In this document: in pieces, positions 1 to 44,660 of the stretch
How positions within the stretch are numbered: the first letter of the stretch is position 1
Layout of the letters: each line of letters opens with the position of its first letter
Origin: Candidatus Brocadiaceae bacterium
Lineage (GTDB): Bacteria; Planctomycetota; Brocadiia; SM23-32
Assembly: GCA_003551565.1 (NCBI GenBank)
Contig: PUMZ01000165.1
Span: 1-44,660 of the forward strand
Reading direction: 5' to 3'
DNA: 44,660 bases
Made by a program: the position numbers and the translations under genes
The notes under the pieces: model-generated
Database searches by the model: none
Told to the model about the DNA's origin: nothing
The model's input: only the letters and a program-made list of their open reading frames with translations

Positions 1-617
1 CACCCATGCGATTGTGAGAGAAAAAAAGCCGGCGACTCAGAGTTGAAGCAAAAAAATCCACTCAATTTTTCGACAAAACGGGAAAATCACGCTTTCAATT
101 TCGAGAATCGCTCAATTTTGGCTGTTACATAATTCACGGTTTCAGTTCAACACATGCGATATGTAGGACTTGTTAGACTTATAGCATGCAACATAGAACG
201 TTTGTCTAAAATTATGCAGAGTGCTCGGTGTCCATCCCATTGTGCGATCGAAAAGGAAAGTGCCGGCGAGGCGCACCGGGGGATGTGTTTCAAATTGATA
301 CGCAGCGCGGGCCCCGATGTGTTTCAAGGTGGGGCGGGGCTGGCAAAAAGGTATCTGTCCGGTTAACCGGCAAGTTGCACGCATTCCCCTGCCGGCAGCG
401 GGAGTTTGAATTCTCTATCGTTATGAAGCTTACCTGTCTCTCAAAAAGTCAAGTCGGATTGCGCTTTGCCGGGAACGCCGGCATCCTTGCCGGCAAGTAT
501 ACGGATTGCGCTTTGCACGGGAGAAAGGCCGGCAGGGGTGCCGCCGTTCCCGGAAAAGTTGGTTTTTAAAAAAAGACTGACAGGCAACCAGGCAACTTTC
601 CAGCAACCAGCACGTAT

Positions 618-3092
618 TCATTCGAGGGAGTGTTTTTTTATTTTTCTGTAGAGGGTGCTCGGTGCGATTCCCAGTTCCCGGGCGGTCGCACGGCGGTTGT
701 TGCGGTTTCGGGCCAGGGCCCGTTCGATCATAAAGGCTTCCATCCGGTCGAGTGTGCGGATTTCCTCCGCCGTCGCTGCGTTTTCCGGGGAATTGGAGCC
801 TTTGATTGACTCCGGCAGGTGGCGTGTCTCGATAATGTTGCCCCGGCAGAGAGCGAAGCTGTGTTCGATGATGTTTTCAATCTCCCTGACGTTACCGGGG
901 AAATCGTAACTCAGGAGCTGTCCCATCGCTTCATTGCTGACGCTGATAACATTCCGGCCGTACATTGCGTTGTATTTTTTGATGAAGTGCTCGACGAGCA
1001 GCCGTATGTCTTCGCGACGCTGTTTCAGGGAGGGCAATGTGAGTTTTACAACGTTGATTCTGTAAAAAAGGTCCCGGCGGAAGGTTCCGGCATCGACAAG
1101 CCGTTCGAGGTTGGCGTTGCTGGCGCTGACGATCCTCACGTCGGCTTTTTCGGGTACCGAACCCCCGACAGGCATGTAGGTTTTTTCCTGCAGCACACGC
1201 AGAAGTTGCACCTGCATGGCCGGTGACGTTTCGCTGATCTCGTCCAAAAACAGCGTTCCTCCGCGGGCCAACCGGAACCGGCCGGGTTTATCGCTTTTTG
1301 ATCCGGTGAACGCTCCGTCTTTGTGCCCGAACAGCTCCGATGCGAGCAGCGTCTCGGGCAACGCGCCGCAGTTGACGGCGATGAACGGGCCATCTCTTCT
1401 GTTGCTCAGGTTGTGCAAAGCGCGGGCCACGACCTCTTTTCCCGTCCCCGTCTCCCCCTCGATCAGCACATTGCTGCCGCTTTCTGCAATCTGCGGGAGT
1501 GTATCGAACAGTCGCTGCATCCTCCGATTTCGCCCGATAATGCCTTCGAAACTGTATTGTTCCCGCAGCTCCCTGGCCAAAGACACATCACGGAAGGTCT
1601 CAACGCCTCCGACAATCTGCCGGTCCTGATCCTTTAAAAGGGTGGTGGAGACGATGATCTCTTTGCGCTGGCCCAGCGCGTTGATAAAATGCACCGGTTT
1701 GTTTATCACGGACTCGCCGGTCTGCATGGTATGTTTCAAGGCACATTGGGCCTCGCAGATATTTGTATGCATGATACTGTGGCATTGTTTGCCGATGGCA
1801 TCTTCCCGGTCGAATCCGGTGATTTCCTCTGCAGCCTGATTGAACGACGTTATGCGCCAGTCGGTATCGATGGTCAATATGCCGTCGGGGACGAATTCCT
1901 GACCGACCGCATTTTCGGACCCGTAGGTATCGAGGATCTGGTTGGAAAGCGCACTGAGATAATGGTCCAGATCGATGTTGTTCTCTTCCGGGGCGTGGAA
2001 AAGCATCTCGTGCACCGCGGCCATAGTCCTGACCCTGGTGCTGATATCCTCAAGGAACGCGGCCTCCGGATTGTCCTTTCCGGAGTTTTTCATACCCGCC
2101 TCGAGCATGGTGACGATCGTTTCCAGATTGCTCTTCACCAGGCTGTAGCTCTCGTCGATCAGTGCCTGTTTCTCCCGCAGGGTTGTCTCAAGCCGCTCTG
2201 CCAGCTGCTTTGTTTCCGTAACGTTTTCAAAAACAGCAGCGAAGCGCTCGTTGTCGAGACGGTATGCGCTGATATTGAAATGCCCGCCTGCCGGTTCGAA
2301 ACAGCTTTCGAAAACGGCCGGTTCGCCATCAATGACAACCTTGCCGAATTTTTCGATGAGGTTTGTTTCTCTTATGTCCGGGAAGATATCCGTGGCTTTC
2401 CTGCCGAGAACATCCGAAGCCCCCAATCCCGTGTGTTTTTCAAAAGCGGGATTGACGTCCAGAAAGACATAGTCGACCGGCCGTCCGGCCTCATCCACCA
2501 CGATGCGATGGAACGCGATGGCATCAAGGGTGTTCTCGTAGAGGAGCCGGTGCTTCTCTTCGCTTTTGCGCAGTTTTAAGTCCATTGCGCGCCGGTACAG
2601 GGTCGTCTTTACAGCGGCAAGCAGTGCGTCCCCGTCGATCGGTTTCACAAGGTAACCGTAAGGTGATGTGGCCTTCGCCCGCTCAATCAACCGATCATGC
2701 GAATGGGCCGTGAGAAATATGACGGGCACGTCGGAAACCGCTCCGATATGCTCGGAGGCGTCAATGCCGTCCATATCCCCCTCCAGACTGATATCCATCA
2801 GCACCAGGTCGGGGTCCGGCCCGTTTTTCACCAATTCTACGGCCGTCTCGCCCGAAGTTGCGGGGCCCAACACGTTGTACCCCGCACCGTCCAGGGCCCG
2901 CTCACACAGCAAGGACGCAATGGGATCGTCTTCGACGATGAGGATGTTTTTTGCGCTCACTTTTTTGCCTTTCTTCCGGTCAGTACCGTCCATGGTTTCA
3001 ATTTTTCCAATATTTCCAGGCGAAAGTTTTGTCCGATTCCTGAGCAGCAACGGCTTCCAGTCCTGTGCAAGGCCCGTGCACGAAGCCGGCAT
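618..3092 (-). CDS. Sigma-54-dependent response regulator (REC - PAS - degenerate HisKA_2-like helix pair - Cys/His-rich PAS - AAA+ activator - Fis-type HTH)
   Basis: 824-aa ORF. Receiver motifs ILIVEDD, LVLMDISL, LVKP. Walker A GETGTGKE, sigma-54 contact loop GAFTGS, Walker B LFLDEI. C-terminal HTH ARELGIAPSTLYRKIKK. Met34 (MDGTDRKKGKK, start at 2993) is a plausible alternative start. Confidence 0.9.
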   Translation of the reverse strand: MPASCTGLAQDWKPLLLRNRTKLSPGNIGKIETMDGTDRKKGKKVSAKNILIVEDDPIASLLCERALDGAGYNVLGPATSGETAVELVKNGPDPDLVLMDISLEGDMDGIDASEHIGAVSDVPVIFLTAHSHDRLIERAKATSPYGYLVKPIDGDALLAAVKTTLYRRAMDLKLRKSEEKHRLLYENTLDAIAFHRIVVDEAGRPVDYVFLDVNPAFEKHTGLGASDVLGRKATDIFPDIRETNLIEKFGKVVIDGEPAVFESCFEPAGGHFNISAYRLDNERFAAVFENVTETKQLAERLETTLREKQALIDESYSLVKSNLETIVTMLEAGMKNSGKDNPEAAFLEDISTRVRTMAAVHEMLFHAPEENNIDLDHYLSALSNQILDTYGSENAVGQEFVPDGILTIDTDWRITSFNQAAEEITGFDREDAIGKQCHSIMHTNICEAQCALKHTMQTGESVINKPVHFINALGQRKEIIVSTTLLKDQDRQIVGGVETFRDVSLARELREQYSFEGIIGRNRRMQRLFDTLPQIAESGSNVLIEGETGTGKEVVARALHNLSNRRDGPFIAVNCGALPETLLASELFGHKDGAFTGSKSDKPGRFRLARGGTLFLDEISETSPAMQVQLLRVLQEKTYMPVGGSVPEKADVRIVSASNANLERLVDAGTFRRDLFYRINVVKLTLPSLKQRREDIRLLVEHFIKKYNAMYGRNVISVSNEAMGQLLSYDFPGNVREIENIIEHSFALCRGNIIETRHLPESIKGSNSPENAATAEEIRTLDRMEAFMIERALARNRNNRRATARELGIAPSTLYRKIKKHSLE

Positions 3093-3163
3093 CGTTTTGC
3101 GGAAGCTTTGGATAACTGTATATATTCACTGAACCACGTTGGTCAGTGTTATAAACATTCATA

Positions 3164-3206
3164 GAACCACAGATGGACACAGATTAACACGGGTAAGGCA
3201 CAAGAC
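3164..3206 (+). repeat. Hairpin-repeat arm A (AACCACAGATGRACAC family)
   Basis: GAACCACAGATGGACACAGATTAACACGGGTAAGGCACAAGAC. It is similar to the reverse complements of 5252-5285 and 5757-5777. Confidence 0.8.
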
Positions 3207-3456
3207 TTCAAAGTTGTTGCCCCTCCTTAACCTGCCTCTAACCCGACTTTCCGGGTTAGCTATTTTACCACCATATGTTCTTTTGTAAAAACAATGCCTT
3301 TCAGCTTTTATGTTTTTTTGCCAGTGTATTACCCTACTGTTCATTTGACATCGCACGGCATATAAGGCTATAATTGAGCCAATATGATGTGTATAAAGCT
3401 TTCTGTCTATCGAAGTGTCCGGTGACAGTATTACCCTTTCAGGAGGAGGTTTGCCA

Positions 3457-5157
3457 GTGGCTTCTATAATCAAGAAAAGAAAGAAGGGGCGGAATTATTA
3501 TTATGCGGTTCAAAGTAAAAGGGTTGATGGGGAGCCCCGGATCGTGTGGCAAAAATATCTGGGCACACTTGATCGTATTCTTGAACGGGTGGATGCTTCG
3601 GAGCCGCCAGGGCCAAAAGAAACCGTGCTGTTTGAGGCTGGGGCAGTGGCCGCCTTGCTGCAAATGGCAAATCGGTTGGCTTTAGTTGAGATAATAGACG
3701 AAATTGTTCCCAAACGTGATCAAGGCCCGTCGGTAGGACAATATATGGTGCTCGCCTCCCTAAACCGCGCTCTGGCCCCACGCAGCAAGGCTCGCATCGG
3801 GGACTGGTATGAATCGACTATTTTGCGCAGGGTGTGGGGGATGCCCGAAACTGCCTTCACCAGCCAGAGATTTTGGGACCACATGAATATGATCGGAGAG
3901 GACGAGATAAACCTGATCCAGGAGCGTCTTTTGGACAGGATAGGAGTCGAGATTGGGCTCGACACCGAAGTTCTGCTTTATGATACAACCAACTTTTTTA
4001 CCTTTATCGCTTCAACCAATGTGCGCAGCACTTTGGCCCGAAGGGGTCGAAACAAACAGAAAAGAAATGATCTGCGTCAGGTGGGACTTTCGATTATAGC
4101 CAGCCAAAAATTCCAGGTGCCGCTTATGCACAGGGTTTATGAGGGTAATTGCAATGACCTGACGCTTTTCCCGAAAGTGGTGGAATCTTTGCAGCAGCGC
4201 TATAGCCGCATTTTGCAGGAAAACACGGATACAACCTTGATATGCGACAAAGGATGCTTTGGAGAAGAAGCGCTTGAAACCCTGGCAGTGGGCGGTGTTC
4301 ATTTTGTGTGCTCTCTGCCATCCACCTACTTTTCGGAGACATTTGCCACTTCTGTCGAGCAGTTAAAACCTCTGGCCGAACCGCCCGGAACACGCGTGGC
4401 AAGCTACCCGGTGGAACTGTGGTCCAAGGAATGCCAAATGGTTCTATGTTATTCTGAAAACCTCTATACCACACAACTTGATAGTATTACGCGGCAGATG
4501 GTAAAATGCCAGAAAGCACTTGCTGATCTGCAGAGGTCCCTCCTCAGGCGGGCAACCGAAGGGGGGCGGGGTAAGCGTCCGACGGTGGGATCAGTGCGCG
4601 CTAAAGTGCGGGGCATACTGTCCGGACAATATCTTGATGAGATTATAAAAACGAAAGTGAAAGTGAAAAAGAAAGGGGCTATTCCCACCCTGCAGTATGA
4701 AGTCGACCATGACGCACTACAGCAAATAAACACCCATCGTCTGGGCCGTACGCTTCTGGTGACGGATCGCCTTGACTGGAAGCCGCAGCAGGTGGTGAAA
4801 GCCTATCGGAGTCTGGCGCGAGTAGAAGACGCATTTAAGGATATGAAGAGCACTGAGTTTTTGCAATGGCAGCCGGCGTTTCACTGGACGGACCAAAAAA
4901 TAAGGGTTCATGGATTTTACTGCGTTCTTGCGCTGACGCTTGTCCGGTTGGTGCGTAAGGTCGCCTGGGAAAATGGCATTAAGCTGTCAGTGCCGGCCTT
5001 GCTCGAAGAACTCAGTGATATAAAAGAAGTGGCGATGGTGTATCCAAAGCATTACAAGAAGGGGGGAGACAACCGGCTGACACACAGCCGGATGTCGCGG
5101 CGTCAGTTGAAGCTTGCAAAGGCCCTGGACATCGGCCGAATAACAGCCTGGGGGTAA
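3457..5157 (+). CDS. DDE transposase, IS1634 group (IS4-related)
   Basis: AGGAGG lies 7 nt upstream of GTG 3457; the ORF-track start at 3415 is an upstream in-frame GTG. N-terminus KKRKKGRNYYYAVQSKRVDGEPR. Candidate DDE residues in LLYDTTNFFTF, LICDKGCF and YRSLARVEDAFKDMKS. About 566 aa, the usual size for this group. Confidence 0.88.
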   Translation: MASIIKKRKKGRNYYYAVQSKRVDGEPRIVWQKYLGTLDRILERVDASEPPGPKETVLFEAGAVAALLQMANRLALVEIIDEIVPKRDQGPSVGQYMVLASLNRALAPRSKARIGDWYESTILRRVWGMPETAFTSQRFWDHMNMIGEDEINLIQERLLDRIGVEIGLDTEVLLYDTTNFFTFIASTNVRSTLARRGRNKQKRNDLRQVGLSIIASQKFQVPLMHRVYEGNCNDLTLFPKVVESLQQRYSRILQENTDTTLICDKGCFGEEALETLAVGGVHFVCSLPSTYFSETFATSVEQLKPLAEPPGTRVASYPVELWSKECQMVLCYSENLYTTQLDSITRQMVKCQKALADLQRSLLRRATEGGRGKRPTVGSVRAKVRGILSGQYLDEIIKTKVKVKKKGAIPTLQYEVDHDALQQINTHRLGRTLLVTDRLDWKPQQVVKAYRSLARVEDAFKDMKSTEFLQWQPAFHWTDQKIRVHGFYCVLALTLVRLVRKVAWENGIKLSVPALLEELSDIKEVAMVYPKHYKKGGDNRLTHSRMSRRQLKLAKALDIGRITAWG

Positions 5158-5251
5158 TACACAGGAATTGCCGATAAACCACTATTAGAAAGTGGGTTGT
5201 GAAACTTCTTTTTCGCTAACCCGGAAAGTCGGGCTAAACGCACTAAAAGCT

Positions 5252-5285
5252 CTTGCCGGTTTTCATCAGTGTTCATCTGTGGTTG
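5252..5285 (-). repeat. Hairpin-repeat arm B (same family, inverted)
   Basis: The reverse complement reads CAACCACAGATGAACACTGATGAAAACCGGCAAG and aligns with arm A with a few substitutions or indels. Confidence 0.8.
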
Positions 5286-5302
5286 CTGCAATTGCTGCTC
5301 CA

Positions 5303-5674
5303 TTAAAGAGAAACACGTTTACACTGAAGCCTGGGATATTTGAAATTTAACACAAGACCGGTGGGAAGTTGCGTCACCCTTAAATAGTTAATCATCTGTC
5401 CGAGCTCAACATTTGTGATTTTCTCTATAACCTTTGTGTCCACCACAACTCTATCTTCCACAATTAAATCGGGAATATATTCACCGACCTTTTTGCCTTT
5501 GTATACTATATCAAAACAGCTTTGCTGCTTGCAGATCACGCCTCTGAACTCTAATTCAACCGCCAAAGCATTTTCATAAGGTTTTTCAAGGAAACCATGC
5601 CCCATGGTGTTTAGCACTTCCATGGCCGAACCGATAATAATTCCCGTCGTGTCCGTATTTTTCGCTATCAACAA
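5303..5674 (-). CDS. GxxExxY protein (PD-(D/E)XK nuclease superfamily)
   Basis: 123 aa with a TTG start. GHGFLEKPYENALAVEL carries the G-x-x-E-x-x-Y signature. Downstream, IPDLIVEDRVVVDTK resembles a D...(D/E)xK core. Confidence 0.85.
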   Translation of the reverse strand: MLIAKNTDTTGIIIGSAMEVLNTMGHGFLEKPYENALAVELEFRGVICKQQSCFDIVYKGKKVGEYIPDLIVEDRVVVDTKVIEKITNVELGQMINYLRVTQLPTGLVLNFKYPRLQCKRVSL

Positions 5675-5703
5675 TTATCCATCCCTATAAATACGCTTTA
5701 AAT

Positions 5704-5777
5704 ACAGATGGACACAGATGTAAAAAACTTTTTTCTTTGGTTCGTTATCTGTGTTTATCTGTGTGCATCTGTGGTTC
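5704..5777. repeat. Complete hairpin copy of the same repeat family (arms D and C)
   Basis: ACAGATGGACACAGATG (5704-5720) faces three tandem ~10-nt units TATCTGTGTT/TATCTGTGTG/CATCTGTGGTTC (5746-5777). The reverse complement of 5757-5777, GAACCACAGATGCACACAGAT, differs from arm A at one base. Confidence 0.8.
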
Positions 5778-6526
5778 TTTTTCCCGGAATACGCTACGTG
5801 GTTCACTGAGGACTTTCGGATAACTTAACATTGTCTTCGGAGTCATGTCAAAAAAAAGTTCTTCTCGGATCAGACTGGCCGGGAATTCACCGCAGGAGCC
5901 TCTGAGGGCTCTCTTTGGAATGCCGTGCGTAGCGAGAGCGGATCACAGCTTTTATGTTCACAGATCCGGCAAAACGGGAAAACAACGGGTGAAAGCGGCG
6001 CTCCACTCCGTTTTGTGTTGTATTCCAAAACGGTCGTATAAAAAAATGGCCGCTCTTCACCGAAAAGACCCAAAACGGCGGCAGTTTGCCGGATCCCTGA
6101 CCGGCTTTTATGACAAATTGCGTTCCATCGATCTGTTTGATAGTGGTTAAAAGGTGCTGGAAACAGTTATTTTCTGGCATTGGTATCACTGCCAGAAATT
6201 CCGGCTAATACTTCCGGGCCGGTGTCCGATAGTAAAGTAAAGGCTGGAGGATCGGCCGAAAGGCCGCAACAGGCTCGTCGTGATCCCCTCCAGGGGGCTT
6301 CCGGAGTATGTGAAATGCCGCGTTGGTCCATGGACGGTTGCAAGCGTCCATGACGGGCGGAGTGTTCGGCCATGTGGGCGGAGGCCTGGCGTTGAGTGCG
6401 GAATGCTGCAGGGTGATTCATGCGGCGTTCATTGTGGCAGGGACTATTTTCTGTTCGCTTGAGCAAGGGTGCGGTACGGTGGTTGATAATGTGGGAAACA
6501 ATATTATAAGGGATCTGACGCGCATT

Positions 6527-6763
6527 ATGAGGAAAGATCGGAAGCGGGCCGCCTCGCGCGGGGGCGCTTCCGATCTTTCCGATCCCGAAATCCGCGATGT
6601 GGTCAGCTTCGAACTGGTTGAGTTGCTGGAAAGGGTCAGAACGGCCGACGTGGTGCGTAAGGACCGGGTCCATCGGGTCATCGAACGACTAAAAAAGGAT
6701 GAGCTTGTGACGTCGGAGTCGGTACGCGAGGCCGCGGAGCGGATGATCGAAAAAGGGATCTGA
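6527..6763 (+). CDS. Small protein with a FlgM-like C-terminus (possible anti-sigma-28 factor)
   Basis: The C-terminal VRKDRVHRVIERLKKDELVTSESVREAAERMIEKGI aligns by eye with the E. coli FlgM C-terminal helix region ([30 protein letters not shown]). The start is uncertain: ATG 6527, GTG 6491, or the ORF-track start 6323. Confidence 0.4.
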   Translation: MRKDRKRAASRGGASDLSDPEIRDVVSFELVELLERVRTADVVRKDRVHRVIERLKKDELVTSESVREAAERMIEKGI

Positions 6764-7039
6764 CCTGCCATGGAACGACCTTTTTTCGGTCTCAGATAAA
6801 GGTGTTGCGACTGCTACGGGTGTCCTGGCAGTTACGTCACGCGCACAGTCTGCAGAGGACCGGGCCCGCGCTGCGGCAGTTCCGTGTTTGTGCCGATCAA
6901 CAAGAACGGCACGGAACGACGGTTCTTTGAGCCCTGCTTTTTGACCGTAAAACCTTTCTGAGAGGGGGGCGCACATTTCGGGGAAGCATATTTTGTTGTC
7001 ATTATTATTGATATTCACATGCCGGAATCAGGAGGAGCC

Positions 7040-8557
7040 ATGAACAGGAACGAACCGGAGGATCGCGATCATGACCTCACCAAAAAAACGACCTCCGACA
7101 TCTGTTTGATAAAATCGACCGGAAAAAATGCAGACCCGGCCGCGGTGGAGATGGCGCGGGATGGGCACGGGAACAATAAGCGCCCGAAGGGGAGCGAATG
7201 TCTCTTCCGACCTGCGCTGGCCACTGTTCCCGATATGGTGTCGGTCCTGGACCGGGAGATGAACATTGTCGATAGCAATGGGAACGGCCCGGGAGCGGTG
7301 CCGGAAAGCAGAAGGATTTGCAATGCGAAGTGTTACAGGACGTATCACGGTATGAATCGCCCATGCCCCGGCTGTCCTGCAAAAAAGGTTTTGCAGACCG
7401 CCATGCCGGTCGAGACGGAAATGGAGTTCCCCGGAGGTCTCCGGGCCGAGCTGCGTCTTAGCCCCATCCTGGACGATCAAGGCGAAGTGAAGCAATTTGT
7501 TGAGTGGGTCAGGGATATTACACCGGACAGGCGGCGTATGGAGCACCTCCGGCACATGATGTTTCTCGACAGGTTGACCGGCCTTTACAGCCGGGCTTTT
7601 GCCGAAGTGGAGATCGGAAGGCTCAATACGGAACGGCAACTGCCACTGAGTCTGATCATCGGTGATATCAACGGCCTGAAACTCTTCAACGACAGCCTCG
7701 GGTATGACAGGGGGGATGAAGTCCTGCAGAAGATCGCCTCGATCATGGAACGGTGTTGCCGGGAGGAGGATATCGTCTCCCGCTGGGGCGGGGACGAATA
7801 CGTCATTGTTCTGCCCCGCACCGCAGAACAAGAAGCCAGGCGGATATGCCGGAGGATAGAGGTCAGCGTCGCCGAAACCCTTGTGGAGGGGATGTCCGTC
7901 TCCGTTGCCCTGGCCTGCGGAATGAAGAGCAAGGCCGATCAGGATATCCTCGATGTGTTGAGGAATGCCGAGGACGAGATGTACAGGCGGAAGATGGCAC
8001 AAAGCCGCGGCGTGCACGGCCGGATACTCACGGGATTTCTGGACGTGCTGGAGGCGAAAAGTCACGAGACGCGGGAACATTCGCGGCGTATGCACCGGGC
8101 GGCCCGTTTGGTCGGTCGTCGGATCGGGCTCGGTGATGCGGAACTGAACTCGCTGTCGCTTCTCGCGCTGCTGCACGACATCGGGAAAATCGGCATTGCG
8201 GATGAAATATTGAAAAAACCCGGCAATCTGACGGATAAAGAGTGGAGGTCGGTGAAAAAGCATCCGGAAACAGGGCACCGGATCGTCTCCACCACCGAGG
8301 AGTTTTCCCACGTTGGCCACCTGATCCTCCATCATCACGAGCGCATGGACGGAAACGGCTATATTGCCGGACTGAAAGGAGATGAGATACCGCTGTGTTC
8401 CAGAATCATCTCGATCGTGGATGCCTACGACGCCATGACGAACCATCGACCCTACAGGCGCGCGCTTTCGCATGCCGAGGCGATTGGCGAACTGCAACGG
8501 TGCGCGGGCAGCCAGTTCGACCCGCATCTTGTTGAAGCGTTTATTGACGTGATGTAA
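7040..8557 (+). CDS. PAS - GGDEF - HD-GYP c-di-GMP turnover protein
   Basis: AGGAGG lies 5 nt before ATG 7040. Cys-rich PAS (CNAKCYRTYHGMNRPCPGCP). GGDEF domain with I-site REED-x5 and active-site variant GGDEY. HD-GYP domain (LLHDIGK; HHHERMDGNGY, with I in place of P). Confidence 0.9.
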   Translation: MNRNEPEDRDHDLTKKTTSDICLIKSTGKNADPAAVEMARDGHGNNKRPKGSECLFRPALATVPDMVSVLDREMNIVDSNGNGPGAVPESRRICNAKCYRTYHGMNRPCPGCPAKKVLQTAMPVETEMEFPGGLRAELRLSPILDDQGEVKQFVEWVRDITPDRRRMEHLRHMMFLDRLTGLYSRAFAEVEIGRLNTERQLPLSLIIGDINGLKLFNDSLGYDRGDEVLQKIASIMERCCREEDIVSRWGGDEYVIVLPRTAEQEARRICRRIEVSVAETLVEGMSVSVALACGMKSKADQDILDVLRNAEDEMYRRKMAQSRGVHGRILTGFLDVLEAKSHETREHSRRMHRAARLVGRRIGLGDAELNSLSLLALLHDIGKIGIADEILKKPGNLTDKEWRSVKKHPETGHRIVSTTEEFSHVGHLILHHHERMDGNGYIAGLKGDEIPLCSRIISIVDAYDAMTNHRPYRRALSHAEAIGELQRCAGSQFDPHLVEAFIDVM

Positions 8558-8717
8558 TCAGAGAAAGCATGTTCGGGTGCGTTGCTTGCCGCCGCAAAAC
8601 CCGGTGGCCAACGCAATGATTTGAATCGGCAACCCCGGCAAATCAGATGTGTCCTGATTGGCCGGAGCGTGACAGCAGAAATCGGTACAGACCATGAACC
8701 AGGGGACAGAGCAAACA

Positions 8718-9629
8718 ATGAAAATCCTTGTCGCCGAAGACGAACCGACATCCCGAAGGATGCTGGAAAAAATCCTGACCGTGAGGGGGTATGACGTTGT
8801 AACTGCAAGCGACGGCCGAAGCGCCTGGCGCACGATGCAGGGAGGTGATCCGCCCCGCCTTCTGCTCCTTGATTGGGTCATGTCCGGAATGAGCGGCGTA
8901 GAACTGTGCAAGAAATTGAAACAGGCGGAATTGGAAAAACCGATTTACATCATTATCGTGACCGCCATGTCGAAAGAGAAAGATCTGCTGAAAGGTTTTG
9001 AGGCGGGGGCCGACGACTATATTACCAAACCCTATAATGCCAATGAACTGCAGGCCAGAATTGGCGTGGGCATGAAAATGCTCTCCGCGCAGGATTCTCT
9101 TATTTATACGGCAAACCACGATTACCTGACCGGCGCCCTGAACCGTCGTGCCGTCATTGACGCACTGCACCGTGAGCTGGCCCGTGCCGGGCGGGAGAAG
9201 AAAGCCTTAACAACCGCCATCCTGGACATTGACCGTTTCAAAAACATCAACGACACGTACGGCCACATGGTCGGGGATGAAGTGTTGAAGGGCCTTGTAA
9301 GAAAACTGCAAAGCATCGCCAGGCCGTATGACTACATCGGGCGCCTGGGGGGCGAAGAATTCCTCCTGGTCTTGCCCGGGCTGGAGTCCGTCGACAGCGG
9401 ACGGCGTCTGGAGGCGGTGCGCCAGGAGGTTGAGGACTGCTCTATCACGACCGATGGCGGCGATGTCGGCCTTACCATCAGTATCGGCGCCGTGGTGGCC
9501 GAAGGCGATGCTGATGTGGACAAAATCATCGGGTCTGCAGACCGGGCCCTCTACCGGGCAAAGGATGAAGGCCGCAACAGGGTCGCCTTTGCCCGCGAAA
9601 AAGGGGAAGCAATAACGCGCACGCGGTGA
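8718..9629 (+). CDS. Response regulator-diguanylate cyclase (REC-GGDEF, PleD/WspR-like)
   Basis: MKILVAEDEPTSR, LLLLDWVMSGMSG and ITKPY mark the receiver. The GGDEF domain has I-site RPYD-x5 and an intact GGEEF. An in-frame upstream ATG at 8694 is an alternative start. Confidence 0.9.
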   Translation: MKILVAEDEPTSRRMLEKILTVRGYDVVTASDGRSAWRTMQGGDPPRLLLLDWVMSGMSGVELCKKLKQAELEKPIYIIIVTAMSKEKDLLKGFEAGADDYITKPYNANELQARIGVGMKMLSAQDSLIYTANHDYLTGALNRRAVIDALHRELARAGREKKALTTAILDIDRFKNINDTYGHMVGDEVLKGLVRKLQSIARPYDYIGRLGGEEFLLVLPGLESVDSGRRLEAVRQEVEDCSITTDGGDVGLTISIGAVVAEGDADVDKIIGSADRALYRAKDEGRNRVAFAREKGEAITRTR

Positions 9630-9959
9630 GGTCAGTTAAAAAAAGGTCTAATACGTTTTCTTTATTTGCCGAATATCAGTTTAACGCATGGTGTACTGTC
9701 TTTGATACACTCGAGGACGCGGAGTTAGCGGGAGCATCCTGCCCATGGCGATCCCGCAATATCACAAACTAACGGCGATAACTGAAATAAAAGAAGACGT
9801 CGCAGAATGGATGGACCAGGAGCAGCCGGTCCACTCCCATCGGCTTTCCCGGAGGCATCGCAGTAAAACTGTGCAGTAACTATCTGGCCGGGCATCGGCA
9901 ACGGGATCCAGCGAGCAGTCGGGGCCCATGATTGTGCATTTTTAAGGAGGAGGTAACTG

Positions 9960-10490
9960 ATGAGTGAAACTGTGAAGGAAGCGGAGAAGCAGAGGCGTAA
10001 GGCCGAGGCGGGCAAATATCTCACCTTTATGCTCGGTGAGGAGGAATACGGCATCGAGATACTCAAGGTGCAGGAAATCATCGGACTGATCGACATCACC
10101 AAGGTGCCGCGGGTGCCGGAATACATCAAAGGCGTTATCAATCTGCGCGGCAAGGTCATACCCGTCATCGACCTCCGTGTGAAGTTCGAACTGGATGCGA
10201 AAGAATATACCGAAAGGACCTGCATCATCGTCGTGCAGGTCGGCCACAAGGGCCAGACCATCACCATGGGGTGCATTGTTGACGAAGTGCGCGAGGTCAT
10301 GGATTTCGCCGACCACCAGATCGAGCCGCCCCCCGATTTCGGCGTGCAGGTCGACACCCGCTCCATACTCGGGATCGGGAAGGACACGGAGCGGAGGGAG
10401 AAAAAGGAAAAGGAAGATCGCGTGGCCATCCTCATCGATGTCGACAGGGTGCTGGCCGAGAGCGAGGTGGAGGAAATTAAGAAGATGTAA
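9960..10490 (+). CDS. cheW: Chemotaxis coupling protein CheW
   Basis: AAGGAGGAGG RBS. LTFMLGEEEYGIEILKVQEIIG...VPRVPEYIKGVINLRGKVIPVIDLR is the classic CheW core. Confidence 0.93.
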   Translation: MSETVKEAEKQRRKAEAGKYLTFMLGEEEYGIEILKVQEIIGLIDITKVPRVPEYIKGVINLRGKVIPVIDLRVKFELDAKEYTERTCIIVVQVGHKGQTITMGCIVDEVREVMDFADHQIEPPPDFGVQVDTRSILGIGKDTERREKKEKEDRVAILIDVDRVLAESEVEEIKKM

Positions 10491-10493
10491 CGG

Positions 10494-10512
10494 GCGGCCG
10501 GTTGCCGGCCGC
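10494..10512 (+). terminator. GC-rich hairpin between cheW and mcp (weak terminator or attenuator candidate)
   Basis: GCGGCCGG-TTG-CCGGCCGC, an 8-bp perfect stem, followed by GCCCCCCTTTGTTG. The U-tract is poor. Confidence 0.3.
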
Positions 10513-10612
10513 GCCCCCCCTTTGTTGCTGTCCGGCATGAGGCAGGGGCCGGAACCACAGGCAGGCACGACAGGTTTTGCGTTTGTTCACTTTTTTTGGA
10601 GGATTTCAAGAT

Positions 10613-12733
10613 ATGTTCAGTAACATGAAGTTGTCAACAAAGTTGATTGCGGCGTTCTGCGGCGTAGCCCTCATCACCCTGATCGTGGGAATCATAGGTT
10701 TTTACGGGATCGGCCAGCTTGATGACAGGATCGAGGAGGTCGGGCAGGTGAGGCTGCCGAGCGTCCAGAACCTTCTGATTGTCGATCGGGAGTCCGATGT
10801 GTTCACGGGGATTGTCAATGCGCTTGCCAACCCTGAACTGACGTTTCAGGAGCGCAGGGAGCTGTATGATACGGTGGACGAATCACGCCGCATCTATGGC
10901 GAGGCGTGGGATATCTACGAGCCCCTGCCGCAAACCGACGAAGAGGCGCGCGTGTGGGATGATTTCGTCGACGCGTGGGATGCGTGGGTGGAGGTGAATA
11001 ACCGGTATTTTGAACTGAACCGGGAAATCGATGATATCGGCATCGGCAATCCGACCGCGTTGCTGTGGAATCTGGAACAGTTCCGGGCGGACCACTACCA
11101 GTTAGAGGTCGATGTGCTGGAGCTGATCCAGAGCGGCGAACGGTTTTCCGGGGGCGACTGCCATCGCACCTGCCGGTTCGGTCGGTGGCTGGCGGACTAC
11201 CGCACGGACAACCGGGATATCCAGCGGCTTCTGAATGCGATGGAAGTTCCCCACCAGCGGTTTCATGAGTCCGTCATTCCGATTCGGGAAGCCGTGGAGG
11301 CGGGGGATGCGGACGAAGCCATGCGCATCTATACGGAGGATATGGACCAGGCAGCGGACCAGGTTTTCGGCCTGTTCAATGACCTGATCGAGATCGCCGA
11401 AGAGTCGGAACAACTCCGCGCGCAGGCGGTGGCGCTCCTGACCGATGAGGTTATACCGAGAATGGACAACGCCAAAGGGTATTTGGGCAGACTGGTGGCA
11501 ATAAATGAAGATGTAGCGGCCGAGGAGGTCCGGGCCGCCGCCGCGCAGGCCAACCGTCTGTCGGCCGTCAGCCTGTTCGTGGCGCTAATCGGTGTGATCG
11601 CAGCGCTGGTTTTGGGATTCATGATCACCGGCGCCATCTCCAGGCCGCTCCAGCGCATTATCGACGGGCTCCGCGACGGCGCTTCACAGGTGACATCCGC
11701 TTCGGAACAGGTCGCCCAGTCGAGTCAGCAGCTGGCCGAAGGAGCCAGCGAGCAGGCGTCGAGCCTGGAGGAGACGTCGGCGGCGCTGGAGGAAATGACG
11801 TCCCAGACGACCGAAAATTCCTCGAATGCTAAAGAAGCGGCCAGCCTGTCTGAAAGCAATGAAGAAAGCGGCCAGCAGGCCACTGCAACGGCGGCTCAGG
11901 TCAATGAAGAAGCGACAACCGGACAGAAATCGGCGCAGAACCTGTCCGAGGCGATAACGGAGATACAGGAGTCCTCCGAAGCGACGGCCAAGGTGATAAA
12001 AACCATCGAAGAGATCGCGTTCCAGACGAATCTTCTCGCTCTGAACGCCGCCGTTGAAGCCGCCCGCGCCGGTGAAGCCGGCAAGGGGTTTGCCGTGGTG
12101 GCCGAGGAAGTGCGCAGCCTTGCACAGCGCTGTGCGGAAGCGGCCAAAAACACGTCCGACCTCATCGAGTCGTCACGCAACAGCGCCGAAAAGGGCGTGA
12201 ACGTCTCGAAAGAAGTTGTCGAGGGCGTCAACACGATAGCCGAGCAAATCGAAAAACTCAACCAGATCAATGCGGAGGTCGCCGCTGCGGACAAAGAACT
12301 TGGCGGACTGATCCAGCAGATCAGCACGGCAAGCGAAGAACAGGCCAGCGGCATCCAGCAGGTCAACACGGCCACAGCGGAGATGGACAAGGTGACCCAG
12401 CAGAACGCCGCCAATGCGGAAGAGTCGGCCTCCGCCGCGGAAGAACTGAGCGGTCAGGCCGAGCAGATGATGGAGATGGTGGACCAGCTGGTCCGTATGG
12501 TTGAAGGCGCAAAAGCCGGCTCCGGTTCGGCCGGCTACCGCAAAACCGCTGCGCATTCGCAGCGCAATGCCAATGCGGGCCGGCGTCAGGTGGGTGCGCA
12601 ACGGCACAGGCAGCTCACCGGGGGCAAAGGCCAAAGTGCAGGCCTTCGCGAAACCGGCGGGCAGAAAGAGCAGGAAGTCAACCCCGATCAGGTCCTGCCG
12701 CTCGATGACGACGAGGACCTGGGAGACTTCTGA
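10613..12733 (+). CDS. mcp: Methyl-accepting chemotaxis protein with periplasmic 4HB/CZB-like sensor
   Basis: GGAGGA RBS before ATG 10613. Two TM segments ([23 protein letters not shown]; [27 protein letters not shown]). HAMP domain. Signalling hairpin [44 protein letters not shown]-type H...CxFGxW...HxxxH motif lies between the TMs. Confidence 0.93.
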
Positions 12734-12755
12734 TCTCCTGAAGGTGGAGTGGAAC

Positions 12756-12784
12756 GCCCGGCACGTGCCCTGCGCGTGCCGGGC
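12756..12784 (+). terminator. Stem-loop downstream of mcp (putative terminator)
   Basis: GCCCGGCACG-TGCCCTGCG-CGTGCCGGGC, a 10-bp perfect stem 23 nt after the stop codon. It is followed only by a weak T-containing tract. Confidence 0.4.
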
Positions 12785-12802
12785 GCCCACTGCTTTCGAT
12801 GC

Positions 12803-12861
12803 AAAAACTTTTAAATGCAAAATGTTCTAAATGTAGAATGCAGAATGCAGAATGCAGAATG
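12803..12861 (+). repeat. AT-rich box with TTTAAATGCAGAATG-like units and a (GCAGAAT)n heptamer run, copy 1
   Basis: AAAAACTTTTAAATGCAAAATGTTCTAAATGTAGAATGCAGAATGCAGAATGCAGAATG. This is paralogous to 14527-14571. Confidence 0.85.
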
Positions 12862-12984
12862 AAAGGCGAACGGATAAATGCAGGATGAACGGATAGTCGT
12901 TCAGGCCCGGCAGGGCCGTATCAGACGTAGCCCCGGGTGGAGACGCCCTGTCGTTCGGGCGGCGGAGCCCGGGGATAGGGAGTG

Positions 12985-13013
12985 CAAGAAACAAAAAAGA
13001 GCCCCGAAGGGGC
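12985..13013 (-). terminator. Intrinsic-terminator-like hairpin on the minus strand with no upstream minus-strand gene
   Basis: The minus strand reads GCCCC-TTC-GGGGC followed by TCTTTTTTGTTTCTT. Confidence 0.45.
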
Positions 13014-13078
13014 GATTCAGTCATTCTTCCCGAGTTTGGTAAGATAGTAGCATTTATGCGTTAAAAAAAACGGAAATA

Positions 13079-13184
13079 ACCGCGGAGCACGCTGAGGGCG
13101 CAGAGAAAGACGGGAAAAGTAGTTAAAAGACGCGCCGTAATCTTAAAAGGAGCCGTTCTCTGCGTTCTCTGCGATCTCTGCGGT
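13079..13184 (+). repeat. Long imperfect hairpin repeat (CTCTGCG family), copy 1
   Basis: 5' arm ACCGCGGAGCACGCTGAGGGCGCAGAGAAAGACGG (13079-13113). 3' arm CCGTTCTCTGCGTTCTCTGCGATCTCTGCGGT (13153-13184). The roughly 40-nt loop contains GCCGTAATCTTAAA. Confidence 0.85.
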
Positions 13185-13266
13185 AAATAAAAACCTTTTG
13201 CAAGTCGTTTGCCGTTGCCGGCGTTCCCGGGAGATGACGGATAACCTACTTTACAGGGAGATAGCA

Positions 13267-14526
13267 ATGAAAGGAATCAGAAAAGCCGTCCTGACCGCCG
13301 CCGTCATGCTGGCGGCGGTGCCGTTCTGTTTCGCAGACCCCGGAGATGCGTCCCGGAGGATTGAGCGCCTCGAAGGTGAACTGCAGGAATTGAGGGAGGG
13401 TGTGGAAGCCGGCGCTCCGGAACAGCACGGACGCCGTGCCGTGTGGTCGAGCCTGGATATCACCCTTTATGGATACGTCAAGCTCGACGCCTCCTACGAC
13501 AGCTCGGAGACGCACAACGGAAACTTCGCAATGTGGGTGCGAAGGGGCGATGACTATGGTGACGGTGAATTCAACATGAGCGCCCGCGAAACGCGCCTCG
13601 GCCTGAACATCATCGGCCCCGGGGCCGGCGCCATGCAAAGCAGCGGCGTTATAGAGATCGATTTCTGCGGCTCCGGCGGAGAGAATACGGCCGAGCCTCG
13701 GATGCGGCTGGCTTACCTCGAACTGGATTGGCCCGAGAGCGGGTTCACCCTGACCGCCGGCCAGGACTGGGACGTGATATCGCCGCTCAACCCGCAGATG
13801 CTCAACACCAGCCCGCTCTGGTGGGCCGGGAACATTGGCGTGCGGCGCCCGCAGATACGGGCCACTCAGGCTTTCGGCGCTGATGAAGGCCCCGGGCTGA
13901 CTCTGACCGGCGCCTTGCTGCGTACGATCGGACGCACCGGAAACACCTTCCGCGATCCGGAAAGGGAATCAGGCGCCGCCTCCGGGCATCCGTCCGCGCA
14001 GGCGCGCATCGGCTTCCGGTTGCCGGTGCTGGATGCCGGAACCACCGATCTCGGTCTATCCGGCCACTGGGGACGGGAAAAATACGACAGCGACGACGAT
14101 TCAACGGAACGTTTCCGGAGCTGGTCGGCCAACTTTGACATCGTCCAGCCGGTGACCGAATGGCTGACCCTGCGGGGCGAGGCGTTCATCGGTAAAAATC
14201 TGAGTGCCTACCTGGGCGGCATCGGACAGGGTGTCAATGTCCAGCAGGAAAGCGAGATAAGAGGTGCCGGCGGATGGACGGCCGCCGCATTGACGCCCGT
14301 TGAAAAGTGGACGTTCAATCTCGGCGCCGGTCTTGACGACGCCCGGCGCGAGGACCTGAACCGCGGCGATCGGAAGATGAACAGCGCTGTCTTTGCCAAC
14401 GGGATTTATTCGATAACGGACAACATATCCGCAGGCCTCGAACTCTCGCACTGGCAGACAAAATACCGGGGCGAGGGCGACGAGGAGAACCTGCGCGTGC
14501 AGACGTCACTGACGTTCCGGTTCTGA
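13267..14526 (+). CDS. Outer-membrane beta-barrel porin-like protein with N-terminal coiled coil
   Basis: Signal peptide MKGIRKAVLTAAVMLAAVPFCFA. Coiled-coil stretch RRIERLEGELQELREGVEA. Alternating beta-strand-like sequence follows. The terminal LRVQTSLTFRF ends in Phe, an OMP signature. Resemblance to DcaP-type porins is inference. Confidence 0.72.
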   Translation: MKGIRKAVLTAAVMLAAVPFCFADPGDASRRIERLEGELQELREGVEAGAPEQHGRRAVWSSLDITLYGYVKLDASYDSSETHNGNFAMWVRRGDDYGDGEFNMSARETRLGLNIIGPGAGAMQSSGVIEIDFCGSGGENTAEPRMRLAYLELDWPESGFTLTAGQDWDVISPLNPQMLNTSPLWWAGNIGVRRPQIRATQAFGADEGPGLTLTGALLRTIGRTGNTFRDPERESGAASGHPSAQARIGFRLPVLDAGTTDLGLSGHWGREKYDSDDDSTERFRSWSANFDIVQPVTEWLTLRGEAFIGKNLSAYLGGIGQGVNVQQESEIRGAGGWTAAALTPVEKWTFNLGAGLDDARREDLNRGDRKMNSAVFANGIYSITDNISAGLELSHWQTKYRGEGDEENLRVQTSLTFRF

Positions 14527-14571
14527 AAAAAACTTTTAAATGCAGAATGTTTTAAATGCAGAATGCAGAAT
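14527..14571 (+). repeat. AT-rich TTTAAATGCAGAATG / (GCAGAAT)n box, copy 2
   Basis: AAAAACTTTTAAATGCAGAATGTTTTAAATGCAGAATGCAGAAT starts immediately after the porin stop codon. Confidence 0.85.
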
Positions 14572-14638
14572 CAACGGAAGAAAGCAAGCGTTTTATCTGG
14601 AAGAGAATTTTTTGCGACAATTAATATCCTAAAAGAGG

Positions 14639-14778
14639 CCGTCCTCTGCGATCTCTGGGGTAAATGAACGAAATGACCGCGGAGCACGCTGGGGGCGCAG
14701 AGAAAGACGAAAAATTATTTGAATGAAGGCCGTAATCCTAAACATGCCGTTCTCTGCGTTCTCTGCGATCTCTGCGGT
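14639..14778 (+). repeat. CTCTGCG-family hairpin repeat, copy 2, preceded by an extra partial 3'-arm
   Basis: Partial arm CCGTCCTCTGCGATCTCTGGGGT (14639-14661). 5' arm ACCGCGGAGCACGCTGGGGGCGCAGAGAAAGACG (14676-14709). The loop contains GCCGTAATCCTAAA. The 3' arm (14747-14778) is identical to copy 1. Confidence 0.85.
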
Positions 14779-14858
14779 AAAATTAGGTAAGGCCGGGAGG
14801 GTTGCCGGCGTTCCCAGCGGTGGAATAAATTGGTGCTGTGGGAAGGTGGAATATTTAC

Positions 14859-17800
14859 ATGAACAAAAAAAAGAATAGTTCCCGACGTCATACCAGTCTC
14901 AGAAGAGATATCTTCAAAAGTAACTTCGCCTTTTCTTTAATCCTCATCGCTTTATTCGGAACGTTTCTTGCCGGGGTTCTGTATCGCTCCGAAATGTCGA
15001 GGATGCATTCGTCTCTGAAAAAAACCAACCAGGCTGTGGTGATTTTCATTGAAGGCTACTTCAATGAAATCATCAACACCGTATCCATATTGGAATCAAA
15101 TGATTATATCAGGGAAGCAATGGGAGGGGGGGAATATGAACACCTGAGGATACTGGATATCTACAGATCCTTTGCGGAGGCCAATGAAAATATAAGATAC
15201 ATCTATTCCGGCTATGAAAATCGCTTAATGCTTATTGACAAAAAGGCATGGGAAGAGCCGGAAGGCTTTGATCCGAGAATAAGGCCGTGGTATGAAAAGG
15301 CGATGGAAGCGAGGCCGGGGATGTCGATCGGTCTGCCATATCAGGAAATCAACGACAGAGAATGGCTGATCTCCACCAGCCAGGCGCTTCGCTCCGAAGA
15401 TGGAAGCTATGCCGGCGTTGTAGCTGTCGATTGCTCGATCGCCGAGATAGCACGTCTTTTGCGGCAGTCTGCGGGTTTTGAAACGGCCTACAGTTACGTG
15501 GTCGGACAGGATGGCGAGATTATTCTGCATCATAGAGAAAGTTTGTTAGGTGATACGGTTCCTGAAATAAAAAGCGCTCTGCAAACCGGTCAATCCGGGA
15601 GTTTTACTTATCCCTTCGAAGATGCGGTAAAGTATGCCTATTACAGGACCGCTCCCTCGACGGGCTGGCAGGTCGTTACTGCGGTGGAACGAAATGAAAT
15701 TCTCCTGCCAATACTATGGCGTGTCATCGGCCTCATCGCCATTATCTGCATCCTGGCTGTCGTTTCAGGCATTTTCCTGAGCACCTTGATGAGCAGGCGT
15801 GTGTGTTCTCCCCTGAGGGCCCTGAGCAGCAAAGTTCAGGCGATCGTTGACGGCGACGAATATCAGGAAGATCCTGATGCGTATCCCGAGAATGAAATCG
15901 GGACAATGGCCCGTAATATCGGCCGGCTGGCTTCCAGTGAACTTCTTCACAGGAACGTCAAACTGCAGGAAAGCAGGGCGCATCTCACGGCCATCCTGCG
16001 CTCGATCGGCGACGGCGTCATCGCCTGCGACCAGGAGGAACGTGTCATCAGCCTCAATTGCATGGCCGAAACGCTCACCGGCTGGAACAGCTCTGAAGCA
16101 AATGGGCGGACCCTCGATGACGTCTTTCACATCGTCAACGCCAAAACCCGCGAAAAAACCGAGAACCCGGTGAAACGCTCCCTCAAAGAAGGCAAGGTCG
16201 TCGGACTGGCCAACCATACCATGCTGATCGCCCGGGACGGCGCCGAACGCCAGATCGCCGACTCCTGCTCGCCCATCAGGGATGCCGACGGAAAAGTCAC
16301 CGGCGCCGTGCTGGTCTTCCGGGACGTCACCGAGGAATACCGGCGTCGGGAGGAAATGCGCCTCAATACATTCGTTCTTGATCAGATTCAGGACGGGGTG
16401 ACGGTGACCGACCTGAACGGCACGATCACGTATGTCAATGACGCCGAAGCCCGGAAACAGGGCCGTTCCAAAGACGAACTGGTCGGGTGTCCGACAGAAA
16501 TATATGGTGAGAATCCCGAACAGGGGGCCACGCAGCGCGAGATAGTGGAAGAGACGCTGAAGAACGGCCGGTGGCGTGGAGAAGTCGTTAACCGGGGGGC
16601 CGATGGCGAAGAATATGTCATGGATTGCCGGACGCAGGTGATACTGGACGAGCAGGGCGACCCTGCGAAGCTTGCGGGAATCGCGACTGACATCACCGAA
16701 CGTAAGCGGATTGAGACTGAAATCAAACGCGCCCGGGATCAATATCAATCGCTGGTCGACAACATTCCCGGCATCACCTACCGCTGCAAGCTGGACAGGG
16801 ATTGGACCATGCTCTTCATGAGCGATGCGGTCGATCCGCTGAGCGGCTTCCCTGCCAGCGATTTCATCAACAACGCCGTGCGCACCTACGGGAGCGTTAT
16901 CCATCCGGACGATACGGATTATGTCGCGGAGAGCATCCATGCGGCCGTTGCCGAAGGGCGGTCGTGGGATATCGAATACCGTATCCGTCACAAGGATGGC
17001 GGCATCCGCTGGGTTCATGAAAAAGGCCGCGGGGTCCCCGGGGAGGACGGCGGCATTGCGCACCTCGACGGCTTCATCCTGGATATCACCAAACGCAAAC
17101 GGGCGGAAGAGGAGCTTCAGCGCAATTACCGGCTCCAGAAGATCATATCAGGATTATCTTCCCGGTTCGTCAAAACCATCCATGAGAGTTACGACGCCGA
17201 TATCAACGATATGCTGGCGCAGCTCGGCCGGCACTCCGGGGCGGGCCGCACTTACCTGTTCCAGTTCTCCGATGACCTGGAGACCATGACCAACACGCAC
17301 GAGTGGTGCGGCGAGGGCGCGGAACCTCAGATAAAAAGGATCCATGATCAGCCGGTCGACTCGGTGCCCTGGTTCATGGAGCGGATACTTGCCGGCAATC
17401 CTGTGCATGTCCACGATGTCGCGGCTCTGCCCGATGAAGCCGGTATGGAGCAGGCGGAATGGGCCGCCCAGGACATCCGATCGCTCATCACCGTTCCGGT
17501 CCGGATACCCGGCAGAGTGTGGGGTTTTGTGGGCATTGACGCCGTCGGAGAGAAATACAGCTGGAGCGAAAACGAGGTACATAATCTGGAGGTGATCGCC
17601 AACCTCATCGGCGATTTGCTGCAGAGGTTGCGGTCGGAAGTATATCTTCGGGAAACCAACCTCCAGCTTGAGGCCGCCACCGTCCGCGCCAACGAGCTGG
17701 CCGTTCAGGCCGAGGCCGCCAGCCTGGCCAAAAGCCGGTTCCTCAGCAACATGAGCCACGAAATCCGCACGCCCCTTAACGGGGTGATCGGCTTCACCGA

Positions 17801-19346
17801 CCTGCTGAAACAGACGGACCTCGACAGCATTCAGCGGCAATATGCCGAAAATGCCGGCACGTCCGCCCGGGCTCTTCTCGGGATTGTGAGCGATATCCTC
17901 GACTTTTCCAAGATCGAGGCGGGCAGGATGGAACTCGACCCGATCAGGACCGATGTCATGGAGCTCGCCGGGCAGGCGGCGGACATCATCAAATACCAGG
18001 CGGCGCAGAAAAACGTGGAACTGCTGCTCAATATCCAGCCCGGCATGCCCCGGTTCGCCACGCTCGATCCGGTCCGTGTGAAGCAGATACTGCTGAATTT
18101 GCTCGGCAACGCCGTCAAGTTCACCGAGGAAGGAGAAGTTGAGCTGAAGATGGATTTTTCGGACATCGGCGGGGGCCGGGGACGTATCCGCTTTGCGGTG
18201 CGTGATACCGGTATCGGCATTTCTGAAAAACAGAAAGATAAGATTTTTGAAGCTTTCTACCAGGGCGATGCTGCAACGACCCGCCGTTACGGCGGCACGG
18301 GGCTGGGGCTCGTGATATCGAACCTGCTTGCAAAAAAAATGGGAAGCCGAATAGAGATCGAAAGCACGCCCGGTGCGGGCTCTACCTTTTCCATGGTCGT
18401 AGAGGTTGACTGCGAACACGGCGGGAAGGGCGAAGATGAGAAACTCGATGGCGTCGCACACGTGATGGTCGCTGATGATAACGCAAGCAACCGCATGATC
18501 ACGCAACATATGCTCAACAACTGGGGCGTTGAATGCACGGTATGTGAAAACGGCTTCGAGGCAGTCGAAAAAATCGGATCCTCCGGCCCCTTCGATGTCG
18601 TTATCATGGATTACCATATGCCGTGTATGGATGGACTGGAAACAATCAGGAAGATCCGAACGGAGCTCGGCCTTTCCCCGGACGAGCAGCCGATTATCTT
18701 CCTGCATACCTCCGTCGACGACGTGCAAATCCACGAAGCGTGCAGGGAACTCGGCGTCCGGTTCTGCCTTGTCAAGCCGGTGAAGGCTGAGGAGATGTTG
18801 TTCCGGCTGAAACATCTGCACGACGAAGGAACGGCGGGGGAGGTGGAGCTGGAAGCAACCGGAAACGCAGATCAACCGGAAGGGGAAAAGGACAGGGTCG
18901 TTCGTTTACAGGACAAGCCGGCGTCCCGGGGTGCGGTCGTCCTGATCGCCGAAGACAATGAGATGAACATGTTGCTGATTCAAAGCCTCACCCGTCAGCT
19001 TCTGCCGGAGGTTGAGATCATCGGGGCGCGGGACGGCCGGCAGGCCTTGAGTGCCTTCTGCAACGCCGGCCGGGTCGATCTTGTCCTCATGGATATTCAG
19101 ATGCCCGGGATGAGCGGGTTGGAGGTGACCGAAGCGATCCGGGCGGAGGAGGGCAGCGGCAGGCATGTGCCTGTCGTAGCACTGACGGCGGGAACGCAGG
19201 CGGAAGACAGGGACAGGTGCCTGGCGGCGGGGATGGATGGTTTTTTACCGAAGCCGGTTGATCGTGAGAAACTCCGTGAATATTTTACCAAATATCTTTC
19301 CGATAACGAGTTTGGGCGGCAAGGAGGGGATAGTGCGTGTGAATAA
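14859..19346 (+). CDS. Hybrid sensor histidine kinase (dCache - TM - HAMP - PAS x3-4 - GAF - HisKA - HATPase - REC - REC)
   Basis: 1495 aa. Cache-like periplasmic region ([19 protein letters not shown]). H-box [20 protein letters not shown] boxes [12 protein letters not shown] and GTGLGLVIS. Two receivers (VMVADDN...VIMDYHMP...VKPV; VLIAEDN...LVLMDIQMP...PKPV). No Hpt domain. GTG 14838 is an alternative start. Confidence 0.93.
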
Positions 19347-19362
19347 CGCCCGGGAAAGTGGC

Positions 19363-19368
19363 TATAAT
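19363..19368 (+). promoter_or_regulatory. Candidate sigma-70 -10 box (TATAAT) upstream of cheY
   Basis: Perfect TATAAT. The hexamer 17 nt upstream is TGAATA, only 3/6 to TTGACA. It lies about 240 nt upstream of cheY. Confidence 0.25.
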
Positions 19369-19604
19369 GTGCTTTATTGCCCGTTTATTTCTCGCGTTCT
19401 TTGTGGTGCAGATGCGGCAGAAAGCAAACGCCTGTGAAATCTGCAGGTAGCGCCGTCAGAGCATCATTAACTGTTTGTTTTTCGGCCGTTGGATTCGTTT
19501 TTGGAACGTTGCATTGTGTCCGCTCCGTCGGAACAGGGCCGGCGGGAAAACAGGACAACGCGGTCCCCTGAAAATTGTAACCCCATCAGGAGGTGTTTGA
19601 TGCG

Positions 19605-19964
19605 ATGAAATTACTGATCGTCGATGATTCCAGGGCCATGCGGCTCATCATCAAAAAGACGTTAAGGCGTGCCGGAGTGAAGCCAACAGAGACTGTTGAA
19701 GCTGAAAACGGTGCACAGGCGCTGGAGCTGTGTCAGCAGGGCCCGCCGGATCTGATCTTATGCGACTGGCACATGCCGGAGATGTCCGGTATCGACTTGC
19801 TCCGTGCGCTGAGAAAAGAGGGTATAACTACCGATTTCGGGTTCATCACCTCCGAGAGCACCGATGATATGCGGGAGATGGCAAAGGAGGAAGGAGCCGC
19901 ATTCCTTCTGGCCAAGCCGTTCACTCCCGACGCCCTCTCCGATGCACTGAGCGCTGTCTTGTGA
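19605..19964 (+). CDS. cheY: CheY-like single-domain response regulator
   Basis: AGGAGG RBS. MKLLIVDDSRAMR, LILCDWHMPEMSG, FITSES and LAKPF together give a complete receiver. Confidence 0.9.
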   Translation: MKLLIVDDSRAMRLIIKKTLRRAGVKPTETVEAENGAQALELCQQGPPDLILCDWHMPEMSGIDLLRALRKEGITTDFGFITSESTDDMREMAKEEGAAFLLAKPFTPDALSDALSAVL

Positions 19965-20049
19965 AGGTGTTTGCAGCAGACGGGTTGGCTTGTGGCAGGT
20001 AAATTGTGGATGTACACGTGAACAGAACAGGGTCATTTCGGAGGTGAAA

Positions 20050-20568
20050 GTGAACGGAAACGTGGCGACAGATGCAGGGGAAATTCTTGATCTGGCGGTT
20101 CAGTGTGCGATCGAGGCGTGCGGTACACAGTTTGAATTGCCGCTCGGAGTGGCAGGGGAACCCAGGAGGCCGGATGTCGGGCTTGCGCACTGCGGCGGAG
20201 CCATATCTTTTATCGATGACAACACCGGTTTTAACCTGCTGCTTATGGGAAACCGGGCGTATGGTCACGAAGTCACACGGGCGATGTTTATGCTTGAGCC
20301 GGACGAGGAAGTGGCCGAAGATGATATGGCCGATGCGATCGGCGAGTTCGTTAATATCGTGGCGGGAATGCTGAAGCGCAAACTTGCCGACCGGGAGTAT
20401 GCGGTCAGGATCGGGCTGCCGATGTTTGTCAGAGGCAGCGGATGTATTGAGTATTTTGCCGAGGGTGTCCTGGGAGCCGCCATCACACTGGAGGGCGGTT
20501 CGGGTATGCGAATGCAGCCGGTGATTATTTGGAAGGGGAATTGCAATGATACAGTCTTTACCGAATGA
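20050..20568 (+). CDS. cheX: CheX-like CheY-P phosphatase
   Basis: DAIGEFVNIVAGMLK...LP fits the CheC/CheX/FliY signature D-x3-E-x2-N followed about 21 residues later by P. GGAGG lies before GTG 20050. The ORF-track start at 19990 is upstream and in frame. Confidence 0.72.
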   Translation: MNGNVATDAGEILDLAVQCAIEACGTQFELPLGVAGEPRRPDVGLAHCGGAISFIDDNTGFNLLLMGNRAYGHEVTRAMFMLEPDEEVAEDDMADAIGEFVNIVAGMLKRKLADREYAVRIGLPMFVRGSGCIEYFAEGVLGAAITLEGGSGMRMQPVIIWKGNCNDTVFTE

Positions 20569-21025
20569 AAACGATATAATCCGTGTGTTGAAAGGCATCA
20601 CCGATTTTCAGGCGAATTTTGATGCGTCGGACGAACCGATGGATATCGACGGCTCGGAGTTTGCAGTCTATGTCTCCATGCTGTCCACCGGTGAAGGGGA
20701 AGTTGTCGGGGCGATGGCGGCCAATGCCCCGGCCGCATGCATGTTCGGGGGGGGGTTGGTTATGCTCCCGGAGAATTCACTGAAGGAAATGATCGAGGAA
20801 AACGACCTGTCGGAAGTCGTTATCGACGGCCTGTCGGAAGTCTTCAACATGCTGCGCAGGACGATCAACGCGGAGCCGAAAAATCCGCATGTCGAGCACG
20901 GCCGGGTGCATCTGTTCGGCGATGGCGGCGGGGACGAGGAATGGGTGAAAAACCCTTCAAAGTCCATCAAACTGGCCGGCGATTCGTCCCTCGGGAAAGC
21001 GGAATTTGCCATGGTGGGAAAGTAA
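20546..21025 (+). CDS. Second CheX/CheC-like protein (divergent)
   Basis: 159 aa with DGLSEVFNML (D-x3-E-x2-N) but no Pro at the expected distance. GGAAGGGG RBS. It overlaps the preceding gene by 23 nt. Confidence 0.5.
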   Translation: MIQSLPNENDIIRVLKGITDFQANFDASDEPMDIDGSEFAVYVSMLSTGEGEVVGAMAANAPAACMFGGGLVMLPENSLKEMIEENDLSEVVIDGLSEVFNMLRRTINAEPKNPHVEHGRVHLFGDGGGDEEWVKNPSKSIKLAGDSSLGKAEFAMVGK

Positions 21026-21193
21026 GTCCCCGGTCGATACGCAGCGGCACAGCTGGATCGAAATGGGAGAAAATATACGGTGCAGTATTTGCATGAACTG
21101 CTTGATTGTGAAGGAGTTGTCTCATGAGACGTCCGTTTCTGGGGAGTCAATCCCTGAAGTCACGTTACGACTTGAACGCAAAAACGACAGACA

Positions 21194-23443
21194 TTGGATA
21201 ATGCCATGGCCGAAAAAAACATATTGGATGTGCTCAATGCTCTCACAACGGAATTGTTAAGTTTTTCCCCGTCCGATGAAGGCGATATGCGGCAGGTCCG
21301 CGAGCGTTTGGATACGCTGGGGAAATGGGCCGGCAGCGATAATGCCGTGCTTGCCGGGGCCATCGATGACGCCCGGGCGGCGCTTTCATCGATGCACGAC
21401 AGCGAGGAGCCCGAGGAACTGCTGCAGACGGTTGCGGAGCTTGTGGGGGAGTTGCGCGATGCCGTTGAAAAGGGGGCGTCACCGGAAGACATCGATGTGA
21501 GGACGGAGTGCTTCAACAGCGCCGGCACAGAGAGCGGGGGCGCTGACGATGCGGATGGCGACGATGCGGACGATTGCGGAGACGGGGAGATTCCCGAGGG
21601 GTTGCTGATGCTTCTGGACGATCCCGAAACCGCCGGAGAGTTTCTGCAGGAATCCGAAGAGCATCTGCTCAAAGCCGAGCTTGCCCTGATGGAGCTTGAA
21701 AAAAACAGCGAAGATTCCGAATCGGTCAATGTTGCTTTCAGGGCGTTCCATACGATAAAGGGGCTGGCGGGGTTTTTCGAACTCGACCAGGTCCGGACAT
21801 TGTCGCACAGCACTGAAAATTTGATGGACGAAATCCGGAGCGGGAAGGCGCAAATGGACGAACATAATGCCGAGGTGGTCCTGAGATCGGTCAGTACTCT
21901 GGAAGAGATGCTGCACCATATACGGGAGGCGGTCGGCAACCAGACGGCGGTCAGGAAGCATCCGGAGTACGACCGGCTGCTGGGGGACATCGCGGCGGCC
22001 ATGGAACGGGAACCGGTGGCGGCGGGCGGAACGCATGCGCAGGACAATACCGCCGAAACCGGGGACGATGGTGGAACGAACGCGGCCGGGGAGTCCGGGT
22101 CCGGGGAACGTACCGACAAAAAAGCGGAGGGTGAAGGTAGGGAGGCCGGCCCGGGAGGAGCTGCGACCGAAGAACCAGCGACGGCATCCGCCGCACCTGA
22201 GCCGGTTGCGCCGGAGTCCGGTAGAACGTCTTCCGGAACCCGGGCCGCCAAACCGGGGGGGGCCGGGCAAAAGGCGGTCAAGGAAATGGTCCGGGTCGAT
22301 GCGGGGAGGCTGGACCGGTTGATTGAAGTGATCGGCGAGATGGTGATCGCGGAATCGATGGTCAGCCGGAAACAGCAGGAGGCCGGAGGCGCCTCCAGCC
22401 TGGAATTCGAACGCGAAATGGACCGGCTGGATAAGATAACCCGCGAGTTGCAGGAAATCGGCATGTCGCTGCGGATGATACCGATCAAGCCGCTTTTCCA
22501 GAGGATGATAAGACTTGTGCGGGATGTCGCACGTGAAAACGGGAAAAAAGTCGACCTGGAACTTTTGGGCGAAGAAACGGAGCTTGACAAATCTGTCGTG
22601 GATCAGCTGTCCGATCCGTTCGTTCACCTCATCCGCAATGCCGTGGACCACGGCATTGAGGCGCCGGAGGTGCGATCTGCGAGCGGAAAACCGGAGACGG
22701 GGCATATTGAGCTGAGGGCGTTCCATCGGGGAGGAAATATATTTATTGAGATCGAAGACGATGGCGCCGGACTGGACAGGGAAAAAATACTGGCCAAAGC
22801 CCGCGAAAAAGGACTTGTGGGCGAAGAATCCGATAAAATGGATGATAAAGATGTTTACAGTCTGATATTCGAACCCGGATTTTCCACAAAAACCCAGGTG
22901 AGCGACCTGAGTGGCCGCGGCGTGGGGATGGATGTTGTGCGCAGGAACGTTGAAGCGATCCGCGGGCAGATCGATGTGCGTTCCGGGCCGGCAGCCGGCA
23001 CGGTGATCAGTATTCGCCTGCCGCTCACTCTCGCGATCATCGATGGTATGGTGGTGCGCGTGGGGGAAGAACGGTATGTTATCCCCACGCTTTCCATCGT
23101 CCAGACTCTCAGGCCGGAAAAGGACTCAGTCAAGCATGTGCGGGGGCAGGGTGATATGGTCGATTTCCAGGGCAGCCTCTCGCCGATCTTCTGGCTTGGA
23201 GAAATGCTTGGGGGCGAGGGGGAGGCGGAAGAAGCGTCGGAATCCGTCATCGTGATGGTTGACGACGACGGGAAAAGAGTGGGCTTTGTGGTTGATGAGC
23301 TGCTCGGACAGCAACAGATCGTGATCAAGTCCCTGGGCAAAGGCATAGGTGAACTGAAAGGGATCGCCGGCGCCGCCATCATGCCGGACGGCAAGGTGGG
23401 GTTGATACTGGACGTGAACGGGCTTATAAAGCTTGCCGGCTAA
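21194..23443 (+). CDS. cheA: Chemotaxis histidine kinase CheA (no recognisable P2 domain, no C-terminal receiver)
   Basis: Hpt H-box AFRAFHTIKGLAGFF. Dimerisation region MVRVDAGRLDRLIEVIGEMVI. Kinase boxes DPFVHLIRNAVDHGIE and GRGVGMDVV. CheW-like P5 (IIDGMVVRVGEERYVIP). Confidence 0.93.
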   Translation: MDNAMAEKNILDVLNALTTELLSFSPSDEGDMRQVRERLDTLGKWAGSDNAVLAGAIDDARAALSSMHDSEEPEELLQTVAELVGELRDAVEKGASPEDIDVRTECFNSAGTESGGADDADGDDADDCGDGEIPEGLLMLLDDPETAGEFLQESEEHLLKAELALMELEKNSEDSESVNVAFRAFHTIKGLAGFFELDQVRTLSHSTENLMDEIRSGKAQMDEHNAEVVLRSVSTLEEMLHHIREAVGNQTAVRKHPEYDRLLGDIAAAMEREPVAAGGTHAQDNTAETGDDGGTNAAGESGSGERTDKKAEGEGREAGPGGAATEEPATASAAPEPVAPESGRTSSGTRAAKPGGAGQKAVKEMVRVDAGRLDRLIEVIGEMVIAESMVSRKQQEAGGASSLEFEREMDRLDKITRELQEIGMSLRMIPIKPLFQRMIRLVRDVARENGKKVDLELLGEETELDKSVVDQLSDPFVHLIRNAVDHGIEAPEVRSASGKPETGHIELRAFHRGGNIFIEIEDDGAGLDREKILAKAREKGLVGEESDKMDDKDVYSLIFEPGFSTKTQVSDLSGRGVGMDVVRRNVEAIRGQIDVRSGPAAGTVISIRLPLTLAIIDGMVVRVGEERYVIPTLSIVQTLRPEKDSVKHVRGQGDMVDFQGSLSPIFWLGEMLGGEGEAEEASESVIVMVDDDGKRVGFVVDELLGQQQIVIKSLGKGIGELKGIAGAAIMPDGKVGLILDVNGLIKLAG

Positions 23444-23604
23444 AGCGCTTATTTACGCGTTTTCGGTGGTTCATATGCGCCGGAAAACACATGCTGCCTG
23501 TGAAAAATGTTGTGCCGTTCAGGAAGTCCTTAATATTTTTCTGACTGTGTGCCTTAAAGCGGTGGCGAGTGCTCGCGTCAACTGTTCTTTTGATCTTGGT
23601 CAAC

Positions 23605-26600
23605 ATGCAAAAATATCACCCCATGGAATCAGGTTTTCAAAGTGAGAGCAAACAGTGGGAGATCACGTTGCGCTCCATTGGCGATGCGGTAATTGTGACT
23701 GATGGTGCGGGCAGGGTCAAGCTCCTGAATCCGGTCGCAGAAAAGATGACCGGTTGGGAGAGCACCGAAGCGTGCGGGAAAAAGCTCGCACAGGTGTTCA
23801 ATATAGTCAATGCCAGGACCCGGGAAAAAGCTTTCGACCCTGTCAAAACAGCGCTGGAAGAAGGGACGGTGGTCGGTCTGGCCAACCATACGGTGCTGAT
23901 TTCCCGCAACGGCGCGGAATACCAGATCGAAGACAGTTGCGCGCCCGTGAAAAACGCTGCCGGAGAGATCCAGGGAGCCGTTCTGGTTTTCCGCGACGTG
24001 ACAGAACTTTACCAGCAGCGCCGCCGGCTGGAAGAAAACGAGGTTTTTTTGCGGACCACGCTGGATGCACTGAACCAGCCCTTTGCCGTGATAAACCCCG
24101 AAAGCTATACGGTCGATATGGCCAACGAAGCTTATGGCGGGCGGCAATCGGTGGGGAAAAAATGCTACAGTGTCTCGCATCAACAAGACTCCCCCTGTGG
24201 GGGAGCCGCTCATCGGTGTCCGGTGGAAGAAGTCGTACAAACGGGGCGGCCGGTTGTGGTAGAGCACGTTCATCGTTATCAGGATGGGACTCCTCAATAC
24301 GTGAACGTGTATGCCCATCCCATCTTCGACGACGATCAGCGGGTCCGGCAGGTGATCGAACACGTGGTGGATGTGACCGAACGCAGACGGGCGGAGGAGC
24401 GACTGCAGGAGAGCGAACAACGGTTCCGCAGTTATTTTGACAATGCCCCCTACGGCATCTTTCTTTCTGACGATAAAGGCGTTTACATTGACGTTAATCC
24501 CGCCGCCGTGGCGATAACGGGTTACGCGAAGACGGATTTGATCGGGAAAAACATCGAGTCGATCCTTGCGCCCGGTGACAGGGACAGGGGGTTGCGCCAT
24601 TTTCGCACGGTGGCTGAAACGGGAGGGGCCGATGGGGTGTTCGGGTTTGTTACCGCCGATGGTGAGCGTGCCGATCTCCGTGTCAAAGCGGTCCGCCTGT
24701 CGGATGAGCAGTTCATAGGCTTTACGGAAAATGTCACGGACCGGAAACGGAAGGAGGATCAGCTCAACCGCTTTCGTCTGGCACTGGATAACAGTCCCGA
24801 TCAGGTTTTTCTGATCGATCCTGACCGGATGCGGTTTCTGGATGTCAATGCAACCGCATGCAGGGATTTGGGATTCAGCAGGGAGGAGCTGCTGGCGATG
24901 GGACCCCATGATATCAAGCCGCGCTACACCCGGGAGTCCCTCCGGGCTGAATTGGAACGCATCGCTTCGCTGGACAACTCTTACGGGGTGGTCAGCACCG
25001 TTCATCGGGGAAAGAGCGGAAGAGAGATTCCGGTGGAAGTGCGAATTCAGGCGCTGGAATCATCAGGCTCCAGGACGGTTGTCGCTATCGCCCGGGATAT
25101 TTCCGAACGCATCAAGGCCGAGCAGCGTTCCCGTGAATCCAAGAAAAGGCTGGAATCATCCAACCGGCAGCTCTATAAGTCAATACGCCATGCCAATGAA
25201 ATGGCCCATCAGGCGGAAGTTGCCAGCCAGGCGAAAAGCCAGTTCCTTGCCAACATGAGCCACGAAATCCGCACGCCGATGAACGGCATTATCGGTATGA
25301 CCGGCCTGTTGCTGGAGTCGGATTTGAATGAAGAGCAGCAGGATATGGCCGATGTTATCCGCACCTGTGCCGATTCTCTTCTGCACCTCATCAACGATAT
25401 CCTGGATTTTTCCAAAATTGAGGCCGGCAAGCTGAAGATCGATGAAGTGGATTTTAACCTGCGCACCATGGTCGAGGAAATCTCCGATGTTATGGCAGTG
25501 GGTGCGGCCAAAAAGGACCTGACTTTTTCCGTGCGGGTTGCACCGGATGTGCCGTCGGCCTTGCGTGGAGACCCGGCCAGGTTGCGGCAGGTCCTCATGA
25601 ACCTCGCCAACAATGCGATCAAGTTCACCGAACACGGCGAAGTGATCGTGAATATCGAACCGGAGTCCGAAACGGAACGCGACGTTGTGCTGCTTTTTCA
25701 GATAAAAGACACCGGGATCGGTATCCCGGAGGAGAAGATGGACATCCTTTTCAATGCGTTTGAGCAGGTTGACGATTCAAACACACGCGAGTTTGAGGGG
25801 AGCGGCCTGGGGCTTGCCATCTCCAAAAAGTTGACGGAAATGATGGGGGGGGAAATAATTGCCGAAAGTGTTGAAGACGCCGGATCGACCTTTACTTTTA
25901 CCGCTCAACTCAAAAAACAACATGGCGATAAACAGAGGCTTGCTGATACGGAACCTCCGGACGATATCCGGGGCAAAAAAATGCTGATCGTCTGCGACAA
26001 CGGTATCAATCGGCGCGTTATGAGTGAGTTTTTGACGTCCTTTCAGATGCGCCATGACGAAGTGGATAACGCTGAGGATGCCCTGGCCGCTGTCGAAAAA
26101 GCCTCTCGCGAAGGCGATCCATACGATATCGTGACCATTGATATGCACGACCCCGGGGCCGGCCGGACGCTGGGGGCGGCGCTGAGGGAAAACGGCGGCT
26201 GCGCCAGTTTGCGTTTGGTGCTGGTGACTGCGATGCGGGAGCGGGGAACAGATTGTCTCCTCAGAGAAAACGTATTTGATGGCCGCATCAACAAGCCTAT
26301 TAAAAAAGATCAATTCTTCGATCAACTGAAAACGTTGCTGGGCACTGAAACGACCGATCGGCGCTGCGAAGAGCCGTTGTCGCCGGATGAACCCTGCCGA
26401 AGCGGAGAATCGAAAAAGGGGCCGTTGAAGGTGCTGCTTGTTGAGGACAATGAGATCAATCGGAAGGTGGCGGTTCGCATCCTGCAAAGGATCGGCCTCG
26501 ATGCCGATGCCGTGGCCAATGGTCAGGAGGCTCTGCTGACGTTGAATGACCGGCCCTACGATCTTGTTCTTATGGACGTGCAGATGCCGGTTATGGACGG

Positions 26601-27219
26601 GCTGGAAGCGGCACATCGGATCAGGCGCGGCGAGACGGCGGCAACGCCGCCGGATGTACCCATCATTGCTATGACCGCTCATGCCATGGAGGGCGACAGA
26701 GAGGATTGCTTCGATGCCGGGATGGATGACTATGTGGCCAAACCGGTCGAAATGGCATCGCTGCGGGAGGCGATAACAAGGATAACGGAGAAATCGGGAC
26801 GTCCGGGTTGCGCAGTGGGGGATCGGAAGGAGGCGGACGATGCGCTTTTCCTCCCAAACGATCTGGAGAGGCGTGTGGGTGACGTGGAACTCGGACGGGA
26901 ACTGCTGGAGATGTTTATGGAGGAGGCGCCGAAAAAGCTTGTTCAGATAGATGTTCTTATTGAGGGCGGCAAGCCCGCCGAAGCCGCAAAGCGGCTCCAC
27001 GCTCTCAAAGGATCGGCATTGAATCTCGGATGCATTGCCCTGGCCGAGGAAGCGGCGAAAATGGAGCGTGCGATGCAGGACGCCGTGGAGGGCAATGAAG
27101 AGTTCCGGGCGGCTATGGATTCACTGAACGCTACGTACAAAAAAACTGCCGCAATGGTTGCGGACTACGTGCGGGGCGACAGGGAGGGGGCCGGGCGTGA
27201 CGACCAGACTCCGGCCTGA
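23605..27219 (+). CDS. Cytoplasmic hybrid histidine kinase (PAS x4 - HisKA - HATPase - REC - REC - Hpt)
   Basis: H-box [19 protein letters not shown] box LMNLANNAIKFT. Receivers (MLIVCDNG...VTIDMHDP...NKPI; VLLVEDNE...LVLMDVQMP...AKPV). C-terminal Hpt (LHALKGSALNLG). The start is uncertain: GTG 23569, ATG 23605 or ATG 23623. No good RBS is visible. Confidence 0.9.
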   Translation: MQKYHPMESGFQSESKQWEITLRSIGDAVIVTDGAGRVKLLNPVAEKMTGWESTEACGKKLAQVFNIVNARTREKAFDPVKTALEEGTVVGLANHTVLISRNGAEYQIEDSCAPVKNAAGEIQGAVLVFRDVTELYQQRRRLEENEVFLRTTLDALNQPFAVINPESYTVDMANEAYGGRQSVGKKCYSVSHQQDSPCGGAAHRCPVEEVVQTGRPVVVEHVHRYQDGTPQYVNVYAHPIFDDDQRVRQVIEHVVDVTERRRAEERLQESEQRFRSYFDNAPYGIFLSDDKGVYIDVNPAAVAITGYAKTDLIGKNIESILAPGDRDRGLRHFRTVAETGGADGVFGFVTADGERADLRVKAVRLSDEQFIGFTENVTDRKRKEDQLNRFRLALDNSPDQVFLIDPDRMRFLDVNATACRDLGFSREELLAMGPHDIKPRYTRESLRAELERIASLDNSYGVVSTVHRGKSGREIPVEVRIQALESSGSRTVVAIARDISERIKAEQRSRESKKRLESSNRQLYKSIRHANEMAHQAEVASQAKSQFLANMSHEIRTPMNGIIGMTGLLLESDLNEEQQDMADVIRTCADSLLHLINDILDFSKIEAGKLKIDEVDFNLRTMVEEISDVMAVGAAKKDLTFSVRVAPDVPSALRGDPARLRQVLMNLANNAIKFTEHGEVIVNIEPESETERDVVLLFQIKDTGIGIPEEKMDILFNAFEQVDDSNTREFEGSGLGLAISKKLTEMMGGEIIAESVEDAGSTFTFTAQLKKQHGDKQRLADTEPPDDIRGKKMLIVCDNGINRRVMSEFLTSFQMRHDEVDNAEDALAAVEKASREGDPYDIVTIDMHDPGAGRTLGAALRENGGCASLRLVLVTAMRERGTDCLLRENVFDGRINKPIKKDQFFDQLKTLLGTETTDRRCEEPLSPDEPCRSGESKKGPLKVLLVEDNEINRKVAVRILQRIGLDADAVANGQEALLTLNDRPYDLVLMDVQMPVMDGLEAAHRIRRGETAATPPDVPIIAMTAHAMEGDREDCFDAGMDDYVAKPVEMASLREAITRITEKSGRPGCAVGDRKEADDALFLPNDLERRVGDVELGRELLEMFMEEAPKKLVQIDVLIEGGKPAEAAKRLHALKGSALNLGCIALAEEAAKMERAMQDAVEGNEEFRAAMDSLNATYKKTAAMVADYVRGDREGAGRDDQTPA

Positions 27220-27630
27220 ACCGGGCCCTTTTTCTGCTGCAGGAATCCGTGGCCCGCACGAATTCGCACAGTTTTTTGCGCCCCTGGTTGATTTTCGTTA
27301 CGTTTATCCTGGTTTGATGTTATGCGTTAATGCTCTTTGTTTTATTGCGCCGGATATCCCGTACGGAGGTAGAATATTGCAGGTAACTGCTCGGTGAACT
27401 ACGTCAATTCATCCCCACCGTGCCCTGTGCCGGTGGGGAAACTACGGGGTTCACCGAATACTTACAGTTACGGCATGGTGCAGGGTCCCATGATTCAGAA
27501 GACGTGTTCCATGGGTTTGTGGTGAAGGCGCTATGGTTGGGAAATGTTCCGGAGCCTGTTTGTCGGTGAGCCTCCGTGGGCGCCGTTCGGCTTTGGAACG
27601 GCGTATCACCAACCAATTCGCTGAAAGCCG

Positions 27631-28197
27631 ATGTGGTTGAAGGACTACCGACGTTTGATCCGGCATGCGGGGAACAGCAGGATGTATAACGATACCCATG
27701 TGGCTACTTGCGGAGATTATTTTTTGAGTCCCGGCTATATCTACACTCCTGTCCAATCGACAGTCATATCGCTGGTATTGGGTTCGGCGGTCGCTGTCTG
27801 CTTGTATGACAGGAAGAGGCGGGTGGCGGGTATCAATCATTTTCAGTATCCCTACAGCGAGACCCCCCGGCATGGCACTGCAAGGCATGGTGATGCCGCG
27901 ACCCTGACGCTGATCAACATGATGTTGAGCGCCGGCGCCAAACGCCGTCACCTGCGTGCCCAGGTGTTCGGTGGTGCTTACCGCCCGGATCTTTGCAGCC
28001 GGGATGTCGGGCGTGAAAACATCCTGGTGGCCAAAAATTTGCTCCGCCAAAAGGGGATCAAAACCGCATCGGAGGATGTGGGCGGCGAGCTCGGTCGCAA
28101 GGTTGTTTATAAAACGGCCGGCAATGAAGTGGCCGTATTGAAGGTGGAACGGCTCCGCAGCGACGACTGGTATCCATACGAAGGTTGCCGCAGCTGA
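27631..28197 (+). CDS. CheD-family protein lacking the catalytic cysteine
   Basis: LGSAVAVCLYD...GINHFQYP...AQVFGGA...DVGRENI...EDVGGELGRKV matches the CheD layout. The GSC nucleophile position reads GSA. Met18 (27682) is an alternative start. Confidence 0.8.
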   Translation: MWLKDYRRLIRHAGNSRMYNDTHVATCGDYFLSPGYIYTPVQSTVISLVLGSAVAVCLYDRKRRVAGINHFQYPYSETPRHGTARHGDAATLTLINMMLSAGAKRRHLRAQVFGGAYRPDLCSRDVGRENILVAKNLLRQKGIKTASEDVGGELGRKVVYKTAGNEVAVLKVERLRSDDWYPYEGCRS

Positions 28198-28365
28198 CCT
28201 TTCCCGGTCCGCGGGTGGGGAGAGGGGGAGTCTTCAGTCCGGAAAACGGTGCTTGCGGTATGGTCCCGCATAAGAACAGGCATGGGTGACTGGATACGGA
28301 CCCGGACGGGGTTCAACCGTGCATACTGTTTCTACTCCCCATCGTTTTTTGAGAGAGAATAACAT

Positions 28366-29184
28366 ATGGTTGAACTTTCCGATGATGTATTTTATACGGT
28401 AAGGGACATAATATATCATCAGGCGGGCATCCACCTGACCGAACGCAAGCGTGCGCTTGTTACGGCGCGCCTGAGTAAGAGGTTGCGTTTCCTCGGGTTC
28501 AGTGATTATGGTAAGTATTTGGACTATGTCATCTCCGATCAGTCCGGCACAGAGCTCGCCGAACTGATCGACGCCATTGCCACCAACGTGACGTCTTTCT
28601 TCCGTGAGCGCGAACATTTTTGCCTGATGGATTCCTTTTACAGGGCGTGGTATGACGAAGGCCAGAGGAGGTTCCGTTTATGGTCGGCTGCATGTTCGAC
28701 CGGAGAAGAACCCTATTCCATGGCCATCACGCTGCAGGAGAGCGGGCGGCTTCAGGGGGCCGACGTTAAAATCCTGGCGACCGATATCAGTTCAAAGGTT
28801 ATGCGGATTGCAAAGGAGGGCGTTTATTCCGCCGGCAAGCTGGAAACCGTCTCCCAACCGGTTTTGAATGCTTATTTCCGGAAAACAGGGACGAAGAAAG
28901 ATGTTGAAGAGTACCAGGTGCAACAGGTGCTCAAGGACATGATACTGTACCGGCGTTTGAACCTTGCGGCTCCGCCGTTCAAATTGAAAGGACCACTGGA
29001 CATGATCTTTTGCCGCAATGTCATGATCTACTTCGAACGGCGGACACGCTGTCGCCTGGTGGAGGAGTTTGGACGTCTGCTGAGACCGGGAGGGTATCTT
29101 TTTGTCGGACATGCTGAATCGCTGACGGGACTCGGTGTGAAAAGTTTGAAACCTTTTGGTGTTTCCGTTTACAAAAAAGCTTGA
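28366..29184 (+). CDS. cheR: Chemotaxis methyltransferase CheR
   Basis: TNVTSFFREREHF, RLWSAACSTGEEPYSMAI, ILATDIS, IFCRNVMIYF and GGYLFVGHAE. Confidence 0.93.
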   Translation: MVELSDDVFYTVRDIIYHQAGIHLTERKRALVTARLSKRLRFLGFSDYGKYLDYVISDQSGTELAELIDAIATNVTSFFREREHFCLMDSFYRAWYDEGQRRFRLWSAACSTGEEPYSMAITLQESGRLQGADVKILATDISSKVMRIAKEGVYSAGKLETVSQPVLNAYFRKTGTKKDVEEYQVQQVLKDMILYRRLNLAAPPFKLKGPLDMIFCRNVMIYFERRTRCRLVEEFGRLLRPGGYLFVGHAESLTGLGVKSLKPFGVSVYKKA

Positions 29185-29243
29185 TGCAAATGAGTTAACT
29201 TGTGGGCACAAAAACACAATTTCATGGCGTGCCGGGCGTCCGG

Positions 29244-29717
29244 ATGGTCGCGGTGGGCATAGGGGAGATGGCCGTATCAGATGACCCGTCGGAGGTCTTG
29301 ATCACGTATTCGTTGGGGTCCTGTATCGGTGTGAGCATGTACGATCCGGCAGTTAAAATCGGCGGTCTTATCCACTGCATGTTGCCTTTGAGCAAGGTGA
29401 ACCGCGATAAGGCCCGGCAGCAGCCGGCCATGTTCGTCGATACAGGGATTGTCGAATTGCTGCGGGAAATGTATAAGCTGGGCGCCACCTCCGGAAACGT
29501 GATCGCCAAAGTGGCGGGCGGCGCGGCGGTGCTGGACAAAAAAGAGCTCTTTCGGATAGGCAAGAGGAATCTGACCGTTTTGCGAAAAATTTTATGGAAA
29601 AACAACATTTTGCTGGAAGCGGAGGATGTCGGAGGAGCCAGGCCGCGCACTTTGCACCTGGAGATCAAAACCGGCTCCACGGTTGTGAAGTCCCGTGGTA
29701 CAGGAAAAAGACTGTAG
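29244..29717 (+). CDS. cheD: Chemoreceptor glutamine deamidase CheD (canonical active site)
   Basis: MVAVGIGEMAV...SLGSCIGVSMYD...GGLIHCMLP...AKVAGGA...IGKRNL...EDVGGARPR. My recollection of T. maritima CheD is that it starts MKKVIGIGEYAV, which supports ATG 29244. GTG 29202 is upstream and in frame. Confidence 0.88.
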   Translation: MVAVGIGEMAVSDDPSEVLITYSLGSCIGVSMYDPAVKIGGLIHCMLPLSKVNRDKARQQPAMFVDTGIVELLREMYKLGATSGNVIAKVAGGAAVLDKKELFRIGKRNLTVLRKILWKNNILLEAEDVGGARPRTLHLEIKTGSTVVKSRGTGKRL

Positions 29718-29765
29718 TCCATGTTTTCGGTGTGTATTGCCTCTGAATTGCAGGAAGGGTACGAT

Positions 29766-30142
29766 ATGAGCACTAAAATCCTTGTTGTGGATGACTCCCC
29801 CCTTGTCCGGAAAATGGTCGGGAAGACCATTCAACTCAGCCATCTGGAAAATCCGGACGTGTACGAAGCCGGAAACGGCAGAGAGGCCCTGGATATTCTG
29901 GACAGCGACCATATGGATCTCGTTATATCGGATATACATATGCCGCAGATGGGCGGGGAGGAGCTGATCGCAGCCATCCGCAAATCCACAAAGTATGCCG
30001 ATCTGCCCGTGATGATACTCAGCTCCGAGGGCAGTGAAGCGATGGTGAAGAAGCTGAAAGCGCAGGGGATAAAATTGTTCGTGCAGAAACCATTTACTCC
30101 CGAATCTCTCCGTGATGCGATCGAATCGTTTGATTTTCTGGT

Positions 30143-30146
<4 letters not shown>
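29766..30146 (+). CDS. cheY: CheY-like single-domain response regulator
   Basis: MSTKILVVDDSPLVRK, LVISDIHMPQMGG, ILSSEG and VQKPF. Confidence 0.9.
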
Positions 30147-31673
<1,527 letters not shown>

Positions 31674-32014
31674 GGGAACGGCGCGTCCCTTCCCGTTCAT
31701 CCGGAAACGGGTGAATATCGATGAGGAAGCGGAGGTCTTTTTGACGCCCGGCGCTTTCCACGGGAAGGTGCGGCGTCGCCACACTTTCCAGGAAGCGATG
31801 GTCCGCCTCCGGGGTGCATGGAACCGAAATGATTTTCCGCCACCTGGAAATATGTTCCGCTTCCACTGGCGCATTGCCCTTCTCCTCCGGGCCGGAAGCG
31901 GCCGCGGCGCTCCGGATCTGTTGCCTCAAAATCGAAGGTCAGGTCCCCTTTGCCCCTCCGGAAGCGCCGGACAGCAAACATCGGGCAACCGGCAACGACG
32001 AACCCGCAGCCTTC

Positions 32015-32030
32015 CGGCATAACGTTTGCA
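32015..32030 (+). promoter_or_regulatory. Sigma-54 (-24/-12) promoter candidate for the flgF operon
   Basis: CGGCATAACGTTTGCA compared with the consensus TGGCACG-N4-TTGCA. GG and GC are correctly spaced and TTGCA is intact. It lies 48 nt upstream of the flgF ATG. Confidence 0.5.
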
Positions 32031-32077
32031 TAATGATCCGGCAGCCATAGTTTTCTCCAGTCAACGGAACAAAAAAA

Positions 32078-32794
32078 ATGCCGACATGCATTCATCAGAC
32101 TGCCGGTCATATGCGGAACCAGATGCGCTCCATGGACACCGTCGCCCACAATCTGGCCAACGCCGGCACTCCCGGTTTTAAGAGAATGATCACCCATTTC
32201 ATCGACTCCGGGAAAGATGGAAGCGCGATAGCGAACCGGGCCTCTTTCCCCGAACTGGATGCAAGGCGGATCGATTTCTCCCAGGGGCCGGTTCAACGCA
32301 CCGGCAGGGATCTGGATGTCGCGGTCAATGGGGATGCCTTCCTCGCGGTGGAGACAGAAAACGGTCTCAGGCTCACGCGTAAAGGAAGAATGTACATGGA
32401 TCGCGAGGGAAACCTGCACGATGGCAGCGGAAATCCGTTCGCCAGCGATGGGGGCGCAATGCAGGTCCCGAGCGGATGGGACGATTTGACCATCGACGGA
32501 TACGGTAACGTGTCGGTGGACGGAGAGGAGCTGGGCCGGCTGACTCTGCTGCATATCCCGGATAAAGAGAACCTCCGCCCGGCGGGGAACGCTCTGTATG
32601 AATACGTCGGGGACCGGATGGAGCCGGCGTTCGAGGCCGAAATCGTCCAGCAGTCGATTGAACAATCGAATGTCAAGCCGATGAGCGAGATCGTCAACCT
32701 GATGATGCGGGCGCTCCGAAGCTACGAAGCCGGCACGCAGATTCTGACACGTGTGGACGAACTGCAGGGACGGGTCATCAATACGGCGTCATAG
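32078..32794 (+). CDS. flgF: Flagellar basal-body rod protein FlgF
   Basis: The N-terminal MDTVAHNLANAGTPGFKR rod signature, 238 aa, and a position immediately upstream of flgG. Confidence 0.85.
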   Translation: MPTCIHQTAGHMRNQMRSMDTVAHNLANAGTPGFKRMITHFIDSGKDGSAIANRASFPELDARRIDFSQGPVQRTGRDLDVAVNGDAFLAVETENGLRLTRKGRMYMDREGNLHDGSGNPFASDGGAMQVPSGWDDLTIDGYGNVSVDGEELGRLTLLHIPDKENLRPAGNALYEYVGDRMEPAFEAEIVQQSIEQSNVKPMSEIVNLMMRALRSYEAGTQILTRVDELQGRVINTAS

Positions 32795-32806
32795 GGAGAA
32801 CACAAC

Positions 32807-33589
32807 ATGAGAGCAATGTTTACGGCAGCAAGCGGAATGGACGCACAGACGCTCCGGATCGATACGATTGCCAACAATTTGGCGAACGCCGACACCACCG
32901 GCTTCAAAAAATCGCAGGTCGACTTCACAGACCTGATGTATGCCGCCGTGCATCGGCCGGGCAGCGACCGGACCTCCGGCACCCATACACCGACGGGGCT
33001 CGAGGTGGGTACAGGAGTCATGCCCGCATCCACACTGAAGATCTTCACTGCCGGAACAATACACAATACGGCGGGAGAACTCGACCTGGCCATCAACGGG
33101 CACGGATTTTTCCAGGTGGAGACGCATACGGGAGAGATCAGATACACCAGGGACGGCAACTTGCGAATGAACTCCGAAGGCACCATCGTCACCAGCCAGG
33201 GGAACCCGCTTTACCCGCGCATTTCATTGCCCACCGATGCAGAGAGCGTATCGATCGGGCGCGACGGTACGGTCTCCGTCAAAACGCCGGGCGCGGAGCA
33301 GAGGCAGATCGGCGAAATTGAACTGTCCCGATTTACAAACCCGGCCGGGCTCAGCAGCGAGGGGGGGAACCTGTTCTCGGAAACGATGGCCAGCGGTCCA
33401 CCCGCCACCGGCAGGCCCGGCTCCGACGGGCTGGGTGAGCTGCATCAGGGATACCTGGAAGGTTCCAACGTCAAAGTGGTCAACGAACTGGTGGATCTTA
33501 TATCGGCACAAAGGACCTACGAACTGAATTCAAGGGTGGTGCAGGCGGGCGACAGGGTGATGCAGGCGGCCAACCAGATAGTAACTTGA
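32807..33589 (+). CDS. flgG: Flagellar distal rod protein FlgG
   Basis: MRAMFTAASGMDAQTLRIDTIANNLANADTTGFKK; C-terminal YLEGSNVKVVNELVDLISAQRTYELNSR; 260 aa. Confidence 0.93.
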   Translation: MRAMFTAASGMDAQTLRIDTIANNLANADTTGFKKSQVDFTDLMYAAVHRPGSDRTSGTHTPTGLEVGTGVMPASTLKIFTAGTIHNTAGELDLAINGHGFFQVETHTGEIRYTRDGNLRMNSEGTIVTSQGNPLYPRISLPTDAESVSIGRDGTVSVKTPGAEQRQIGEIELSRFTNPAGLSSEGGNLFSETMASGPPATGRPGSDGLGELHQGYLEGSNVKVVNELVDLISAQRTYELNSRVVQAGDRVMQAANQIVT

Positions 33590-33620
33590 AAACCGTAACC
33601 GGAATCGGGAAAGAATAATC

Positions 33621-34625
33621 ATGATAGCAACAAGAAAAACAATCTGTTTGATGCTCATGAGCGGGTGCCTGTGGGCGGCGGACGCCGTTGCGGATGCGCC
33701 CGGTGCCGTTATCACGCTGCAAGAGACAGTTACGGTATCCGAAGAGCGTATCGTGCTCCGGGATGTTGCCGAAGTGGAAGGAGAGACCGACGCCGGCGAT
33801 CTGGTCGTCGGGAACAGCCCGTGGCCCGGTAGCTCGCGCAGGGTCAGCGCCGCCCTGGTGCGGATGCGCCTGCTGGGAGAGGGATACGATCTGCGGCAAT
33901 TCGAGTTCCGCGGCCCCGAAACCGCCGTCGTTACACGCTCCGCCCACCGGATAGAACCGGAAAAGATAATCGATACGGCCAGGAAGCACCTCCGCAACCG
34001 TTTCCCGGCGGGGCTGGAAAGCGCACAAATCAGCCTGATCGGCGATTGTCCTCCGGTCGTGGTGGGAGAAGCCAGCAAGGACGGAATCAAACTTCTCCCC
34101 TCCACCCGCAACAATGGCCGGAAGGGCACAACCGTTACCGTCGACGTGGACGTCATAAATAACGGCCGGCGGCTGAAAAGGATCCCTCTGAGATTTTCGG
34201 TGAGTGTTGAAGAAAAGGTGGCGATTGCGGGAAGGCATATCCGCACCGGTGAGAGGATCGAACGCGAGGATGTGCAGTTCCGAGTCACCAACGTCGGTGG
34301 CCTGAGCGGCGCGCCCCTTACCGATCCGGATGCACTGGCAGGGAAAGTAGCTGCCCGCTCCATCAGCCCTGGACAGGTCATAACCGTCAACGCCATCGGC
34401 GAACCGGAACCCGAAGTGGTCGTGCGCACCAACCAGCGCGTAACGCTGGTCTTCAATAACGGAAGCCTCAGCATGGATACCTCCGCGAAAGCTTTGCACG
34501 GGGCCAGAGTCGGCGAACGGGTCAGGGTGGAGAACCTCATCAGCGGCCGGATCGTGGAGGGGGTCGCCAGGGAAGACGGTGTGGTGGAGGTCGGATCAAG
34601 TGCCAACAGTCAAACAGGGAGGTGA
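33621..34625 (+). CDS. flgA: Flagellar P-ring assembly chaperone FlgA (long form)
   Basis: Signal peptide. SAF-like AARSISPGQVITVNAI. C-terminal VTLVFNNGSLSMDTSAKALHGARVGERVRVENLISGRIVEGV. Located between flgG and flgH. Confidence 0.8.
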   Translation: MIATRKTICLMLMSGCLWAADAVADAPGAVITLQETVTVSEERIVLRDVAEVEGETDAGDLVVGNSPWPGSSRRVSAALVRMRLLGEGYDLRQFEFRGPETAVVTRSAHRIEPEKIIDTARKHLRNRFPAGLESAQISLIGDCPPVVVGEASKDGIKLLPSTRNNGRKGTTVTVDVDVINNGRRLKRIPLRFSVSVEEKVAIAGRHIRTGERIEREDVQFRVTNVGGLSGAPLTDPDALAGKVAARSISPGQVITVNAIGEPEPEVVVRTNQRVTLVFNNGSLSMDTSAKALHGARVGERVRVENLISGRIVEGVAREDGVVEVGSSANSQTGR

Positions 34626-34630
34626 CAAAA

Positions 34631-35260
34631 ATGCCGTTGGGGACCACAAAAAAAACAGGGAGATTGCGGGACGCCATCCTTCTTGCCGCCGCAGCAATGC
34701 TTTCCCTTTCCACCTGCGCCGTCGCCGGCAGCCTCTGGGCGCGCAGGGACGAAAGGGCCGGCAACCTTTTCCAGGATAACGTGGCGGCCCGGAAGGGCGA
34801 TACGCTCACCGTGATGATATCGGAAGAGAGTTCGTTTGCCAGAGAGGGACGACGCGACAGCAACAAAAGCACGTCCTCCAGCGCTTCGGCCGGTCTGCAA
34901 ACCACACTGGACAACACCGACGATTTCTCCGGCGCGGTGTCCCACTCCTCCGACCGTGAATTCCACGGCTCCGACAGGCGTTCCGGCAACCGCCAATTCG
35001 TCGACAGCATCACGGTAACGGTCATTGATGTTCTGCCCAACGGGAACATGGTTCTGGCCGGGCGCAGCGAGCGGCACATAGCGGATGAGGAGGTTACCAC
35101 GATTCTTTCGGGGATCGTACGGCCCACGGATATTTCCGGAGAAAACGCCGTTGCATCCACCGACATCGCCAACCTGCAGGTGTATTACGAAACCAAAGAT
35201 ACAGCCTACGTGCGGGACGGCTGGTTGAGCACGCTGTTCAACCTTGTATGGCCGTTCTGA
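34631..35260 (+). CDS. flgH: Flagellar L-ring lipoprotein FlgH
   Basis: GGGAGG RBS. Lipobox LSLSTC. SLWARRDERAGNLFQDNVAARKGDTLTVMISE. Confidence 0.9.
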   Translation: MPLGTTKKTGRLRDAILLAAAAMLSLSTCAVAGSLWARRDERAGNLFQDNVAARKGDTLTVMISEESSFAREGRRDSNKSTSSSASAGLQTTLDNTDDFSGAVSHSSDREFHGSDRRSGNRQFVDSITVTVIDVLPNGNMVLAGRSERHIADEEVTTILSGIVRPTDISGENAVASTDIANLQVYYETKDTAYVRDGWLSTLFNLVWPF

Positions 35261-35273
35261 GGAGATCGATATC

Positions 35274-36392
35274 ATGAACAGAACAATGGTCACCAGCTTT
35301 GTCGTTATGTCCCTGGTTCTTCTGGCAGCGGCCGCTCCAACCCATGGCAGCGGGGCACGCATAAAAGATATAACTTCGGTGCGGGGGATACGGTCCAATC
35401 AGCTCTATGGGGTGGGACTTGTGGTGGGGCTCGACGGCACCGGCGCCGGAAGCAATGCGGCCGCCGAAATGGCCGCAGGCATGATGGGCCGCCTCCGGGG
35501 CCGGCACCTCTCCGAGCTCGATGCCGACAACATCGCCGTGGTGATGGTCACCGCCGATCTGCCGGCCTTTGCCGAACCCGGGGACGTTATCGACGTAACG
35601 GTCAATGCGCTCGACGAGGCGGGAAGCCTTCGCGGAGGCACGCTGGTGCTGACTCCCCTTGCGGGAGCGGACGGCGAGGTGTATGCTGTGGCCCAGGGGC
35701 CGGTGGCCGTGGGTGGGTTCGCGGTGGAAGGCGCAGCTGCCAGCGTGACCGAAGGCGTCCCCACGGTGGGGCGCATCCCGGGAGGAGCGACTGTGGAGCG
35801 TAAGGTCGAGATGGCATTTACGGGAAAAGACGAAGTGGTTTTTGCGCTGCATAATCCCGATTTTGCAACCGCTGCAAGGATCGCCGACGCGATCGAAGCC
35901 CGGCTCCGCCTGGAAACAAATATCGCCAACCCCGCAACCGTTGAAGTTTCCATCAGCGATCTGTATGGCAATAACGAGAGAATGCGCACAATCAGCGAGA
36001 TCCAGATGCTGAGGGTGGTCCCCGACAGCAAAGCGGTGGTGGTGATCAATGAACGCACCGGCACGGTGGTGGCGGGCAGGAGCATCGGCATATCCACCAT
36101 AGCTGTAAGCCACGGACCGCTCACAGTTGTGGTGGAGGAGCTGCCGGAGGTGTTTATGCCGCCGCCCTTCAGCGATGCAGATCCGGAAACCGTCGACCGC
36201 ACCGAAATATCCGTGCTGGAACGCACGCTGCCGGACCAGGAGAGCGGACTCACCGTCCTCAACAGGGGCACCACGGTTGAAGAGGTGGCCCGGGCGCTGA
36301 ACCTGCTGGGCGCCGGGCCAAGGGAGCTGATCAGCATTTTCGAAGCCATCAACGAGGCAGGAGCACTCCATGCAGAACTCAGGATTATGTAA
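35274..36392 (+). CDS. flgI: Flagellar P-ring protein FlgI
   Basis: Signal peptide, then RIKDITSVRGIRSNQLYGVGLVVGLDGTGA. The C-terminus reads ELISIFEAINEAGALHAEL. Confidence 0.93.
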   Translation: MNRTMVTSFVVMSLVLLAAAAPTHGSGARIKDITSVRGIRSNQLYGVGLVVGLDGTGAGSNAAAEMAAGMMGRLRGRHLSELDADNIAVVMVTADLPAFAEPGDVIDVTVNALDEAGSLRGGTLVLTPLAGADGEVYAVAQGPVAVGGFAVEGAAASVTEGVPTVGRIPGGATVERKVEMAFTGKDEVVFALHNPDFATAARIADAIEARLRLETNIANPATVEVSISDLYGNNERMRTISEIQMLRVVPDSKAVVVINERTGTVVAGRSIGISTIAVSHGPLTVVVEELPEVFMPPPFSDADPETVDRTEISVLERTLPDQESGLTVLNRGTTVEEVARALNLLGAGPRELISIFEAINEAGALHAELRIM

Positions 36393-36705
36393 CAGCACCG
36401 TCGGTATCGACCCGGCCGTCAACAACGATCGCCGGATGGAAGTGGCGGCACAAAAGTCATTTGGTGCGCAACAAGAGGAACAACTCGCCCGGGATTTCGC
36501 GGAAGTTTTCTATACCATTGTTGTGAAGGAAATGAAGAAAACCATCCAGCGCCCTGAACAGGATTCCGTGGCGGAAGGCGTCTCCGGTCTGATCGGCATG
36601 TACCTGCCACGCAGCATGGCCGGAAGGGCGAACGACCCGCTGAAAAGTTATTTCTACGACCATTTAACCTCCCAGTTCGGAGCAAATATCGATGAAGGCG
36701 CCTGA
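36370..36705 (+). CDS. Rod-binding protein (FlgJ N-terminal-like, no muramidase domain)
   Basis: LARDFAEVFYTIVVKEMKKT matches the rod-binding-domain motif. It overlaps the flgI 3' end by 23 nt. Confidence 0.65.
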   Translation: MQNSGLCNSTVGIDPAVNNDRRMEVAAQKSFGAQQEEQLARDFAEVFYTIVVKEMKKTIQRPEQDSVAEGVSGLIGMYLPRSMAGRANDPLKSYFYDHLTSQFGANIDEGA

Positions 36706-37186
36706 AAAGTTTGTCAAAATTTTGGATGGTTATCTGGAGCTGATCAAAAATCGGCGGAGGACGCTCGAACAAATGCGCGAGTGCATCCGGCAGAACAACA
36801 TGTCCCGGCTGCGCGGGCTGCTCTCGGAGGAGGCCGATATCGCCGCGGAAATGAAACAAATGGACCGCAAACACGCCGAATTCAGGCGGGCTATGACGCA
36901 GGAGAGCGGAATGGACGAGCTAAACGTTACGCTTGGCGCCATCGTTGAGACAACCGATCCGCCCGCCGCACTCGCGCTCAACGACAGGCGCGAACGCCTG
37001 GCTTGCGCCATAGAACAGCTTCGCGAGGAAGCCGAGCTCACACGCAGACTGGTTGACTTTGGCCTCGACGTCAACAACCGTTTGATGGAAGAGATCCTGC
37101 ACCAAACCGGCACCGTCCGCACTTATGGAGCGGATGCGGAGATGCGTCAGGAACCGGCCGGTTTAACACTGCATAAAAACGCATAA
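36692..37186 (+). CDS. FlgN-like flagellar chaperone (tentative)
   Basis: A 164-aa helical protein located directly before flgK. The N-terminal LDGYLELIKNRRRTLEQMRECIRQNNMSRLRGLL resembles FlgN. Confidence 0.5.
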   Translation: MKAPEKFVKILDGYLELIKNRRRTLEQMRECIRQNNMSRLRGLLSEEADIAAEMKQMDRKHAEFRRAMTQESGMDELNVTLGAIVETTDPPAALALNDRRERLACAIEQLREEAELTRRLVDFGLDVNNRLMEEILHQTGTVRTYGADAEMRQEPAGLTLHKNA

Positions 37187-37197
37187 AAGGTGAAATA

Positions 37198-39186
37198 ATG
37201 AGCGGGTTTACCATAGGAATTAACGCGCTGCGAACCGCCCTGCAGAGGATGAACGTGGCCGGGCACAATATCGCAAACGTCCATACGCCCGGATACCATT
37301 CGCGCAAGGCCAACCAGATTCCGGTCCACGGCGGCGGTGGGGGGGCGCAATTCGACGGCATGGGAGTCGATATCTCTTATATCTCCAGGGCCAGGGACGT
37401 GCTCATCGATGAAGGCCTGTTGCGGCACAGGCAGGAAGCGGGATATTACTCGCAATTGGAGCGAATTATCCGGCACGTGGAGACGATGATCAACGAACCG
37501 AGCGATAGCGCCATGAGCGAAAGGCTTTCCGACCTGTTCTCCACCATGCAAAGATGGGCGGGAGAGCCCGACGACCCGACCCTCCAGCAGGCTGTCATTA
37601 ACAAAGCCGACGCCGTCTCCGGCATGTTCAACCATATGGATCGCGAACTGGTCTACCTCAGGGATAACCTTTTCTCCGCTGCAGAGGATACCATAAATGA
37701 AATCAACCGCTTGACCCGATCCATCGCAAGCCTCAACGAAGATATAAAGTCCACATACGCGGCAGGCAGAAGTGCCGCAGGACTGGAAGATGAAAGGGAC
37801 CAGATGATACACAATCTTGCGGAACTGGTTAATTTCAGCACCCATGAGACCGCCGAAGGGGTCAAGAGCATAAACTCCGGCGGCGTGATGCTGGTCAGCG
37901 ACGTGACCAACAACGAACTGACCGTGGTGGAACAGGATGGCGTGTTGAGAATTTTTGCCGGGGACAGAATCAAAAACGAGATTGCAGTTCCCGGCGGACG
38001 ACTGGGCGGCATCTCGACAGCACATAAGGAAATAATAACGAAATATATGGACTCACTCGATGAACTGGCCAACGGCCTGCGCAGACAGCTCAACCTCATC
38101 CATACCACCGGACTGGTGCAGGGCGGGAGGTTTACGGAACTGGAAGGCGGTAATCCTTTCACATCAGAGGAATCCATGGTGCATGAGCTGGGCTACGATG
38201 TGCCGGAAGGACAGGACTTTTTGCTGATCATCAACGTCGAAGACGCCCACGGAAATATCACCCCCCATGAGCTTGAGATCGATACCGACCAGAGCGCCCG
38301 TGATTTTTTAGATGATATCATAGACCGAATAAACGATATTAACGGAGTAAAAGCAATCGATAACGAGGGACGGTTGCGCATCGAGGCCGACCCCGACAAC
38401 GGAGGATATGCTTTTGGTTTCGCCACTCCCTTCAACCCATTCCCCGATCCGTCCACCAGCACCGAGCTGAAACCGGAGATTTTCGGGGAGTTTACCGGAA
38501 ATGAAAACCTCCGCTACACCGTGAGCTTCGGAGGAGACGGCACGGTGGGTGAAGATAACCTCCAGATGCAGATAGAGGTGGAGGATCCGCAAGGAAATAC
38601 CAGAACCTTCACACGTACGGTGGACGAAAACTACGTGCCCGGAACCGCAATCCATATCGAACAGGGACTGCGTCTGAGCTTGGAAGGAGTGCCGGTTGAA
38701 GAGGGGGAAGAAATCCAATTTGCCGCCTATGCAACTATGGACGAGGCGGGCATTCTCGATGCGCTGGGAATCAATACCTTCCTCAGCGGACAGGGGGCGG
38801 CCGGACTCGGTGTTTCCCGGCGCCTGAAAGAAGAGCCGGCCATGTTCGCCACCTCCATGCGACCGGTCACGGGAGATAACAAAAATCTGCTCAAAATAGC
38901 TGATTTGAACGAAGAAAGGCTCATGAGCCGCGGCACCGCCACATTCCATGAGTATTACAACAATCTGGTAACCGATGTGGGCGCCATGCACCAGAGCATT
39001 CAAAACACCTTGAGAAGTGAAGAAGATCTTGTTAAAGAACTGAGCAACCAGAGAGAATCGGTGATCGGCGTGAATATGGAAGAACAACTGGTGGAAATTA
39101 TGCAGAGTAAAAACCTCTATCAGGGCGCCATGCGATACATCACGGTGGTGACCGGGTATTTCGATGAGCTTGCGGCGCTGATCTGA
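37198..39186 (+). CDS. flgK: Flagellar hook-associated protein 1 FlgK
   Basis: MSGFTIGINALRTALQRMNVAGHNIANVHTPGY; C-terminal EEQLVEIMQSKNLYQGAMRYITVV. Confidence 0.9.
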   Translation: MSGFTIGINALRTALQRMNVAGHNIANVHTPGYHSRKANQIPVHGGGGGAQFDGMGVDISYISRARDVLIDEGLLRHRQEAGYYSQLERIIRHVETMINEPSDSAMSERLSDLFSTMQRWAGEPDDPTLQQAVINKADAVSGMFNHMDRELVYLRDNLFSAAEDTINEINRLTRSIASLNEDIKSTYAAGRSAAGLEDERDQMIHNLAELVNFSTHETAEGVKSINSGGVMLVSDVTNNELTVVEQDGVLRIFAGDRIKNEIAVPGGRLGGISTAHKEIITKYMDSLDELANGLRRQLNLIHTTGLVQGGRFTELEGGNPFTSEESMVHELGYDVPEGQDFLLIINVEDAHGNITPHELEIDTDQSARDFLDDIIDRINDINGVKAIDNEGRLRIEADPDNGGYAFGFATPFNPFPDPSTSTELKPEIFGEFTGNENLRYTVSFGGDGTVGEDNLQMQIEVEDPQGNTRTFTRTVDENYVPGTAIHIEQGLRLSLEGVPVEEGEEIQFAAYATMDEAGILDALGINTFLSGQGAAGLGVSRRLKEEPAMFATSMRPVTGDNKNLLKIADLNEERLMSRGTATFHEYYNNLVTDVGAMHQSIQNTLRSEEDLVKELSNQRESVIGVNMEEQLVEIMQSKNLYQGAMRYITVVTGYFDELAALI

Positions 39187-39271
39187 GAGATGCGTTCATT
39201 ATATGCCGGCGCATTGTTGCCGGAGTAAAAAACTGGAACATCCGTCCGAAGCAGCCGGTGAGGTCAAAAAC

Positions 39272-40174
39272 ATGAGAATTACACAGAGCATACTGGACAG
39301 GAACTCGTTGCACGCCATCAGCCGCAATTTCGAAAAAATAGGACAACTCAACGAACAGCTTTCCTCGGGGAAACGGGTCAATACCGTTTCCGATGATGTG
39401 CTGGCAACCCGCGACATCCTGAGGTTTGAACGTGACAACGCCCAGTTGCAGATATTCAACGACAATGCAGAAGGTGTGAAAGCAACACTCGGCTTTGCAA
39501 CCGGCAACCTGCAACATGCTTCCGAAGCGCTGACGCAGACAAAAGAAATCGCCGTGCAGGGCGCCACAGGCACTTACAGCGCTTCCGAGCGGGCAGTGAT
39601 GGCCGAGGGCATTGATGCGCATCTCAATTCCCTCCTCTCCCTCGCCAACACCAGATATCAGGGCCGTTACATGTTCGGCGGGCAGGAAACCGGTCACCCG
39701 CCGTTCCAGGCGGAACTCAACGAACAGGGGGATATCGGCAAGATCAACTACCGGGGCACAACCTCCACGACAAAAGTGCGGATCGGGCCGGGAATCGAAT
39801 CCGAAACCTCGTTTGCCGGCCGCCCCATCTTCCAGGGGAAGACGGATGCCTTCGCCACCCTGATCAATCTCAGGGATGCGTTGCGGGAGAACGATACCGA
39901 TGCCATTGATGAAGCAATCGGCGATCTCGATAACGCCCAGGATAATATCACCAGGAATCTCGGAAACCTCGGCGAACGGACCGCACAGATGGATGTCATG
40001 CAGAATTCCGTGGAAACAATGATGTTTATGAATAAGAGACTCCAGAGCGAGCGGCAGGATGCCGATATCGCCGAAGTCGCCATGGAATACACCAACATGA
40101 TGACTTTGCTGCAAACGGTCATGAAAGTGGCTTCGAGCGCCGCCCAGATGCCTTCCATTGCTCACTATATGTGA
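39272..40174 (+). CDS. flgL: Flagellar hook-associated protein 3 FlgL
   Basis: MRITQSILDRNSLHAISRNFEKIGQLNEQLSSGKRVNTVSDD; flagellin-like C-terminus EVAMEYTNMMTLLQTVMKVASS. Confidence 0.85.
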   Translation: MRITQSILDRNSLHAISRNFEKIGQLNEQLSSGKRVNTVSDDVLATRDILRFERDNAQLQIFNDNAEGVKATLGFATGNLQHASEALTQTKEIAVQGATGTYSASERAVMAEGIDAHLNSLLSLANTRYQGRYMFGGQETGHPPFQAELNEQGDIGKINYRGTTSTTKVRIGPGIESETSFAGRPIFQGKTDAFATLINLRDALRENDTDAIDEAIGDLDNAQDNITRNLGNLGERTAQMDVMQNSVETMMFMNKRLQSERQDADIAEVAMEYTNMMTLLQTVMKVASSAAQMPSIAHYM

Positions 40175-40233
40175 GACCGGTTGCTGGTGTTCGGCGCCGT
40201 GCCCTCTTTTTCTCACGGGCAAGAGAAAGCAGA

Positions 40234-40249
40234 AACAGGCAACCCTGTT
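40234..40249 (+). terminator. Weak hairpin plus T-run after flgL
   Basis: AACAGG-CAAC-CCTGTT, followed by CGCAATGTTTTTTGATTTT. Confidence 0.3.
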
Positions 40250-40335
40250 CGCAATGTTTTTTGATTTTAAAAACCTTTTTTGCCTCAGGAACATCCGCAA
40301 AGCTGAAGCACGGCCGGAAAAAACACCTTCAACAA

Positions 40336-40734
40336 ATGCCGACAATCACGGGAATGAACCGGAATAAACTCATCGAAGAAGCCCATGAACTCCGCAAATG
40401 CTGCGAGGAACTCCATGCGCACACCGGCCGGATCACCGGCGGCGAAAGCGAGGACATTGCACGCCGAACCCTCACCCACCTGGAAGAAACAGGCTCCCTG
40501 CGCCGGCGCCTGGGGCGGCTGTATGAATCCTTAATCGGGGAGAGCCATTCCGTCGTAAAGGAAACGCTCCGGGAGTGCGACCGCTTGCTGCTCAGCACGC
40601 AACAGGACTACCAAAAAGTGCGGGAAGAACTGGGTGCTGAGAAGAGCCGTACCGGCAAGGAACTTCAGTGCCTGCAGGGGGCAAAAAAAGTGGTAAGCAC
40701 ATACGGGAAAGGGGCAAGCGGAAAGGAAAAGTAA
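40336..40734 (+). CDS. Hypothetical helical protein at the end of the flgKL unit
   Basis: This is the helical-looking part of the 40171-40734 ORF. Starts at ATG 40336 or 40354 are plausible; the upstream portion of the ORF looks non-coding. No family was recognised. Confidence 0.4.
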   Translation: MPTITGMNRNKLIEEAHELRKCCEELHAHTGRITGGESEDIARRTLTHLEETGSLRRRLGRLYESLIGESHSVVKETLRECDRLLLSTQQDYQKVREELGAEKSRTGKELQCLQGAKKVVSTYGKGASGKEK

Positions 40735-40795
40735 AAAGATCATTCTTTTCACGAGGGAATTTGGGCGAGAATGGGGGCTTCAAACGTCAGCCGCA

Positions 40796-41455
40796 TTATT
40801 CCGTATTGAACGTGGCGAGTATTTTTCTCGCCAAGCGATCGGCGATATAACGGGAGAAAAAAGAAGGTGATATGACCATCAGATCGGGGCCATAGTATTG
40901 TATGTCGTCCGGCCCGTAGCTTTCCGTATAATAGGATTTCATGTCTCCCATCCTTTTCAACTCGCCGGCATTCCAGGTCCTGGATATGGAAAAAATCACC
41001 GACCCGTCGTCAGTGTCCACCGCCTTGGCGCTGACGCCTATGGAAAGATCGAAATAATAGGGGTTGAAGCTGTCGATCCGGCCGAGTATCACGGCATCGG
41101 ATTGAAATGTCCGGCGCATTTCGGTCAGAAATCCCACGGGGACCGAGCCCCTGTCCAGGGGCCTGCCCGACTTCATCCTCACCTCGGTCGGAGCCACGGT
41201 ATTGACGTCAACATTGTCCGTGTAAGTGGACAGCCTGTCGGCAAGCAGTTTTCCGAACCCAACGCCGAAATCCTCATGCGGTGCATCGTAATAAAACTCC
41301 AGAACGGTCACCCGCCGGTATCCTCCCATATGATCGGCGGGCTCGGGCATGCCTTCGCCCGTCGCGCAACCCCCGCACAAAACAACGGCAGGAATCAGAA
41401 ATAGCGACAGAACTGAGAGAGTATGGCGGCAGTTACCAATGGTTGTTGCCTGCAT
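40796..41455 (-). CDS. Putative lipoprotein (LpoB/CsgG/FlgO-like N-terminal pattern)
   Basis: Signal sequence ending LFLIPAVVLCGGC. RRVTVLEFYYDAPHEDFGVGFGKLLADRL resembles the V-x-V-L-x-F...G...A(D/E)xL pattern of small periplasmic-face lipoproteins. It is the last gene of the fliA unit. Confidence 0.6.
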   Translation of the reverse strand: MQATTIGNCRHTLSVLSLFLIPAVVLCGGCATGEGMPEPADHMGGYRRVTVLEFYYDAPHEDFGVGFGKLLADRLSTYTDNVDVNTVAPTEVRMKSGRPLDRGSVPVGFLTEMRRTFQSDAVILGRIDSFNPYYFDLSIGVSAKAVDTDDGSVIFSISRTWNAGELKRMGDMKSYYTESYGPDDIQYYGPDLMVISPSFFSRYIADRLARKILATFNTE

Positions 41456-41470
41456 GTCGATCCTCCCGAT

Positions 41471-42106
41471 TCAGTTAGCGTTATCTTCTTCCGCGAAGGA
41501 TCTCTGCATGATCCCCATAATGGTCTGCAGGACTTCGATCTGTGCCTCGTGGTAGTCACGCATCTCCTCCCGGAAGCCCAGCACGTCGCTGCGCCACTGT
41601 TCGAGTGATTCCTCCATCTCCTTCAACCGTTCTTCATAAGTCTCCGTTTCCAGCTTGAGTTCCTCGATCTTCTTTTCTTTTTCCCTGATGACCGACTCCA
41701 TTGTTTCGTTTTTTTTCCTCAGTTGCCTGTTTTCGGACTGACGCAGGGCCAAAGTCCGGGTCGCCTCTTCCAGAATCTCGGTCAGCGCCCTCCTTTCTCC
41801 CGAAAGTGGCATTTCTCCGATGTCTGTCCCGAGGATGTGCCCGGCCCGTATCCAGTGATCGGATTCTTCACCTGCACCTCCACCGTGCTCCTTCCTCTCT
41901 GCCTCCCCGGGCTGGCGGCTATCCCTGAGTTCTCCGTCTGTCTCGTTTCCTCCGGCTGAGACGCTTGTTTCCGTTTCCTCCGCCCGTTCTCCTGTCTCGG
42001 GTTCGGAGCCTGTTTGCCTGCCTTCCGCTCCGGCGGGGGAGGGCGAGGTGATCAGGAACATAACACAACAGAGACAACCGCTGATCAAAAAACTTTTTCT
42101 GAACAC
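41471..42106 (-). CDS. Exported or membrane-anchored coiled-coil protein
   Basis: N-terminal hydrophobic segment FLISGCLCCVMFLITSPSPAGA, an acidic low-complexity linker, and a C-terminal heptad-rich region (EKKIEELKLETETYEERLKEMEESLEQW). Confidence 0.55.
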   Translation of the reverse strand: MFRKSFLISGCLCCVMFLITSPSPAGAEGRQTGSEPETGERAEETETSVSAGGNETDGELRDSRQPGEAERKEHGGGAGEESDHWIRAGHILGTDIGEMPLSGERRALTEILEEATRTLALRQSENRQLRKKNETMESVIREKEKKIEELKLETETYEERLKEMEESLEQWRSDVLGFREEMRDYHEAQIEVLQTIMGIMQRSFAEEDNAN

Positions 42107-42110
42107 AGTA

Positions 42111-42368
42111 TCAATCCTCCGTAGAATAATCGCATTCGACCATCAGTTCGCGTCCGCAAGGGCATCGGACATGGATATGCGTCACCGTACCTTCGTCGTC
42201 CTGGATCGGCTCCAGTTCCGGCTCCCCCGAGGGCACTTCCGCGGAAGTATCCCGATCCTCTTCTCCCGCAGGCGGGGTCCCGCAGGGGACTTTTCTGACC
42301 ACCCGCGAATGCCGGACCCGCCGGCGCTTCAGCAACTTATTATCGGCATGTTTCCCGACCATAACCAT
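42111..42368 (-). CDS. Small Cys-containing protein (possible zinc-ribbon-like)
   Basis: 85 aa ending THIHVRCPCGRELMVECDYSTED. It is separated by 2-4 nt from both neighbouring genes. Confidence 0.45.
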   Translation of the reverse strand: MVMVGKHADNKLLKRRRVRHSRVVRKVPCGTPPAGEEDRDTSAEVPSGEPELEPIQDDEGTVTHIHVRCPCGRELMVECDYSTED

Positions 42369-42370
42369 AA

Positions 42371-42664
42371 TCAGGTCCTCAGATCCAGGTTGCGTCCGAG
42401 GGAACCGTCGCCCTCTCTCTTTTTCGGCTCGATGTCATCCTCGCTGCTGTCCCTGTCCCGGCTTGGTGGCGTATCATCTGCGAGGCTACTTCTGGCATCC
42501 CGGTCGCCGGAATTTTTCCCCGCCACGCTGTCCATATGTTCTTTGAACTCTTCTTCCTCTCTCCGGTGCCTTTCCTTATTTTTGCGATCCTCTCCGTCCC
42601 GTTGTCCCAAACGCCGCGTTCTCTGGTACGGTTCAACCCTGTGTGGCCGCAGCTCGTCACCCAT
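42371..42664 (-). CDS. Highly charged low-complexity protein
   Basis: 97 aa rich in R/K/E/D. Its ATG overlaps the fliA stop (ATGGGTGA), which suggests translational coupling. Confidence 0.45.
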   Translation of the reverse strand: MGDELRPHRVEPYQRTRRLGQRDGEDRKNKERHRREEEEFKEHMDSVAGKNSGDRDARSSLADDTPPSRDRDSSEDDIEPKKREGDGSLGRNLDLRT

Positions 42665-43415
42665 CTCCGAGCACCTCCTTCAAGGTTCTTTCCAGGTTAT
42701 ATATTGCTTCGGTATGTATTTGAGAGACCCTTGACTGCGTGACTCCGAGCACCTCGGCGATTTCAACCATATACAGTTCTTCGTAATAATACATGACGAT
42801 CACCTGCTGTTCACGCACGGAAAGACCTTTTATGGCCGTGGTCAGATGTTCGGTCAAATCGGATTTCTCCAGTTGTTCCAGCGGCGTGTCGATATCGGAC
42901 TTGAGCAGGATGCCGCCAGCGTCTTCATCGTCTCTTTGTCCGCCTGCTCCCTGCCCTTCGAGGGAGTGAATATAGTTCCATTTTTCATAGGAAAGATAGC
43001 GCAACACTTCGTGGCGGGGACAGTCCAACAGTTCGGCCAGTTCGTCGACGGAAGGGCTGCGGCCGTGTTCGGCCCTGTAATCTCTTCCTGCACGGTACAT
43101 TGCACTCAATTTCGCCCTTGCGGACCTGCCCAGCGGATCTTCAGACCTCAACAGGTCAAGCATGGCGCCGCGGATGCGCCGGTAGGCAAAGGTGGAGAAC
43201 TTGGCGCCCGAAGCGGAGCTGTACCGCCGCGCCGCTTCAATAAGGCCGAGGGTGCCCGCGCTTATGAGATCCTCATACGATACGGCCGGCTGGAAAGTGA
43301 CATCCAGAGTCTCGGCGAGGCGCTTGACGAGTGCTATATTGTTCGTTATTTTGTCCCGTATGCTATGGGCGGCTTCCGCATAAGCCCCGTCCCGTTTTTT
43401 GGTTTTTGAAATCAT
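42657..43415 (-). CDS. fliA: Flagellar sigma factor FliA (sigma-28)
   Basis: Region 2 LISAGTLGLIEAARRYSSASGAKFSTFAYRRIRGAMLDLLR. Region 4 YYYEELYMVEIAEVLGVTQSRVSQIHTEAI. Confidence 0.93.
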   Translation of the reverse strand: MISKTKKRDGAYAEAAHSIRDKITNNIALVKRLAETLDVTFQPAVSYEDLISAGTLGLIEAARRYSSASGAKFSTFAYRRIRGAMLDLLRSEDPLGRSARAKLSAMYRAGRDYRAEHGRSPSVDELAELLDCPRHEVLRYLSYEKWNYIHSLEGQGAGGQRDDEDAGGILLKSDIDTPLEQLEKSDLTEHLTTAIKGLSVREQQVIVMYYYEELYMVEIAEVLGVTQSRVSQIHTEAIYNLERTLKEVLGDG

Positions 43416-43417
43416 AG

Positions 43418-43669
43418 TTATCGCTTATCCTTCTCCTCGTTGTCGTTAACCCGCCCGTCCCGGCAGAGGGCAAAGGAAACGTTGAGCGTTGTCCATACGA
43501 CCGCTCCGACCAGCAGCCCTCCAATGCCACTGCGACGGAAGGCGACGAAAGGCTCCATCCCGGACAGCAACGAGAGGAACATAGCGGCACAAAAAGCCGT
43601 TATCGCGGTCAGCGATGCTATGTTGGACGCCGCATTTGCCCGCATAGAAAGGTTTCCTCCCCATGGCAT
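43418..43669 (-). CDS. Small two-TM membrane protein immediately upstream of fliA
   Basis: Hydrophobic segments IASLTAITAFCAAMFLSLLSG and IGGLLVGAVVWTTLNVSFAL. Its stop lies 2 nt before the fliA ATG. The internal ATG at 43645 has a GGGGAGG RBS and may be the true start. Confidence 0.55.
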   Translation of the reverse strand: MPWGGNLSMRANAASNIASLTAITAFCAAMFLSLLSGMEPFVAFRRSGIGGLLVGAVVWTTLNVSFALCRDGRVNDNEEKDKR

Positions 43670-43861
43670 TTTCTCTGAATCATCTGCCTGCCTCAGGCCG
43701 GCCTCACCCTGCCCTCAGGGCAAAGACCCGTTTTTGATTGTCATCGACTTACCGGTTTCTGCCATGAACGCCGTTTTGCATTCACGTGCTGTTGTCAGAG
43801 CCGTTGATCGTCATCTTACGGTTACCTGGCGCGCCCGGGCCTTCGGATTGTGAAAGGTGCG

Positions 43862-43881
43862 AAAAAACGGCGGCCTGCCGC
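43862..43881 (-). terminator. Short hairpin plus T6 after flhA (minus strand)
   Basis: The minus strand reads GCGG-CAGG-CCGC-CG-TTTTTT about 10 nt after the flhA stop. Confidence 0.35.
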
Positions 43882-43890
43882 TCATCGCTC

Positions 43891-44660
43891 CTATCCATTC
43901 TCCGTCCCGACCCGGATCATTCCCACATTATTCACTTCGGTCTTCTCAGCGATCTCATCGTAAGAAATCACCGGCAGGTCGGGAAAGACCCTGGCGATCA
44001 TCCCCCGAACATGGGGGCGTATCTGAGAATCCACAAGCAGGACGATCTCCCCGCCGGCAGCAAACGCTTCCTGCGTCTCTTCGCTTATCGCATTGATAAG
44101 CCCCCTGACCCTGCCGGGGGGGAGGCTGATGCGTGTCCCATCGTCGTCGTGCGCAATGGAGTCCCGAATTTCCTCCTCCAGGGTCGGGTCGAACGACAGA
44201 GCATTGAGCTTGCCTTCACTGTCGCAAAACTTCTCGCATATGGCCCTTGGGAGCGCTTTGCGTGCGAGCTCGCTCAGTGTGGCGGGATCCTTGACCTGAT
44301 CCACGCAGTTGCCGAGCGTCTCCAGAATATGCGAGAGATTGTTGATCGGGATATCTTCGGCAAGCAGTTTTTGAAGCACAACCTGCACCTGGGAGAGACC
44401 GAGTTTCTCCGGGATCAGCCCTTCCACAACGGCCGGGTTCTTTTCCCGCACTTTATCCACGAGCGATTTGACGTCCTGCCTGTTCAATATCTCGCTGGCG
44501 TGGCTGCGCAGGACTTCCGAGAGGTGGGTTATAAACACCGATTCCGCGTCCACGATGGTCATCCCCTTGCTCCTGGCGTTTTCCCGCTCGTTGCGGTCCG
44601 CCCAGATAACCGGCAGGCCAAAGCTCGGTTCCGTCGTCGTGATGCCTTCGACCCCTTCCG
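43891..44660 (-). CDS. flhA: Flagellar export protein FlhA, C-terminal part (5' end outside the window)
   Basis: The reading frame is open to the window edge (..EPSFGLPVIWADRNERENARSKGMTIVDAESV..). The cytoplasmic-domain sequence reads LVDKVREKNPAVVEGLIPEKLGLSQVQVVLQKLLAEDIPI. Confidence 0.9.
   Translation of the reverse strand, partial: EGVEGITTTEPSFGLPVIWADRNERENARSKGMTIVDAESVFITHLSEVLRSHASEILNRQDVKSLVDKVREKNPAVVEGLIPEKLGLSQVQVVLQKLLAEDIPINNLSHILETLGNCVDQVKDPATLSELARKALPRAICEKFCDSEGKLNALSFDPTLEEEIRDSIAHDDDGTRISLPPGRVRGLINAISEETQEAFAAGGEIVLLVDSQIRPHVRGMIARVFPDLPVISYDEIAEKTEVNNVGMIRVGTENG

What the first reader, a model, noticed from the sequence alone, without database searches (positions are those of the whole stretch)
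3106..5825. GxxExxY nuclease-family gene lies in a small repeat-bounded insertion, itself invaded by an IS, in the promoter region of the sigma-54 regulator
A 12/13-nt direct repeat (CTTTGGATAACT at 3106-3117; CTTTCGGATAACT at 5813-5825) sits just outside the short inverted repeats TCACTGAACCACGT (3126-3139) and ACGTGGTTCACTGA (5796-5809). Inside are four arms of the AACCACAGATGRACAC repeat in the order plus, minus, plus, minus (3164, 5285, 5704, 5777). The IS lies between the first pair and the GxxExxY gene between the second and third. Without the IS the unit would be only about 0.6-0.7 kb. This layout looks like a target-site duplication around a miniature mobile element whose only cargo is a PD-(D/E)XK-family gene. 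The left repeat lies 14 nt from the longest start of the regulator gene (113 nt from Met34), so the insertion may affect its expression.
Basis: partly seen in the sequence, partly recalled or inferred. Interest (0 to 1): 0.6.

Follow-up and report, generated by a model that had tools for sequence, protein, structure and literature searches.

The report
Nested mobile elements carrying GxxExxY nuclease

Summary

- **Outer shell.** Window 3118-5817 is a non-autonomous IS66-type element. It has 22-nt imperfect terminal inverted repeats and a perfect 8-bp target-site duplication, GGATAACT (3110-3117 and 5818-5825).
- **Family.** The shell is abundant in soda-lake metagenomes. Seven of 25 complete copies, the window's included, have perfect 8-bp duplications. 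A 1.9-kb relative encodes an IS66 transposase.
- **Cargo.** Nearly the same shell with the GxxExxY gene, without the IS, lies at other sites with other duplications.
- **IS.** An IS1634-family element (about 3233-5242) sits in a hairpin loop.
- **Wider result.** The AACCACAGATGRACAC arms are not local. In 64 of 79 GxxExxY loci from many phyla, the gene lies between inverted arms of three tandem 8-10-nt units. Arms are far better conserved than the gene. Gene-less hairpins with the same arms are dispersed in more than ten phyla. The arm-bounded unit is present or absent at conserved gene junctions.

I read GxxExxY plus arms as a small selfish nuclease cassette. Its mechanism is inferred, not shown. 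No empty site for this locus was found, and any effect on the sigma-54 regulator is untested.

The parts
3110..3117 (.). Left copy of the 8-bp target-site duplication, GGATAACT
   Evidence: It directly abuts the element end. It is identical to 5818-5825, and these are the only two occurrences in the window.
3118..5817 (+). Whole composite insertion: an IS66-derived non-autonomous shell that carries the GxxExxY cassette and a nested IS. It is 2700 bp, or about 697 bp without the IS.
   Evidence: Copies in metagenome contigs diverge from the window exactly at 3118 and near 5815. The family termini and duplications are tabulated. GC is 40.9% against 55.7% for the window.
3118..3139 (+). Left terminal inverted repeat of the shell, GTATATATTCACTGAACCACGT
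   Evidence: Conserved at the left end of 40 metagenome loci, with variable DNA before the first G. It matches the reverse complement of the right end at 16 of 22 positions (read).
3165..3218 (+). Arm 1 (+) of the GxxExxY-type repeat, AACCACAGATGGACACAGATTAACAC... It is the outer arm of hairpin 1, and it also pairs with 5723-5778.
   Evidence: Inverted repeats I1 (56 nt, 77% complementary) and I2 (33 nt, 82%); motif matches.
3233..5242 (+). IS1634-family insertion sequence, placed by its own inverted repeats (3233-3260 and 5215-5242). It sits in the loop of hairpin 1.
   Evidence: Inverted repeat I3, 28 nt at 89%. The IS-less relatives L309 and L282 have an intact loop here. Other copies of the IS start to match at 3238-3242. 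Its own target duplication is not resolved.
3415..5157 (+). IS1634-family DDE transposase gene (longest ORF, 580 aa)
   Evidence: NCBIfam NF033559, E 4.3e-79. Pfam DDE_Tnp_1, E 5.8e-9.
5252..5284 (-). Arm 2 (-), the inner arm of hairpin 1. It lies 18 nt beyond the stop codon of the GxxExxY gene.
   Evidence: (I2).
5303..5674 (-). GxxExxY gene (PD-(D/E)XK nuclease superfamily), 123 codons from a TTG. The ATG start of relatives is ATA here.
   Evidence: Pfam PF13366, E 2.7e-34. TIGR04256, E 1.3e-36. E30, D69 and K81 are invariant and D79 nearly invariant in the family alignment. AlphaFold2 pLDDT 92. Start-codon comparison.
5704..5719 (+). Arm 3 (+), the inner and shortened arm of hairpin 2, upstream of the gene
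   Evidence: (D8, I5). The hairpin at 5698-5782 folds with z = -6.0 as DNA.
5747..5778 (-). Arm 4 (-), the outer arm of hairpin 2, with three units: ATCTGTGTTT ATCTGTGTGC ATCTGTGGTT
5796..5817 (+). Right terminal inverted repeat of the shell, ACGTGGTTCACTGAGGACTTTC
   Evidence: One mismatch to the family consensus GGTTCACTGAGGACTTAC.
5818..5825 (.). Right copy of the 8-bp target-site duplication, GGATAACT
618..3092 (-). Context: sigma-54-dependent response regulator (REC-PAS-AAA+-HTH). The insertion lies in its upstream region.
   Evidence: Pfam Sigma54_activat, E 3e-67, plus Response_reg, PAS and HTH_8.
27383..27465 (+). A second, short (about 83 nt) and degenerate copy of the same shell family, without cargo
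   Evidence: Both end motifs match with 3 mismatches. Sequence. It folds at -23.4 kcal/mol, z = -6.6. No duplication is recognisable.

Best explanation
The locus is a stack of three mobile layers inserted 18 nt upstream of the longest reading frame of a sigma-54 response regulator.

**Layer 1, shown.** Window 3118-5817 is a non-autonomous derivative of an IS66-family insertion sequence. In effect it is a mobile insertion cassette. It has 22-nt imperfect terminal inverted repeats and made an exact 8-bp target duplication, GGATAACT, on insertion. It was most probably moved in trans by an IS66-type DDE transposase (inferred).

**Layer 2, anatomy shown, mechanism inferred.** The cargo is a GxxExxY cassette. 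This is a promoterless gene of about 120 codons for a minimal PD-(D/E)XK nuclease of the lambda-exonuclease/Cas4-like fold. It is bounded by inverted arms built of three tandem roughly 10-nt units (core CRCNRAT plus an RRA spacer). Here each arm has grown into a full hairpin.

This arm-gene-arm unit is the normal form of the gene family across Bacteria and Archaea. It behaves as an insertion unit of its own. It drops co-oriented into tight spacers between genes, leaves no recognisable duplication, and has many gene-less hairpin relatives.

My preferred mechanism is that the arms are multi-site DNA platforms for the encoded nuclease. The nuclease would promote movement or copying of the cassette, and in trans of the gene-less hairpins. 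This resembles the REPIN/RAYT arrangement but with different chemistry.

**Layer 3, shown.** An IS1634-family element later inserted into the loop of the downstream hairpin.

The window's copy looks to be in decay. The ATG start codon seen in relatives is ATA here.
For: **Layer 1**
- The 8-mer GGATAACT abuts both ends and occurs only there in the window.
- 40 metagenome loci share the termini.
- Of 25 copies with both ends, 7 have 8/8 duplications that all differ from one another: the window, L282, L285, L290, L292, L303 and L308. Two more have 7/8.
- L293 carries the same termini around a gene with PF03050 (IS66 transposase), E 1.5e-58.
- IS66 elements are described as having inverted repeats that begin GTAAGCG and 8-bp direct repeats (PMC11946415). 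The right end here reads GTAAG... in reverse complement.
- The identical 739-bp gene-carrying unit lies in at least 5 different flanks. L323 (GGCTCGAC) and L328 (AGATTAAC) have perfect duplications.
- A second, cargo-less copy lies in the same window.

**Layer 2**
- 64 of 79 GxxExxY loci have flanking inverted arms scoring at least 12, against 0 of 79 for shuffled controls.
- The unit structure, homogeneous within each element, is shown. Elements are 411-483 bp.
- Of 45 ORFs of 90-170 aa with a strong flanking inverted repeat, among 2312 tested, 40 are GxxExxY.
- The exact 20-mer occurs in more than 120 loci from more than 10 phyla. Only 4 of the 120 contain the gene.
- Arms are 87% identical on average, and up to 60/60, where the coding sequences are 57% identical.
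- Occupied and empty junctions are bounded by the arms at fabD|fabG and at radA|FAD-dependent gene.
- The gene is co-oriented with its upstream neighbour in 51 of 66 loci, p = 1e-5.
- Fold: pLDDT 92; best matches are lambda exonuclease, LHK-Exo and Cas4 SSO0001, TM 0.55-0.58.

**Layer 3**.
Against: - No empty allele of this very site was found. The regulator has no close ortholog in the genome collection, and the empty-site pattern gave no hit in metagenome contigs.
- Several copies of the 739-bp unit have unmatched flanks (L309, L325, L327, L329). This may reflect chimeric assembly across a repeat or recombination between copies.
- The IS66-bearing relative L293 shows no duplication in its short contig.
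- For layer 2, nothing shows that the nuclease binds or cuts the arms.
- No duplication flanks the arm-level units.
- The empty/occupied comparisons are between species only about 72-75% identical, so exact junctions are unknown.
- Arm core class tracks protein similarity only weakly, 0.54 against 0.51. That is not what simple co-evolution of a nuclease with its site predicts.
- Unit period varies from 8 to 10 nt between classes.
Confidence: 0.75

Rival explanations
1. The arms work mainly as RNA. The 5' and 3' arms of the co-transcribed cassette pair into a long stem. The stem hides the start region of a potentially harmful nuclease mRNA, like the 5'-3' lock of hok mRNA. Alternatively it is cut by RNase III, like the stems of 23S rRNA intervening sequences, so the cassette is tolerated inside operons. 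Spread would then depend on other agents such as the IS66 shell.
For: - The cassettes are promoterless, sit in operon spacers, and are co-oriented with their neighbours.
- In some members the 5' arm overlaps the start codon; ATGAACACAGAT encodes MNTD.
- The period-8/9 classes carry Shine-Dalgarno-like GGAG/GAGG/AAGG units directly before the ATG.
- The hairpins fold well, z = -5 to -6.
- In this window the cassette did travel inside a DDE-type shell.
Against: - Mismatches show no clear strand-specific G:U excess: 62 sense against 45 antisense.
- Spacer triplets are not kept complementary between the arms, about 25 of 54, while unit cores are conserved regardless of pairing.
- Some gene-less copies are perfect palindromes with no loop, such as L091.
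- Arms identical across phyla need more than pairing to explain them.
- No Rfam family matches.
Confidence: 0.25
2. GxxExxY is a free-standing homing-type nuclease. It cuts cassette-less alleles or gene-less palindromic hairpins, and the cassette is copied in by recombinational repair. The gene-less hairpins would then be targets or decayed remnants, not trans-mobilised copies.
For: - The gene lies exactly in the centre of a long inverted repeat, and the arm-level unit has no target duplication.
- Empty and occupied alleles exist at conserved gene junctions.
- The shell copy L291 holds only the hairpin, where the window, L282 and L309 hold hairpin plus gene.
- The protein has a nuclease fold.
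- Tandem two-domain family members suggest a dimer acting on a symmetric site.
Against: - The empty fabD|fabG and radA junctions contain no arm-like palindrome, so the arms arrived with the gene.
- The dispersal of dozens of gene-less hairpins would still need a mover.
- No cleavage data exist.
Confidence: 0.2
3. The 12/13-nt direct repeat and the 14-nt inverted repeat are chance matches in an AT-rich spacer, and nothing inserted here as a unit.
For:
- No empty site was found.
Against: - An exact 8-mer abuts ends that were defined independently from 40 other copies.
- The 8-mer is unique to these two places in the window.
- Other copies carry other 8-mers.
- The insert's GC content is 15 points below the window's.
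Confidence: 0.02

Closest known systems
MITEs and mobile insertion cassettes derived from IS66-family insertion sequences
   Same: - Terminal inverted repeats and an 8-bp target duplication.
- Many short copies of 83-300 nt with no transposase.
- A full-length relative with the same ends and an IS66 DDE transposase.
- A non-transposase ORF as cargo, which is the defining trait of a mobile insertion cassette.
   Different: - The left end begins GTATAT rather than GTAAGCG, and the repeats are only 16/22 complementary in this copy.
- The cargo is itself a second repeat-bounded unit.
- The interiors of shell copies are swapped among several hairpin families.
REPIN/RAYT systems (REP hairpin doublets with a REP-associated tyrosine transposase)
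   Same: - A small gene of about 120-150 codons is flanked by inverted copies of a short repeat.
- That repeat also occurs as many gene-less hairpins in intergenic DNA of the same genomes.
- No target duplication.
   Different: - The protein is a PD-(D/E)XK nuclease, not an HUH/Y1 transposase.
- The arms are three tandem 8-10-nt units rather than a single REP palindrome.
- The gene is multi-copy, where RAYTs are usually single-copy.
- The same arm sequence is shared across phyla.
Free-standing homing endonuclease genes, such as the phage T4 seg and mob genes
   Same: - A promoterless nuclease gene inserted between conserved genes in their orientation.
- Presence/absence variation between relatives.
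   Different: - These cassettes carry their own long inverted arms and leave arm-only derivatives.
- The hosts are cellular chromosomes of many phyla.
- No cleavage site is known.
ORF-bearing intervening sequences of 23S rRNA (from my own knowledge of Leptospira and Coxiella; not tested here)
   Same: A small ORF enclosed by terminal inverted repeats that form a long stem in the transcript. The ORF family is multi-copy and patchily distributed.
   Different: The protein family is different (a four-helix bundle). The location is rRNA helices. Excision by RNase III is established there and untested here.
Ends of Mu, Tn7 and similar transposons with several transposase-binding sites
   Same: Three similar sites in direct order at each end, inverted between the two ends.
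   Different: The sites here are only 7-nt cores at 8-10-nt spacing. The element is about 0.45 kb with a 14-kDa protein. No duplication is seen and binding is not shown.

Membership tests
IS66-derived non-autonomous element (MITE / mobile insertion cassette) | Terminal inverted repeats at the exact ends of the unit | tested here: met
   3118-3139 against 5796-5817, 16/22 complementary. The ends were defined by 40 other copies.
IS66-derived non-autonomous element (MITE / mobile insertion cassette) | 8-bp target-site duplication that differs between copies | tested here: met
   GGATAACT in the window. Six other copies have 8/8 with six different words, and two more have 7/8. L323 and L328 also have perfect duplications. 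The 8-bp size for IS66 is from PMC11946415.
IS66-derived non-autonomous element (MITE / mobile insertion cassette) | No transposase of its own, together with an autonomous relative that has the same ends | tested here: met
   The only native ORF is GxxExxY. L293 has the same termini around a PF03050 IS66 transposase, E 1.5e-58. This rests on a single example, which shows no duplication in its short contig.
IS66-derived non-autonomous element (MITE / mobile insertion cassette) | Mobilisation in trans by that transposase | not testable with these tools
   Needs a transposition assay.
GxxExxY protein (TIGR04256 / Pfam PF13366, PD-(D/E)XK superfamily) | Profile scores above the curated cut-offs | tested here: met
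   125.4 bits against a cut-off of 35; 118.4 bits against 22.
GxxExxY protein (TIGR04256 / Pfam PF13366, PD-(D/E)XK superfamily) | Catalytic signature (E in GxxExxY, D, then (D/E)xK) and the restriction-endonuclease-like fold | tested here: met
   E30, D69 and K81 are invariant and D79 nearly invariant. The model has pLDDT 92, and its best matches are lambda exonuclease, LHK-Exo and Cas4 SSO0001.
GxxExxY protein (TIGR04256 / Pfam PF13366, PD-(D/E)XK superfamily) | Nuclease activity | not testable with these tools
   The function of this family is listed as unknown in PMC3424549.
IS1634-family insertion sequence | Family transposase and terminal inverted repeats | tested here: met
   NF033559, 266.8 bits against a cut-off of 100. 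Inverted repeats 3233-3260 and 5215-5242, 89%. Multi-copy by read depth.
IS1634-family insertion sequence | Short target duplication at its own ends | tested here: inconclusive
   Comparison with the IS-less loops of L309 and L282 does not give an unambiguous duplication.
REPIN/RAYT-type system | Gene flanked by inverted repeat copies, with many gene-less hairpins of the same repeat | tested here: met
REPIN/RAYT-type system | HUH/Y1 (IS200/IS605-like) transposase | tested here: not met
   The protein is PD-(D/E)XK. This is therefore not a member, only a parallel in layout.
Integron gene cassette (attC) | attC core sites RYYYAAC ... GTTRRRY at the cassette boundary | tested here: not met
   The arms begin AAC and end GTT, but the neighbouring letters are variable flank and do not fit RYYY/RRRY. 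Core-site consensus is from my own knowledge.
Any curated RNA family (Rfam 15) | Covariance-model match at the gathering score | tested here: not met
   No match in the window or in 17 related loci. Only chance-level miRNA matches appear at E of 0.37 or higher.

The most novel reading that the evidence does not exclude
GxxExxY genes with their triple-unit inverted arms are a previously undescribed class of minimal autonomous mobile element found across prokaryotes. The element is about 410-480 bp. A 14-kDa PD-(D/E)XK nuclease would recognise the repeated units at both ends. It would move or copy the cassette, and in trans the far more numerous gene-less hairpins, without a target duplication. 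That would make it a REPIN/RAYT-like system with unrelated chemistry, and it would give a function to a family of more than 22,000 sequence clusters.
Probability: 0.3. Interest if true: 0.85.

Novelty: new variant of a known kind. Interest (0 to 1): 0.68.

Why it matters
- **A lead on an unassigned family.** GxxExxY (PF13366) is large: 22,403 clusters at 50% identity in the library searched. It is found in Bacteria, Archaea and viruses, and its function is listed as unknown (PMC3424549). A fixed, sequence-conserved arm-gene-arm unit that inserts into operon spacers and leaves hairpin-only relatives turns an anonymous annotation into a testable mobile-element hypothesis.
- **An explanation for a dispersed repeat.** It accounts for a 30-nt repeat shared almost letter for letter by cyanobacteria, Acidobacteriota, Planctomycetota, Verrucomicrobiota, NC10 and others.
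- **A worked annotation example.** The locus shows three-layer nesting of IS66-type shell, nuclease cassette and IS1634. This kind of region breaks metagenome assemblies.

Tried and rejected
**Searches that found nothing**
- Ortholog route to an empty site. The best relative of the regulator in 185,579 species genomes is 55% identical over the C-terminal half only.
- Exact look-ups of the window's GxxExxY protein with three start choices: not on record.
- Empty-site pattern in metagenome contigs: 0 hits. No 3117-to-5826 joint appeared among the listed joints of four runs.
- Rfam, at gathering score and at E-value threshold: nothing.
- PDB by sequence: nothing.
- PADLOC and PHROGs: nothing.
- Literature by family name, accessions and repeat strings. 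GxxExxY is named only in passing in two listed papers, PF13366 is listed as of unknown function, and no relevant paper contains the repeats.
- RNA runs: only one wastewater metatranscriptome, holding 4% of the words. Not pursued.

**Tests that were negative or uninformative**
- Strand-specific wobble test for RNA pairing: not significant.
- Target duplications next to the arm-level units: none.
- Other recurrent cargo between such arms: none. A DUF1854 gene, TruB and a sugar dehydratase are ordinary genes lying between separate hairpins.
- Decayed GxxExxY genes inside 400-nt gene-less hairpins: none detectable by HMM.
- Co-evolution of protein and arm class: weak.

**Ideas considered from memory and set aside because the letters do not fit**
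- attC sites, DnaA boxes, Fur boxes, CsrA GGA motifs and Pho boxes.

**Rejected readings**
- The shell of L303 is not an IS3 element's own ends. The IS3-like orfAB there is nested, as IS1634 is here.

Full report
**Observation.** The arm motif CACAGATGRACAC, with up to one mismatch, occurs six times in the 44.6-kb window. All six are in this locus, against 0.05 expected. Between arms 1 and 2 lies an IS1634-family transposase gene (NF033559, E 4e-79). Between arms 2 and 3 lies a 123-codon GxxExxY gene (PF13366, E 3e-34; TIGR04256, E 1e-36). To the left is a REC-PAS-AAA+-HTH sigma-54 activator. Logan contigs of a public salt-lake run cross both junctions with unique DNA, at 2630-3147 and from 5736 on. 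The layout is therefore not an artefact of one assembly.

**Outer layer.** Laying metagenome contigs on the region showed unique flanks at depth 7-10 and arms at about 200. Other copies stop resembling the window exactly at 3118 and near 5815.

A scan of JGI metagenome contigs for TATATTCASTGAACCMCGT returned 40 loci, mostly soda-lake sediment. They define a family with ends 5'-GTATATATTCAGTGAACCNCGT ... ACGNGGTTCACTGAGGACTTAC-3'. Most copies are 83-300 nt. Of 25 copies with both ends present, seven have perfect 8-bp direct repeats directly outside the ends, each a different word. Two more have 7/8.

In the window the element is 3118-5817 and the duplication is GGATAACT, at 3110-3117 and 5818-5825. 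This word occurs nowhere else in the window.

One relative, L293, has the same ends around a 549-aa protein with the IS66 transposase domain (E 1.5e-58). IS66 elements are described as having inverted repeats that start GTAAGCG and 8-bp direct repeats (PMC11946415). The shell is therefore an IS66-derived non-autonomous element. A second, cargo-less and degenerate copy lies at 27383-27465 of the same window.

**The gene-carrying form moves as a unit.** L282/L323 holds a 739-bp shell-plus-GxxExxY unit with the duplication GGCTCGAC. L328 holds the identical unit with AGATTAAC. The same protein, P0001, which is 91% identical to the window's, is found on nine contigs. On six of the contigs where both ends are on the contig, the unit is identical, with at least five different flanks. 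Some of those have unmatched flanks, which may be assembly chimeras. L309 holds a 706-bp version without a duplication. With the IS taken out, the window's unit is 697 bp. It is 89.7% identical to L309 and 87.3% to L282. Its GC content is 40.9% against 55.7% for the window.

**The IS.** The IS1634-family element is delimited by its own 28-nt inverted repeats, 3233-3260 and 5215-5242. It interrupts the loop of the hairpin downstream of the GxxExxY gene. That loop is intact in L309 and L282. The IS is multi-copy in the same metagenomes. I could not resolve its own duplication. Another shell copy, L303, has been hit by an IS3-like element.

**The protein.** An AlphaFold2 model built from a 50-sequence alignment is confident (pLDDT 92). 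The best Foldseek matches in the PDB are lambda exonuclease, LHK-Exo and the Cas4 protein SSO0001 (TM 0.55-0.58, E 2e-4 to 1e-3). Holliday-junction resolvases rank far lower. E30, D69 and K81 are invariant and D79 nearly invariant in the family. There is no solved relative by sequence, no match in PADLOC or PHROGs, and the family's function is listed as unknown (PMC3424549). The family has 22,403 representatives at 50% identity with E up to 1e-3. In the window, the ATG start codon of relatives is ATA, leaving only TTG codons just upstream.

**Inner layer, the wider result.** The hits come from cyanobacteria, Acidobacteriota, Planctomycetota, Verrucomicrobiota, Chloroflexota, NC10, Nitrospinota, Latescibacterota and others. 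Only 4 of the 120 loci hold a GxxExxY gene, by tblastn or by HMM. Most of the rest are stand-alone hairpins of 40-300 nt with unrelated loops; others have no recognisable partner arm.

Conversely, I examined 79 of the 80 GxxExxY loci fetched by protein similarity, which include archaeal ones. In 64 of them, inverted arms flank the gene with a score of at least 12. None of 79 shuffled controls reached that score. The usual layout is arm, gene, inverted arm, 411-483 bp in all.

Each arm is three tandem units: a 7-nt core CRCNRAT and a purine-rich 3-nt spacer. The core variant differs between elements (CACAGAT, CACGGAT, CGCAGAT, CGCGAAT, CACGAAT, CACCGAT and others). Within one element it is shared by up to all six units. 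More distant members, at 30-39% identity, have arms of other unit types with 8-9-nt period: CACAGAGGA in Bacteroides and Bernardetia, CGCGAAGG in Sphingomonas.

Among 2312 ORFs of 90-170 aa in all fetched loci, 45 have a strong flanking inverted repeat, and 40 of those are GxxExxY. Within the CACAGAT class, arms are 87% identical on average. They reach 60/60 between two different acidobacterial assemblies (a Blastocatellia MAG and an uncultured Acidobacteriota MAG) whose coding sequences are 64% identical. The mean for coding sequences is 57%.

**The arm-bounded unit is itself an insertion.**
- In Sphingomonas parapaucimobilis the unit lies between fabD and fabG. S. paeninsulae has a plain 32-nt spacer there.
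- In Bacteroides finegoldii the unit starts one base after the radA stop codon and ends five bases before the next start codon. Parabacteroides distasonis has a 13-nt spacer at that junction.
- The gene is co-oriented with its upstream neighbour in 51 of 66 loci and with its downstream neighbour in 48 of 70.
- No direct repeat flanks these units.

**The window's version.** The window is a variant in which each arm is a complete hairpin, in the order + - gene + -. The outermost arms still pair over 56 nt. L291 is the same shell with only the hairpin. Hairpins of sibling repeat families are often nested in one another.

**How it most likely works.**

Shown:
- Three nested insertions.
- An IS66-type shell with its duplication.
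- A conserved arm-gene-arm unit that is present or absent at conserved junctions.
- Gene-less hairpins that greatly outnumber the cassettes.

Inferred:
- The shell was moved in trans by an IS66 transposase.
- The arms are multi-site DNA platforms for the encoded nuclease, which promotes spread of the cassette and of the hairpins.

The RNA reading treats the arms as a 5'-3' lock or an RNase III stem. It fits the promoterless, co-oriented placement and the start codons inside some arms. It gets no support from the wobble test, from the spacers, which are not kept complementary, or from the loop-less palindromes. A homing reading fits the central position of the gene and the lack of a duplication, but the empty junctions hold no arm-like site. 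These readings are not exclusive. The weak link between protein similarity and arm class warns against a simple model in which a nuclease recognises its own site.

**Comparison and novelty.** The outer layer is a new member of a known kind, an IS66-derived MITE or mobile insertion cassette. The inner layer resembles REPIN/RAYT systems and free-standing homing nuclease genes in layout. It fails the defining feature of the former, because there is no HUH transposase, and it has features neither shows. I found no description of the arms in Rfam or in the searchable literature. That is not proof that nobody has noted them.

**Limits.** No empty allele of this site was found, the regulator's expression was not tested, and no biochemistry exists.

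Noticed in passing
window 27383-27465: A second copy of the IS66-type shell. It is short (about 83 nt), degenerate at the left end, and has a strong central hairpin (CCCCACCG...CGGTGGGG). It carries no cargo and has no recognisable duplication.
   Followed up: partly
window 5666-5668 (minus strand): The start codon ATG of the closest relatives (L309, L282) is ATA in the window. Only two TTG codons lie just upstream, so this gene copy may be poorly translated or decaying.
   Followed up: partly
L293 (about 362-2270): A 1.9-kb element with the shell's termini that encodes an IS66-family transposase as a single ORF of 549 aa. It is the likely autonomous partner of the shell family.
   Followed up: partly
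L303; L286, L298, L320: Shell copies act as containers. One holds an IS3-like orfAB and has a perfect 8-bp duplication. Others hold hairpins of a different triple-repeat family (CGGGATCG units).
   Followed up: partly
L007 5340-5500; L012 2560-2720; L256 about 1380-1860: Hairpins of the CACAGAT class sit inside the loops of outer hairpins built from other triple repeats (CACCAAG, CACGGAG, GCACGGAA). Nesting of hairpin in hairpin seems common.
   Followed up: no
L247 210-1177; L005 4567-5172; L099 6394-6958: Other triple-repeat inverted arms (AATTTTG, GGAGTCA and GCGA(T/C)GA units) flank ordinary host genes or other non-cassette DNA rather than nuclease cassettes. Examples are a sugar dehydratase and a 162-aa ORF of unknown family.
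   Followed up: no
P0256 and about 20 of the top 150 hits: One representative of 3143 aa has 20 matched GxxExxY stretches. About twenty representatives are roughly 260-aa proteins with two GxxExxY domains in tandem.
   Followed up: no
arms of the CACAGATGAA class, e.g. L226 1480-1510: With a 10-nt period, the repeated ATGA places TGA stops and ATG starts in successive reading frames of the + arm. The - arm has no stop in any frame. Several ORFs start MNTD inside the arm.
   Followed up: no
window 5845-6150: The 101-codon ORF just right of the insertion matches no Pfam or NCBIfam family. It may not be a gene, so the true right-hand neighbour of the insertion is uncertain.
   Followed up: partly
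L326 370-795: A HepT-like toxin gene lies next to one copy of the 739-bp composite.
   Followed up: no

Follow-up and report, generated by a model that had tools for sequence, protein, structure and literature searches.

A tail-bearing CheD paralog without the nucleophilic cysteine, encoded beside a canonical CheD in a planctomycete chemosensory cluster

Chemosensory genes are spread over a large part of the window, i.e., the 44,660-nt stretch of planctomycete DNA (contig PUMZ01000165.1) analysed in this study, and include two cheD genes on either side of cheR (Table 1). The window contains two CheX-type genes, and none of its genes was recognised as a classical CheC. A 159-aa ORF in the upstream part of the cluster is without a Pfam match, even at E = 10. 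The first of the two cheD genes is preceded by a non-coding gap of ~450 nt, and it is probably separated from the hybrid histidine kinase gene by a terminator-like hairpin. Apart from this hairpin, the promoter scan of the gap returned nothing, and no significant Rfam match was obtained for positions 27100-28500. The genome is a MAG (88% complete, 416 contigs, 6.5% contamination), and these two are the only CheD genes in it.

Table 1. Genes, codons and motifs of the chemosensory region (positions in the window)
Feature	Position	Strand	Remark
MCP	10577-12733		
CheY	19593-19964	+	upstream part of the same chemosensory cluster (19593-23443)
CheX	19990-20568	+	upstream part of the same cluster
159-aa ORF	20546-21025	+	upstream part of the same cluster
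CheA with CheW domain	21194-23443	+	upstream part of the same cluster
Hybrid histidine kinase	23569-27219		stop just before the terminator-like hairpin
Terminator-like hairpin and T-run	27213-27235	+	from a consensus scan only; right after the kinase stop
Tail-bearing CheD paralog, 171 aa	27682-28197	+	ORF open from ATG 27631; homology and fold
Ser codon, Thr21 column	27769-27771	+	
Ala codon GCG, nucleophile (T. maritima Cys27) column	27787-27789	+	alignment
His codon, His44 column	27838-27840	+	
C-terminal tail motif RSDDWYPY	28156-28179	+	clade consensus R-x-G-D-W-Y-P-Y
cheR (CheR_N and CheR methyltransferase domains)	28366-29184	+	between the two cheD genes
Canonical CheD, Thr/Cys/His triad intact	29244-29717	+	ORF open from GTG 29202; Cys codon 29322-29324
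CheY-type single-domain response regulator	29721-30146	+	domain match
CheX-family CheY-P phosphatase	30143-30613	+	candidate binding partner for either CheD
cheB (REC and methylesterase)	30636-31673	+	ORF open from 30483; likely start Met52

An earlier note on this DNA had described two CheD paralogs flanking cheR, and both ORFs are indeed present as described. Their products exceed the gathering score of the Pfam CheD model PF03975 (25 bits), with 67.8 bits for the upstream protein (residues 80-169) and 100.9 bits for the downstream protein, in a model that does not span the Cys/His region of CheD. The start given for the downstream gene, 29244, is likelier than 29202 and was kept. That given for the upstream gene, 27631, was replaced by ATG 27682 as the likelier one, which yields a protein of 171 aa, because homologs of ~170 aa begin 11 residues before a (N/D)YFLxPGY motif. 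The AF2 model of the upstream protein is confident (pLDDT 90.5, pTM 0.86), and its top Foldseek match is T. maritima CheD (2f9z_C; TM 0.75/0.83, rmsd 2.0 Å, E 2.4e-13, 29% identity), followed by YfiH proteins. The upstream protein is therefore a member of the CheD homologous family with a CNF1/YfiH-like fold. It falls under every curated cut-off of the nine NCBIfam CheD equivalog models (best NF010013, 114.8 bits vs 223), a criterion that is weak on its own since the canonical downstream paralog fails as well (141 vs 240). Ten other proteins with the same C-terminal tail also fail all NCBIfam CheD models, with matches that stop before the DW motif.

The catalytic triad of T. maritima CheD consists of Cys27, His44 and Thr21 (PMC7022378), in agreement with the residues from which the earlier note had started. 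Both paralogs were placed on these columns by phmmer against the PDB chain 2f9z_C, the numbering of which equals that of the paper plus 2. For the upstream protein the alignment is ungapped throughout the active-site region and puts Ser47, Ala53 and His70 (188-aa numbering) on Thr21, Cys27 and His44. The proposed replacement of the nucleophile by Ala, with His kept and Thr changed to Ser, is thus confirmed, and the column assignment holds both by this sequence alignment and by fold (AF2, Foldseek). The downstream protein carries Thr35, Cys41 and His58 on the same columns, i.e., the full triad that had been ascribed to it. The other signature motifs named for the upstream protein (FGGA, GRENI and DVGGELGRK) were all found. 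Judged as a deamidase, it has no nucleophilic Cys, has kept the His, and has undergone a conservative change from Thr to Ser, the latter being a triad residue in NTAN1, which shares the fold (PMC7022378). With Ala at the nucleophile position, the upstream CheD would be incapable of Cys-dependent deamidation.

An error in the sequencing or assembly of the MAG is a practically negligible explanation for the Ala. The assembly is fragmented and somewhat contaminated (see above), but GCG lies at least two substitutions from TGY, which rules out a single base-call error, and the same loss of catalytic residues has arisen separately in numerous other assemblies, some of them complete genomes. Sequencing error as the source of the Ala was accordingly rejected. 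A shift of the nucleophile to the cysteine of the VAVC motif, which the earlier note had set out as one of two findings that would overturn its reading, was rejected as well: this residue, Cys57, aligns to T. maritima Cys31 and not to Cys27.

The upstream CheD is more than an ordinary CheD in which one residue happens to have mutated: it falls into a distinct, widespread clade of CheD proteins that share a conserved C-terminal tail, a point that the earlier note did not make. The clade is marked by a C-terminal R-x-x-D-W(-Y-P-Y) motif past the last β-strand and an N-terminal (N/D)YFLxPGY motif, and the upstream protein carries both (RSDDWYPY and DYFLSPGY). The R, D, W, P and Y of the tail are invariant in the close subclade (81/81 members), and the AF2 pLDDT over the tail motif stretch is 84-93. 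Neither T. maritima CheD nor the downstream paralog has the tail, and the clade profile gives 256.9 bits for the upstream CheD vs 74.5 for the downstream one. No Pfam or NCBIfam model spans the R-x-x-D-W tail, and the clade is apparently undescribed. Going by genome loci and a phylum survey, it comprises members from Desulfobacterota and Planctomycetota, most of them from a phylum other than that of the window. Carriers in culture include Desulfatibacillum alkenivorans (L032), Desulfonema magnum (L049) and Desulfospira joergensenii (L017).

Loss of the catalytic residues is a recurrent event in this clade. Among the 81 members of the close subclade, the nucleophile column holds Cys in 37, Ser in 35, Gly in seven and Ala in two, and the His is replaced in nine; across the clade, replacements include Ser, Gly, Ala and Asn at the nucleophile and Gln, Leu, Asn, Arg, Cys and Ser at the His. 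An ML tree of the clade, built after removal of the trait columns, requires at least 13 state changes, with at least four Gly origins and at least two Ala origins on well-supported branches alone. The Cys-His dyad is absent from 38 of the 64 tail-bearing clusters vs seven of the 82 tail-less ones (Fisher p = 3e-11), as counted over the 146 scorable clusters among the best 150 50%-identity representatives. The profile search as a whole gave roughly 9,600 hits. The clade is not uniformly dead, since the 35 Ser-type members might keep some activity.

The earlier note had called the upstream-type CheD maintained, and this is borne out at the clade level. A Gly lineage without Cys and His (L061/L080/L082) has a dN/dS of 0.05-0.09 and an Ala/Gly pair (L040/L051) one of 0.07, compared with 0.06-0.23 for Cys-type pairs. 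Conservation profiles are shared as well: ~47 columns are conserved to the same degree in all three groups of members (Cys-His, Ser and dead), per-column entropy profiles correlate (r = 0.84; mean entropy 1.13, 1.16 and 1.13, respectively), and conspicuous relaxation is confined to the nucleophile and His columns, while the loops bordering what was the active site (LGS-x-V, GGA, EDVGG and GRK) stay conserved. The window copy itself has no close relative (≤60% identity) and its dS is saturated, so that selection on it is read at the level of the clade.

Decay of the upstream gene as a functionless duplicate, redundant beside a canonical CheD only 1 kb away, is very improbable. It would fit the long terminal branch of the window copy (0.54 vs a median of 0.094) and the changes at two near-invariant columns (Gly49 to Ala and Glu92 to Arg, 171-aa numbering). 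The branch is long, however, because close relatives are unsampled and the window belongs to a phylum different from that of most clade members. Furthermore, the ORF is intact and of normal family length, about 45 of the 47 conserved columns and the whole tail motif are kept, the AF2 model is confident, and purifying selection is clear in other dyad-less lineages.

A further alternative is that the upstream CheD is still an enzyme with altered chemistry, in which His70 would activate water or Ser52 or Cys57 would serve as nucleophile, e.g., for hydrolysis of glutamyl-methyl-esters. T. maritima CheD hydrolyses such esters too, and this is the easier reaction. The conserved active-site loops, the retention of the His by the window protein as by 72 of the 81 clade members, the rank of Ser as second commonest residue at the nucleophile column, and a Cys at position i+4 in 13 of the 14 dead members of the close subclade would all suit such an enzyme. 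On the other hand, Cys57 lies on the same strand four residues beyond the nucleophile position, and a Cys at i+4 is not enriched among dead representatives (10/28 vs 14/26), two of which contain no Cys at all. In canonical CheD, Ser52 is just as conserved, and planctomycete tail-bearing CheDs have Asn at this position. Several lineages that lack both the Cys and the His are, moreover, under strong purifying selection, which means that the conserved function is independent of the dyad. Altered chemistry is thus considered unlikely, and weak water-mediated or Ser-based hydrolysis (e.g., of methyl esters) is conceivable in view of the retained His70 and Ser52.

The co-occurrence of Cys-less and canonical CheD, a survey of which the earlier note had proposed, was found to be the rule: among the genomes examined, a canonical Cys-His CheD is encoded in 9/9 with the Gly/Ala type and in 25/28 with the Ser type. 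At least two CheD genes are present in 48 of 50 other genomes of the clade, and 29 of the 31 partner CheD genes retrieved encode Thr-Cys-His. About 41 of the 81 clade loci lie within or beside che operons in several arrangements, often right after cheB or adjoining cheR, and 19 of the 81 are directly adjacent to one of these two genes. At about 40 of the 81 there is no che gene within 8 kb, and many Ser-type members are such orphans; one locus (L017) has an ABC transporter gene on one side and an ABC1 kinase gene on the other, and another (P0063) adjoins mutS and amiC. In view of these orphans, a chemotaxis protein need not be assumed as the partner throughout the clade. They could also be taken to mean that the clade acts outside chemotaxis, binding or modifying another helical protein, and that the position in the che cluster is incidental. 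This is quite unlikely given the half of the loci in or next to che operons, and all orphan loci belong to genomes that encode che systems and canonical CheDs at other sites. Orphan che genes are, besides, common in general.

The upstream CheD is probably a maintained non-catalytic paralog that acts by binding, with receptors or CheX-type phosphatases as the likeliest partners. According to this model, the gene encodes a folded, selectively kept protein of CheD fold that would lack Cys-dependent deamidation and may bind to the modification-site helices of chemoreceptors, to a receptor-mimicking phosphatase of the CheX/CheC type, or to both. Its binding would tune CheA kinase output or the access of CheR, CheB and canonical CheD, with the actual deamidation presumably carried out by the canonical CheD encoded 1 kb downstream. 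A functional precedent for this binding mode is offered by B. subtilis CheD, for which deamidase activity is reported to be of minor and binding to CheC and receptors of major importance for chemotaxis (PMC3513319). The B. subtilis protein differs in being single-copy and catalytically competent, whereas in the window the two roles appear to be divided, with one paralog for catalysis and another, which naturally lacks the nucleophile, for binding. This arrangement resembles that of other pseudoenzyme paralogs (e.g., pseudo-deamidases and pseudo-GATs), which can partner an active enzyme: a disabled copy under purifying selection stands beside an active one, and the substrate-binding architecture is conserved. 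In the literature that could be searched, no such paralog is on record for CheD, and no description of a natural Cys-less CheD was found there either.

Both in annotation and in general treatment, CheD counts as one enzyme family, named "chemoreceptor glutamine deamidase". If the above reading is correct, it would provide evolutionary confirmation that the main contribution of CheD to chemotaxis is binding, as the work on B. subtilis suggested, as well as a ready-made separation-of-function system in which chemistry and binding fall to different paralogs. Thousands of database entries would then be flagged as carrying a deamidase name that is probably wrong, and attention would be drawn to a new conserved tail motif in sulfate reducers and planctomycetes, whose chemosensory systems have received little study. 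A broader proposal, put forward tentatively and with the odds against it, is that all tail-bearing CheDs, including those with Cys, form a family of their own that is not enzymatic and serves either to "read" the modification sites of receptors or as an adaptor for CheX, CheR or CheB, in which the ancestral deamidase chemistry is dispensable and is being lost repeatedly in at least two phyla, and in which the tail is a new interaction element. On some receptors an x-W-x-x-F pentapeptide acts as the tether for CheR and CheB. The D-W-Y-P-Y of the tail resembles this pentapeptide, and one may speculate that such a CheD could recruit the methylation enzymes to receptors without it.

In comparison with T. 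maritima CheD, the upstream protein shares the fold, the active-site motifs, the equivalent of His44 and the location in a che cluster, with the conservative Thr21 to Ser change. The differences are the replacement of Cys27 by Ala, the extra conserved tail of 16 residues (R-x-x-D-W-Y-P-Y), and polar residues (GGAYRP) in place of the Met-Phe pair after GGAS, a pair that lies at the CheC interface according to the work on 2F9Z and B. subtilis. A CheD that is paired with a CheX-type phosphatase and not with CheC is known from Borrelia burgdorferi, where a review describes complex formation between CheD and CheX and an enhancing effect of CheD on the latter (PMC5318424); the two CheX genes of the window are a point of likeness. 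CheD-CheX-like fusions were also found in Planctomycetota.

The two CheD paralogs of the window, which are the only CheD genes in its metagenome-assembled genome (MAG; 88% complete), both exceed the Pfam CheD cut-off of 25 bits. Both also retrieved T. maritima CheD (2f9z_C) in a phmmer search against the PDB, with alignments free of gaps across the active-site region. Ser47, Ala53 (codon GCG, 27787-27789), and His70 of the upstream protein fall on Thr21, Cys27, and His44, the catalytic triad of T. maritima CheD (PMC7022378), as do Thr35, Cys41, and His58 of the downstream protein. This agrees with the earlier note, in which the upstream paralog was described as having Ala for the catalytic Cys and Ser for Thr with the His kept, and the downstream triad as intact. 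The VAVC cysteine, considered there as an alternative nucleophile, was ruled out, as its counterpart is T. maritima Cys31; that the Ala is an artefact is extremely improbable. The upstream gene likely starts at ATG 27682, giving 171 aa, since its homologs are uniformly ~170 aa long. The AlphaFold2 model of the protein (44 homologs as input; pLDDT 90.5) has 2f9z_C as its best structural match (TM 0.75/0.83, rmsd 2.0 Å). By homology and by structure, the upstream protein belongs to the CheD family; judged by its residues, it lacks the defining catalytic feature of the class 'chemoreceptor glutamine deamidase', for which reason it should not be annotated as such.

Homologs of the upstream protein occur in MAGs and isolates of Desulfobacterales, Desulfatiglandales, and Syntrophales. 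They share an N-terminal (N/D)YFLxPGY and a 16-residue C-terminal extension (consensus VERLRxGDWYPYExxR), neither of which the downstream paralog or T. maritima CheD has. A scan with one genome per species yielded 365 stretches encoding a relative, of which the best 80 loci were analysed; members scored >240 bits against the clade profile, versus 55-75 bits for the ordinary CheDs of the same loci. The tail is not covered by any Pfam or NCBIfam model, and none of the nine NCBIfam CheD equivalog cut-offs was reached by a tail-bearing protein (best 122 bits versus 223). In the AlphaFold2 model of the window protein, an ordered tail is predicted (pLDDT 84-93). Its D-W-Y-P-Y bears a superficial likeness to the x-W-x-x-F receptor pentapeptide tethering CheR and CheB; because only R-x-x-D-W is conserved across the wider clade, a link between the two is speculation. 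Among 300 genomes surveyed from the phylum of the window, some likewise encode tail-bearing CheDs (L118-L125, L131, and L142), with Ser, Cys, or Gly in the nucleophile column and tails such as R-x-Y-D-W-F-K-P; the clade is therefore present in Desulfobacterota and Planctomycetota at the least. Identity of the window protein is 55-60% with Desulfobacterales members versus 39-43% with the sampled planctomycete ones, although the best named matches of the window's FlgI are from Planctomycetota and Brocadiia and assign the genome to Planctomycetota (Brocadiia-like). The identity pattern hints at inter-phylum transfer of the gene or cluster, or at undersampling of the window lineage.

No account of Cys-less CheDs in nature or of the tail-bearing clade emerged from full-text literature searches; a 2025 review (PMC12654446) names B. 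subtilis, T. maritima, B. burgdorferi, and P. aeruginosa as the species with a characterised CheD. The tail-bearing CheDs are best regarded as a pseudoenzyme-type paralog clade inside a well-known family.

Of 81 clade members (the window and the best 80 loci), 37 have Cys in the nucleophile column, 35 Ser, 7 Gly, and 2 Ala, and nine have another residue in place of the His (Gln, Leu, Asn, Arg, Cys, or Ser). On a maximum-likelihood tree, built with the nucleophile and His columns left out, the nucleophile residue must have changed at least 13 times, and strongly supported branches alone give at least four origins of Gly and at least two of Ala (the window and L040). When 1.84 billion representatives at 50% identity were searched with a profile, 9,619 matched at E <= 0.001 (536 below 1e-30). 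Among the 146 scorable clusters of the best 150 matches, the Cys-His dyad is missing from 38/64 tail-bearing versus 7/82 tail-less ones (Fisher's exact p = 3e-11), several of these seven being fragments or having variant tails; the Thr21 column, too, is highly variable in the tail-bearing proteins. Residual or altered catalysis by the upstream protein is unlikely, as some lineages lost both Cys and His and no compensating Cys was found. Recurrent loss gives evolutionary support to the view that binding outweighs catalysis in CheD. In one Gly-type lineage (P0035, P0036, P0040, and L061), the His column holds Cys (GMNCF), i.e., a cysteine occupies the former general-base position; its sisters L080 and L082 have Ser there.

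Pairwise dN/dS within the clade was 0.05-0.09 for pairs of L061, L080, and L082 (Gly, with the His lost too), 0.07 for L040/L051 (Ala/Gly), 0.09-0.46 for Ser-type pairs, and 0.06-0.23 for Cys-type pairs; the nearest relative of the window protein is 60% identical with saturated dS, and these values come from other pairs. When entropy is computed column by column, the profiles of the Cys-His (33), Ser (35), and 'dead' (14) groups correlate (r = 0.84), with equal means of 1.13, 1.16, and 1.13 bits, and conspicuous relaxation is limited to the nucleophile and His columns. Some 47 columns show conservation irrespective of group, among them LGS-x-V, GGA, S-E-D-V-G-G, G-R-K, and, in the tail, R, D, W, P, Y, and R; the window protein deviates at two of the ~47. 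Its conservation and the selection seen in sister lineages make a decaying duplicate very unlikely. Dyad-less tail-bearing CheDs are maintained, and the clade can do without the dyad while remaining under purifying selection.

Features of the chemosensory and flagellar gene cluster in the window
Feature	Position	Strand	Remark
MCP	10577-12733	+	
Two PAS-rich hybrid histidine kinases		+	listed with MCP
CheY	from 19593	+	
CheX	from 19990	+	
159-aa ORF	20546-21025	+	between CheX and CheA, overlapping CheX stop; nothing in Pfam matches it, even at E = 10
CheA with CheW domain	21194-23443	+	
Second hybrid kinase	23569-27219	+	
Terminator-like hairpin	27213-27227		3' of upstream hybrid kinase
Non-coding DNA, ~450 nt	27236-27681		between hybrid kinase and tail-bearing cheD
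CheD-like ORF, upstream	27631-28197	+	Pfam CheD 67.8 bits
cheR	28366-29184	+	
Second CheD, downstream	29202/29244-29717	+	Pfam CheD 100.9 bits
CheY, then CheX, then CheB		+	3' of downstream CheD
flgF, flgG, more flagellar genes		+	3' of CheB
FlgI	35244-36392		

The cluster is large and lies on the + strand. No terminator-like site was found between the tail-bearing cheD and cheR; in the non-coding stretch before the former, Rfam gave nothing significant and no convincing sigma-70 promoter was found on the + strand.

The pairing of a Cys-less with a canonical CheD, pointed out earlier for the window, recurs in almost all of the clade-bearing genomes examined. At least two CheD-domain genes are present in 48 of 50 clade-bearing genomes, the two exceptions being MAGs of 2.5-2.7 Mb, and, with loci counted too, a canonical partner accompanies 9/9 Gly/Ala-type and 25/28 Ser-type genomes examined. 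Of 31 partner CheDs from Ser-/Gly-type genomes, 29 are Thr-Cys-His (one of these Leu-Cys-His) and two are Gln-Cys-His CheD-HDOD fusions. The tail-bearing gene lies immediately 3' of cheB in 15 loci, ending the operon CheA-CheR-CheD(Thr-Cys-His)-CheY-CheX-CheB, heads an operon in ~12, and is found 3' of cheR in two and 5' of cheR in two, including the window. In the locus of the closest relative (L116), the order is tail-bearing CheD, CheZ-family gene, CheY, CheA, canonical CheD, HDOD, CheY, CheX, CheB. About 40 loci, mostly of the Ser-type Desulfotignum, Desulfobacula, and Desulfospira group, have no che genes within 8 kb, e.g., L017, flanked by genes for an ABC transporter and an ABC1 kinase, and P0063, which adjoins mutS and amiC. 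Such orphan loci speak for a role outside chemotaxis, of which the window's own context gives no hint, and such a role is quite unlikely.

The upstream protein has a CheD fold without the nucleophile, in a clade that nearly always occurs beside a canonical CheD; by the precedent of other CheDs, it would act through binding. In T. maritima, the active site of CheD reportedly accommodates a receptor-like helix from CheC, and CheD is said to stimulate CheC (Chao et al. 2006, 2F9Z). In B. subtilis, CheD binds receptors, raising CheA activity, and also binds CheC, and its deamidase role in chemotaxis is reported as minor and its binding role as major (PMC3513319); in Borrelia, CheD complexes with and enhances CheX (reviewed in PMC5318424). 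Because the pocket loops are conserved, the pocket may still bind a helical, receptor-like ligand. Receptor modification sites rank first as candidate partner, at slightly under even chances, followed by a CheX-type phosphatase, which is possible but rather doubtful, with CheR, CheB, or something else making up the rest. The clade also reveals a conserved tail motif, a candidate interaction element.

Other CheD variants were also seen. Some che operons (L009, L011, L013, L018, L036, L049, and L067) encode three CheDs, one canonical (ALGSCLGL), one a tandem paralog (ALGTSLGL) in which Ser replaces Cys and the Ser before it is Thr, and one tail-bearing; Cys-to-Ser thus arose in a second, tail-less lineage too. 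Desulfobacterales contain CheD-HDOD/HD fusions of 459-471 aa (L114, 230-1606; L097) with Gln-Cys-His in the triad columns, and in L116 a separate HDOD/HD gene (15193-16041) lies directly 3' of the canonical cheD; this fusion or adjacency hints that CheD and HDOD are functionally linked. Planctomycete proteins of ~367 aa (L126; L127, 1480-2583; L128) have an N-terminal CheD with Lys-Cys-His, match CheX weakly in their C-terminal part (E = 5e-4), and are possibly CheD-CheX fusions, which, if true, would favour a physical CheD-CheX partnership in Planctomycetota. Lastly, the CheZ-family (PF04344) gene of L116 (10604-11995), located immediately 3' of the tail-bearing cheD and followed by cheY and cheA, encodes a CheZ-like protein of 463 aa, unusually long, in a Desulfobacterales che operon.
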